A stretch of 58,416 nt of DNA, from positions 1-58,416 of the forward strand of contig JABANN010000167.1 in the NCBI GenBank assembly GCA_013115125.1, in the 5' to 3' direction. Origin of the DNA: Perkinsus olseni. Its lineage: Eukaryota. The notes beneath the pieces are model-generated. The model had not been told where the DNA came from. It did no database searches and saw nothing but the letters and a program-made list of their open reading frames with translations. Below are positions 1 through 58,416 of this stretch, piece by piece. Position 1 is the stretch's first letter. Each line of letters starts with the position of its first letter. The position numbers and the translations under genes are program-made.

Positions 1-916
1 CCCCATATGTTCCCTCCCAATCGCGATCGCGCGCGCCTCGCTTTAAACTCGCCCAATAAATTGACCGGTCAATAAAAGATCTAACGGCGACGGGGGCTGT
101 GGGAGACTGCCACTGCACTTGACAGAAGCGCTCCCAGCGTCGGATAAGGGAGGTGGTGGTAGTGCAGTCACTCTCGGAACCCGTGAATGGCGGGTTGTTC
201 TTAGTCCAAAGCTCACCCATGTTTGTTGCTTGCACTGCCATACGGTTCAGCTCGCTGTGGGGAATGTTATCGTCAGCTCCCGTGTTGGCAGTAGGGGTCA
301 GAGGGATCTGGCGCCATTCACCGTTGGCGGATAGGACCGTAATGAAGTCGTTGGCAGAGGTTGGCGGGTGGTGGGGTTTCTTCTCAGCGGAAGTAGGTCT
401 CGCAAATGAGTACTCCGTAGGGAACCGTGGAGAGGAGTATCCTTCTGCTTGACCAGTGTAGTGGTAGCTCCGAGGAAGCGATGTTTCATGGGGCTGGGCG
501 GAAGGCTCGTTAGTAGGCGCGGCCTGGTCAAAGGCGTGACATTGGTTGTAGCTCACCGTGTAGTCGAAGAGTTCATCGTGGCCCAGGGATGTAGGCTGGT
601 TGGCATAGTCTGCTTCTTGTGCGGGAGGGCACCTTGTCAACAGTGGTCCGGGTGGAGGCTGGCTCGAGGTAGAGGTGAGTGGCCAGGTAGGGACGGGGTC
701 AGCGGTGGCTTGGTGCTGTCCGGTTGTCTGGGCGTAGTCGACTTGCGGTGTGGGTGCTCGCTGAGATTGGGGAGTTTGCTGTTGCCGGCGCCGGAGTTGG
801 GGTTGCAACTCCGACAGAGTGTAGGTGTAGGGGTGGTAGTCGGGATGCTGTGCTAGCCGTGGGGAGCGGCGCGGGTAACAGACGGTTCTCGGATGATTGT
901 GCTGATCATCGGTCAT
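1..916 (-). mobile_element. Retrotransposon Gag-like ORF (5' part; runs off the left end of the window)
   Basis: Manual translation from ATG at 916 stays open to position 1 (~305 codons, no intron). It is absent from the ORF track because it has no stop in the window. Pro/Gln/Thr-rich N-terminus (MTDDQHNHPRTVCYPRRSPRLAQH...) is followed by NPPFTGSESDCTTTTSLIRRWERFCQVQW...IYWASLKRGARD, resembling the P-x-F-x-G...RFE...L-x-G-x-A pattern of Ty3/gypsy capsid N-termini. Confidence 0.6.
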
Positions 917-969
917 GATGAATGGGAACGCAAGTCCACAGGAGTGTGGATATAAAGAATAATCTTAGT

Positions 970-1166
970 TTTGTATTACGTGCCATGTTCTACACTGCGA
1001 CGGTTTCACCCTTAGGCGAGCGAGTCTATATACGGATCTTTGCAGTGAGAAATGGCGAGGACACAACAGCGTTCGGCAGACGCACACTCGCCGTCGTCAT
1101 ATACCAGAAATCCACTGAGTTAGCTACTCAAGTTGCCATCTCAAGTGATCTTTAGCACGCCTTACA
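970..1166 (-). mobile_element. Possible 5' LTR (1166-986) and primer-binding site (TGG from 985)
   Basis: Minus strand reads TGTAAGGCG...GTGTAGAACA|TGGCACGTAATAC about 70 nt upstream of the Gag-like ATG, i.e. TG...CA ends followed directly by TGG. The second LTR is not in the window, so the left boundary is a guess. Confidence 0.3.
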
Positions 1167-1411
1167 TTGAGGATCTCCTTAAACTTGCGAAACAAGGTTA
1201 GTACTTCTAGCAGTCACCTTAAGTATCTCTCTAAGTTGCTCCTAAACTAAGGGGCCATAGTTCAAGTTATGACCAGTGTGCTACGATCATCATCGGCTTG
1301 TCACGCGCCACGAAATTCAATAATTCTGCGTCGCGGAAGACAAGGAAGTGTTCCGCATATCCCTCTCATTCGTCGTTAGCCCCTCTTTCGTAGCTCATGG
1401 GCAACCTCAGT

Positions 1412-4005
1412 TCAACGAGGGACGCTAATGTGGAGGATCTCGTGAAGCGATTCGGATGCGACTTTTGTGTACCAGATAGGAGGCTTCATCGTCGCAGTGC
1501 GCATCGGTAAGGAGCCTCCGCCGCCGCTACCGCTGTGCTTACGGTTCCACCGTAGAACTCCTGGCCCTATGCATTGGCTCGGTACGGTGAGGAATACAGG
1601 CCTGCTTGTTATTTCGGCACGGTCTGGAAGACAGAGGGTGGACTTGGGTATGATCCTCTCGTTACTTATTCTTCCACTCGAGTTTTCGTCAATTAGGTTC
1701 GGAAGAAGAGCGGCTGTCGGCATTTTCTGAGAGGATCAGAAACTCCCACGAGATGCTCCTGCGGCGGAAGCTAGCTCTCGATGTGACTGCCTGAATGGGC
1801 CCTGTGCTACTGTCTTCAATCCTGCTTGTTTACTGAGTGGATCCAGTCCTCTGTGTCCAGGGGCTCTTGGCTCCTCCTTGGTCCTAGTCCACGGTATTAC
1901 TCCCTGTCAGGCGATTGGTGCCGTCAGGAGCGAATTGGAAAGTGAAGGAAAGGGGTACACGAATGATCAGACTCGAATAACGGGAAGGTACAATCGTCAC
2001 GGCGGATAGAGCCATCCACCAGCCACTGCGCAGGAGTGCTGCTGCTGCTGGGTCCCTTCTTCTTCCGCTGGGCACCTCTCCAGAGGCCGACACACCCCGC
2101 ACACTACGGGAATGGGCAGCAGATGTAGAGGCTCGCTTTATGAGGGCAGAGGGTTATGCTCCTGGGTGAGGGTGTTCACTCGCCTCTAGCTCAGCGATTT
2201 TTCGTTCAGGTCCCTGGGTACAGCGTTGGAGCGCCTTGAGTGCGACCTAGACCACCAGATGGAATTTGAAGATGTAGTACGGGCAGAGGTATCCCTCTTC
2301 ACCCTGCTGTGCATGCGTGCAGGCGTGTCCAGTGCTCCGGTCGGGACTGGGCGTCTTGGGGCAGCAGGAAGGGCAGAGAGTTGCTCGGATGGCTCGTGAA
2401 CTGCGGTTGGCCAAGAATACCTACGCCAATTCCGCTGCTGTTGCTAGGCTGGCGTTCAAAAAGATGGACGTTGTAAGAAGGGCGCGGTGTTGTCTGTTCT
2501 ACTGTTGTCACCTTTTAGGACGCGAAAGGCTTTATCACCCTCACTGATGTGAGGATGCTTTTCGAAGAGGGACAGGTCACTGGGTACAAAAAGGGTCCCT
2601 CAGTAATATTAGGTTGATGATGACTGGTTACCCCAGGTCTAGCACACCGGTATTAGCGTGCTCTGGAGGGGAGTTTCGAGGCTGGGGCTCTCTCATGGAA
2701 GCAGCGACGGGGCCTGATTCGAATTCGGACGTCGCGGAAGGGAGAGAAGTTGTCTTTCCATTGGGATTGCTGGACCCTGAGGAGCTCTTCTCTTTCCTAG
2801 ATAGAGACAAACATACCGGTCTTGTAGGTCTCAGACATGATGTCGCTCGTGTTCACGCATCTCTGTAGCTACGGCAAGAGGAGTTCGTCATGAACTGCAC
2901 ACCGCAGCTCACTTCAATACTGGACCTCATCCTCAGTAGGAGGAAGCGATCGAGGCATAGATTTAGGTGATGAGCCACCCAGACGAGGCGCGCTTAAGAA
3001 GCTCTTCGTAGGTATCCGTTTGCGTAGGGGCCTTGGCTTTTGCCCATTCGTCTGTGATCATGATCCATGCTCTGTTGTTACTAGATGACGTTATTCACTA
3101 CCGTTCCGGCTTGGGTTTGATCACACAGTAAGTAGGGATGTGGCTGGGACTGGTGGGCTTCTCAGTTGTTTTGTTATACTAATAATGAGTAGCAGTACTT
3201 TAGAGGAGGCGGTGCGTGAACTACAGCTGGTGGACGACATGGGGGACCCAGTGAAGGTTGAGGATTACTACATCATGGACAGCGAACAGGATAAGGACAG
3301 GCTCATGGTAGTGACTCGACAAGGCTCGGCAGTTTGCGGTATTACACTGTGCTAGGGATATGGAATGTTACAACGAGAATCGATAGGACATAATCAATCA
3401 GCGGGTGGCCGAGTCGTATTAGGTGGTCTAGTGGATCGTGGCATTGCCATACTGCAGCATTCTGGGCTGTATTATGAGATCGAACCTGGTTGAGGGGTCT
3501 GAGCTCAACATTTGACTGGCTATAGATCACTATTCGGATCGGCCTTTCAGCGATACATCGACACATTCGCCCCGGAGAACAAGGGCAAGGCAGGAGTTGC
3601 CCTTACCTGCCAGAACGCCGACGGTGACACGGTTGAGTAGTACACTGAGGGGCATGACTACCCATGTCGCATGGCTCATTCGGGCAGGTACGTTTGTGTC
3701 GATGATGGTACTGGGGTTTTGACGCCGATGATGGGCACATGCCAAGTGATGTAGGTTTCGGTTCTACTCAGCTGGGGAGGACGTCCGGCGGCTCTTAGGT
3801 ACTCCGAAGAACCCTGTACACGATTTCTCGAATACAATTTCAAAGACGACCAGACTTGGAGGCAATCCCAGGTCACCTTGGACCCCGTCTTGCAGTTTAG
3901 AGACAAGAAATTCGGTACTAGAGGGGTAGGATAATCCTTGGAGAGCTGCTCACCGTCGTGAGGGCTGCGGCTAATAAAACTCCGTCGTAGTGTCGGGCTT
4001 GTCAT
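1412..4005 (-). CDS. Probable multi-exon hypothetical protein gene(s)
   Basis: Minus-strand open segments with protein-like composition (e.g. ITDEWAKAKAPTQTDTYEELLKRASSG, VALKALQRCTQGPERKIAELEA) flanked by GT..AG. No recognisable family; structure not resolved. Confidence 0.25.
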
Positions 4006-4168
4006 GTCACTGTTATTGCCTGTAGCTATTTGGAAGGAGCAGTTAGAGCAGCCTGTCTGTGAAGCTGCATTCAGACGCCTTCTTCAGCTCGGCCTTGTCA
4101 CCACCGTTTTCGACAAGTAATTCTCATTCGTCGTTCTCCAGCTTCCGAACTCGGCACCATCCAGGCAC

Positions 4169-4508
4169 ATGTTTCCCACGCCTGAGCATCTGGTGGATCA
4201 CTACCGCGTAGAGGATGAGAACACTGGCAAGTTGATCGACCTCCCGCACCCCGTAGGTCTCCTATCGTTGACTAGCTTCAACCTAGGATTCTCGCCTTGG
4301 CATCTTGCAGGTTAGCGGCCTTAGACTGTGGAATGCCAGTACTCGGTCGTACGAGTGTATAGATCCCCACCTAGCGGGTGCCCCACGCGGAGAGGAGGAG
4401 GCTCACAAGGTTTGGGAGGGCATGCTTGATGAGTTCAGACAACAGCAGGGCGCGGAGTACATCAACCAGCTCCTGGCCGGTCACAGGGTCGTAGCTGCTG
4501 ATGACTAG
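4169..4508 (+). CDS. Small hypothetical protein, 2 exons (~93 aa)
   Basis: MFPTPEHLVDHYRVEDENTGKLIDLPHP | gtag...cttgcag intron | VSGLRLWNASTRSYECIDPHLAGAP...VVAADD* splices in frame. Confidence 0.55.
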
Positions 4509-4876
4509 GCTCCCCCTCCTGCTGTGATGCGGGGGTGGTGTGGGCAGTTATTATTATCCTGTTTATTCATCATCCTGCACGACCGTTTCGAACGCGAAAA
4601 GATTGTCTATTGAAAGCGTTAGAGGCCCTGTGTTTAGAGTAGGCGTCTTTTTCTGTCCGGTCCCCATCGTATCATGTTGTTCGCGCAGCTTTATTCGAGC
4701 ACATCTCACATGTCGATCTGGGAGGCGGCTCCCCTACTGCTACTGGTCCTATCATCAATGCCAGTCCTAGCGGTAGAGGCTGTTACACTCGGCGGTGGTA
4801 GTGTCCAATGACAGCCCATCTGTGCCAGTCGGAGCTGTTGCTGATCCCTTCATGCTTCCTAGGTTTCCTGAGTGGC

Positions 4877-7480
4877 ATGGACGATTCTGAATCATCAACC
4901 GGTCTTGAGACGCCTTCCTTTTCTTTATCTGCCATACCGTGGTCCGCCTGGCTATGGTGGGTTCTGATAGCGTAAGCTCTAGCGTTACGGGTTGGAGACA
5001 ATCCGGACACCGCCCAGGTACATGTTCAAAGCGCAGGCTACTATCTGTGATGACTACTTTGTGGAGAGTATCAAGGTAGTACCACCGAAGGGTATTGACC
5101 AGGCCTATGGAACCCACGCAGGTCGTTGTGGCGCGGTATCATATCCCTGAGGACGTTGCAGGGGCAACTCTGATGGCCTTGGGCTGTAATGGCCCAGAGC
5201 TCTTCACCAACTTTATCTCGATATTCATAACTCACTCGGATGTGGGCATTGGTAAGAGCAGCAGCGTGGTAGTAATAGCATGCTTTGGTTACTATTATTC
5301 CCTTCAGGCACTATTGTCGGCTCCGAAATTTTCAATCTCCTAGCCATAATAGGGGGGTCGGTGCTGGTGGCCCCTCAGCTACCTCTGTGGATCCAGAAGG
5401 CTTCATTTGTACGGGATGTTAGTTTCTACACCTTGTCCATTGTAAGAGCTCATGAATCGGTGAAGGTATGGTATTGGAGAATCTCAGGTGTTGTTGACGA
5501 TAACCCTATGGGATGGTCATGTATCACCATTGGAAGCCTCGATACTTCTCACTTGTGCCGCGCTGTTCGCGATTGTTGTTGCTTTCACTAGGAGGATTAC
5601 CGCTTGGATTGAGCAGCTGAAGGCTGGTAATAGGGATTGCCGGCCCGTCCAGGTCTAGACGACAGCAGTGTACTGTCTTCACGTAGATTCGCTGAAGCTC
5701 CCTCTATTGGATGAGGAGACGGCGGAGGAGCCAGGCTGCCCCCAGGACGTTCCGGCGCCTGCTAATGACGGAGAGCCTGTCAAGAGAGCCCTGCCGGTGA
5801 AGGTGATTGGGAGATCTCCTACTGTCTTGATGTGCATGGGATATGATCAGGCTATCGTGCCCCCCATGGGCGAGGCAGCTGCGATGTTTGGTCAGCTGCC
5901 GATGGAGATACAGGTGCGGAAGGGGTATTTCGTAGCGCGCGAAGTTGCAGGAGTTGGTGGTAGGTAAGAAATGTGGCGTATCACCTGTACCACGCCTCAA
6001 CTCCGCGTGCGAGGGTCGAGACGGGATACCGAGAGGAGAGCTGCGGCCAGCTGGTGAGGCCTGCTGCTCCCCACCGCCGTCCCCGCAGTGTTCCTGTTGT
6101 AGACGATCTCTACAGTAGCAAGCCGCGATACACTGAGCTGCGAAGGGGCACTGCCGGCGTCGTCTCATTATCATCAACTCTCGCCAGGAACGCCACCTTC
6201 GGAAGCGGCAAGGTGGGGCTGTTGCGCCAGATTAAGCAGCCGGGGATCTTGACGATGCTCTCAGGTCGTCAAGTAGCGTTGCTCGCTCCGTGTCGGACGA
6301 GATGGATGGTACTCGCGTTGTGACGCCGATCGCCTGCCGCTCTGTTGGGGGCGATACACTGGTTGAGGTTGAAGTATCCTGGAACTACCAGGGGAGGTCC
6401 TCGGATAATAGGGTCACCCTGCTCATCGACGCCGAGACCCCTTCGGTGAGGGAGGCTGCCTTTGTTGCCATAGAAACGAGGCTTGGTGTTTCAGGAGAAG
6501 GAGAGGCTACTGTTTGAGCTGGCCGGTGTGATAGAACAGCAGTATGTAGGAGGGTGGAAGCCCTGCTTGCGCCGGTAGTAACTGCTGAGTACTCGGGTGA
6601 AGCCTGAGTCCTTGTTGCCAGGCTTCGTGATCAGCTCAGAGCCGATGATGGGGGTGGACTCGTCTGGAGAGGGTTCCGGAAAGTAGTGCCACTGGTGTAG
6701 TGGATGATGGACAGGATTCTCTGATAGGCCTCGCATTTACTATGCTTCCCGATCTATTTTTGTCTGGCCATGTCTATGGGGTTCTGTGACGTCCGAGACC
6801 CGTCCAAGGAGGCCAGATGGCTGCCGGGCTTCTTGCTCTCTATGGCATGGCTAGCAGTAGATTGGACATCGTTGCCCGGCTATGCTCACCTCCCGCCCTC
6901 TGCAGGTCTTCTCCTACCTCATGTGCTACTCAGCTGACCGCATCACGGAGTCCTTCGGTATATCGTCAGCTCTGATGGGCGTCACAGTGTGCGCTGTCGG
7001 TACCAGCTTCCCCAACTTCTATGCTAGTCTTATCATGGCGAAGGCCGGCAGGTAGGCTGGAACTCTCCCTCACAGACTCGCCTAGTGCCTGTACTTCTCA
7101 GGTCCTCTATGGCCATTGCCAATGCCCTGGGTTCTAACATCCAGAATATCTTTATAGCTCTCGCTCTGCCGTGGATAGTCCGGACCATGGTCCCCAGCCC
7201 TCATCTCTTCTTCGTCGGATCGGCAGGTATGTTGGGGCTGTCTGCCGACTGCGGACTCGAGTTGTCAGGTATCTTTGCGAACGTGCTTGCTATGGCAGTG
7301 ACGCTGCTGGTGCTCCTAGTGCTTGTTGCGAGAGGCAGGATGGCTCTTGACCGTAGGAGGGTTCGGGCTGATCAACGATAGCTCATCTTGAGAGGGAGTC
7401 CTGTGTCCTCAGGTACAGCCGGATACGTCCTTATTGGTGCGTACGTCATCTATCTTGGCTATGCTATATGGCAATCCTAA
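4877..7480 (+). CDS. Ca2+/cation antiporter (NCKX/SLC24-like Na+/Ca2+ exchanger), multi-exon
   Basis: Spliced exons give ATICDDYFVESIKVVVARYHIPEDVAGATLMALGCNGPELFTN...VGIGTIVGSEIFNLL (alpha-1 repeat), RDVSFY, and MGVTVCAVGTSFPNFYAS...AIANALGSNIQNIFIALALPW (alpha-2 repeat); ends YLGYAIWQS*. Confidence 0.9.
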
Positions 7481-8079
7481 TTTGTGAAAGACTCTGTTCA
7501 CTAACCTCTCCTGTGCAATACTCCCCATGTCTTTGTCGCCCAACTGGTCCCTTCAAGATCGTCTTGACAACGCTACTGCTGCTGCTGCTGCTGTTCTTAC
7601 TTCTTGTCGTCCGGACGGAATACCATCTACCAGCCTGCCCTCCCAAGGCACTGCGGGCAGACAGCGGCGGCACTGTACCACCCTGGCCCCAATTCTACCC
7701 AAGTCCGTGTGAATGGCTTGGAAGCTTTCATAATACGTATACTCGAGTGCTCGTCCAAGGGCCACAGCTAACAAGGTCTCATCCAGTATAGCACTGGAAA
7801 GATCGATCGAGGCCCGCGAACGGCCATCGGCCTATCAGATCCCAACTGCACCACCCTCCTGTGTTTTCATATACGTCTTCTTCTGATCAATCCGCTTTTT
7901 ACGACTTCCCTGTCGTGTTGAGTGCCTCGCCAATTCTCGTGATGAGGGGGATGTGCGGTATGTTCGGGTGGCAAATAATCGTGGATGGGCTGTCCGGGAG
8001 GCACCAGCCCTATGTGGTTGGTCACTGCCGCCCTTGATAGATTTGTCTCTCGTTCCCGCCAAGTCATCTTGCTCCCCGC

Positions 8080-10722
8080 ATGAATTTGACCGCCGACGAA
8101 GCCGAATGTGGTCGATGGACGCTTTGCCTGTGGTGGATGCTCCTTCTGTACGCTCATATCCTCCTCACTCCTCGAGGCCCACCCACGTCCAGCGTCACGT
8201 CAGGTACTGCCTGAAGGGGCAGTCCAGCGTGTGTAACCAGCATCTGGTCATTGCATGTCGAGTAAGATGCCCCCTATCACGAGAGCCACTCCCACTGACG
8301 TCGTCGTCGTCGTCGTCGTCCTCAGGGTATCATGCAACGATTACACCTGGCGAGCGGGCGGAGGGCCCCCATAGGATGCCTCTTGGTCTCGATTGCTTCA
8401 GTCGCCCCGGAGCTCTCCACCAACATATCTGCCGCTGTGATCGCACAACCAACGATCGGTGTCGGTAGGGACGCAGTACCCTAGATCATACCACTCGCGC
8501 TTGGACGGCCTCAACTTTACTATGTACGAGGTCCTGCTCCCTTTTAGGTTGTGTGATGGGGTGCAACATGTTCTCCCTATGTGTAGTACTCGGCGCCGCT
8601 ATCCTGTCCCTCGACGGCCCTCCTCAAAAGCTCAGCTCAGTCTCCTTCATAGGGTCCGTAATCGTCTACATGCTTGCCTTGGTACGTCCCTGTCTAATGG
8701 TCACTCCCTCGCCCATTATTGTCCCCATTCAGATTGTAGTACTGCTAGGCCAGTGGGATGGGTATACCCGCAGCCCAGGGTGGTGGCTTTCGCTCACCAT
8801 CGGCATCACCTCCCTGTACGTCGTCACAGCAGGCTGCAGCAGTACCACCCAGAAGTCCTCCACCCACCGTGGGTTGCCTCCGCTCGGTAGCCTTGTCGAG
8901 GTGCGTTTGCGGTAGGTTCAAGGCTGGCCTCGCCGTTGCTTGGCAGGAACGGTCACAGCTGGCCTGTGGACGTCCAGGTGACCCCTGCGTCAGGATATAG
9001 TGTAGCCAATCTACTTGGATCAGATCTTCCTCAAAGATCGTATCTATGACTCGTCGGCCCAGGCAGGCAGGCGGCGACTGATGCAGGCGAGCGAAGTCCT
9101 CCTCACTCCCTCCTGAACAGCCCCCGTCCGCAGGTGGCCTCCCAGGGCCTTGATTTCTATCCTGTGACTTGGCAAGGTGTCCGGAACGGAAGGGTGTCTC
9201 AAGAGAGCGTTGTCAAGGAGTCTCGAAGACGTAAGGCGGGTCTCTCCACGACACGGGACCGGCGGCCTGCGCATCCCTTTACAGTGGTCCTCATACTGTG
9301 CAGTTACACTTCAACACGGAACACGAGGTACACCGACCCACTCTGATCTGTAAGAGCATGTGTCTCTCATGTGTTCTATTGAAGGCTTCGTTTCTAGTTG
9401 GCTCACCAGCCTACGATAGTGACCTTCCACCGCAGCACGACCCTCCTGCCGGGTACGTAGTGCTTCCAAATCCCGGCCGGAAGGCATCCTTGGCGCCACT
9501 CCGTATTATTGATGTCCCTCCCATCCTCAGGCCGGCCACATGGAGGATATATTATTCTCGGATAGCCTTTGCTCGAGACCTTCGGGGGCCACAGTGTCGG
9601 ATCGCCCTCTCCCTGCTCAGCGACCTTGGCGATGCTTCCATTGTGGAAATGTCAACGCGAGATGACGAGGTAAGCTTGTCCTCAGTCAAGTCTCGAGGGG
9701 AGCGCTCTTCATGCACCGCTGTGTGTCTCAGGCGAAGAGCGCCGTACTGAGTGAGCTGAGTGCTCGAGGCATCGAGATTGTAGCTGACGATGGTCCCCTC
9801 TGTATGGCGCTGCCAAAATTATTGTGGGGACCGATAGAAGCGTGTGCAATGAGATGCTGCCGTGGCAGGTCTGCAGTCTGCTCGAGTCGTGCATCTATAG
9901 GAGGAGAGAAGGAGAGCACCATGCTGTTGTGGTTTAGAAGGGTGAGCCTTCCGAGGGCCACTGCCTCCTTGGGTCGATCGGCGTTCGTCCAGGTGCGGTA
10001 TTCTCTTGGCGCCCCTGTGGATCTGCCACTGCATTTTACCCTTGGGCTGTGGACTGCCGGCTGTCTAACAGGGGCCATCGGAGGAGGCCTAGCTGTCATC
10101 ATCATATCCTGCGCTTGGCTCATGGTGGGCTCTGGCCAGTGCTGTGCCCTAGTCGAGACCGCCTTGTAGGCGTTTTCCCTGGGCTCCTGCGTAGCATTGG
10201 TGGCCATTGCGGACTCTTCTAGCTTTCCTCTGTCCTTGATGAGTTTGACTGTCTATTCGATCGGTCTTATTCTGGGCAATCTCTGGACCAGTACCACAAC
10301 TTTGCGGCTTCATAAGTAGGATAAATCCCCATGCACCAGCCCGCTTCAGTGCGCTTGGCAGGTCACGGCGTAACGTGGTAGACGTTCTGAACTACGGGGC
10401 TCGTAGTATCTACCTAGCCCTCGCCCTTCCTCTAGCCTTCAAGGCCGGGATCGCCGTCACAGGTAGGATCATCACTCCTCACGCGTCAACAGCACCGGTC
10501 TTGCTCAGCCCCTCACCGCGAGACTTTAGTGTGGCTGGTGGTGGCCTTGGTGACTCTTGTTATCCTTGCTAGGCTCGAGGGAATGGCATTGACACGTAAG
10601 TGCTGTGATTGGCAGCAGCATCTCTTCGAGCTGTCTTGATAGTAGGTATCACGGGATGCACTATGATGATGCTGTACTTTTTGTATTGTTTTTATCTCAT
10701 GAGTACCCTGAATGCAGCTTGA
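8080..10722 (+). CDS. Divergent Ca2+/cation antiporter paralog with degenerate alpha repeats, multi-exon
   Basis: Splices to WWMLLL|YCLKGQSSVCNQHLVIACR|GIMQRLHL...GCLLVSIASVAPELSTN...IGV|GCVMGCNMFSLCVV and MSLTVYSIGLILGNLWTS...VVDVLNYGARSIYLALALP...MMMLYFLYCFYLMSTLNAA*. Collinear with the upstream exchanger, with matching intron positions. Confidence 0.75.
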
Positions 10723-11053
10723 TCTACCAGCTACCACCACGCTTGTTGTCCCAACAGTTTCCACTTTACCTCATCGAATTGCGTTCTGGAAGAAAGGCGA
10801 CCGTTGGCTTCGTCCGGATTTGTCGCGCATGGCTTTGACGCACTTGCGTAGCCTCCTCCTACCGATGCGTTTGCCATGCGACTGCCACGTTCGGAATGCG
10901 GCATGAGTTTGATGGGGGGGGGGGGTGGATTCAACCTTGCCTGCGTCGTTCAGGACTGGCTCGTAATCCCTATAGAGATCTTGTCGATCATCATGGGTTT
11001 GGGTGAGGAAGAACTTTGAGTAGTCGTGGCAAGCCTGCTGGATTTGCCTGCCA

Positions 11054-13612
11054 ATGTCATCTACATCCAACGGGGACCAGAAGGGTCCCAGCCCACCACA
11101 AGCACTTTCTCAGGGAGAGGCGATGAAGGGGGGAGGGGATGAGGATGGAGCTGCCAAATCCAGTGTGGTTTACATTCAACCGGTGGAGGATGGCCTCAGT
11201 CTACCTAAGCTGCTTTTCATGGAGAAGGAGTGGAGGTAAGCTCCCCATACCCGCCCTGGCTGAATGGAAGTCGGTCTTTGGTAGCTGGTCTTCGTTGGTT
11301 GTGAACATCATTCGGACACTGGGGGCCTCCCTCGAGCGGGACTCCGAGATAGATGCCATCTTCCCAGGCCAGTACATGATCGATGCCTTCAAGAGGAATC
11401 TAAGTGTAACGACGACGTCGTTAGTCGAAGGTCGCTGCAAATCTGTTGTTCTTTGCTCAGCTCAAGAACGAGCAGGATGCTAGTATCTTGTGCGAAGAGC
11501 TTGCCAAACTCGACCTCATCATGGTTAGAACTGATGGAGTGCACGAGGTAAAGATACCCCTCCCCCGGGTGGCACTCCTCCTCTCTTCAGAACGAGAGGT
11601 TCGATCCTGAGTACGACTACAGCTTGGTCTATCACCTCAAGCCGCACGTACGAATTATGCAGTTTCTTAGGCTTCCACGGCTCATCCTGTGACAGGTGCT
11701 CAACTCAGTGCGTTTCGTTCGCTCTGGTACTCCCTTCGAGGTCTGTGGTGTGGACGAGGCCGTAGCTCAAATGCAGGACGTTATTGTGAAGCTGACGAAG
11801 CGGATGAATCGTCTGAAGGTCGGTGAACAGCGGTCTTTGTTAATGTCACGGGTTGTTTGCTCTCTCAGGGTTTCTACTCTAAACTGGATGACTCCGAAGT
11901 TCTCGTCACCGACTGGCTTCTGCTGGCCGAGGATCCGGAGTATCTTAGGTCGGCTTCCTTCCAACGCAAGAGTCGCTGGATTCGTTATCACAGGTTTCAA
12001 GAGTTGACCTGCATGCTACAAGTCATCTGCGGCAGCTCTGAAGGGTCCGCAGATTCTATTCTTTTTAAAGTGGCCCAGGAGCGGCCTGAGTAGGATGCTT
12101 GCGGTCCTCCGTCGCCTTATGTCCCCTTAGGTTCTGGCGTCGCTTCACGATAGCCCTCTACCATCTGATGGTGGACCATGCCATGGCTGATCTTGGAACA
12201 GTGGCAGCCGATGCACCAACCTACACACGCTGGGAGTAGCATGCCCCTGGTTCGATACCTGTCGGGCTCACGGCTGTCATCTTGATAGATTCTTCACAAG
12301 TGTTAGCTATGATGTGGGAGGCTTCCCACTTTCTCTGCGGGACATCGAGCACGCTATACTGCGAGGGAACCAGTACCCTCCGCCGGGGGAGCTCCTGCGG
12401 GTCATGGGAAAGGACGACCCCAGAAGAGACTTTGTACTAAGTAAGCCTTCTCCCCCTCGCTCAGCTCTTAATATTCCTCCCAGATCCAGTCTACGCCGAC
12501 CCGCGAGTCCACTTCCTGCTCTCTTGCGGGGCCAAGAGCTGCCCTCCTGCTGTGTCTATTGCGAGGATGAACGACGGTAAATGGGAGTCTGTGGCTGCGG
12601 AAGCCGCTAAGAATTTTGTAAGTGTCTTCATTTCTACCTAGATCAGCGCCAGTAGCTCCTGTTGATGCAGGTAACAGACGAGAATCAAGTCCGATACGAC
12701 GCCGACAGCAACGTCCTTTACCTCAATAAAATATTCAGTTGGTACAAGAAGGACTTCGGGGGCACTGAAGCCCTGATGCTACTCAACATTCGAAGGTCGG
12801 TAATCTACGGCCTCCGATTCTACCAACCTCGGACAGGCAGCGGCAGTGGCGATCAGAACTCGCTCGTCGCTCGCGTTGGCCATCCACATCGTTAGGTACG
12901 CGGGTGAGGGCTGGGAAGTCGCGGGGAAGATTGAGGGGAAGACTCCCAAGATCAAGTACATGAAGTACGACTGGCAGCCACACGCCTCCAGGATAAAGGT
13001 CGGCAGACGCTCTTAGACACACACCCTTGTCATTTCCTCGCCTCAATAGACCTACTCGCCGGCCAAATCGGACGCCAACGCTTTCAAGATGATCTCCTCC
13101 TACCTCAAGACCAGTTTTGGCAGGCCAACTTCCCGGACACGGTAAGCCGCTGGTTGCTGTTTTATTCAGCTACGTCAGAGTGAGTCGGCCAGATACGCAG
13201 AGATCCGGCAAGAGCGTCGTGAGCTGGAGCCTTTGGAGAAGAAGGCTGCCGAAGAGTTGGAGGCGCGAATGAAGGAGATACAGGCGAAGAACGAGAAGGC
13301 TAGAGAGGAGACGGTGAGGAGAACATCCAAGCGCTTCTGGATCCATCGGCTTGGGCTGGTGAAACCCGCTGACTCTGCCGCCTTCAGGCGCGTAAGTTCC
13401 AGCTGCAAGTGGAGAAGGCCAAGGCTAGTCCGGACGGCGCGGTGGTCGTACGGTCTGAAGAGGTGGGCTTAGCTTCAAACAAGAAGGGAGAAGGGGAGGA
13501 GAGCAAGAATGATGTGGCACAGGGTGAGGGGGGGGGGAGCTCAATGGTCGGGGTCCTGCATTTCAAGATTTGTTGTGATACCTCAGATACTCCGGCGCCG
13601 CCCAAGGAATGA
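11054..13612 (+). CDS. DUF547 domain protein with possible DEP-like N-terminal domain and coiled-coil tail, multi-exon
   Basis: Motifs YHLMVDHA, YDVGGFPLSLRDIEHAILRGN, DPRVHFLLSCGAKSCPP, LNKIFSWYKKDFG, IKYMKYDW are typical of DUF547. Stop is either at 13016 or, via further splicing, at 13612. Confidence 0.8.
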
Positions 13613-13763
13613 GGTCACGGCCGGTCCTAATTCTGGAATTTCTTTCGTTTTTTGGCCCCCCCCTTACAGCCCGGAGCCAATCGCCTGTTGCGTTCGACTC
13701 GTCTAGGGTTCTACTGTCGTCATCATCATCATCAGTAGTTGTACTGCCTCCGCCTGCCTCGGT

Positions 13764-14716
13764 ATGGTCCTACCACGGTACACCCTGGGGTTCCTCCTAC
13801 TCTACAGCCTGGATCGGAGGGGGCAGTCCTGCTTGGCGGCCACGGCACGTCCTGCCTACTCGAACGCTACTGAGGAGATAGCTCTCCCAGAGGCCCTCAA
13901 AGGGCGCAGCCTGCCCAGGCCAGTGAGGGGAATCCAACGCCATCAACTAGCACCGGGCTCGGTGGTGGACCTCATGGTCGATGTTGGTAGGCACCATCCT
14001 CTCTTGCTGTTGTGCAGACTTCTCCTGCTGCTTCAGGTGAGGTCATAGAGATATCTTTGGTGGGCAACCCTACTACAGGCTACAGCTGGCAGGATGCGGA
14101 TCGCCGCGGCCGTGCTGCTGCTGGTGGTGGTGGTCGCTCACCCGAGTTGGCAGCTGATCCCGAGGCCCCTCACAGACCTCAGGGCGGGCAGGAGATATCA
14201 TCCAAGAACGGATTCGGAGGGCCTCCAGCAGGTGTAGAAAAGACCTCAATGGTCGTAGAATACTTAGCTCAATTTTATAAGGTAGCCAGTAGAGGGCTAG
14301 GCTTGGCTTGGCCGCCGCTGGTGCTGGTCACTACATTCTCGCCTTGCAGGTCAATCCTCATCCCCTAGGTTACGTAGGCACGGGCGGCATTTATTATTTT
14401 TATTATCAAGTGAGCGGCCCTCTTGTGGCGTCCTCGCCCGCCTACTGCTGGTGGTGGTCAGGCCCTGAGGCCCGGCAGCTGCCAGCTTCGGTTCGTCTAC
14501 ACCAGGCCGTGGGAGCACGTCCCTATCCCTGAGGAACACTACGCCCGAGCTAACGTCAGGGTCCATAGTACCACGGCAGCCGGCGATGGTTGCGGTGGCG
14601 GCCGGGAGAAGGCTGAGAGGGTCGAGGTTCCGGAGGACTCAAGCGGACATCAAGTATGGTTGGAGTCAGTGTCTGCCGATTCACGATGCTCTCCTCAGAT
14701 GTACGTGATGTCCTGA
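13764..14716 (+). CDS. Chagasin-family (MEROPS I42) cysteine peptidase inhibitor, multi-exon
   Basis: The three I42 loop motifs in order: ISLVGNPTTGYSW, GYVGTGG, LRFVYTRPWE. Hydrophobic N-terminus (MVLPRYTLGFLLLYSL). Confidence 0.88.
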
Positions 14717-15200
14717 TGCTGGTTAGGACAAGAAGCTATTAGAGCATTTATTGTTTGACTCCTGATGGGGCTGCTGCTCCGGCTGCCCTCATCCTCCTCA
14801 CTGCCACTCGTAGCAGTATCAACGTTGACCAAGCCAGAATACTCGCCGTTGCAGACTAGATAGGCCTTGCAGAAGCCGTACCAGTAGCTATGTCTCCATC
14901 GCCTTCACTCCTGTGTTTTTCCGCTGGTTCCTCCTCTCCCTCCTCTTGGTGGTGCCGCCAGCAGCAGCAGCAGCAGCTCGTCTTCAACAACGAGGCCATC
15001 CTAGTGTTGTTGTTGTTGTCTCTATACTTAGAGTCCCTTGTTGTTGCCCTTGCCATACTTGTGATGTCTACGACTGTGATGATTAGATAACTCATGCTTG
15101 CTGATCCCTTTCCTGCCACCGATGCTGTTGAGTGCTCCTTGCCTCCCCTCCCTGGTCAGCTTAGTATCACAGTGTCGGCTACCGGCCATACATCCCCTCC

Positions 15201-17657
15201 ATGACCGACCATCACTCCCCGAGACGTTGTCCGGGCGAGGCGGGAATAGGGGTAGGTGTCTACAGGGCTCCGTGCTGAGGACGACTCCGCTATGCTTCTA
15301 GACTACGCCCCTCCAGCAGCTCTCACGGTTGGCGTGTAGCAATCTGATGCAGGGCCTCCTCGGCGCGATATCGGCGGTGGACGGTATTCGGGTAGGTCGT
15401 CAAAACTCGTAGTAGCTCACAGTACCTCGCCGGCAGGCCCGATTGACCTTCCCGCCGTCTCTCCGAGATGATGCCTCGACGAAGCTAGACAATGACGCAG
15501 TGGACGGTGATGACACAGATTGGATGATGAACGAGCTCATATTCCTAGAGCAGACTCTAGCAGTGAGCTCCTCTATGATGAGCACGCGTGCCATCGCCCT
15601 ACTGCCTGTCGCAGGACCATGCATTAGCGGTGTCATCGCTGACTGATAAGGTCAGAGTCCTGCTGGATATCTCGGAAGACCGTCATTATCATCATCACCT
15701 ATCATCGCAACAGCCCAACGGTATGGCAGGACCTGCTCACAGCGTAATGCTACGAACTGCCGAACCCGAAGAGTTAAGTGTCTACTGCAGGTATCTGACG
15801 TGAGTCCTGTTCTCGAGAAGTCCAGCTGCGAGGTTCTCAAGTCCACGACCCATGATAGGAAGAGCGCAGCGCCACAAGTACTCAACCCGACCGCTCCCTT
15901 CGCTGTTCGAGCGGCTTCGAGCTGCTTGGTCTGATATCTACTGTCGCCAGGTCGGTGAAGGCTGCCCGGCGCTAGGTAGAGGACACAGGGCCGATGAGGA
16001 AGGTGAGAGGTAGCTGACGAGGCTTCGTAGCAAGAGCGTATGCCTTGACAGGGATCCCGGCCCCGCGGCTGAGTTGTGGTGACAACTCCCCCGCCAGTAC
16101 AGTCATTGTCATCGACGACGAGCCTCCAGTGGAAGAGGCCCCAGCACCGCCGCCGCCCCGTCCACAAGCGTCGCCGGAAAGCTCCCATGAGTCTCATCCG
16201 CCGGAGCCTGTTCGCCTCAGCAAGGTGCGATTGGTGAATTCATCGTGCCCTGTGGCCACTGGTGCGTAGAACATCTCGCAAGTACTCCTTTAGGCAGCCA
16301 AGAAGCGTCGTCGAAAGGCGAGAGCTAGGCAGCGACAGCGAGCGATCATGGAACTCGTGAACCGGGAGAAGGCGGGCGAAGATCTTAGTGAATTCGAAGG
16401 TTCGTTCTCGTGTGCCTTCGGCAGTGCTGCTAGAGTGTCCTTCTTAGTTGACGTCCTGGAGAGCTTCCTGAATGATGAGGTTCCCCTTCCCCCCTCTGGC
16501 CTACCGCCGGAGCTGCTCAGAATGGCCAGAGAGCTGTGCGAGGAGTGGGAGCGGCAGCAGGTGAGACTACACCGGCGTACGTTCCACAACCCTGCGGACT
16601 GTCACAGATGCAACAGGAGGACAAGCTCGAGGAAGTAGAATACTTCATGATGGATCTCGCCGACGCCCGACAGATCGAGGAGGGGGCGGCGGCCCGGCGC
16701 AACGGAGTGCCGACCGACGCAACGGGAGCTCCTGACCGAAGACAGCAGCAGTAGGGAGTCGCGCCAGTGCCGGGCATTTCCGATGCGGCATTTCTCAGGA
16801 TTCTTCCTTCGGCAGCACTAGGCGTCCCCGAGCCCGCCATCAGCCGGCCCTCGACGTCATCGCATTTGCCTGCTGAGGATGAAAATCTCACGGCAATTGC
16901 TGATGCCTCTCGCGGTGAGTCAGGGTCCGGTATTATATATCCTCATGACCGCGGTGGGAGAGCATCCTCCGAGGCTCGAGGGTCGCCTTAACTGTTGAAC
17001 CTCAGGAGGGATACCAGTCTGGAACGAATGGGAGACGCTCGGGCAAGTAGCGTGGAAGATTGAGGACATGCTAGAGGAGGTCGTCCCGCCTCCTGCAGCG
17101 ACGAAGCGCGATCGAGTAGGTATCATTCCACCGGCTTCCGTGGAGTACCACTACTGCTGGTCAAAGTGAGCTTCCCTCAGCCCAGCGGCATCACCGATGC
17201 GCGGCCGCCGAGGGTTCGCAGGGCCGGCTCAGGAGAGATGAAGATTGAGATACGGCGGACGTTGAAGGCGGTTAGGGAAGGTCACTTCACGCGATGCTGT
17301 CGAGCCTCTTCAGGCCTTTGCTTCCTCAGGTGTTGACAGCCTACCGCGGCGGCCGTCAGCAAATCAACGATTACTCGAACTGCGATCGGTGAGCGTAGAA
17401 TGTGAACACGGGGAGTAGTATGGTTCGTGTTTTATTGCTGACAGGTCATGGACTGCCTCGAGGACTCCATGTACAGTGCAGGAGAGAATGATCCATCCGC
17501 TCCTCCTAGGGCTGTCGTGGATATGTTAAGAGCTACTTTAGAGAAGATGTGGCCGCGGTCGAGCGCCCAGAATGAGTGTCGACCGTCCTCGGAAAGACGA
17601 CCTCCTCCTAAACGGCGGGGGCGGACAGGCATCCGTGAAATAATCATACCCGGATAA
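15201..17657 (+). CDS. Multi-exon hypothetical protein
   Basis: Consecutive plus-strand protein-like exons bounded by GT/AG (e.g. WMMNELIFLEQTLA, VDVLESFLNDEVPLPPSGLPPELLRMARELCEEWERQQ, EDKLEEVEYFMMDL). Start and end uncertain. Confidence 0.45.
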
Positions 17658-17983
17658 TCCGGTTTCACCCCTGGCAAGTTTACTCACGTTATCTCGATAA
17701 GAATACATTATAGCTACTCATCGTTTCATGTCGAGTAGTTGTGGTGTTGAAGGCAAAGAGCCGTAGTCGAGGGCGCTCTGGGAGGGACACAGACACCGTC
17801 AACGCTCGAAGGGATCTTGCTCCGCTGCAGTGTAGCAGCACCTATCCTCGCTCCGAGGGAACCGAATTGAGATATAACGTATCAGTCGGCACTCGGCTGG
17901 TTAATCCACAGTCGATACATGTGAGTGTTCGCTCTCATTACTCATCATAACACAACACGACTCTGAATGTCAATGGTACAAGC

Positions 17984-18859
17984 TTAGACCGCGGCCCTTA
18001 TTCTTCCAATCTGCCCGGGACGGGGCTGGGAATTATTCAACCGAGGAGCTAGAAGGGCAGTCTCGGACGGCTTTGGAAGGCTCGTAGTGCTGTTCGGGGC
18101 TGATGCTGGGGGCTTTGCGGAACTTGCGGCTAGGTCTCTCCAGCTAGGTGGACGCGACTTACCGAGCTGAGAATTGCCGCCTACACCGAGACTTTTGATA
18201 CCGGGAACTCGCCGTGAGGGTGTACCGCTGGTAGAACATGGGCTCGGAGATGTTGCGACGCTCGTCGACTTCAATGGGCGATCCGTCGATGGATCATATG
18301 CAGTAGCAGCTGATGCTCCGGATGTCCCCCTCTTGAGGGTGTCCTTCACCTCTCGCTCGATGTTCGCGATACGCTCATCCATCGCATGCAAATCTGCCAG
18401 TATCCGTTCGCTCTCCACCGACAGCCGAGGCGCTGCCAGGGTCCACTCGGGTTGGCCATCCTCGGGTCTCGCCGACCGCGTAAGATACGGAGACAAGTCA
18501 ACATGACATTCAGGCAGCTTCTTCTGTTGAGGAGGTGACCGATAGTTCCCGCTAGGGGCCGAACCGGTCGTCCTAGGAGGGGACGGAGTCGAAGAGACGC
18601 AGCCTTTATTGTAGATCGACCTTGGTCGCTCTCGCGGTGCATCGTTCGGTGACAGCTCGACGGTAGGCGTTGACCGCATATGGCGAGGGCTACCATTTAG
18701 AGAGGAGCCTGGCGATGACCGTCTTTGTTCCTTTACAGCGGCAGTCAACCGGCGTAGCCTATCTTCGATACGCCGAAACCTCTGCTGGTAAACGAGTGGT
18801 AGACGACTTGGCGGTAGCCTGTCACTGAGATGGGAGAAATCATCGACTGCGGGATCCAT
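17984..18859 (-). CDS. Hypothetical Ser/Pro-rich protein with short coiled coils
   Basis: 346-aa ORF (17984-19024). Likely start is MDPAVDDF at 18859, because the upstream ATG overlaps the stop of the RAP gene. Coiled-coil-like RFRRIEDRLRRLTAAV and LHAMDERIANIEREVKDTLK. Confidence 0.6.
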   Translation of the reverse strand: MDPAVDDFSHLSDRLPPSRLPLVYQQRFRRIEDRLRRLTAAVKEQRRSSPGSSLNGSPRHMRSTPTVELSPNDAPRERPRSIYNKGCVSSTPSPPRTTGSAPSGNYRSPPQQKKLPECHVDLSPYLTRSARPEDGQPEWTLAAPRLSVESERILADLHAMDERIANIEREVKDTLKRGTSGASAATAYDPSTDRPLKSTSVATSPSPCSTSGTPSRRVPGIKSLGVGGNSQLGKSRPPSWRDLAASSAKPPASAPNSTTSLPKPSETALLAPRLNNSQPRPGQIGRIRAAV

Positions 18860-19020
18860 GAAAACCGAAGAACAGAACCCTGGAACACAAGTGCCGACAG
18901 ACGGTCCAATCCTCCCCGATCGCCGCCGCAAGCCGAGCGAGCATTCAGCCGAGAAATGCATGAACAAGAGCCAGCTCTTCCTCAGATGTCCCCCAATGAT
19001 AACAGCGCAACAACTAGAAT

Positions 19021-21563
19021 TCATGCCGAAACAGGTTTCAGAAACACGGCCTCCTCGCCCTTCAGCGTTGCGGTGATCTCCCTTCTCAGCAGCTCTCTAC
19101 GATTGGGACGAAGAGTGGACTTCCATGAATTAGTGTCGATAGAGAGGAGCTGATACCCCCGCAGCCTCACTATCCGACGCAGCAGCTCAGTCTTCCCGTC
19201 CTGACCTAGTCGCCGAGAGCCATCGCTCTCAACACAGTGGACGAAGTGAGCCGCCCCGTCAGCCTCTATCAGCAGCTTGGGCTGCCTCGTCGTCTTGTCG
19301 ACCAGAGCAAGGTCACATACAACGCCGGGGACATCCGACGACAAATCATACTCGGATACCACCTCCCAACGAGGATAGAGATCGCTTACGAGAGGCACGA
19401 GCTCTCTCAAGACCTCATCCTGGAAGGAGCTACTGACGGGCAGCGCACTGCTGGTCGCCTCGGCTGCAGCCCTGGCCGCTAGGTCGACCTCAGTCTGGCC
19501 ACGGAGTCGGAAGTTGTGCTGGGCCGTTGCCCATTCAACCGCCCTGTACAGACGAATGAGGGCTGCGGATTGTAGGGAGACTGTTGCGCAGCGAGCTAAG
19601 ACGTCGCGCAGGAATGTTTCGTCGAAGAGGTTGAGAACCGCCATGGACCACACCAGCACCGGTAGATCATTATCAGGGAGTTCCGCCATCACCCTCTCAC
19701 CCATAACTTGCCGGAGAACTCCACGCGCAGCTTCGGTTCGATGGGAGTTCGACGCGACTGCCCAAAGGAATACCGGTAGATGACTGTAGTCGCTGGTCGT
19801 CGACCGTTGTCTGAGCACCCTTGCAGCCAGCGAACAACACTTCTCCTGGAGCTCGTAGTGGGACAGGCGGAGCGTAGCAAGAGCCCACACAATAGAGGCG
19901 AGGTCAGCAAGGTCCACGTCTGATGCCCCTACCTGGCCCCATCGGCTGGCCACTGCATCAGCGAATCTCAGCGCTGCCTCCGGGAACTCGGAAAGAACTT
20001 GGCGAGGGCTGGTGGCATTAGCGATACCCCGCAGTATGCTTCCCGCAACCTGTGGGGTCAGATGCTCCGCCCTGGACCCCACCCAGTCGGCGATGGCGAC
20101 CACTCGAGCCTGTGTGCCGGGCACTCGTGACAGCGGCCCGACCAGCTTAGACACGCCTCTCACGTCAGCGTCAGTCCACTCCGCCTTCAAGCCTCTAACC
20201 TCTGCTATACAGCTGACCAGTCTCGGGAAATCCTGGCTGAGCCCTAGGCCGACGATGCCCGACAGGATTGGGGCTTGGACTTGAGGCCGCGCCGTAGACA
20301 AGGCGTCCCGATCGACTTTCGTCAAGAGGACCGAAGCAAGCCTCTTGACCTTAGGCGAAGGGCCAGCAAGACTTGCCCAGAGGACGCTGCCGAGGACGGG
20401 CAAGGGTAGGGGCTCAGGGCACTTCACTACGGTGTTGTTGAGGGATTCGAGCAGATGGTCAAGGCCTCGAGAAGCTGTTGAATGACACCCAAGGAGGCTC
20501 CCCACCGCCCGGCTGAGGTTCGCTAGCAGCTGGGGATCGAAGTCCTGCTCCTGGTCTTCCAGTAGGCTGATGATACGCGTGATGACGTCCTCCGGAAGCG
20601 CCTTCTGACGCTTAGCGTGGGCAGTAACGAGCGTAGCTAGATCGACTAAGCCGACTTCAGTAGCATCCACATGGCCGATGTCGGCGCCCGGTTGCGGGGT
20701 ATTGGGACCGCGGAGGATGCGTGTCTGTGCTCCCACAATCTGGGACTTCTGATGATCGTTGAAGGCGGACATATAGACCCGCCGGGTGAATTCTTGAAGC
20801 AGACCGACGACACAGGGCTGACCATCAAACATGTAGCCCAAACTCCTCATAACGACGATGTGACTGGCAGGCTGTATCGGCTCGCCTGCGTTGCGGATCC
20901 TCCTCAACCAGTCCGAGGCCAAGGCCGCTACAAAACCAGCGTCTGTCCCACCACATTTGGCAACACCGTAAGCTACATTAGCAACAGCGGCGGCCGGCAT
21001 CGACTCAAGCCCTAACCGATCCTGGCAGTGCCGGGCTATAAGTGTCATCTCCGCGGCCCAGGGCAACTCCAGTCGGCCGATGGACTGGGCGATCTCGCCA
21101 AGAGCTCGCCCTTGAATCCTCGACAAGCTGTCCTCGTCGATTCTGCCCCTCAGGACCGCACAGAGGCCATCGACGGCATCACGGTTGGCCTTGACGAATT
21201 CAGGACTGTGTGCGAGCTCCCCGAGAAGCTCCCGGACGAGCCTGATGTTGGGCGGCCTTTCTGGGAGGATTTCTGTGAGGTTTCTGCAGAATCCTCGGGC
21301 CGAAAGTAGACTCTCGTCGCCGCCTCGACGCAGAGATTTCACCAACTTCTTCTGAATGGTGTACTCGTAGCCTCTCGGGAGGTCGGCAGCTACCGACGGG
21401 CGAGAACCTGCGAGAGAGAGGAACGGAGCTGTCTTAAGCACAGCGTGATGAACGAGCTGCTGAGCTCACCTGGCTGCCGAGCTACAGCTGTCGAGAGTGG
21501 CCTCATCGCTGACAGGAGCGCGTTCCGTGAGGAATTGGCTGAAGGGAGGAGGGGAGAAAGCAT
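19021..21563 (-). CDS. Helical-repeat (FASTK/OPR/HPR-like) protein with C-terminal RAP domain, copy 1
   Basis: 806-aa ORF plus first exon MLSPLLPSANSSRNALLSAMRPLSTAVARQP joined in frame through intron 21469-21408 (gtgagc...tcgcag). C-terminus SSFQDEV...EY...CDLALV...LIEADGAAHF...GKTELLRRIVRLRGYQLLSIDTNSW is a RAP domain. Confidence 0.9.
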
Positions 21564-21657
21564 CGAGGGCGGGAATAACGACTTCACTGCGAGGGATTTA
21601 CCAATGCTTTCACCTGGTAGAGGTACCATAACACAGAGAATGAAGGGCTCAGAAACG

Positions 21658-24188
21658 TCACATTGATTGCAGAAACTTTTCTTGTGGTAGCAGTCGAGCC
21701 TTCACAATGGACTCAACATACTCCTGACGACTGTTCCGATCCAGCCGCTTCCAGTGAGTAAAGCAGATCTCTTCAACGGGGTACCCCAGCCGCCTTAGAG
21801 AGTTCCGCCGCATCACGGCCTTCCCACATAAAGTATGGCTCGACCCTGACTCCTTGCCTACACTGCGGACGTAGTGCGACGGTCCATTGGCCTCGATGAT
21901 CAGTACAAGCTGCTGCTGCTGATGGTGGTGTTGAAGCCCATCGGTGACTTCATGACGAACCACTGCCAAGTCAACAATAACCCCTGGACATCCCAGATGA
22001 GAGAGGTCCAGCTCTGGGACCACTCTATAGTCGTCGTTGCTGCCCATTGCCCGTCTTATGCATTCAGTAACCTGGTCCTGGAAGGCGCTATCGACAACAG
22101 TGGCCTCGCTCCGGGCTGACTCTGCCGCTCTCTGAAACAGCCCGGCTACCATAGGTGACGGGTCGAAGCCGTGCGAGGACGACCACAGGGAGACCTGGTT
22201 AATCTTCTGTAAGGCAACACCATCAAGCTCAGCCGTAGCTGCTGCCGATAGTAGCACATCTAGCACTCGCCGGCCGAAGACGTCCAAGGCTGCCAGAGAC
22301 CACGCCACGTGGAAAGAATCCGCCGCCACGAAACGATACTTTCTGGAGCAAACCTGGGCTACAACTTCCTCTATCAGTTCATTAGCATAATTAGAAGAAT
22401 GGCAGTTGGAGGCGAGACCCCATAGGAGCATAGAGAGGTGGGCGCTGCTGATGCCGGGGCCGAGCAGGAGCTCTCTGGCCTCGTGGCAGCACTGCTCTTC
22501 AAGCACTTGGTGGGAGAGTCGTAGAGTGGCTAGGGACCACGCAACCAATGCTAGCTCTTGCTGGTTGAAGTGGAAAACGCAGTCAGGACCCTTCGCGGAG
22601 GCATCGAGAAACTTGAGGAGGTCGGCAGAGTCCCAAAGGGAACCCTGCTGGGCCTCAGGGGTTGAAGCCGCGCACCACAACAGCTTCACGAAGGCTTCAG
22701 TGTTGGCTCCCCTCTCGGCGGCCCACTCCAAGAGGGGCTGGACATCTCGGAACGGTCGTCCGGCAATAGACCAAGCCAGTTGCCCCACGGCGTGGATGTG
22801 GGTGGCGTCAGCTGGCCACTCGTAGATGCTCTCTCGCACTCTCTGTAGTGCGCTATTGACGAAGGAATTCTCCAAGGCTTCCAGGCCTCCGGTCTGGGCC
22901 AAAGCAGCCATGCAGACAGCTAGGTCTTGGGCTGTGTACCCTAGGATTCGCTCCGGGGTGTGGGGCAAGAGGTACTCGGCCGATGCGATGACCTCGTCTC
23001 TACTGAGGAGCAGGGCTGCTGACCAAAGAATGTTGGAGACCTCCTGCGGAGTGAACCCTCCTTGGCGAGCCTCCAAGACCAGACCCATCAGACTGCCCAC
23101 CAGACAGGCAGCTGAGGATTTCACCACTTCGCCATGCTGCTTCGTCAACGTCGCTGATGCCCAGCAGCTACTAGCAATAGTCTGCGTAGAGACACGCCCT
23201 CTCTGGGCAGCTCTCAGCGACGCCATCGCGACCTTGAAGATCTCATCATGAGGCGGTTCCGTGGCGACATAGGCGTAGCCGGAGAGTACCGATGCGCACT
23301 CTCTAATGCCGAAGTCAGCTAGCAGACCCGGATGCTCCCGAGCCTTCGAGAAAAGCTCTGTCACGTAGGGTGCATCAGGGGCGAGCTTGCCAAGTGACCA
23401 GAAGATCATCGCCGTTGCTGATGCAGGCACAGTCGCGACACTACGCGACAGCCACGTTGCTGCAGCCTCGCGGAGGAAGGCTTCATCGCGGACACCGGTG
23501 CGTGCAGCGGCCCAGCAGATATTGGACACAACTCCCCCAGCGGTACTGCCAACACCAAGCCCAGTCCGGCACTGTAACATCACATGGCGGACCTCCTCGT
23601 GCCAGTCTAGGTCCAGCTTCGCTATAGCGCATGCAACGTTGCTGAGTTGGCTCGAGGAAGCACTGTCGAGCAAAGGTGTGATGGAGGGCCTCAGCATGGT
23701 CAAGAGGCGGGCGCGTGAGGGAGTGGCCCCTCCGGCCATACCGATAGACCACAGAGAATCCGCCACTTCATTGATGGTTATACTAGTAGACTGCAGAGCT
23801 TCTGAGAGTTCTTCACATAACGCATCGACAAGGTCGGGTTGAGTATTGTGGAAGTGCTTGACTAGACGGTGCAGCGACGTGGCCAACAACTGCAGGCGGT
23901 GGGTGGTGGGGCTTGGGCCAGGGGGAGGGAGGGCTGCTTGCTGGCAGATGGACAGTACGTCTGAGAGAGGGCCGATGGGAACAAGGAAGCCGACGGAGGG
24001 ATGACGAGGAGCTCACCAGACTTCTTCTTATGTCGACTGGCGTCCAGTAGGACCTTCCGCAGCTGGAAAGGGTCGCTGATAGTTGAAGGGCGAGGCCTAG
24101 TGGCTACGGTAGCGGCTGCCGTAGCAAATTGCCGAGCCGATCGCGAGAGGGCACACCGTCGGACGGCTGCGGACGAGGTTGACGCCAT
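21658..24188 (-). CDS. Helical-repeat protein with C-terminal RAP domain, copy 2
   Basis: 743-aa ORF plus first exon MASTSSAAVRRCALSRSARQFATAAA...KKKS joined in frame through intron 24016-23961. RAP motif VDLAVV...IIEANGPSHY...MRRNSLRRLGYPVEEICFTHW. Confidence 0.9.
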
Positions 24189-24321
24189 AATGTCTAGCTG
24201 CAGGAGGGAGCGATCGAGGGCCAGCAGCGTGGGAGGCTGCAGATGGAAGAGTTCCTCCTCAACCCGAAGCCTTTAGGGAGACGATGAAACGGTGGCGATC
24301 AGAAACACTGCAATTTTGAGC

Positions 24322-26799
24322 CTACGCTGCAACGTCTCGCAAGAGGTCCGCTAAGAATTCACCGCGGCGATGGCGTTGGGTGTTGTTCCACTCGACTGTG
24401 CTGATGCTGAAGACCTTGTAGCCAGCCTTGCTGAGGATACGCCGACTGAGCTCGGTATTGCCATTGTACTGCAGGACAGCCAGCCTGCCGGCGCCAATCA
24501 ACTGCGAGAAATGGGAGTAACCGTCCACCTCGATAATGGCCAACACTCGGCCCTCAGCGTCAAGCAAGGCAAGGTCGACAAAGATTCCCTCCAAGGGAGG
24601 GGGCAGCTCGTACTCATCGCGAAGAATGACTGCTGGCGCCATAACGGGGAGTACCCGTTGCAGCTCGGATCGGATCTCCCACTGCAAGGTGCTGCTACTA
24701 ACAAGGCCACCGCCCGGCGCCCTCTGTCGTCGGGCGATCTGCATCAGTTGGGCTTCCTCGCTGGCTGTAGGCTCGAAGCCATGGCAGACTCTCGCCCACA
24801 GAAGGGATCTATGAAGTCTGATAAGTGAGGCCCCTTGCTCCGTCCTTGGAGCCGCACTGGAGACAGGCCCCGCTCTGGCTAGTGCCTCTAGGAGATTCCG
24901 CAGTGCCTTCTGACTGTAGAAGTCGAACACAGCCATGGACCAGATGACTATGGTTACGTCTGCTTTGCGAGGCCTGAAGGTGCTGCTCTCGACTCGGTCC
25001 ACGACAGTCCTAATTAAATCGATGGCAGGCTGTGATCGGTGTGAATTGGATGTGATACCCCAGAGGACCATAGCTAGATGGCGGCTGTCGATTCTACCGT
25101 CCATCAGCATGCCCCTCGCCAATACACAACATCTCTCCTCCAACTCATAATGGGATAAGCGTAGCGTCCCCAAGGCCCACACCAGCAGGGCAACATCTTG
25201 CTGTTGATACTGATGACCATCACGAGAGCGGTATTGGTCAGCGAGGCCGCTAACGAAGGCTACAACAGAGGCCGGCGGCTCCCGCAAGGCGGAGGACTCG
25301 AACATTCTGGCAGTCGCCCAGAGTATCCGACTTTCACTTTGTGGTGTGAGCGCATCCACATTGGCGACGGCCCAGTCAACGATAGGCATCATAGTCCCCT
25401 GACCAGTGGACCATTGGGCATTTGAGATCTGTGAAACGGCTAGGATGTTCTGAGCCGTCGGCCGCCAACCGCGGATGTTGTCGACAACCACCTCAGTGGC
25501 TGCGCTGGTGAAGGCTGGAAACGCGGCCAAGAGTTTGGCTTCTGTCAGGGAGCTCAGCACCGTGGCAATCTCCAGGGGCTTCCAAGCTTCGGCGAGGCAG
25601 CTTCCGTCGATGGGGAACTGTTCATTCGACAACAAGTGGCGGAACACCCGTTCCACCCACGGGTCGCCGTCGCTCGCCAAACCAACCGCCCAGGCGATGC
25701 TCGAGATGGCCCCGCTGGTGAAGCCGTCGAGGCCAGTGTTTACTATCAGTTCCGCTAGGTGATGAACGAACGCTAGTGGAAGTTGTGAATCAGACTTACT
25801 CGACTGGGCGACAGAGCCGGCGGCCCAGAACGCATTGCCGATGCTGTGTAGTGGGCATTGCCTGATGGTGGACTCGTCGAACTTGGCGATGCAGATCTTC
25901 CAGACCCGGGAATCCAAGGTTGATGCCGTCATATGACCGAAGGCCCAAAGGACCGACGCTAGCTCGCTTGTCTTGAAGTTACCCAAGTCCAGCTTCGACG
26001 AACACACATCGAACAGACGTACGACCTCTGGCTGGTTCCTGGCTGTTGCACCAAGTGACGAGAGCACCAGAGCGTGGGCCTCGGCGCTGACGCCGGGCCG
26101 CCCTACACGACCCGCCCAATCCACTGCAACTGCACCGGTAAATCGCTCGTTACAGCCGCCCATACGACTGACGGCCCAGACAAAGGTCGCCAGCTCACCA
26201 AAGCCAACCGAGGCCAGGCCAACCCGATCGAGCATGGTGTTGATGGCCATATTGATCTCGGCATCCCAAGGTAGGGACAGCTTGTTGATGGCCCAGGTAA
26301 CGTGGCGTAGTTGGAGTGGACCCATGTCCGGTATGGTCGCCAGCAGGTGTGGACGGAGTAGGTCTCTTAGTCGTGCAACTGCGGTCGGGGGGGACCTGCC
26401 CGCCACGCCGATCGCCCTCATAGTTTCGCCGAGGCGCTTTGGCGAGAGCGCAGAGACGTCGGTTGAGTCTCCCTCTTCCAGCCGCTGAGCCATGGACTCG
26501 CTGAGAGTGGCGAGAAGGGAGAGCTGCCGTGGGTCCTTCGAAACCTTCACGCACTTGATGAGAGCCGCAGCCAGCAGTGTGAATTCGACTCGGACGAGGG
26601 AGGCCGGGCTGTTGAGGATGTCCACTATCGCGGTGCAGGCCTGGAGCCAGTTGTCTGAGGGGAGTGGCCAGGATCGGACCCGGGGCAGGATGGTGCTCTC
26701 ACCTCGACTGCCGGAACTCAACAGCCTTCGGAGATCTTTCACTTGTCGAGAGGCGACTTCATTCGTCACCGCACAGCTGAGCAACCGACCAACATGCAT
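24322..26799 (-). CDS. Helical-repeat protein with C-terminal RAP domain, copy 3
   Basis: 825-aa ORF with a probable in-frame 48-nt intron at 26702-26655. RAP motif FVDLALL...IIEVDGYSHF...NGNTELSRRILSKAGYKVFSISTVEW. Confidence 0.92.
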   Translation of the reverse strand: MHVGRLLSCAVTNEVASRQVKDLRRLLSSGSRGESTILPRVRSWPLPSDNWLQACTAIVDILNSPASLVRVEFTLLAAALIKCVKVSKDPRQLSLLATLSESMAQRLEEGDSTDVSALSPKRLGETMRAIGVAGRSPPTAVARLRDLLRPHLLATIPDMGPLQLRHVTWAINKLSLPWDAEINMAINTMLDRVGLASVGFGELATFVWAVSRMGGCNERFTGAVAVDWAGRVGRPGVSAEAHALVLSSLGATARNQPEVVRLFDVCSSKLDLGNFKTSELASVLWAFGHMTASTLDSRVWKICIAKFDESTIRQCPLHSIGNAFWAAGSVAQSSKSDSQLPLAFVHHLAELIVNTGLDGFTSGAISSIAWAVGLASDGDPWVERVFRHLLSNEQFPIDGSCLAEAWKPLEIATVLSSLTEAKLLAAFPAFTSAATEVVVDNIRGWRPTAQNILAVSQISNAQWSTGQGTMMPIVDWAVANVDALTPQSESRILWATARMFESSALREPPASVVAFVSGLADQYRSRDGHQYQQQDVALLVWALGTLRLSHYELEERCCVLARGMLMDGRIDSRHLAMVLWGITSNSHRSQPAIDLIRTVVDRVESSTFRPRKADVTIVIWSMAVFDFYSQKALRNLLEALARAGPVSSAAPRTEQGASLIRLHRSLLWARVCHGFEPTASEEAQLMQIARRQRAPGGGLVSSSTLQWEIRSELQRVLPVMAPAVILRDEYELPPPLEGIFVDLALLDAEGRVLAIIEVDGYSHFSQLIGAGRLAVLQYNGNTELSRRILSKAGYKVFSISTVEWNNTQRHRRGEFLADLLRDVAA
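25011..25205. repeat. 195-bp near-identical direct repeat, copy A (inside RAP copy 3)
   Basis: Matches 27588-27782 with 7 substitutions counted by eye. Confidence 0.95.
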
Positions 26800-26886
26800 A
26801 CCAAAACTTTCCCAATCTATCAGACAACGAGGAACCAGAGGCCATTAACCAGTACTCAACAAGGCACACGACGGTCACTCAGAAAC

Positions 26887-29325
26887 TCATCCCGGAAACA
26901 ACTCCCTCGAGTTGAAGGCATCGGAGACCTCATGCCGGATGAACTCAAACCTGTCTGCCCGGTCCATGCTGCGCCACTTCTCGTCCCCTACACAGAGTAG
27001 CCGGAAGCCAGCCTTACGAATGAGTTCATGCTTCAGCACACTCTGACCGTTGTACTGTCTACCGGACACTCCCGATGCACCAAGGACGCTGACATAATGA
27101 TGTGGCCCGTCTACTTCTACCAGGAGACCTCGGCTGCCAGTCCGGCCGTCCACAAGGGCAGCATCAACGACCAGACCTGGCAGCTCTGGCCCAAGGTCAA
27201 CCTCGGACATGACTTGAAACCCGGTGCTGGGCCACCGGGCTAGCACTCTATTCAAGGTCCGGCAAACATCCGTTTGAAATGCCCCTTGGGCGTCGATGCC
27301 CGACATCTGAGCCTCCTCGAGAGCCTCGGCGATGAGACCAGTTTCCTGCGGAGTGTGCACGAAGCCATGGCAAAGTCTAGCCCACAGGTAAGCCCGGTGG
27401 ACCTTACTCAGGCTGGCCCTCCTCTCCGCTGCCAACAGCTGACCTGAGCCAGTGGCAAGGACGCTCAATAGGTGGCGGAAGACAGCTTGATCATAGACGT
27501 CCGAGGCAGCCATGGCCCAGAGGACAACAGCGACGTCCGCAACGTCGAAGGAGATGCCTCCCCTCTCGACCGCCGAGACGGTGTCTTTAATTAAATCAAT
27601 GGCAGGCTGTGATCGGTGTGAATTGGATGTGATACCCCAGAGGACCATCGCCAGATGGCGGCTGTCGATTCTACCGTCCATCAACATGCCCCTCGCCAGT
27701 ACACAACATCTCTCCTCCAACTCATAATGGGATAAGCGTAGCGTCCCCAAGGCCCACACCAACAGGGCTACATCTTGCTGTTCTAGACGCTCGCTACGGC
27801 CATCGAGGAACCTCCTGGCCGCAGCACAGACCAACAGAACGACTGAGGACGACTGTTGCCCAGCACAGGCCTCCACCACCCCATCACACTTCGACGCTGC
27901 CCAGAGTATCCTGCAGAGGGAACGGAGTCCAACTTCATCAGAATTGGTAGTAAACCAGTCAACGATCGCCTCCATCTCCGGGCCGCCCTCCGGGACCATC
28001 GTCCAGGCCACTTGGGTGAAGGCTCGGCCGTTAGCCGCGGTACCGGGGGCTATCTTGGCCGCGGCAGCAAAGTACTGACGTGCTGCCGCCACGAATTCTG
28101 GAAGGCTGTCCTTGAGCCCCAAGGAGCATACAGCAGCGAGGGTGTTGGCCAACTCCAACGACTTGAACTTGTCTATCGTCTCTCGTGATGAATTATCAGC
28201 CAGCAAGTGCTTACAAAAATCGCCAACCCAAAGACAGTCTTGGTTGGCAGCTAGGGAGACGGCCCAAACCATGTAGCTGACGCTGGAGGGCTGGAAGCCT
28301 CGCACACTACCGAGGACGACAACCTGGGCCATCTGACGGATGAGCTCCAACGGGAGGCCGCTGCTGTGGCAGTCGTGGGAGAGTACACCAGCAGCCCAGA
28401 AGGCGTATCCAATCGTCTGTGTTGCGCAAGCTCCGACCCCGTCCGCGGACAAGGCACCCAGCAGAGACTTCCAGATGCTCTCACTCGGGATTATGCCACC
28501 ATTGTTGGCATACACCCAGAGGATCTGTGAGAGCTCAGTGAAGGTGAAAGTGGAGTAGTCAAGGCTGTTGTTGGCAACTCGAAGGACCTCGGTAATGACG
28601 TCCTTGTCCGCGGTCTTGCCGACTGCAAAGACCACCGCTGCATGAACATTGGACTTGAGGCCTCGCTGGCCTTCCACTCGCTGCCTCCACGAAGCAGCCA
28701 TCGACTTGGCGAAGGCTTCAATCCTCCAACTCGAGCTAGCAATAGTCCTAGCGAGGGACGCCAGGGCGAAGTCACTGAGCATGTCCAGCCGGCGGTCCAA
28801 GCGGTCCAACAGCAGCTGCACCTCCACCCCTAATGGCTCCTTCAGGTTACGCAATGCAGTGATGGTTCTGTGGATCTCCTGCAAACTCATCTGTGGGGCC
28901 ACGGACGGTATGCGGGCCTTCAAGCCTTCGACGAGCCTTCTAATGGAGGGCCGATGAGGCTTGCCAGCCGAGGCCAGCGAAACCAGCGCTGCTACTACTT
29001 CGCTGGACGGTATTTCTTCTTCTGCCGAGCACAGGCGCTCAGTGGATGCCCAGCAGAGAGCATCGACTGTCTCCGCCACCACACTGAGTTTGGTGGAGGC
29101 AACAGCCCGTCCGGCAGCACACAGAAGGTCGGCCGAGAGGGCCGATCCCGACGATAGGAGCTCTCGGCAGACCTCTTCAAACTCTGAGAACGGCATTGAC
29201 TACTGAAACGAAGCACATGGCCCCTTCCTACCGTGCTTGTCCGCATCGACTATCCGAGATCTCAGATCGCTTTGACGGCGAAGCTTTTGACGAGCAACAG
29301 CGCTGAGACGACGAGACGGGCGCAT
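26887..29325 (-). CDS. Helical-repeat protein with C-terminal RAP domain, copy 4
   Basis: 769-aa ORF plus first exon MRPSRRLSAVARQKLRRQSDLRSRIVDADKH joined in frame through 48-nt intron 29231-29184. RAP motif VVDAALV...LVEVDGPHHY...NGQSVLKHELIRKAGFRLLCVGDEKW. Confidence 0.9.
27588..27782. repeat. 195-bp near-identical direct repeat, copy B (inside RAP copy 4)
   Basis: Matches 25011-25205. Confidence 0.95.
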
Positions 29326-29881
29326 AAGAGACAAACTAAACGGAAGGGGTCACGGCTTGACGAGGGCTCAGCAACCAGCATGCGTGGCTCGTAGCCACAC
29401 TACGAGAACTATTGTGTACGGCAACAGGACGCTGTCAACATACCATGAGAAGCATCACCCGACCCTGTCGTATAGGGAATTATCAACTCGAAACATGATA
29501 GTGTCTAGGGAAAGAACAGCAACTGCTACGACGATGGTGAACATGACACAACGTAGCAAGCAGCCAGTAAACAGTGCGCATATTATAGCTTCCCGTTAAT
29601 TGGGGTGTAGGCCTCACCTCAGCGGCCTACAACGACGAGGACAGCAGCCTTTCTATGAGCTCTCTCGCTCGCCCCATCGTTCTTCCTTCGCGCGGTGGTC
29701 ATTTTCCATCCCAGTAGGGATAGTTCGGCATCTACCTAATACATGAGATGACGTGTTATCACTGAGGAGTCAACGATTGAAGGTTGGGTACTAAGCCCGA
29801 GATTAAAACAGCTGTGACTAAGCCAACGATTGCCTCAGTGTTGACGACCTGCCCAATTGAATGCCTACTAGACACCTCATC

Positions 29882-30784
29882 ATGAGAGCTTCGGCTGCCG
29901 CCGTCGCTGCATTCATCCCACACCTACCTCTCAGCCACGCGGTACGCGGCACCAACCTCCCCGCTGATGTAAGGACGGGTAAATGACGATGTTCCTAGTT
30001 TAGTAGCAGTAGAAGGGGCTGGCAAGTGTAGCGTAGAGAAGCGATGTTGCACACCAATGACTGAGTAATGGCATGTTGCTTTGTTAGGACTTCCCTCTCC
30101 GAAACCCCACCACTACACGGTTCGACCTGATGAACAGCACTGCTGTGTGTGCGTACCACAATGGGGACTACGCCTCGAACCATACAGCATCATTATTCAT
30201 CCGAGTTGGAAAGAACTCCGTGCAGACTGACTACGTCCAATGCCCCGCTACCAAGGCCAGGAGCTCATTCTCACTTGGGTGGGGGGGATATGCTAGGCAG
30301 CAGCAACAGCACGTTGATCTGACCATTCTTCAGTTACTGGGGGAATCCCGCCGTTCGCAGCCATGCCTCCCATCGCCCACATACGGTCGACACTCATCGA
30401 TATCCTCAGGGCCCACCTCCCAACGAGGGCTTGGATCCCCTTAGAAAGCTAGACCAGTCGGGCCTTCGCCAAGAGCTGGAGGGCCTGTTCAAGGCTGCTA
30501 CCCGTGTATCACACGGTCTTACACCGGACAACGCGGTTATATTCGAAGCCTACATGGACAAGGAGCCCCCTGCTAGACAGAGAGTGATTAAGCATCTCCA
30601 AAGCATCTGCTCGGCCGAGCTCACTGCCATGAAGAGATACTTTGTTAGTCTGAGGAAGTTATGCGATGAGTATTACACAGCTTACAGGGCATCCAAGAAC
30701 GCTGCTAAACATGAGGAGTGGGTTTTCAAGGAGTACTTGCCTGGACACTATGAAGTGGTCCCTTGGTGGTGGGCTTCCCAATGA
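29882..30784 (+). CDS. Probable secreted hypothetical protein, 3 exons
   Basis: MRASAAAVAAFIPHLPLSHAVRGTNLPAD | DFPLRNPTTTRFDLMNSTAVCAY...SFSLG | YWGNPAV...GLDPLRKLDQ...WWWASQ* splices in frame; signal-peptide-like start. Confidence 0.55.
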
Positions 30785-31586
30785 TGATTAGGTCATGTTC
30801 TGATGTAAACTTCATCGCCGACGGCATCATGGTGCCAATGATGATAATGATGTAATTGTGTAGTTGTGTGCAGCGGCTCGGTTGTTGTGTTCATCGCCAT
30901 GGAATATCTTCACTCCCAGCGTTCCCTTCGGACAGCGTTCTCCTCCCTACCAACCTACCCGTATTCCGTCCACCTCGATAGACCGCCCCATCCTCACCGC
31001 CCCTCAGAGTGCTACGATCGCCGAGGCCCTGAGCAGCCTCCCACTTACCTAGCCCTATCTGAATCACTTCCAGTGTCCGGTATCACCGACTAGCGATAAA
31101 CGCATTGTTCGAGGGTCGCCCAATCCGACTGTAGATCTCGCACGTTCACATGTAACCACGACCACGATCGAACCAGCGTTAGATGAGATCTGCTATGTTT
31201 CATCGCCTGTCAACGACGAAAGCACGATTCTGATGTCGATTCAGTCCCGCGGTGTGCCGGGCCACGACCGTTGTGCCACTCGCGTGCCAAGAGAGGGTTG
31301 CGTCACCATCTCCCCCATATTCCCTTCCTATCAGTAACATGTTAATAGCAACCTACATTGACTAAGATAGCGCCTCCCCTGGGACCCTCGGCAGCCCTTG
31401 ACAACGGTTTGACGATTGACATCCGAGTCGGTCCACTAGAACCATCCCCCGTCGTGGTGTCACCTGAGACCACACGGGTATCAGAAAAGACGAAGGAATC
31501 TACGACCGATTAGTGTCTGGAAACTCGACTCAATAGCGAGGGGAACGCAACCACACAGGGTTCGTGGTGATGCGCCGAATCGTTGG

Positions 31587-33300
31587 ATGGCGTTGAGGAA
31601 AGACGAGACGATACAAGATCGCAAGATCCGTCAAAAATACTCCTGCAGTCATCGACGAAGAGGTTTTCTTCTCATGGGACTCCGCTCAGCATTGGCCGTC
31701 CCTGCGGCTGCGTTGAGTGCCGTCTGGCTGCTCATATCGGTTTGTGCCGTGCTGTACATTGTGGTTGCCCCAGTCGAGCGCGGAGCTAGAGAGAACCTTG
31801 CTGATCTCAAACTCGAGTGAGCTGCCGAGAGTGCACTCTCTGCTCTCTATCACTCGCCGTTGTGAGTTCCCGGGCCCTAGCGTTGATGCTAGATACGCTA
31901 CGAAACGTGCTGCTCTCGCGAAGGAAATATCTGAGCTTGAAGCAGGCCTGAAACAGGATGGGGCGAGCATGTCCCGTGACCAACGAGTAGGTTGAATTGA
32001 CTGGGATCGTGAATTCCTGTGACGGCTCAGAGCACACAGTTCCAGTTGCAACAAGCGAAGAGCAGTCTGAGGAGCGTCGAGGGCAGGATTAGGTCGGCTC
32101 ACGACGATTACATTAGACGAAACGAGGAGCACTCACGGTTGAAGGAGGGCATGGAGTCAGAGATACGGAAGCTCAAAAACACTCTGGCTACGGGGTACGC
32201 ATGAGAAGGGAACTCACTATCGTTTTGGGAGTATCCTCGACAGTCGTTTCATCCCATCCGAGTTTCCTCTACCGCCCACTTCGGAATGGTGGCTCCTACT
32301 CTAGGCTTTGATGTTCTTCTGGCGGTTGGTCGATTCACTCTTTCTCGCCTCATCCGAGCTTAGAGACCCAGAGACGAGTACATCCACCGAGCTATCGGCA
32401 TGCCTGACTCATATAGCGGAAGCCAGCTATGCTTACAATAAGCTGGAAGATCAGTTAGCAGATCTCAAGTCAGAATGTCCACCATCACCTCGACTAGGGT
32501 CGCCCTGTTGTCAGGACTCTACGGCCCTTCTCCTTCAACTCGGTCGTCACGACGCCAGACCTGCTAGCAGTCTACGTATCCTCATCGACAGAGAAGACGA
32601 TGACGAGCCGACTGATGGTGGAGCAGCTGGTCAGCTCTTTACTGGCCACTCAAAGGGACTCAACATCCCCACTTACCATTCGGGTGGAGGTAGCATCCCT
32701 CAGTGAGCCGGCAAGCGTCGCAGCGGACCAAGCATTAGTTCGCGCCTGAGAGAACACTTGAAGGATGCCTCGTCATATCAGACTGATGAGGAGCACAAGA
32801 ACCCTTGGAAGCGCCCCGTGGAGGAGTGCGGTAGGGGTGGAGGCGGGAGCCGCGATCGCTCCTTCGTCACGATGAGCCCGAACACCGTCGTTTTCGACGG
32901 CTGGCTGAGGTAAGGCTCCTCGTGAGGTACCGGACCGCCGAGTCTACGGTCGAGTTGCCGGACACTTGCGAGTTTGCTTGAGCAGTGCACGGTGTAGCAG
33001 AAATTCATGCTTTTCGAGGGGCCCTGTCTTCTCGAGGTCGACTGCTCGACCTGTCTCAGGGATATCCTAAAGTGCATCTCATCCACCAACCAGAGAGGTC
33101 ACCCCATCGCTGTCTGCTGCATGATGGTCATCACTCCCACCGGTGAACACGAGTGTGATGAAGGCTTCTTCGCTGCAAGGTGTGACAGCGCTGTGCTCGA
33201 GGTAACCTGAGGCCGGCCAGTAGCTAGCGTTCTGCTGCACATGCTCAGGGTATCTCCAGCATTCCCGCGGACCGAGCCTCCGCCCGATCTGCCTTCAACT
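31587..33300 (+). CDS. Hypothetical protein with one TM segment and coiled coil, multi-exon; 3' end uncertain
   Basis: Hydrophobic AALSAVWLLISVCAVLYIVVAPV followed by heptad-rich exons (ALAKEISELEAGLKQ, QLQQAKSSLRSVEGRIR, RLKEGMESEIRKLKNTL). Confidence 0.45.
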
Positions 33301-33439
33301 CAGTCATGGGCAGGCTCGGTGATCGAGTGAGGTATTTACCTTTGTCCGAGTACCGGCGACAGCATATAGGTGGGAGAGGGCGCCCGCCGGCCGGTCTGGC
33401 GAAGGGGTCGCCCGGAGTCGTGGTAGACTTGCAAATCGC

Positions 33440-35057
33440 TCCGCCGTTTAGGTGATGGTGGCGGTGATGTCACCACCTTCGATGTCCGAACTCTCCTCAA
33501 GGTCTATCGTGCATCTGGGGATGGGTCAAAAGTACTCGATCGACTACTACGTATGAGGGCCAGAGCACTCGAGGAGAAGTTCAATGAGGTTGAGTCTGAT
33601 GTGAGAACAACGCCTTACAGCGTTGGCTTGCATTCTTGCTTCTTGGTGGAGAAAGTTCGCCCGATTCCCATTCATGTGCTTAAGTCGGGGTGAAAAGTCG
33701 AGTAATTGCCTTCCTCCAGACCCGCAACCGAGCAATGGTGAGGGCCACAATGGGAGGTGCTTGCGAGATAACCCTGTCGGCTACTCACGCCGCCAAGAGA
33801 GAGTCCAGCGCACCCTCGGATAACGGCCAGTCGCAGTGGACGGCCCTCCGTTCGCCAGGGGACTCCGCGGCCTCAGCTACCGCTGATAGGGTAGATCTCT
33901 CCCTACTGCTACGGTTCGGTCTGGCACTGTCCCTGCTCTCAGTGTCATGAGGTCATCGGGTTGATACCATCTTACGGCAAGGACGTAGAAGACGAGCTCA
34001 CGCTGTGGCTCAATCAGCGATACTATTCTGATCCACTCCCGTAAGGATTATCGGACTACCTCTGAGCGTCGATTAAGGCGTCCCTGGCGTGGTCCACATT
34101 CCAATCGGCAATCGGGTGGTGTCCTTTCTGCACCGCCCCCTCCCATCGTTGCAGATATGATCATCCGGTGAAGATTCGGTCGGAATGGATCCCTGCTATA
34201 CCGAGCCTCCCTCAAAGTACGCCACCGCTCGAGTTGGTTGTTTATTTTGCTGCTCCGGACCAGTCGGTACGATGTGCTCTCGATCTTCATTTCACATGGT
34301 GGCTGCAACGGAGACGAATCGCTAATAGGTTCGAAGGCCTTACGTGATGCACCAGTGATGGGGATAGCAGGAGACCAGCAGCTCCTTGCTCAGAGGCATT
34401 CGTCTTTGCTTGAGCACCCCTCCCTCAAGTCCCTGCTACTTCCTGGGTAGTACTGGGGGTCGGTTCGATTGGACTTGATAACTCGGCACCCGACGCCCAT
34501 TCTCGACGGTCCTAGTTGGACTGGTTCTCCGGGGTTATTCGTATTCAGTGTGGCTGGTGATGGCTTTGTGAAATGGTTTGTACCGGACTAGCAGTTCTCA
34601 CGATGGCTTCCTCACTTCAGGAGCGCTATTGACCCTTTCCTGGGGTTCGTGAAAGCAGCTGTGATGAGAACTCCAAGCGAGTCGGAGGCGATTAACGGTA
34701 AGGCCGGGTCCCTCCAACTTCACCTGTGCTCTAGCAAGCCAGTTCGGCCGATGCTGCGGCCTTAGCTCACGCAAGCGGTGACTGCGAGTCGAAGTGGGAA
34801 AGGCAATGAGCCGGGATACCTCTTTCCACCGGCTAGTTGGTCTCCTCGGGTTTGCAACCACTCTTCCCTCCTCAGAGATGCGTCAGCGCATTAGAGATGA
34901 CCTCGTGGCATCGGGGAGGCTGCCTTTCGGGAAGGACGAAGATCTTGCCAAGCGAGATCTCGAGAGCGTCGATCGTGCCGTCGAGCTCGAGAAGATGTAC
35001 CGAGAACAGCAGAAGGAGCAGAGTGATCAGGAGCAACGGAAAATAGAATTCTCATGA
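33440..35057 (+). CDS. Hypothetical multi-exon coding region (may continue the previous gene)
   Basis: Protein-like exons, last one ...RQRIRDDLVASGRLPFGKDEDLAKRDLESVDRAVELEKMYREQQKEQSDQEQRKIEFS*. Confidence 0.35.
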
Positions 35058-35548
35058 TGCGACGTGAATGGATGCCATGGTGTCTCATCGTCCGTGCGGG
35101 TCTCTCGCGCCCTCCATTACACCTTGAGTTACAGTCCTAGCCTTAAGCAACTGTGGGAGGGAGTCAATTCAGTCGTAACACCATCCCTTTGGCGGCGGCC
35201 CCTCTTCACGTTGAATGGCGCGCTCCCTGGATACGATAGATGAGTGTGCATCGATCAGCGGAACGACGTAGCTTGCGAATGAGGACTTCTCTTCGGTTTG
35301 TTCTTCCCTGTTGTCCCTCGGTCGGGTAGCTGAGCAAGTGGTCCAAACCCGCCGCTGTGCTTCGCAACCTGGCGACAGTGAGGAGCGATTGTTTATCGCC
35401 GCTAAACTATGATATCACATGAGGTCACCTCGAGTGTTCCTTGCAATGTTGCGTTTAGTTAAAGTCAACTGGACGGCAGGCCCGTGACGTTCGGTCACCC
35501 TCGGGAGTGGAACCCCTCTCCGGACAGTTGCAGATTGTGATCGTGAGG

Positions 35549-38500
35549 ATGGCAATATGACGGCTGGTCAACTCCTGCAACTGTTACTGGCCACTTCTGT
35601 GAGACTCACCGCGCCACAAGATACGTCGGAGATCTCGGAGGAGGTTGTATGGCGCCTTAGGAAGACAGACGATACGCAGCTACAGTGGTTCGTTAGGGTA
35701 GGGGTGGCCCTTCACCTTCCGCAGTGGTCGGAACTACGCTGCGGCTCTCAGGAACTGCGGTGGTTCGGCGATCCCGACTGCGCTGGCGAGGAGCTGGTGA
35801 GGCTGTCGTAGATATTCCACTGTGTTATGGCCGTCTAAGATCATGATAGACCCTGGCACAGGACGGGAGGGGATTGCTTTCAGGAACCGATTCCCGAGAA
35901 TGAAACTGTCACGGGCTCCAATGTGGTAGCGTCTCACAACTTCTACGACGCCCCATTGACCAGAGATGGAGATCTCTCCACAGGCTGGCGGGCGAGCACA
36001 TGTGCCATCAGCTGCTTCATTGGCTATCAGTAAGGACCGACCGAAGTGCTCTCGGTTATACAACAGCAGTACCATAATCGCGACGCTGGATTTTATTCAC
36101 TTCACGGGGACTCGGCCTCGCGGAACCATTTAGCGCGTGCCTCCTAGTCAGCCTGATGCCAGGTTCCCTCCTTCAGTCAGTGTCCGCTGCCTCAAGCTGC
36201 TGCAAGGTGCTGACAAGTCTGAGTTGGCCTACTCAGCTCGCCTTGAGAGGAAACTTCAGGACGACGCTACTTACACACGGATACTCGACTTTGACTTCCT
36301 GTCTGGTGAGGAGGTATACGCCGCTCAACGCAGCCAGGACCACTCAATGTCCTCTGCGACATCTCTCGGGTGCATGCCACTGCAGCGGGGACGAGACTCG
36401 TTCCAGCTCGCCTGATGGTATCATTTCCAGCTACCGTCCTCACTCAGGCGACACTTGGATGAGACTCAACGAAGTATGGGTGTTCCCACCCAGTCGACGG
36501 AGATGGAGGATAGCTAACGTAGAGGCTGTGAGGGGTCCTTGGACCATAGTTGATCTGGTAAGTGCTCGCCAACCCTCCCGATAACGATCCGTCTCAGTGC
36601 CACAACGAGTTGACGCTGTCCGAGTATGTTGGAGCCTTAGGCGTTCTATGTCGACTCATCCTGTGAGGTAGACGCTACCCTATCAGTCAACGCCACGCCA
36701 ATGTCGAGCCCATTCAAAGCCACCAATGGCCCGGTGAGGGCATTCGATTGGTAACCAGGGGCCTCACCCTACCATTGAAGCATAGAGAGATGTAGCACGC
36801 CGTCAGACTGCGATCAGGAATCCATCCACTGAGTGGACTGCCGAATGTGTGACGGCCGAATGTGGAAGGAACGAGGCTTGGATTGGGCTGCAGTTCGAAG
36901 CCGAGATGCGTGAGGGGACCTGAGCGGATCCCGTTACATAGACCGAGGCCATCGTCAGCTCTGATCGAGTGTGTGAAGATGCAGCAGCAGGCAGGGGATG
37001 ACACCTACGTATCATCGGTCGTATTACAGTACTTATCGGGGGAAACGGAATGGTCGACCATGGCCAGGTGCGTCATCAACACTCAACGTCGTGTGTGTTG
37101 TTCTATTGGCCTACCTTATGCTGCATGGTCTGCATGAGTGACGGGTTGCAGATACGATGGCCTCTTCGGTGGCACTCGACTGGTGTTGTCTCCAATGCTG
37201 CCACAGAGCTCGTGGAGGTTGACCGCAGCACAAGTAGTAGTGCAGTCGATAAAGGGCTGAACTATCGGGTCGATGGCTGCGTGTCAGACTATGAATCGCC
37301 AATGGGATATCCGCGAGCTGGAGCTGTATGGTGATGCCGAGTGTACGGAGGCGCTCCATCCGGTGCAGCACGACGGAGGCTACAGTCTGGCTGCACGCCT
37401 TGATCAGGGTCTTGTAAGTGGCCACTAGCGAGCTCGGCTAGCTCGGGACTGCAGGTGCGGGACATAGCCATTATCGCCTCGTCTCACGGTGGATCAAGAC
37501 GACCGACTTATGCCTTTGATGGCGTCACTGATGATCCTACCAAGTCGTGGAGGAGTCGTTGCTCTTCGTGCTACGAAGGGGAAGCGTGAGGCTGCCTCTG
37601 AGAGAGAGCAGCTGATGGGCATGCAGGTATATTGGCCTGCGGTGGATATCAGCAACGCCACCAGTTGTGGCTTGTGTGAGAGCCTTCTTCAGTCCCCAGT
37701 ATTCTGTAGGGAGAGCGGCAATCGAGTACATCGGCACTGTGCGATGGGAGACAGCGTAGTGACGATGACGTCATTCAGGCTGGGCTGCCTCATACCACTG
37801 AAGCAGGTACTCGTTTGATCTACTCAGTGGGGGCTCATGGCTGAGTTTGACATACGGTGGGCAGATGCCGTTCCCAGGGGTGTGGTGCTGATGGAACGTA
37901 GGGGATTCCATCGTTCTCTGATCTTAGGTCTTGCGCGTGTATCCAAACTACAATTCAACGATATGGCGTCTGAGGAGCAGAGGCTGGGGGCTCATCGCCT
38001 GTGGTTCTGATCTCACAGAGGGCTGCCCAGTCTGGCGAGTTGAGATGTAGAAAGCTTTTTGGCGGAGGACGATTCATTGCTGCCGTTGAGTAGCCTTGTC
38101 CCTTGGAACGACCAGGTACGCGAATCCGGAGTGTAGGGGAGATCCCGTTCAGGGCCAGCCAGTCTCCTCACCGGGGGTTGCGGGTGAGGAGAGTTCGAAT
38201 GCTCTCAGAGACTCCGAGCGGAACCCTATTCCCATGTAGGTGAACGCGAGGACCCGTACCTGGTCCACGATGGCCGTGACGAAACAGGGTGGTTGGCGAG
38301 CCTACCGTACTACGATGACTATGCAGGATCGTAAGAGAGTATCCTTGGGGATCGTGGTGTGCGGTAGACTTGAACCACAACTCTACTGCCTCTAGGTACG
38401 AAGATGAGATACGCGGGACAGCACCGACCCCGCGGCCTTTTGATGTTGGTATCTACGGATGTCCGCTCTCTTGTCAACCTAACTTTTCAGGATAAGAGCC

Positions 38501-41500
38501 AGGTTCCCTGGATAGGGTTAGTCACAGACAGCACCATACGCTGTGTAAGTCCCGCGGATACGCACGAGTATTAACGTGATGATGGAGTTAGTTGGCCACG
38601 CCAGTTGGTGATTTAGCTCTGCCGCCTGGGAGGGCTGATATGCTCAGGTCCGTGTGTACGAATCAACGAAGGCCGGTGCTCTATTCCCGGAAGCCGCACA
38701 TGAGGGGGACCTGATGAATGAGATTGTCCTTGAGCGGTTACTTGCATGGAGGTCCGCGATTCAGTGGGAGGCGACCATGAATCTTAGGTAGGGCCTTGGA
38801 ATTCATCGGGCATTCATTGGTCTCCACACGCAGGCGACGGTTAAATCACGGTTGATACTTTTGACAGCTTCATGCTTCAGCCGTGTGCTTTCTAACTCGC
38901 CGGCTCTGCGATGGCTAGTAGTCGCAAGTCCAAAGCTTGATCTTCTAGGAACCGTTCCATCACGATCAGGTATGACCATCGCTGGTGTGCATCGTCCGGA
39001 GCATGTTCCTGGGCTGATAAAAGTGAGCCGAGGCTTTCGAATCTATTCGACGTAGTCGGACTGACTACGACATTCCTCCCTACTCCAAAATAGCAGTCTC
39101 CGGCACGGACTCCGGCGTGCCGACAGGCATCGGCTGGGGCCTTCAAATAGCTTGTAAGAAGTCTTTACTTTAGCTAGCACCCGCTAGAGATGTATCAATC
39201 CGGGTTACGCCTGATACATCCGAGTCATCTCATACAACTTGATAATGTGTAACCCTATCATGCATATTCGATCCTATTCATGGGCTGAATACTATTGCGG
39301 TCATTTTTGTTGTTATTCGACGTCCTATTGAAAGGAGACTGCAGGGAAGTCTTCTCGATGAGTTGGAAGCTGCTGTTCCAAATGAATCTGCACATGAGAG
39401 TATTCCATCAACCGGAATCGTTGGTTGAATGGGAGATGGTCATTCAATTATGCAGGGGAAGTGATGAGGATACGAAGATGCGGCGAGGAAAGCAGAAGTT
39501 CGTATCTGCCGACCTAATAGGTCATCAGCTGAATAGTATCCAGCTGATGACCAAAACCCAAGGAGTCGCACAACTTCACAGTCTTACTGAAGGGCTCGTG
39601 GTTGTGGAAGCTTCACACTCAGAAAGATCGGCGCACAAAGCAACCGAGGACTTGTTCCGTGGTCTCAGCTCCGAACTCTGCTTGAAACGAGGTGCACCGG
39701 TAATGATCATCAGCAATCTGTCGGTCTCCACGGGGTTAATGAATGGAGCCACGGGCACCGTGGTGAGCAGGTCGTTGGATTCTTCATCTATCTCACCCTT
39801 GGGACGTGCATCGAGATGGGAACGAGTTTCGAGTTCACGCTAGAATTCCACTTCAAATACCTGGGAAGAGTGAGAGTGGTCATCGACAAAAAATTTAAAC
39901 CGTTTTGGTGGCAAAAAGATGCAATTTGGTTGCTTCGTATTGCTGCTGAACGCTATCTCGAAGAAGTACTTCAGACTGCTGCACACATTTTGCATTGTTT
40001 CGATATAGGAGGAAACCAGAAAGCACCCGGAGACAGCAGCTGGTACACCGGATCCCATCTTCCCGGTCTGAGATCCGACGATAAGCCGCTTATCATAAGC
40101 GGCATATTATGCCTAGCCGCTGAATCCAACGTTAACTTCCGCGAGTTCTGGATCAGGTGGAGAGCTTGTCGACGATATCGGACAGAGTTGTGAACGCTCA
40201 ATGAGCATCCCTTGTCCCTATTAGGTCTGATAGGCTATTAGCTATCAGTAATAGCTCTTTGGCTTCTGACCGACACTCGTATCGGCTGCCACAGCATCTC
40301 GTCCTGTTGGAAGTACCCGAGGGCATCTCGGAGGGTTTTTAGGGAGTTGCGTTCGCTTGTGAGTGATCAATGCTGGCTTGCGGGTCAGCATAGCCGGGGA
40401 AAGCGAACCTCCGTGCACAGGCTGTAATCGGGAGTTATCTGGTAAAGCTCACGCGCGGTTTCGTAAGAAATGGCTCAAGGTTCGTCTGAACTTCAGGCCG
40501 GGTTGTGCTGGGATGGGGTTGGCAAACAAAGTGGCGGATCCGAAGATTGGACATCACGAATCATCCATCAGCTGCGATGTGGCAGGTTAGCACGTTCCAC
40601 GGGCATCCTATGAGCTGCCTAGGGCACGAAGCATGGTTGGCGCTCTCTAGGTTAACGAAGTCTCATTCCACCGAGACTCCAAGTGTGAGGGCCGCTTCAT
40701 CAGCAAGAACGATGATCCAGAGCCAGCAGTTATCGTCAGTTCGCACAGAGCTGACGGTCCATATGCGGGGTGAGCCCGGCACGCACCCTCTGTGAATCTG
40801 ATGGGCAGGCTGTGCTCTCTCTCATTCACTCGTCGAAGGGCTTTATACCGGTGGGAACTTTCGAGATCAGTCCCACTCGGCAACAGATACCGAGCGTTTG
40901 ATCTCAACCCTGATACGTTCTGGCAGCCGGCAGCCGATGACTATAATCCATGGATTGGCATCATGTTTACCGCTGTTGATGGGGCGAGTAGGGAGGCACG
41001 ACCAGGCCCAGGGTCGTTGCGGTTCCTCCTTGAGGCAGGTCTCGACTCTGGCATTTTCTGCTAATGCTATCAGATTCTTCCCGTGAGGTTAAGTGCGTGC
41101 GCATCCTACAACCTGCCGAGGTGAAGAATGTCGCCATGTCTGTCGTGTTGGAGACTTCCGAACCGAACAATCAAGGTTGGCTACAGGTAGAACCGCCCGA
41201 GGCTTGGTCGTCAACGCTCTCCCCTCCCTGGCCCAGGTTCGGGTTTTCCACTTTCTCTCTGGCGGGATGTGGTCCGGACTCACAGAGACGGCTGCGAAGC
41301 CACCGCAGAACACCAGATGGCGGATAGTCAATACCGCTCCTCTCGGAAAGCGACTGTAAGTGGTGGAGGACTTTCCATCGTCTACTTCGGTTGAGGCGTA
41401 CACAGTCAGTTGTGCCACTGTCGTTCTTCCATATCTGTACTTCCAACCGCATCACCATCTGCTTCTTTCGAGGTGGACCTCCACTCAAAGTAGAGTATCC

Positions 41501-42250
41501 TGATTCTTACAGGCTATGGAAGGTGTATGATATTCGTCTATACAACTCGGAGCAGTGTACCGACCAGAGTCGGATACCCACGACCAGCGCCTTCGGTGTC
41601 ACAGCCATTGCCAGCGGGTAGATAGTAACTGCCTCTGGATCCTACTCGAGTCCATCTCGCTTTAGCTATACCGCCGACAACCCGCCACAGTATGCCTTTG
41701 ATGCTGATGGTTTGACCACGGCTTGGTGGGCTCCCTGCGACTATTGTGGTGAGAATCCCTTCGTCGCTCCTATGTGCCAGGGTCAAGAACCAGCATTGTG
41801 AATTCTAGTATCTAACGGGAAGGGACTTCCCCTGGGCTCAGAAGCACGGGCTGAGGCCGTCAGTCTGACAGCCTACAATGGACTTCTGTTTTATCGTCGG
41901 GTCTTCCTGGTGACGTCGTAAGTCCAGGTACAGCCGACGCCTGGATCGGTGTCCAGTTCGACCCGGACAGGCTGCCCGCAGGAGGTATCGACATCCAGTG
42001 TGTGACCATAGGGGCTAACGCTCTGGTCGAGGAGCTCCTCTGGGCCTTGCAGGTAGCATCGGTCTGCGAGTGTCTGCTGCCCTATGTTCCCCCTCAGGTG
42101 TACGATCCTGTGTCGGAAGCTTGCCTCGAGAACCCAGGTGCTAGGGAATGCTGGAGGAATGTAGGAGGGTTGCTCACCCTCTGGCCTGCGGGATAGCGTC
42201 ACTCGCCAGGACGCTTACCGGCTCGCTATTAAGTTCGAGTATCGGCCTCA
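35549..42250 (+). CDS. Large extracellular protein with repeated discoidin/F5-8 type C (galactose-binding-like) domains, multi-exon
   Basis: Signal-like start (MTAGQLLQLLLATSVRLTA) and a recurring module WR[IL]...W.[VI].[ED][LI].....C...A.ASG...AFD[GL]....W...C..C...WIG..F....[VI].CV.I. Examples: TYAFDGVTDDPTKSWRSRCSSC; YRAFDLNPDTFWQPAADDYNPWIGIMF...VKCVRILQ; WKVYDIRLYNSEQC...QYAFDADGLTTAWWAPCDYC...IGVQF...IQCVTIG. Confidence 0.65.
39295..39770 (+). pseudogene. PIF1-family helicase fragment (possible Helitron/TE relic) within a long intron
   Basis: GLSSELCLKRGAPVMIISNLSVSTGLMNGATGTVV is the characteristic PIF1 2B/motif region. Walker A/B and motifs V-VI are not seen nearby. Confidence 0.7.
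39816..40193 (+). other. ORF with a histone H3-like fold segment
   Basis: FKYLGRVRVVIDKKFKPFWWQKDAIWLLRIAAERYLEEVLQTAAHILH aligns by eye with H3 [47 protein letters not shown]. Confidence 0.35.
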
Positions 42251-42319
42251 GGTCGACGTCACGCGTCAGACATGCTCCCCGGGGGCGTCGGACACCACCG
42301 ATCCTGACTGTGCTACTGA

Positions 42320-45268
42320 GGTTGTATACGTCACCACCCCGATGCCAGAGTCTCGAGACAACCCCTTGGAGATGCTGGTAATGGCGGCCTTGGTCGTGGC
42401 CACGGCTACTGCCTCCTCAGGTGCTGGTCATATCGGCTATCCTATCCCCAATAGCAACAGCCATCGCCCTCTTGTCGTGCTGTCATACCATGCTAATGGT
42501 AGTAGGTGGCGCTTCTACGAGGCTGGCATGGTGAACTCTCAGGTGCCGGACGAGGATAAGAGGGAGATGAGCGAGCTAACACAGTGGAAGACAGCTCGAA
42601 TCACCATAGCCCTCGTAGCTGGCCTGTTCTACGCCATCGTAAGTCCCGACGTCCCCAGTCTTCAACTCCTCCTCAAGCAGGTCCACGCTGCCTGGTTGCT
42701 GATTACTCTTCTAGTCAGCGGCCTCATCTTGGTCGCCGTCTTCGCAGTAGGCTTGGTGGCGTCAATCAGGATGGAACGTTGGGCCTCCACTGACTATCAC
42801 CTCTACCGGACCTCCCTGCCCCAGTCCCGCGACTTTTGGTAGTGCCCTTTTCGAGGCCGATTGTCGACCATGCTCCTCCCAGGTTTCAGTCGCTCCTCAT
42901 GCTAGCTCTGTTCACTCTCATCAACATCGTCTCATCTCTGTTCGACCTCGCCTGCGTGCGATATGTCCTCACCATTCTTGGCCTCTGCTTATTCGGTCAT
43001 GATGGCTGCCGAGAGCCGATCCCCCTGGTGAGTAGGCAATGGTCGCTGGGCGCACCAGGCCACCAGCGTGAGCTTCTATCGCTCTCCCAGTATCGCAGTC
43101 TGTCCCGAGGCAAGGAGCTATTTCCAGGTCCCAACTTATCTCTATTCTACTATACCCGGGTCCCTGGGAGGATGGCTGCTGGCGGCCCTACGCGGCAGCT
43201 CCTATAAATGCGCAGGGACCTCGTTGATAGTGTCTTCGATTATGACAACAACGACGGGAGCGATGCTTTGGGTGAGGACCCGTCGCGGAGTGTTTTTCTC
43301 TTGTGGTGGAGGCGCTGTGCAGTATTGGCTTCCGTTGTTCCCGGCAGAGGTGAGCCCCCTGAAATCCCGCAGGCCATTACGACCCTGGACATCCTGGGCC
43401 TGGTCGAGTGTGCACGGTATGCTGCATTGGTCCACCGCAAGTGGCTGACATGGACTAAGCTGTCTTTGACCAAAGGAGTGAGTCTGTCGACAGTCTGCCC
43501 GCCTATCGTTACGGCATAGGTGCTGACGGCCAGCTGCCAAGTCCTGTGCCTCGCCTCGGTCACATCTCTGAAGCTCCTATTGGATCCCACTGAGCAGCTT
43601 TTCCACGAGACCTCTGGTTGCGACCAGGTGACGAGCCATGCCGACGTGACAGATGTTAGCTGAAGTGCCTTCATATCTACGACGAGTATTCTCGTGTGTA
43701 TCATCACAGCTCGTAGGCGGCAGGGAGTTGCGGTGGATTGGCCATCAGGTTGATCATCGTCACGAGGACCCTCCCATAGCATCGCATGCTCCCTTCATGA
43801 CTTGGGTCTTCGGCCAAAGTTTGGCTTGGGTCGCGGTGTGCTTCGTTCTGCTCACGGGCGTTGCTCTTAATGTCACTGGTCAACACTTCGCCGCCGGTCA
43901 GTGTTGGGAGCTCCGAGTCGTGCTAAGACCTTTCCCCTTAGCAGGACTTGACGAGCATCTAGAGGGTATTTTGAAGATGGAGGGCCTCGGCACTCTAGAG
44001 CAGGGAGTGATGGATGCAGACAGTGACACAGGATCTGTCTACTTCCGGGACTACGAGGAGGCGAGGGAGCGAGGTGACAACTCTAGGACTGCCTGGCTTG
44101 GGATCGGTTGCTAGGTATCCGAGACTATGGTGCATTGCTGTTGGGCTGTTGGTGGAGGTGCAAGTACAGGATGAGAGGATGGCTCAGCTTCGGCTGGGTA
44201 GTACTGGTTGCCGACCGATGGCCATGCGATGAGGGCATGCTTGTCTTATAGAGAAGCACCTAGACTGTATCAGGTCTGCATTGGTAGATGGACCCACACT
44301 GCCAGGGGTCGAGGCTTTCAAGTGGCTAGTCGCGCCGACTACTACAGTCGGGTTTTCCTGCCTCTATTCCAGCAGCCTCCACAACCAACCATGGCGGTAC
44401 CCTCCACTCCGACTTCGCCGTACTCGCCTTCTGCCTTGGCAGCAGGTACAACGAGCTACGTCCCAGAGTATCAGTCTTGGCCTACAGGCGCTTCCGTTGG
44501 GGATCATATTAGGGAAAATGGCTCAGTATTGTGTGCTCTCCTGTCCCCCCTTGTTACATTCCCCATTCCGTGCACTGTTGTCCCGTACTCACAAAGGGGG
44601 GCGCAGTCTGCTAGTTAGATACGCGAATCCTCTCCCAGTTCGAGACGTTCTGGACGATGTTGATGTTAGTAAGCTCGATGGCGTGGAGGGGGGAGATGTC
44701 GACACCGTGAGAAGCCTGCTCGGGAAGGTGATGATGATTACGGCCTTCCGGAGTCCTCACTGCTGCTACTGTAGGTGCACAGTCTCGGTCGAGCCATGAA
44801 GATTTGCAGCCAAGCTAGAGGTGGACTGATCATTTTCATTGCTTTCTTCAGTGGGTCTGAATTGTCGCATCTGAGGTTGACTCTGGTCCGATTCAGGTGG
44901 TCCGGATATTCGTGTGCTGTTTCCGGTGACGGGCTTGGTGATTCTGTTGGTGCTCTGTCTGATGGAGTCCTTATTGCAGGGAGTACTGATGATGCCAGCG
45001 CCAGGATTCGAACCGGGGACCAGTGGGTGTTCAGGTGCATTTGGTCATATACTCCTACGAGCTTTCTTACCAAGTGATCGCTGAGCAACTGCATGTAGGG
45101 AGCGATGTTCATGACGGAGAAACCCTATTTGAAGAGGAGGCCCAGGATGAGGAGGAGCTCCGCTTCCAGCAGACCAGGTCGAAGCTCGCTAAGACCCTCA
45201 CCAATCTGTTCAGTCGGGGCAAGTGTAATACGGAAGCCACTAGTGCTCGTATTGGGTCCCCGAGTTGA
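42320..45268 (+). CDS. Multi-pass membrane region, probably the C-terminal part of the discoidin-repeat gene
   Basis: Many hydrophobic exons (MLVMAALVVATATA; ARITIALVAGLFYAI; AAWLLITLLVSGLILVAVFAVGLV; SLLMLALFTLINIVSSLF; SLAWVAVCFVLLTGVAL; GGLIIFIAFF). The exon begins VVYVTTPMPESRD directly after a splice acceptor. Confidence 0.55.
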
Positions 45269-45637
45269 CGACCATCGGTAGTACTGCTGGTATACTCAGC
45301 GCATGGAGGTGAGGGCGTAGAGATGGCACGGAGGAACCCGAGTAGAGTGGCAGCGACACCACTAGGACTGCGGCATGAGGGTTCTGGTGAGAGCACTGGT
45401 ACCTCGGTCAAGAGGGGGGTCAAGAAGGTGAGCTGGCCGCTCTTGAGCCGCCGCGTATTCCCGCCTTCAGAGGACTGCCAAGGGTTCTGCGGTGAGGCCC
45501 TTCGGCAGCGGGGGCTCCCTTCACTAGGCAGTTCGTGGTAGCATGTTATTGCCGTGTTTCCTCTCTGGTGGTCTACTGCTTGTGTTGATCCAAGGGTCCT
45601 GCTGTTGGCGATGAATACGTGCTGTCTGTGAGTTATA

Positions 45638-48600
45638 ATGAATCGTTTATTAGCAGTATCAAGTATGGTTACATCAAGTTTGTCTGCGATCACCAGTGCT
45701 GTAGTGAAGGGAGCTGTTGCCGCGGCCCCTCCTATGAAGGTCTCTACCTGTGACCAGATGAGGCGGTGTGACAAGAACGCCACTGACAAGTAGTAGTATG
45801 CCCTCTTGTCGCCACGCCCGCGTTGAGGTCTTCTGCGTTGGCAAGGCGTGTGTGGTGACGCTTGCAGCGCCATCGCGCGGCTTGTGTTAGGTACAGCATT
45901 CCCTCGGCGTTGTTGATGGAGAATGCTGGCATCACGAGCTATCGCTGTCTCACCGAGCTTCTACCCAACAGTCGGATGACGCCGCAGACCAAGGTCCTGG
46001 TCGTGTGTGGACCAGGTACTAATGGCCGGACTCGTGTCGGCTCGGTAGGTTTCTTTTTCTGAGCAGGGAATAATGGTGGTGACGGTTTTGTGGTTGCACG
46101 GTACGTCCATAGTAATGGAGGCCAAGTGAGGGTGATTCTGTTGAACAGCAGAGAGAAGTATGATTGAGAGCTCTTGCAATCTTGCATTTCCTCAGCCCTA
46201 GTTCACAGGTACCATGGAGATGCCAGCACTAATCTTAATATTGTGGACTGCATTCCTGGCATACCTGTCGAAATCGCGACCACTGAGGAGGCCATCAGCG
46301 CGGCAGTCGACTGGGCTGATGTTCTCGTTGATGGTATCTTTGGCACCGGTCTAGGTCGGGTCGTGGACCCTAGTAGCCCATTCGGTATGGCAATAGCAGC
46401 CGTTAACAGAGCGAAGAAGCCAGTAGGCTAGTGGCGCATGGCGAGACGTCGTTGACCACCTCTTCTTGCAGGTCATGTCGCTGGACATACCCTCGGGTGT
46501 CAACGGCGACTCTGGCCGAATCATGGGAGATCAGGCGGTAAGGCATGCATGCTGCTATATTGGGTTGTATTTCGTGGCGCGCGGTAGTTGTGTATTTAAG
46601 ATCTCCCTGTTCTAAGGTCCACGCTACAGCAACAGCCACATTCGGTTTGGTGAAGGTTGGCAATCTGGTCTACCCCGGTCGGGAGATGTGCGGGAACTTG
46701 ACGGTCACCCACATTGGGTATCCTCCTGAACTGTAGGCTATCTGGAGGACTATCGTTCGGGTGCAGCAGAGGGGGTTCGTTGTAGGTATGCTGACTTGGA
46801 TACTTATGTTAACTACTTCCCTCCACTACCCGCACGGAGCCCAGCTGGTCACAAGGGATCCTTCGGCAAGTGAGCAGGGAGAGGCTAGCACGAGTTAGAT
46901 AAAAAACCCTGATGTCGATACTTATTGTTGGCTCGCTGCGAATGATGGTGGATTCTCTGTTGTCTCGCAGTGGAATAGCCTACCTCGGTCACTCTCGGCC
47001 CTTGGTTGATCACCGGGTTGGGACATTACGCGCTCAGCTACAGGGCCTGAGGCCAACTGCTTGGAATCCGTTCGTCACCGGTCTGGGAAGGCATAGAGAG
47101 GTTTACCCAGATGTTGTGTGGTTTCAGAGCCCTGTTCGTGGCCGGTGCAGAAGGATACTATGGAGCGCCCATGCTCAGCAGCTACAGCTTCCTCAAGGCT
47201 GGCGGAGGGTACAGCAGACTGGCTACTGTCAAGAGCATCGTAATAATGCCGGCGTGACGGTGGAGTGTATCTTGGACTCGGATCATGTTAGATCCCCGTG
47301 ATCGCTGCTGAGGCGCCCTCTATAGTCTTCCACGAGCTTGAGAGCACCAGTGCCGGTAAGTCCAGTTGCCTTCGGTGATTGCCAGAGTTGGGTGCCCTTC
47401 AGGTAGCATCAGCAGCGATAATTACGACCGTGTCTTCAAGATGGCCCAACACCTCGCTGACATGGTCGTGGTGGGTCCTGGTGTCTCCACTAACGGGGAC
47501 ACTGCTAGACTGGTGCGAGCTCTCGTCCTCAGTAAGGCGGGTGCCAGACGTGCAATTTTGTGGCGCGTGACGATTATCTTCGTCAGGTTCGGAGAAGCCT
47601 ATGGTGATTGACGGTGACGGTCTTACTGCTATCTCGGCTGCTCCTGTCGATTCGACGGACATCTTCTCAACGGCATCTCAGCTCCTTCAGGAGCGTCATC
47701 GGAAACAGCTGGTAAGTCTGAGGTGGGGTACTCGACGGATGCTCGTCTACTGAGCCTTCGCGGAGATGGAACGCTTTTCGGATTTTGTTGTTGTATCGGG
47801 TAACGATGGTATCTCCGAACTCACGCTCAGAAAGTTCTCAGTGGGGCCTTCCTCCGTGGAGAGCTGATCGCAATGTATGATGGTGGTGGTGGGATGAATC
47901 AGCCTGTTTTCTCAGCCACCAGTGGTCCTCACGCCTCACTTGGCCGAGCTTAGCCGTTTGACTGGCATCTCAATGGGGGAGCTCACGGATGGGTCTCGAA
48001 GCCTGCTCGAGGTGGGTGTTCAATCGTCATCATCACCGCATCAGCGTAGCAAAGTCGGCTATTAGGTTGGCCGAGAGCTTGCGCAGAAGACCAATGCTGT
48101 CGTCGTTGTTAAAGGAGCGACCTCCATGATCTGCGAGCCCTCAGGTGCCGGCTATCCTTGTCCCCTTGTCCGTCCATTCGAGTGTTTCTGGTCAGGTCGG
48201 GTTAGGATGAATCTGTCGGGCAACAGCGGAATGGGTACAGCCGGAAGTGGCGATGTTCTCAGTGGCCTGATCCCTGCCATGTAAGAATGGTATTGCCAGC
48301 AGTGGAGGTCACTCGCTGCCTTGGTAGGTACGCTGCGTACGGCCATGAAGTTGATAGTCTCGGTGATGCTGTGGCAGCTGCTGTGTTCCTGCATGGTGTT
48401 GCGGGCGATATTGCAGCCATCAACCTCCGAGGGGAGGATGGTAAGTTGCTGCAGTGTCACTTCTCTCGTCCTCTACGCGTGTGACGGGTGCAAGGGAGGA
48501 GGGCCCTGCTGGGGCTGATCTGAGTTCTTCAGGCGTGACGGCGTCCGACATCATGAATGCTGTTCCAGAGGCCGTGTCGTATGTGCGAGGCGAGAGTGCC

Positions 48601-48654
48601 TTCGGCAAATACAGCTCCGAGTTGGAGTCGAGATACTCGGTCAGGAATCTTTGA
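45638..48654 (+). CDS. nnr: Bifunctional NAD(P)H-hydrate repair enzyme (YjeF_N epimerase + YjeF_C/carbohydrate-kinase-like dehydratase), multi-exon
   Basis: [54 protein letters not shown] (epimerase); [64 protein letters not shown] (dehydratase). Confidence 0.95.
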
Positions 48655-49129
48655 GAACAGTTATTGTTCAGCGAGAATCATTTCACCAGATTTTTCTAGC
48701 CAAGAGGAGGTTAGTGTTGTCAATGGGAGGAACAGCCTCTCCAGGCTCCTGGTGCCTATCGATGTCGTCGTCGTCATCAGCGTCCTCGCGTCCAACAGAG
48801 AGGCCACTGCAGATGCCCTTCCCCGACATACGGGACTCGGTCGATGGGGTGGAGCAGCCTCGGGATCAGGTGCCACAGCCGCTGCTCTTGGGGTGTGGCT
48901 TTCTTCAATATAGTAAGAGAATTGTCACCACTCAAATCCGGCGTGAGCGATATTGGTAGGAGCCCATTTGACAGGAGAAGCAGATACTACTAGTGCTAGG
49001 AGACAGGTGGATTGTGTGGTGGGCAAAATCATAAGAATCAACAGTATGATATACTTTAGGTTGATAATGCTTTGATAAATTATCGCTGATCTAAGATTAT
49101 CTATTAAACACCACTGAGTATATATTTTT

Positions 49130-49870
49130 CGGTGTCAGCCGCCGCCGCCGATCGCTGCTATCGTGCCGGTGGCGGAGGAGGCACTCCCAGTTACGACGGA
49201 GCCTCCTCCGTCACTGGTTGCTGTCGAAAAGCGCATCAAGGAAGTAACAGAGGAAATTGCTCGTCTGGAGAAGGAAGGGAGTTTGAGCTCCGAGATCCCG
49301 GAGGAGTACTTGGCGATGACCAAAGTCGAGTAGGACCCTGCAGGCCGAAGCTGTGATGTGGATGGGAGGGAACGACTGTCTCAGGATAACGAAGCCGCCG
49401 AAGATGAAGTCCTTGAGCGAGTCGGACTTGCAAATTCCTCGGGCGAAGAAAGCTCAGCCGGATGAGAAGGTCCTGGCCCGCAAAGCCCTGCTGTCACGCA
49501 TAGAGAAGGAGGTTGGGGAGGAGATCGAGAGGTGAGCAAATTCATAGTCGCGATGCTGCCACGGTGATTGAGCGCTGCATCGTGCGTTATCGACTGTTGC
49601 CAATAGTCTGTTGGCCCTGTCTCTAGTCAGCTGGCTGAAACCCTCCGGTGTATGGCGAGATGCTGTTCCTCCCTCAGGCAGCGTGAAGAGGAGATCAAAC
49701 GTGGCATTGACCTTCGAGCTCGGTTTGCGTCACGGTCGAAAGTGTGGGACATCCAAGTGCCGAGGGCTGTTCGAGACGAGCACTGGATCGAGCCTGGGCC
49801 GGTGAGGCAGCGCATGGAAGAGCAATTAGTGCAGGAACATATACTGCGATATGACGGACACTTATACTGA
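49130..49870 (+). CDS. Hypothetical charged/coiled-coil protein, multi-exon; start uncertain
   Basis: Exons VEKRIKEVTEEIARLEKEG, ITKPPKMKSLSESDLQIPRAKK...IEKEVGEEIER, QREEEIKRGIDLRARFASRSKVWD...RYDGHLY*. Confidence 0.5.
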
Positions 49871-49933
49871 GTCAAGACCGTGTCTTGGAGTTCCTCAATT
49901 TGAGTACACTCGGGCGGGGACAGCCTCTCACCA

Positions 49934-51295
49934 ATGGCTAGCATCAGTACGTCGGAGCCGCCTGCCGCTGCTGCCCCACCTCGGAGCACCTCCACAAAGG
50001 CCGGGCTCACCCGTAGTGAGCCGCATACAGCCATCCTGTTGTTGATGGGCAAGCCCCACATCAGTAAGCCGGCTGAAGGGAGATGGCGTCACTGGCGGCA
50101 GATTGTCGGTCTCCTTCTTACTGTCAGACCAACCGTATCAGGAAGTCTGTCGTCACGCTTTGCTCGGAGTCCTCTCTGGCGTCATCTCCGTGACGACCGC
50201 GGCGCTTCCAGGTGGCAACTATTGGATGAACCGGTCCGGGTCGTTCGCTCGGTTTTGAATTGTGTTGTGCTGCAAGGTCGTGGTGGTGACCCGAGCGGTG
50301 GGGCTGTCTACGCTACTGTCGTCACCAAACGGGATCTCACAGAAGGCTACAAGAAGAGCCTCGTCAGGGCCCTCAGCCCCTACGGAATCCAAGTGACGTC
50401 GCTGCGTATCTTGCTGTTCGTTTCTAGCCTGCTTGAACCTATCAGGCGATCGTTCTATCAGTGGAGTCATTGAGGAGTCTGGTTCTGTCACAAGGAGCCG
50501 CTGTGGAGGTGGACCAAGCCAGTCAGGGCCGTGGTGTGGCGAAGCATAGGAAGAAGGGGAAGCGGGGCAAGAGGGGCAGGAAGGGGGTGAGGGTACAGTG
50601 TGAGACGATGCCTTGCTGTTACGGTGCCTCTTAGGGGTCTGCGAAGCCTTCAAGAAGTGTGCCCGTGCCTAAGATAGTAGCCGGCCCTACAACCTCGCCG
50701 AGGGTAGCAGCTTCAGAGGTATTGAGGAAGCCCCAGGAAGGGGCTCCTGAGGAGGAAAACGCGGAGGAGAACATCCCCGTTGCGGCCAATGAGGCGGAGG
50801 CCCCCACCGAGCATGTGGCGAGCGGCGAGCTCGAGATGAAAGAGAATGCTGAGTCGCCGAGGGTCGAGTGCCCCTCCCCGTCCAAGGAGACGTCATCAAG
50901 ATGCGACCATTTCTGTATCTCTACGCCCAACGACAGCGAGGCCACAGGGCCGGGGATGGAGCACGGCCTCGACGAGGAGGAGCACGACGACGACGACATA
51001 GAGAACGAGGATGATTACATAGCCGATGCGGTCGGTACATGGTTGGGGGTGGATGATCTTGACGAAGACCACAACCGCGTGAGCCTTCGCCTCTATGACA
51101 TGGCGATGATCTTTACGTCCTCAGGATGATAGCGAGTACTTGGACCAGCACGGCTCGCCCAGGGCTCGCAATGCAGCAGCTACAATGACCTTCTTCAACA
51201 CAGCCGCCACAGCCTTTGGGTTCAGCAAGGCCATGGGCATGCATCAGAAGTTTGCCGGGGTAGTTGATATAGTTGAGGATAGTGGCCTGCTGTGA
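49934..51295 (+). CDS. Hypothetical protein with basic patch and acidic tract, multi-exon
   Basis: MASISTSEPPAAAAPP..., KHRKKGKRGKRGRKG, EEEHDDDDIENEDD, ...VDIVEDSGLL* joined by short GT-AG introns. Confidence 0.5.
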
Positions 51296-51445
51296 TGGTA
51301 CACTAAATGGAGCTGGGCAAGCCTTATGAAGATCACCATCATCACCATCATTTCATCCAGTAATTTGATACTCATGGTAATGCTAAGTAGCACTGCAGAG
51401 GAGCCATTTAGAGCTAGTGTTCACTGGGTACTTGGGGCGATGGCC

Positions 51446-53436
51446 AATGGAGGTCGACCGCTTGCTCATCATGTGGGAAGGCCTAGTCCCGGCAGAGCTC
51501 ATCCGTGTCGTGACAAGGGCTTCTTCACCATGGAGGCCCTCTGGAGAGGATCGACCGTCTACCTCACGCAAGATTTTTGCTGCACTGGGCCCTGGGTATC
51601 TATCGTTCTCTTAGCGTCATTTCAGTGGTCTGTTTGTTGAACACTGCCATCCAGTAGCCTGAGATTATTCTCATCGTTCTCTTCCCTTTCTCATGTCAAG
51701 GATCCGTCCGACCACGCAGCGTCATGCCTGTGGCCCAGCAGGGCGAAGGAGTGCCCCGAAAGCGGCACAACAGAAACCGAGAGAGCCTGCAACACTGGCC
51801 AGGGATGAGAGAGGTATCACGATCGTCGAAGGGTGGTGTCCTCTTGTTGTCGCTGAATGAGCTTGGCGTTATTATCCGTAGTGATGAAGTCATACGCAAC
51901 CTTCTTGAGGAAGGCTTCGGCCCAGAGTGTCGAATGGGAAGTAGTAGTTCGCGAGGGCTTGCCGGTCAGGATGTAAACTATCGAATTTGCGAGATTCCGA
52001 CAAAGACAGGGTAGCACGGCTGGTCACCACTCTGGCGCAGCAGAAGAAGCGAGCTGAGACCGAGCAGAGAGCGCGGGAGAAGGCGGAGTCGAGTGCCGAA
52101 CGGGTGGGTTTCGCGACTCCATTGATGTGGTGAGAAGACCGTTTTCCATGATAGCGTCTCAGGCGGTTGCGGAGGCCGAGCGGGCCAAGGAGACTCTTCG
52201 AAGGTCTCTGGAGCTGCTCAATAGATACCATCAGCGGGCCAAAGCTGACCTGGCTGAGCGGGCTCGCCTCAAAGCCTGCGTAGCAGTGTCAGCTCCACAC
52301 CCCGTTAAGGAGGTAGCACGAGAGGCTACTAGTAACAGCAGCAGTCCGGCGCGTGGGGGCCATGAGGGGGCGCTACCTTCGAACGGCGGCCCGCCTTGTG
52401 GTCATCCTCCGTATGATGACACGCCACCGTCGAGTAGAAGAACGTCCGATGCCTCGGCAAACTCTCACACAGTGAAGAGGAGGTTCAGCGATATGCGCGC
52501 GCCCAGGACTCTGTCCACGGAATCATCGGGAGAGTCCTCGGAGGACGAAGTGGTTCCCGAAAGAAGTTCCCCTGTCGGTGGACACCATCAGCGAAACAGA
52601 GACGGTCCGTTGAACAGGTCTTTGCAGCCTCTGGGTCCTGCAACCAGCACCAACTGGGATGTTCCAGGCACCAGCGGTCCCTGCTAAGACGCTACCTACA
52701 GATGAGTCGTGACAGTGAGACTGTTGCTATCAAGAGTCGGGAGGAGCGAGAATCGGACAAGGTGAGCGGCGGGGCAACTCGGCAGCTGCTTGGTGCCCTG
52801 TGGCCCTAGGTGTTGCGCGACTTCCTGAGCAAGTCTGTTGAAGAGCGGCGTCCAAAGTTCGAGCGTCCAACAGCAGGCTCGGAGGCGTCCGAGCGAGCAG
52901 GCCCTCGGCCCAGCACAGCGGCGCCGAGGTCTGAAGAGCTCGAGAACAGCGCTGTCCTGCGCTCTTCTATCAGCATCACGGCTAGTGGGGACGGCAAGCG
53001 AGTGCTACGCCTCCAAGCACCGAGGAGTCCCCGATCCTCCCCAAGGAGCCCCGTAGGCCTCACAGACGCGCCCAAGTCGCCTGAACGGTGTCATCGTCCG
53101 CGGTCGCCCCACGCATCGTTATCGGTTACTCCGAAGCAGACTACGACCTCACCAGGTCTTGGCCATGATGCTGAGCGACACTCTCTAGAAGTTTTCTTGA
53201 AGCTTAACGGACCTGCTGGTGACCGCTTGCCTGAAGCGCCAATACCTAGGCCTGCTCTCTGGCAGCAGCCTAGGTCACCGCTCGGGAGGGAGCAGCCCGC
53301 GGAGGTCACCGCTCATCTTGCTGAGGTGGACGATGTTCTCTCAGCGCTCTCTTTTACTGAATCGCATAGCATGATCCATTCGTCGAAGATACCATTGGCC
53401 ACTGAACGTATCAGATATGGACAGATCTTCAGATAG
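51446..53436 (+). CDS. Hypothetical coiled-coil and Ser/Pro-rich protein, multi-exon
   Basis: Long exons 52127-52687 and 52810-53436; coiled coil LAQQKKRAETEQRAREKAE|AVAEAERAKETLRRSLELL. Confidence 0.5.
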
Positions 53437-54288
53437 CTCCATGGTGTTGTGTTAACGAGTTTAGAAGGTTCCGACGAAAACGAAATGAAATCAGCGCGTA
53501 TGAGCGAAAGATAGCGTTGTGTGCAACTGGGGAAGTTGAATTGGAAGGACAAGCGAGCAGCATGAGTCACTCAGAGGACCCCGTGGCACAAGAGCATCGC
53601 GCTAGTCCATGGGATAGGGGAAAAGGATCCAGCATTGCGTACGAGACACGAAAGGACCGAAAAGTTCTCCTAGACTTACAACTGTATGAAATGGAAGGAG
53701 CGTCTTAAACGCAGAAGATCGAACGAGGTAGCCGAGCGATGGTGTCGATACCGCATGAGGGGATATTTAATCCTTTGTCGGTCAGTTCTCCTCTCACGAT
53801 GCATATGAAGTGGAACTGAGCAGTGTGGGAGGGAAAACTGTCACATGGCGTAGGACATAGGCGAGAAACGGGACGTCAGCATTCCCCACGATGGGCATTG
53901 TTGGCCGCGGCCAAGGAGGCTATGCGGTGGCTGCAGGCTGGAGCAGAGGGAGACGAGCCAGGAGTCCGTGAGGGTGGCTGCCGAATAATGGATACACTTA
54001 GCTCAGCGATGAGCTCTGAGGGAGTACGCCCCAGCTTGGCCTCTCATCTTCCACGTTGTACTTACGAAGGGGCCATACTAATCACTGGCTATGATTATGC
54101 ATAGTACAGTACTCTAAATAATCTTAGAACATTCCTAGAAAGCGCGTTACCTTGTAACAATCATGAGTTTAAATCTGCTTCTCGGATATGTTGTGTATTC
54201 AATATATACTATTAATGGCAAACTCGGTAGTTCTCTCCACTCAGCACTGGTAGCGACTCGGAACGCAACTACCTGCGAGGGACTGATA

Positions 54289-55291
54289 CTATTGATCAGA
54301 ATCTATGTCGATGAGGAACGCTCGAATACGAAATAAATCACCAAGAAAATCGGGATGTTTCATCCGCTCGTCCAATTGGGTAAGTCGTAACCCTCGTGAC
54401 TCGAGTAGGTCTTTGAAGAGCTCGTCGCACTTTACGCTTCTTGTTTGATGGACCATAAGAAACGGAGTGAGGCCCTTGTCAGCTATGAGTTCGGCAAGAG
54501 ATGGTACCAGGCTTTCCAGCCAGATAATGTCAGAGGCCATAACCAAGTCGAACCTACCAAAATCGCTATTCGCTGTAGGGAATGGGGAATCGTGCTGACC
54601 CAAGATGACCCACTGGCGGGCTAGCCCAGTCGAGCACTTCCGCCTTCACTTTGTCGGCTGCACCATTGAGGTCGATGCTCTTCCGAAGCAGCGGCATGGC
54701 GTATGGCAAGTCCGTGAGGACTACTTCCTGGGCGCCGCATAATGCAGCGGAGATCCCTCCTAGACCAGTACCTTTCGGTAGGATATGAACCAAAAATTAC
54801 AACAGAACACTCTTACCACTGCCGAGCTCAAGGACTCGTTTACCCCGCACTAAGTCCGGATTGTGCTCCAAGAATTTGGCGAGCACCTGCGGGTTTACCA
54901 ACGCCTTAAAGCGGAGAAAACTTTCTCGATGATGCAATGGCCGTACAACTGAACTATCCCACACTGAGTCTGCCGTGTCTGCATCCTGTTGATCTTGGGG
55001 ATCTCGTCGGGACGCCTCGCCGTTTGGTAGCCGAACGAAGTTGCCGTTGACATGGAAGTCACTACCGTCGAATTTTAGTGGATACTGTTTACCGGGCAGA
55101 GCTAGTAGGGGCGCATCAGATTTACCTGATGAACTCCTCGTTTGGCAGAATTTATCGCTAGGGCGCTCTTAAACGGCGTGTAGGTGAGCCCAAGCGAATT
55201 GAATTAGCGCTGCGCGAGATTGCACTTTCGAGATACTACCTGGAGTATTCTCGGAGTTCTCGACTACCACTTCCCATTGCATTAATTTCAT
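54289..55291 (-). CDS. Seven-beta-strand protein lysine methyltransferase (Methyltransf_16 / METTL21-like), multi-exon
   Basis: TADSVWDSS..VLAKFLEHNPDLVRGKRVLELGSG|TGLGGISAALCGAQEVVLTDL...VLDW...FDLVMASDIIW: motif I, post-I, motif II and a DxxW/Y signature. Confidence 0.92.
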
Positions 55292-55615
55292 GTTGAACCG
55301 TCGCAACGTACCGTCAGCGGAGCGATGCTCCCGTGGCCCAGGAGAAGTCATGAACGTTCAGACAAACTCTGCAGAGAACCGACTACAGATGGGTCAGCCC
55401 CATGCCGGCCTTCATTACCCCTCTCAACGTGTAAGGCGCAGCACGCTACTGGTCGTCTCCGGAGCTGAGATGCTGATTATGCTTTGGCGATCCACTGCTT
55501 ATGTGGCTCAACAAATTTCCTGCGGTTTGCTGATCAGCTCTACTCTCTAATTAACGCTTGATGCGGTGCCTATCGCAATCCCATTCATTCGGTTGATATT
55601 GGAGGTGGGAATATG

Positions 55616-55680
55616 CTTACCGGCGCCCGGAAAATGCTTCCGGCGCCCGAAACTTACTTCGCGCGCCCGAAAATTACTTT
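55616..55680. repeat. Three short direct repeats (~21 bp; CTTnCGGCGCCCGAAA-like)
   Basis: cttaccggcgcccggaaa / cttccggcgcccgaaa / cttcgcgcgcccgaaa. Confidence 0.7.
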
Positions 55681-55769
55681 CAATGCCCATAAAGTACTTT
55701 TGAGTCCCCGCGGCGCCTGCGGCGCCGTCTTAAGAACGCTAGAGGTGTCGTTCCTAACACGAGGTTGGA

Positions 55770-56070
55770 GCAGTGATACTGATAGTGACGGATCTTCTTC
55801 TCTGGCATTCGACCCGGATCGGCGCCTCTTCGAGAGGTCCTTCCGTCCTTGAATTGGCAGCTTCCACATCCTATTTTCACTCTGAGGTCAGAATAGTAAC
55901 TCTGATAGTGATGGATCGGACTCTCCGGCCTCCGAGTCGGATGGGCTCCTGGCTGAGAGCTCTTCCCGCTCATGAAGAGTCAGTTTCCACATCCTATTTT
56001 CACTATGAGGTCAGAATAGTAATTCTGATAGTGATGGATCATGAAAAGTCAGTTTCCACATCTCATTTTT
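55770..56070. repeat. Imperfect tandem repeat, ~124-bp period
   Basis: ttccacatcctattttcact(c/a)tgaggtcagaatagtaa(c/t)tctgatagtgatggatc at 55862-55917 and 55985-56040, plus partial copies before and after. Confidence 0.8.
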
Positions 56071-58416
56071 ATCACGAGTTCGAAGCATCGTCGAATGAGA
56101 GAGACTAGCGGCCGGTTACGTCTTCGGAACAGCGATAGAGCCTCCTCCAGTCTGAGAGGAGGAGTGCTATCTACACCAACTGTTGGCTATCAATACTTCT
56201 TGAATTGGTCGAACACAGTCCTGTAGTAAGTGGGGAATTGTAGACTACTGGCGATTGCTCTGTGAGAATCGATGGGTACGTGGACAGTATGCGTCGCCGG
56301 GCTCTGCGTCAGATGGCCGCAATCTTCACAAACGTCAACCCCAGATGATGTTGCAGGAGTATGCTGCAGCGTTCCCTATGAAAGAAGTCTCAAACGAGAG
56401 CACGTTCACACGACGATGGCTCACACTCATCGAAGTGGGTTCATCGGCAACTGCCGACTCCGAAACTTCGACATTCGATTCCGAAAATGGCGGGCCGGGA
56501 CAGACATCGTCTGAAGAAACCTACATAGAGTAAGAAATTAAAGCCTAACTGGCACGGAAAAGAATCTCACCTCGACCTCGCAAGCCGGACTACTGAAGGA
56601 CTGCTCTGAGTCGCACTGGCGCAGGTTTGCATCACACCAATGCGCGTAATAGCGCCCGCTTTAAGCAGTGATCTCTGATGCTAGCAGTATCTCGCTGCCG
56701 GATAGAGAGGAACAGAATAAGGATAAGATGTGGAAACTAACTATTCGAGGACCAAAGAGCGCTCTACGTGAATGAAAAGGTCTACTCTGACTGATAATGC
56801 CAGCCAGCCATCATCAAGTATCATTCATCATTCCTTGGACAAGGAGGAGATCTATCCCTTCGTTTTCTACTACCGTCTGAAACGGGCCCACTTTCATTCC
56901 GATAAGTCGCGGCAAGTGAGAATTCGGACAGCGCTACTCGGGTTCGAGCCTAGAAGGTCGAACACGAGCCGAGAATCAGGATAGAAATTGGTATTTTGAG
57001 ACCTGTTCATGCAAGTAGGTTAACGACTGTCGCATAGCTCAGATATCCGGGCCATCACTCTCGCCGGAAGACTCTGATGAGGAATGATCAGTCTGTATGG
57101 TGGGCCACTGACCAGCAGACACCACCTTCATCGGACCCGTTACCATGGTCCCCGAGATCTTCGGCCTGGCCATAGAGAGCACTTCGCCATTTCTAATCAC
57201 GAGGCCATGATCAATATGTAACGCAATATGTATACCTCGAAATCCTTTCCTTCCACTTCCACCACGGAATTGTCAAATGCCCTGAACTCCATCATCGCTC
57301 CGCTCTCACTACTTGCATCGTCGAAAAGTGTGGCGAAGGTGCTAAATGTGGCGATACGGAGACACACTCGTCTAGATCGTGAGCTGGAGTTCTTAGTAAG
57401 AACTCATTACCTCCTGTCTCGGGTTGCGCTTGATACGCTGGTGGGCATCTAAAGCGGAACTCAGCGGACCTTCCTTGAATTCGCTATGAGCCTACCACTC
57501 CGACACAGATATAATTCCCTGAGGGTATCCGACAGCAGATGATGTAAGGCAGAATCTTCCTGCCAGCCTCTTGAGACGAGCATTTGTGATGAATTATTTG
57601 CAGCACGAATAGCGCTAAGCGACGCAAGACTCCTGCCGAACTGATAAAAACGACACGGGATTCAGCACTGCTGAATCAGCAGAACAAGAGCATTTTGCTC
57701 ACCAAGATGACAGAATTCAGCACGCGGTGTAGAACAGTGATCCTGAAACTTCCGTTTTCTCGGCGTAACGTAGTGTACATCTTGCGATCTCGTATGTACT
57801 TAGCCTGACGTAAGCAGATTCTTGGCCACTAACCAAGGGGGATAATCGACAAACACAGGTCCAGAGCAGCACTACACTCACCTGAACTACGACTTGACGG
57901 AGTATGTTGAGCCCTCGCAGTAACGCAGGCCGAACCCCACTACGATTGTTGCTGAAATCAAGTTGGCCCGTCGGGAAGCAACGCTCACGAGAAGCAGAGC
58001 ATCAGGCTCCCAGATGTTCTTGCAAGGATTGTACAAGAGGGCCGCCACCAATGATTACTATTATTACCAATGATATTACTTCACGCTTGCGCGTAGCACT
58101 CGTTATCGACCCTCACGTCAGTGAACTTAGTGGATAGTGCGATGCACTTGTAAGAGCTATCTCCTGTGCTTTGACCTAAATTCCTGACGGTCTGGTCGTA
58201 TTAGGTGGTGCACAACCACCACGGCATTATCTCTGTGTCGTGTTGCTAGGAATATTACTTCGTGCGTAAACCCGAACCCGAATAGGGATATATTCAGATC
58301 ATCAGCGTCATTGGTAGACGTTAAGAGTAATGTCAAGCTTTTTGGCCGTCGACTCCCACGCCATATGAGTTTCCACAGCACACGAAGGTGATAAAGGCCA
58401 CTTCACGACTACGTCA

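Follow-up and report, generated by a model that had tools for sequence, protein, structure and literature searches.

A conserved tandem array of helical-repeat and RAP-domain genes in Perkinsus, candidate mitochondrial RNA-binding factors

The closest described counterparts of the genes reported here encode alveolate proteins that join heptatricopeptide repeats (HPR) to a C-terminal RAP domain, namely PfRAP01 and PfRAP21 in Plasmodium and mRSiC and the mitoribosomal RAP proteins in Toxoplasma. HPR proteins are described as binding organellar RNA (PMC6212722), and a lineage-specific HPR protein of Toxoplasma is reported to stabilise particular rRNA fragments (bioRxiv 10.64898/2026.01.22.701003). 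Perkinsus mitochondrial DNA, as described in PMC9550989, carries three mRNAs together with fragmented rRNAs. The proteins of the array that we analyse are new members of this known helical-repeat and RAP family, which handles mitochondrial RNA in related parasites.

The array lies on a contig (JABANN010000167.1, assembly GCA_013115125.1) of Perkinsus olseni, a parasite of shellfish; the window is the whole 58,416-nucleotide stretch that was analysed. We consider it probable, from the combined analyses, that the four proteins bind RNA in the mitochondrion, each at targets of its own, and there define or protect the ends of transcripts, and that they work as free proteins rather than as ribosome parts.

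Gene models and domain architecture

Four co-oriented paralogous genes, g1 to g4, occupy positions 19021-29325 on the minus strand. Their stop-to-stop open frames, 19021-21465 (814 codons), 21658-24012 (784), 24322-26844 (840) and 26887-29199 (770), bear out the four co-oriented genes of about 780-840 aa that the first-pass annotation had placed in this span; at 58.5% G+C, a frame of 770 codons or longer would arise by chance with a probability of about 2e-12, and the longest frame elsewhere in the window, array excluded, is 370 codons. The gene models, built here and compared with database proteins (Table 1), predict proteins of 826, 824, 825 and 796 aa for g1 to g4, and the model of g4 is identical (100%) to the annotated KAF4668147.1. 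Joining the g1 exons yields an in-frame N-terminus like that of the P. chesapeaki orthologue, with a second possible in-frame ATG at 21506. The description of the genes as almost intron-free also holds, as each has at most one tiny intron near its 5' end (48-62 nt, GT..AG in 3 of 3); the accompanying claim of an intron-rich genome was only weakly checked, by the shortness of the other open frames in the window and by few Pfam hits covering parts of domain models.

Table 1. Positions of the array features within the window
Feature	Positions	Strand	Remarks
g1 exon 2	19021..21407	-	open frame; stop codon 19021-19023 included
g1 RAP match (Pfam)	19114-19269	-	14.9 bits, under cut-off; core residues kept
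g1 intron	21408..21469	-	62 nt, GT..AG; model made here
g1 exon 1	21470..21563	-	proposed ATG 21563
g2 exon 2	21658..23960	-	open frame; Pfam RAP match 21709-21897, 34.4 bits
g2 intron	23961..24016	-	56 nt, GT..AG; agrees with N-termini of P. olseni proteins P0004, P0152
g2 exon 1	24017..24188	-	ATG 24188; N-terminus presequence-like
g3 single exon	24322..26799	-	825 aa; Pfam RAP match 24352-24534, 39.0 bits
g3 alpha/beta domain (residues 725-825)	24325-24627	-	from structure model
g4 exon 2	26887..29183	-	open frame; Pfam RAP match 26932-27120, 32.6 bits
g4 intron	29184..29231	-	48 nt, GT..AG; takes out in-frame TAG 29200-29202
g4 exon 1	29232..29325	-	ATG 29325; arginine-rich N-terminus
195-nt tract, g3 copy	25011..25205	-	covers the two repeats conserved best (residues ~533-597 of the protein)
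195-nt tract, g4 copy	27588..27782	-	counterpart of g3 tract
GTTTCTGA	19038..19045	-	within final codons of g1
GTTTCTGA	21649..21656	-	1 nt past g2 stop codon
GTTTCTGA	24299..24306	-	15 nt past g3 stop codon
GTTTCTGA	26879..26886	-	immediately 3' of g4 stop codon
GTTGCTGAG	29367..29375	-	one-mismatch variant of 8-mer; 42 nt upstream of g4 ATG

The long run of helical repeats proposed for these proteins is recovered both by a repeat profile and by an AlphaFold model of g3 (pLDDT 89.3, pTM 0.85), which is the one paralogue of the four that was modelled. In it, residues 49 to 720 form 35 helices, for the most part at a pLDDT over 90, arranged as two-helix hairpins stacked into a solenoid and followed by a sheet domain, and the motif-bearing helices of the model start 37-47 residues apart, with no strict spacing of 37. 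The homologue consensus (70 and 132 sequences) displays a series of about 10 units, each 37 aa long and of the form FxPQxxxNxxWAxA. A clade-specific repeat profile, whose consensus reads TPQELANVLWAAASLGH..., finds 3, 11, 8 and 7 units in g1, g2, g3 and g4, and the canonical alveolate HPR profile (521 units) gives only 1, 2, 0 and 1 domain hits at i-E <= 1e-3. The repeats appear to be of a degenerate heptatricopeptide (HPR, FASTK-like) type. An octotricopeptide repeat (OPR) identity, which had been among the options to check, is not supported: OPR proteins are characterised by units of 38-40 aa bearing PPPEW (PMC6212722), and a PPPEW-like motif is absent from all four proteins. Structural searches with the g3 model retrieved as best matches Toxoplasma mitoribosomal RAP chains, trypanosome RESC proteins, algal and ciliate mitoribosome proteins, FASTKD4 and PPR10.

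A RAP domain had been claimed at every C-terminus, and three of the four proteins (g2, g3 and g4) pass the Pfam gathering cut-off of 24.2 bits for RAP (PF08373); g1 fails it, although its sub-threshold alignment runs across the RAP core and retains the conserved E, D, ExD and H residues. In g3 numbering, D742, E757, D759, G760 and H763 are each shared by 90% or more of 70 homologues, and the D...E-x-D-G-x-x-H core is kept across 11 aligned array proteins, g1 included; the g2 haplotype in the window carries N at the second conserved aspartate, which is D in another P. olseni allele. A model of the RAP region alone (g3 residues 690-825, pLDDT 90.4) matches, in Foldseek, RAP modules (Toxoplasma chains and FASTKD4) and PD-(D/E)XK enzymes (I-Bth0305I, EcoRI, 3ijm, 1wdj and 3hrl), at E-values that are weak (best 6.8e-4, with one match at or below 1e-3). 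The modelling shows a restriction-endonuclease-like alpha/beta fold for the C-terminal RAP domain, and the expected combination of an alpha-solenoid with such a domain is what the g3 model contains.

The predicted fold and the acidic residues fit PD-(D/E)XK nucleases, and the RAP domains may cut RNA because the conserved acidic and histidine residues are retained; we hold such cutting to be possible but doubtful, and a role in binding RNA or a partner at least as likely as catalysis. The further proposal that the array proteins are site-specific endoribonucleases, whose repeats position the RAP domain so that it cuts precursor transcripts at defined sites, seems to us unlikely. To our knowledge, myzozoan mitochondria lack tRNA punctuation. 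They import their tRNAs, as described in PMC9550989, and this, the nuclease-like fold and the persistence of the D, E, D and H residues across Perkinsus orthologues are in line with the proposal. Human FASTKD5 is reported to cleave non-canonical junctions comparably and to cut its substrates in vitro, but its cleavage needs no metal, and D429 is the residue reported as essential. Nor is nuclease activity general among RAP proteins, since FASTKD4 is reported to have a Vsr-like fold without activity; the Toxoplasma RAP proteins are structural ribosome parts, and the N of g2 stands at one of the conserved acidic positions.

Probable association with mitochondria

The organellar association first proposed from sequence gains support from the P. 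marinus complexome, in which the orthologues of g3 (PMAR007492) and g4 (PMAR007493) both occur in the two mitochondria-enriched replicates (PMC13623125). PMAR007492 peaks in slice 23 of 60, at about 86 kDa; PMAR007493 peaks at about 114 kDa in replicate 2 and is found at about 95 kDa in replicate 1, with its largest single value at about 321 kDa. Both tags are missing from the whole-cell table, and among the rows listed in the supplements no g1 or g2 orthologue appears under neighbouring locus tags. The enriched fractions are reported to carry contaminants, for example the proteasome (PMC13623125), so detection is not proof of a mitochondrial location.

These profiles also bear on the idea that the array proteins are integral or assembly-stage parts of the mitoribosome, serving as 'joint' proteins for fragmented rRNAs like Toxoplasma mL136, mL138 and mL147, which we regard as distinctly unlikely. 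The closest solved structures and several strong profile matches are mitoribosomal proteins of Toxoplasma, Chlamydomonas, Polytomella and Tetrahymena, and Perkinsus rRNAs are indeed described as fragmented (PMC9550989). Although the complexome authors report many uncharacterised proteins that co-migrate with the mitoribosome, and PMAR007492 gives minor signals in high-mass slices 46 and 54 of replicate 1, the published profiles place the g3 and g4 orthologues near monomer size, at about 86-114 kDa, with no co-migration with the ~2 MDa mitoribosome, as against slices 58-60 for mL136, mL138 and mL147. The three RAP proteins that the authors' list of homologues assigns to the mitoribosome, with peaks in slices 58-60, are encoded elsewhere (PMAR018084, 012803 and 029454; PMC13623125). 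The co-migration argument is not decisive because factors that are held loosely could be lost during detergent extraction in 1.75% beta-DDM.

It is very unlikely that the proteins act outside the mitochondrion, whether on RNA or DNA of the cytosol or nucleus or in a genome-less relic plastid. Apart from the contaminants in the enriched fractions, this reading draws on the DeepLoc 2.1 label 'Cytoplasm, soluble' for the g3 orthologue, a call that is weakened because the P. marinus gene model is truncated at its N-terminus, lacking the first ~132 residues; the same predictor labels PMAR007493 'Mitochondrion, mitochondrial transit peptide' (table S9, PMC13623125). Both locus tags were moreover found in the enriched data and not in the whole-cell table, the strong relatives with solved structures are all mitochondrial, and acidic residues are absent ahead of position 40 in g1 and ahead of position 39 in g2, where the first one stands, with S, T or A making up 22 of the first 40 residues of g2.

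Conservation of the array and a proposed role

The paralogues are as strongly diverged from one another as first described, at 26-33% pairwise identity, and each has its own orthologues. In P. chesapeaki these are FOL47_001637 for g1 (54% identity over 812 aligned residues), FOL47_001636 for g2 (56%), FOL47_001635 for g3 (57%) and FOL47_001634 for g4 (58%), four genes that are consecutive on one contig in the same order as in P. olseni; P. marinus has at least g3 and g4, as PMAR007492 (72%) and PMAR007493 (70%), consecutive on one contig. In a tree that also includes the 39 closest homologues from outside the array, 13 array proteins form a single clade (SH-aLRT 100), and every paralogue has orthologues in at least two species; scores inside the clade are at least 517 bits, and non-Perkinsus proteins reach at most 134 bits. 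On this phylogenetic evidence the array is a Perkinsus-only clade that arose by local tandem expansion, as had been proposed, and it stands apart from apicomplexan RAP proteins rather than being related to them as one-to-one orthologues. The tandem duplication would have preceded the split of the living Perkinsus species, each copy having since been retained as a distinct gene.

It is scarcely credible that the array is duplicated DNA in decay, or a product of faulty annotation or assembly, and lacks four distinct functions. The orthologues largely refute this reading: despite the fusions of 2401 and 1418 aa predicted in other P. olseni assemblies and the very degenerate repeats of g1, all four frames are uninterrupted, every gene has counterparts in other species at 54-72% identity and in the same order, and orthologue conservation is even over the full length.

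Orthologue identity is level along the whole protein (mean 0.57), whereas paralogue identity is 0.19-0.29 over the N-terminal ~510 residues and 0.30-0.49 over the C-terminal ~310. Conserved orthologues combined with divergent N-terminal tracts of the paralogues fit conserved but distinct binding tracts, and we infer that the repeat tracts may set RNA specificity. Two features were absent from the first-pass annotation, a shared tract and an 8-mer. The tract, of 195 nt, is common to g3 and g4: its copies are identical at 188 of 195 nt, with sharp edges, and it is under concerted evolution in all three Perkinsus species. Our literature search found no paper joining 'RAP domain', 'tandem' and 'gene conversion'. 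The 8-mer GTTTCTGA recurs at the 3' end of each of the four genes, and the spacers next to its sites are just 87-133 nt long.

Each array protein, at ~800 aa, is predicted to combine a short presequence-like N-terminus, a solenoid of ~13 degenerate HPR hairpins and a C-terminal RAP domain. If the array proteins are indeed mitochondrial RNA-binding factors, each would be imported into the mitochondrion. Each repeat tract would then recognise its own short segment of mitochondrial RNA, be it a terminus of the cox1, cob or cox3 mRNA or one of the fragmented rRNAs, and the bound protein would define or protect that RNA end as a free, transiently bound factor rather than a fixed ribosome part. A link between the array and programmed frameshifting is pure speculation.

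Comparison with known systems

Among solved structures, the best profile match of the array family is RESC6 (3.5e-48), a trypanosome RAP protein of the RNA-editing substrate-binding complex, and the match covers the repeat tract only, about 410 positions (profile positions 72-482). We know of no counterpart in Perkinsus of the kinetoplastid editing complex to which RESC6 belongs. The OPR proteins of Chlamydomonas and the green-algal mitoribosomal helical-repeat proteins, of which mL115 of Chlamydomonas gives a profile match of 2.3e-40, resemble the array proteins in their alpha-solenoid and in the binding of organellar RNA that is probable for the array, and some of them also carry RAP. The conserved motif of the array proteins is of the HPR-type WA.A in place of PPPEW.

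The human FASTK family (FASTKD4, FASTKD5) shares with the array the order of targeting sequence, HPR-like repeats, FAST-like region and RAP domain, and FASTKD4 (chain 9gek_A) matches by profile at 1.3e-16 and by structure at 3.8e-5 with the full model and 1.5e-3 with the RAP domain alone. The FAST profiles suggested for checking gave a different result, as Pfam FAST_1 stays under its cut-off of 27.4 bits (13.0 in g1, 11.4 in g2, none in g3 and g4) and FAST_2 has no match at E up to 1 in g1-g4. The repeat tract of the array is much longer than that of the FASTK family, and the two are not orthologues.

The alveolate HPR-RAP proteins are among the best structural and profile matches of the array, the Toxoplasma RAP proteins matching by profile at ~3e-31. 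Unlike them, the array clade is found only in Perkinsus, has degenerate units spaced 37-47 residues apart and forms a conserved four-gene tandem with a concerted-evolution tract, and, unlike the Toxoplasma mitoribosomal RAP proteins, the g3 and g4 orthologues do not co-migrate with the mitoribosome. Common to both are the helical-hairpin solenoid, the N..WA.A-type motif, the C-terminal RAP domain, nuclear encoding, lineage-specific expansion and an association with mitochondria, which in the array concerns two orthologues.

The gene array and its predicted fold

The region 19021-29325 holds four long minus-strand open frames (g1 to g4 by rising coordinate), in agreement with the first-pass annotation, which had read four co-oriented long genes there. 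At the window's base composition, chance would give an open frame of 770 codons with a probability of ~2e-12, and the longest frame elsewhere in the 58-kb window runs to 370 codons. Comparing the frames with database proteins and reading the junctions in the sequence gave the gene models tabulated below, in which all three introns have GT..AG borders and the spacers from stop to next ATG measure 87, 133 and 94 nt; the start of g1, our own model, is the least certain of the four. By exact look-up the g4 product is KAF4668147.1 (FOL46_002134) of Perkinsus olseni, and database names for the array proteins are 'hypothetical protein' or 'RAP domain-containing protein'. Pfam gave no RAP match in 138 further ORFs of at least 90 aa, which puts the size of the array within the window at exactly four genes; Rfam gave no match over the entire window. 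Three short ORFs match parts of Pfam domains only, as exons of intron-split genes flanking the array would.

Two further observations concern annotation of the locus. The fifth minus-strand frame in the table is Ser/Pro/Arg-rich and has no Pfam match; its initiating ATG shares bases with the g1 stop codon TGA (ATGA), and it may be a gene of the same transcription unit. In other P. olseni assemblies, gene predictors have read through the spacers to give g4+g3+g2 or g3+g2+g1 as single proteins, among them the database entries P0152 (2401 aa) and P0154 (1418 aa, partial) over window positions 21658-29199; given how tightly the genes are packed, these fusions are likely annotation errors.

Coordinates of the array genes and associated features (window positions)
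Feature	Position	Strand	Details
g1 frame, stop-to-stop	19021-21465	minus	814 codons; model 826 aa
g1 exon 1	21470-21563	minus	
g1 intron	21408-21469	minus	62 nt
g2 frame, stop-to-stop	21658-24012	minus	784 codons; model 824 aa
g2 exon 1	24017-24188	minus	
g2 intron	23961-24016	minus	56 nt
g3 frame, stop-to-stop	24322-26844	minus	840 codons
g3 single exon	24322-26799	minus	model 825 aa; no intron
g4 frame, stop-to-stop	26887-29199	minus	770 codons; model 796 aa
g4 exon 1	29232-29325	minus	
g4 intron	29184-29231	minus	48 nt
Fifth frame	17984-19024	minus	346 codons from ATG; 370 stop-to-stop
Tract, g3 copy	25011-25205	minus	195 nt
Tract, g4 copy	27588-27782	minus	195 nt
GTTTCTGA	19038-19045	minus	at g1 stop
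GTTTCTGA	21649-21656	minus	at g2 stop
GTTTCTGA	24299-24306	minus	at g3 stop
GTTTCTGA	26879-26886	minus	at g4 stop
GTTTCTGA, one mismatch	29367-29375		42 nt before g4 ATG
GTTTCTGA, fifth exact copy	1736-1743	minus	ends a 56-codon minus-strand frame; its TGA is the stop
Short ORF, Na_Ca_ex	7028-7378	plus	domain positions 64-127 of 151 only
Short ORF, DUF547	12191-12577	plus	domain positions 38-89 of 125 only
Short ORF, Pif1 2B domain	39289-39840	plus	domain positions 15-45 of 47 only

A RAP domain had been claimed for all four proteins; g2, g3 and g4 score above the Pfam cut-off, and g1 is sub-threshold (14.9 against 24.2 bits). Of the families named with it, FASTK membership is not borne out by Pfam, where FAST_1 lies far under its cut-off and FAST_2 is absent, and OPR identity is rejected for lack of a PPPEW-like motif in all four proteins. 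Among 1.84 billion representative proteins, a profile built from the four paralogues picked out 1861 relatives at E <=1e-3 and only 10 at <=1e-30; the six top matches, which lie within the group, score at least 517 bits and the next protein 134, and those of the six that were looked up are Perkinsus proteins. In the homologue consensuses (132 and 70 sequences) a 37-residue unit, FxPQxxxNxxWAxA...L, recurs ~10 times in tandem ahead of a closing RAP core, D...IEVDGPSHF. These units are degenerate in the Perkinsus array proteins: a canonical HPR profile (521 units from distant homologues) matched g1-g4 in few places, and a clade-specific profile built afterwards recognised 3, 11, 8 and 7 units in g1, g2, g3 and g4. 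Tandem Repeats Finder reported no arrays in window positions 17000-31000, so the repeats seen in the proteins do not stem from recent repetition of DNA.

For g3, the AlphaFold model (70-row alignment; pLDDT 89.3, pTM 0.85) has the anticipated alpha-solenoid, with 35 helices predicted across residues 49-720 and a mixed sheet domain after them. Its top PDB matches include Toxoplasma mitoribosomal RAP chains, trypanosome RESC proteins, algal and ciliate mitoribosomal proteins, FASTKD4 and PPR10, and the sequence-profile matches are concordant with these. Modelled on their own, residues 690-825 (pLDDT 90.4) fit the predicted restriction-endonuclease-like domain, matching RAP modules and PD-(D/E)XK enzymes, I-Bth0305I and EcoRI among them, at weak E-values. 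Five RAP residues (D742, E757, D759, G760 and H763 in g3 numbering) are near-invariant in the wide family and retained in the array proteins, save for N in place of D759 in the window's g2. That g2 core (~21790-21800) reads IIEANGPSH, with Asn at the second conserved Asp; Asp stands at this position in the P. olseni allele P0004 and in the orthologue from P. chesapeaki.

Array age, paralogue divergence and the g3/g4 tract

Orthologues of g4 and g3 occur in both P. marinus (PMAR007493, 70%, and PMAR007492, 72%) and P. chesapeaki (FOL47_001634, 58%, and FOL47_001635, 57%); those of g2 and g1 were found in P. chesapeaki (FOL47_001636, 56%, and FOL47_001637, 54%) and not identified in P. marinus. 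The four P. chesapeaki tags follow one another directly along a single contig, so the array and its gene order are older than the split of these species. In a tree made by a quick method from the four window proteins, nine orthologues or alleles and 39 of the 40 matches ranking next (P0008, a homologue of 1612 aa, was too long and left out), all 13 array proteins group in a single clade (SH-aLRT 100), as expected of the local expansion first proposed for this locus; the same quick method gives branching of g2,(g1,(g3,g4)) within it.

The paralogues are indeed strongly diverged: over the first ~510 residues their identity is 0.19-0.29, and over the last ~310 it is 0.30-0.49. P. olseni and P. 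chesapeaki orthologues are evenly similar along their length (mean identity 0.57). The repeat tracts are thus, at the level of sequence, kept within each paralogue line and different between lines, which is the pattern that separately maintained binding specificities would produce, short of proof. As to variation within P. olseni, the alleles P0157, P0160 and P0004 from other assemblies share only 91-94% protein identity with the window's g4/g2, which points to strongly divergent haplotypes or strains.

One segment of g3 and g4 departs from this divergence. Over a 195-nt tract the two genes are identical at 188 of 195 bases and in all 64 encoded residues, so that the seven nucleotide differences are all silent, and identity drops to ~45% at both tract edges. 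Within a 65-residue window covering it, g3 and g4 differ by 1 residue in P. olseni, 0 in P. marinus and 2 in P. chesapeaki, and the same paralogue compared between species differs by 6-7 residues (P. olseni against P. marinus) or 22-25 (against P. chesapeaki); in the flanks, g3 and g4 of one species have only 17-22 of 58-65 residues in common. Species-specific changes common to both paralogues imply that gene conversion has been ongoing on the tract in each lineage, and from these comparisons we read its history as repeated, localised conversion in three species. The tract spans the two best-conserved repeats of the entire clade, and a plasmid search with it was uninformative, returning no match. 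It offers a tidy case of conversion limited to 195 nt in genes that elsewhere have about one third of their residues in common.

A common 8-mer at the gene ends

The 8-mer GTTTCTGA occurs five times in the window against 2.0 expected, and four of the five copies lie within 16 nt of a RAP-gene stop, one per gene and in three reading frames relative to the stop; the fifth may be chance. Read by eye, a pyrimidine-rich stretch with a terminal AG lies 22-35 nt past each copy. The motif GTTTCTGAG, with one mismatch allowed, has 22 matches in the whole window against 15 expected, a number reached in 8 of 100 shuffles, and so is not a general signal there. The 8-mer may serve trans-splicing of the gene that follows, as branch point or acceptor, or may signal a 3' end; the available part of a spliced-leader paper (PMC9399869) does not mention acceptor or branch motifs. 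Together, tight spacing and a common 8-mer may inform how closely packed Perkinsus genes are expressed.

Location, candidate functions and relation to known RAP and HPR families

It is an open problem how scrambled myzozoan mitochondrial genomes yield dozens of rRNA pieces as well as defined mRNAs. Suspicion falls mainly on HPR/RAP proteins, and targets are known for few of them. Evidence for location comes from the text and tables S1, S4, S5 and S9 of a P. marinus complexome study (PMC13623125), in which the S9 header (10.9 to 2790 kDa), the mitoribosomal peaks at slices 58-60 and the SDH subunit PMAR005841, which peaks as the text's SDHA/SDHB do (60-120 kDa and near 900 kDa), agree that slices ascend in mass. 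There, both PMAR007492 and PMAR007493 (the g3 and g4 orthologues) appear in both mitochondria-enriched replicates and are missing from the whole-cell table. PMAR007492 peaks at slice 23 (~86 kDa); PMAR007493 peaks near 114 kDa in replicate 2 and in replicate 1 lies at ~95 kDa, with its largest single value at ~321 kDa. For PMAR007493, DeepLoc 2.1 predicts a mitochondrial location with a transit peptide, and for PMAR007492, whose gene model lacks the N-terminus, a cytoplasmic location; the RAP proteins that the study places in the mitoribosome come from other genes, and the neighbouring tags 007489-007491 were not found in those supplements (PMC13623125). In the window, acidic residues are absent before position 40 of g1 and before position 39 of g2, and the N-termini of g3 and g4 are arginine-rich.

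The array proteins are best read as four RNA-binding proteins of HPR type that are mitochondrial and differ in their targets. They would work as free factors, defining or protecting the ends of transcripts, a role proposed, in the portions available, for lineage-specific Toxoplasma HPR proteins (bioRxiv 10.64898/2026.01.22.701003) and for the HPR family generally (PMC6212722). A nuclease activity carried by the RAP domain, with its predicted endonuclease-like fold, is possible, although what the available sources hold on FASTKD4 and FASTKD5 does not support it. A structural role in the mitoribosome, such as several of the top structural matches have, is less likely because of the migration data. 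Any link to Perkinsus frameshifting (PMC9550989) is speculation.

Beyond free RNA-binding factors with distinct targets, a fuller model can be drawn, which as a conjunction we consider improbable: Perkinsus-specific factors, each recognising one mitochondrial transcript class (cox1, cob, cox3 or rRNA pieces), would cut or cap transcript ends in a mitochondrial genome without tRNA punctuation, the converted g3/g4 segment would be a common docking surface for one partner, and the array would be expressed together as a unit, possibly a polycistronic one, with the conserved GTTTCTGA as the element at which its members are released.

The locus brings together four related yet distinct members, conserved across species, and these, with P. 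marinus proteomics for two orthologues, make a natural comparative set, suited to asking whether repeat sequence sets the RNA target and whether the RAP domain cuts RNA. In the papers found on Perkinsus and the RAP domain, only three Perkinsus RAP proteins are assigned, all of them to the mitoribosome; we found no paper joining RAP domain, tandem and gene conversion, and the term 'tandem' is absent from the accessible text of the RAP phylogeny paper. The alveolate RAP expansion, with 19 RAP proteins counted in P. marinus, is already published, as are lineage-specific HPR expansions (bioRxiv 10.64898/2026.01.22.701003), and the array proteins are already annotated in databases as RAP-domain proteins; what appears to be new beside these is the conserved four-gene array, the Perkinsus-only clade, the conversion tract and the flanking 8-mer.
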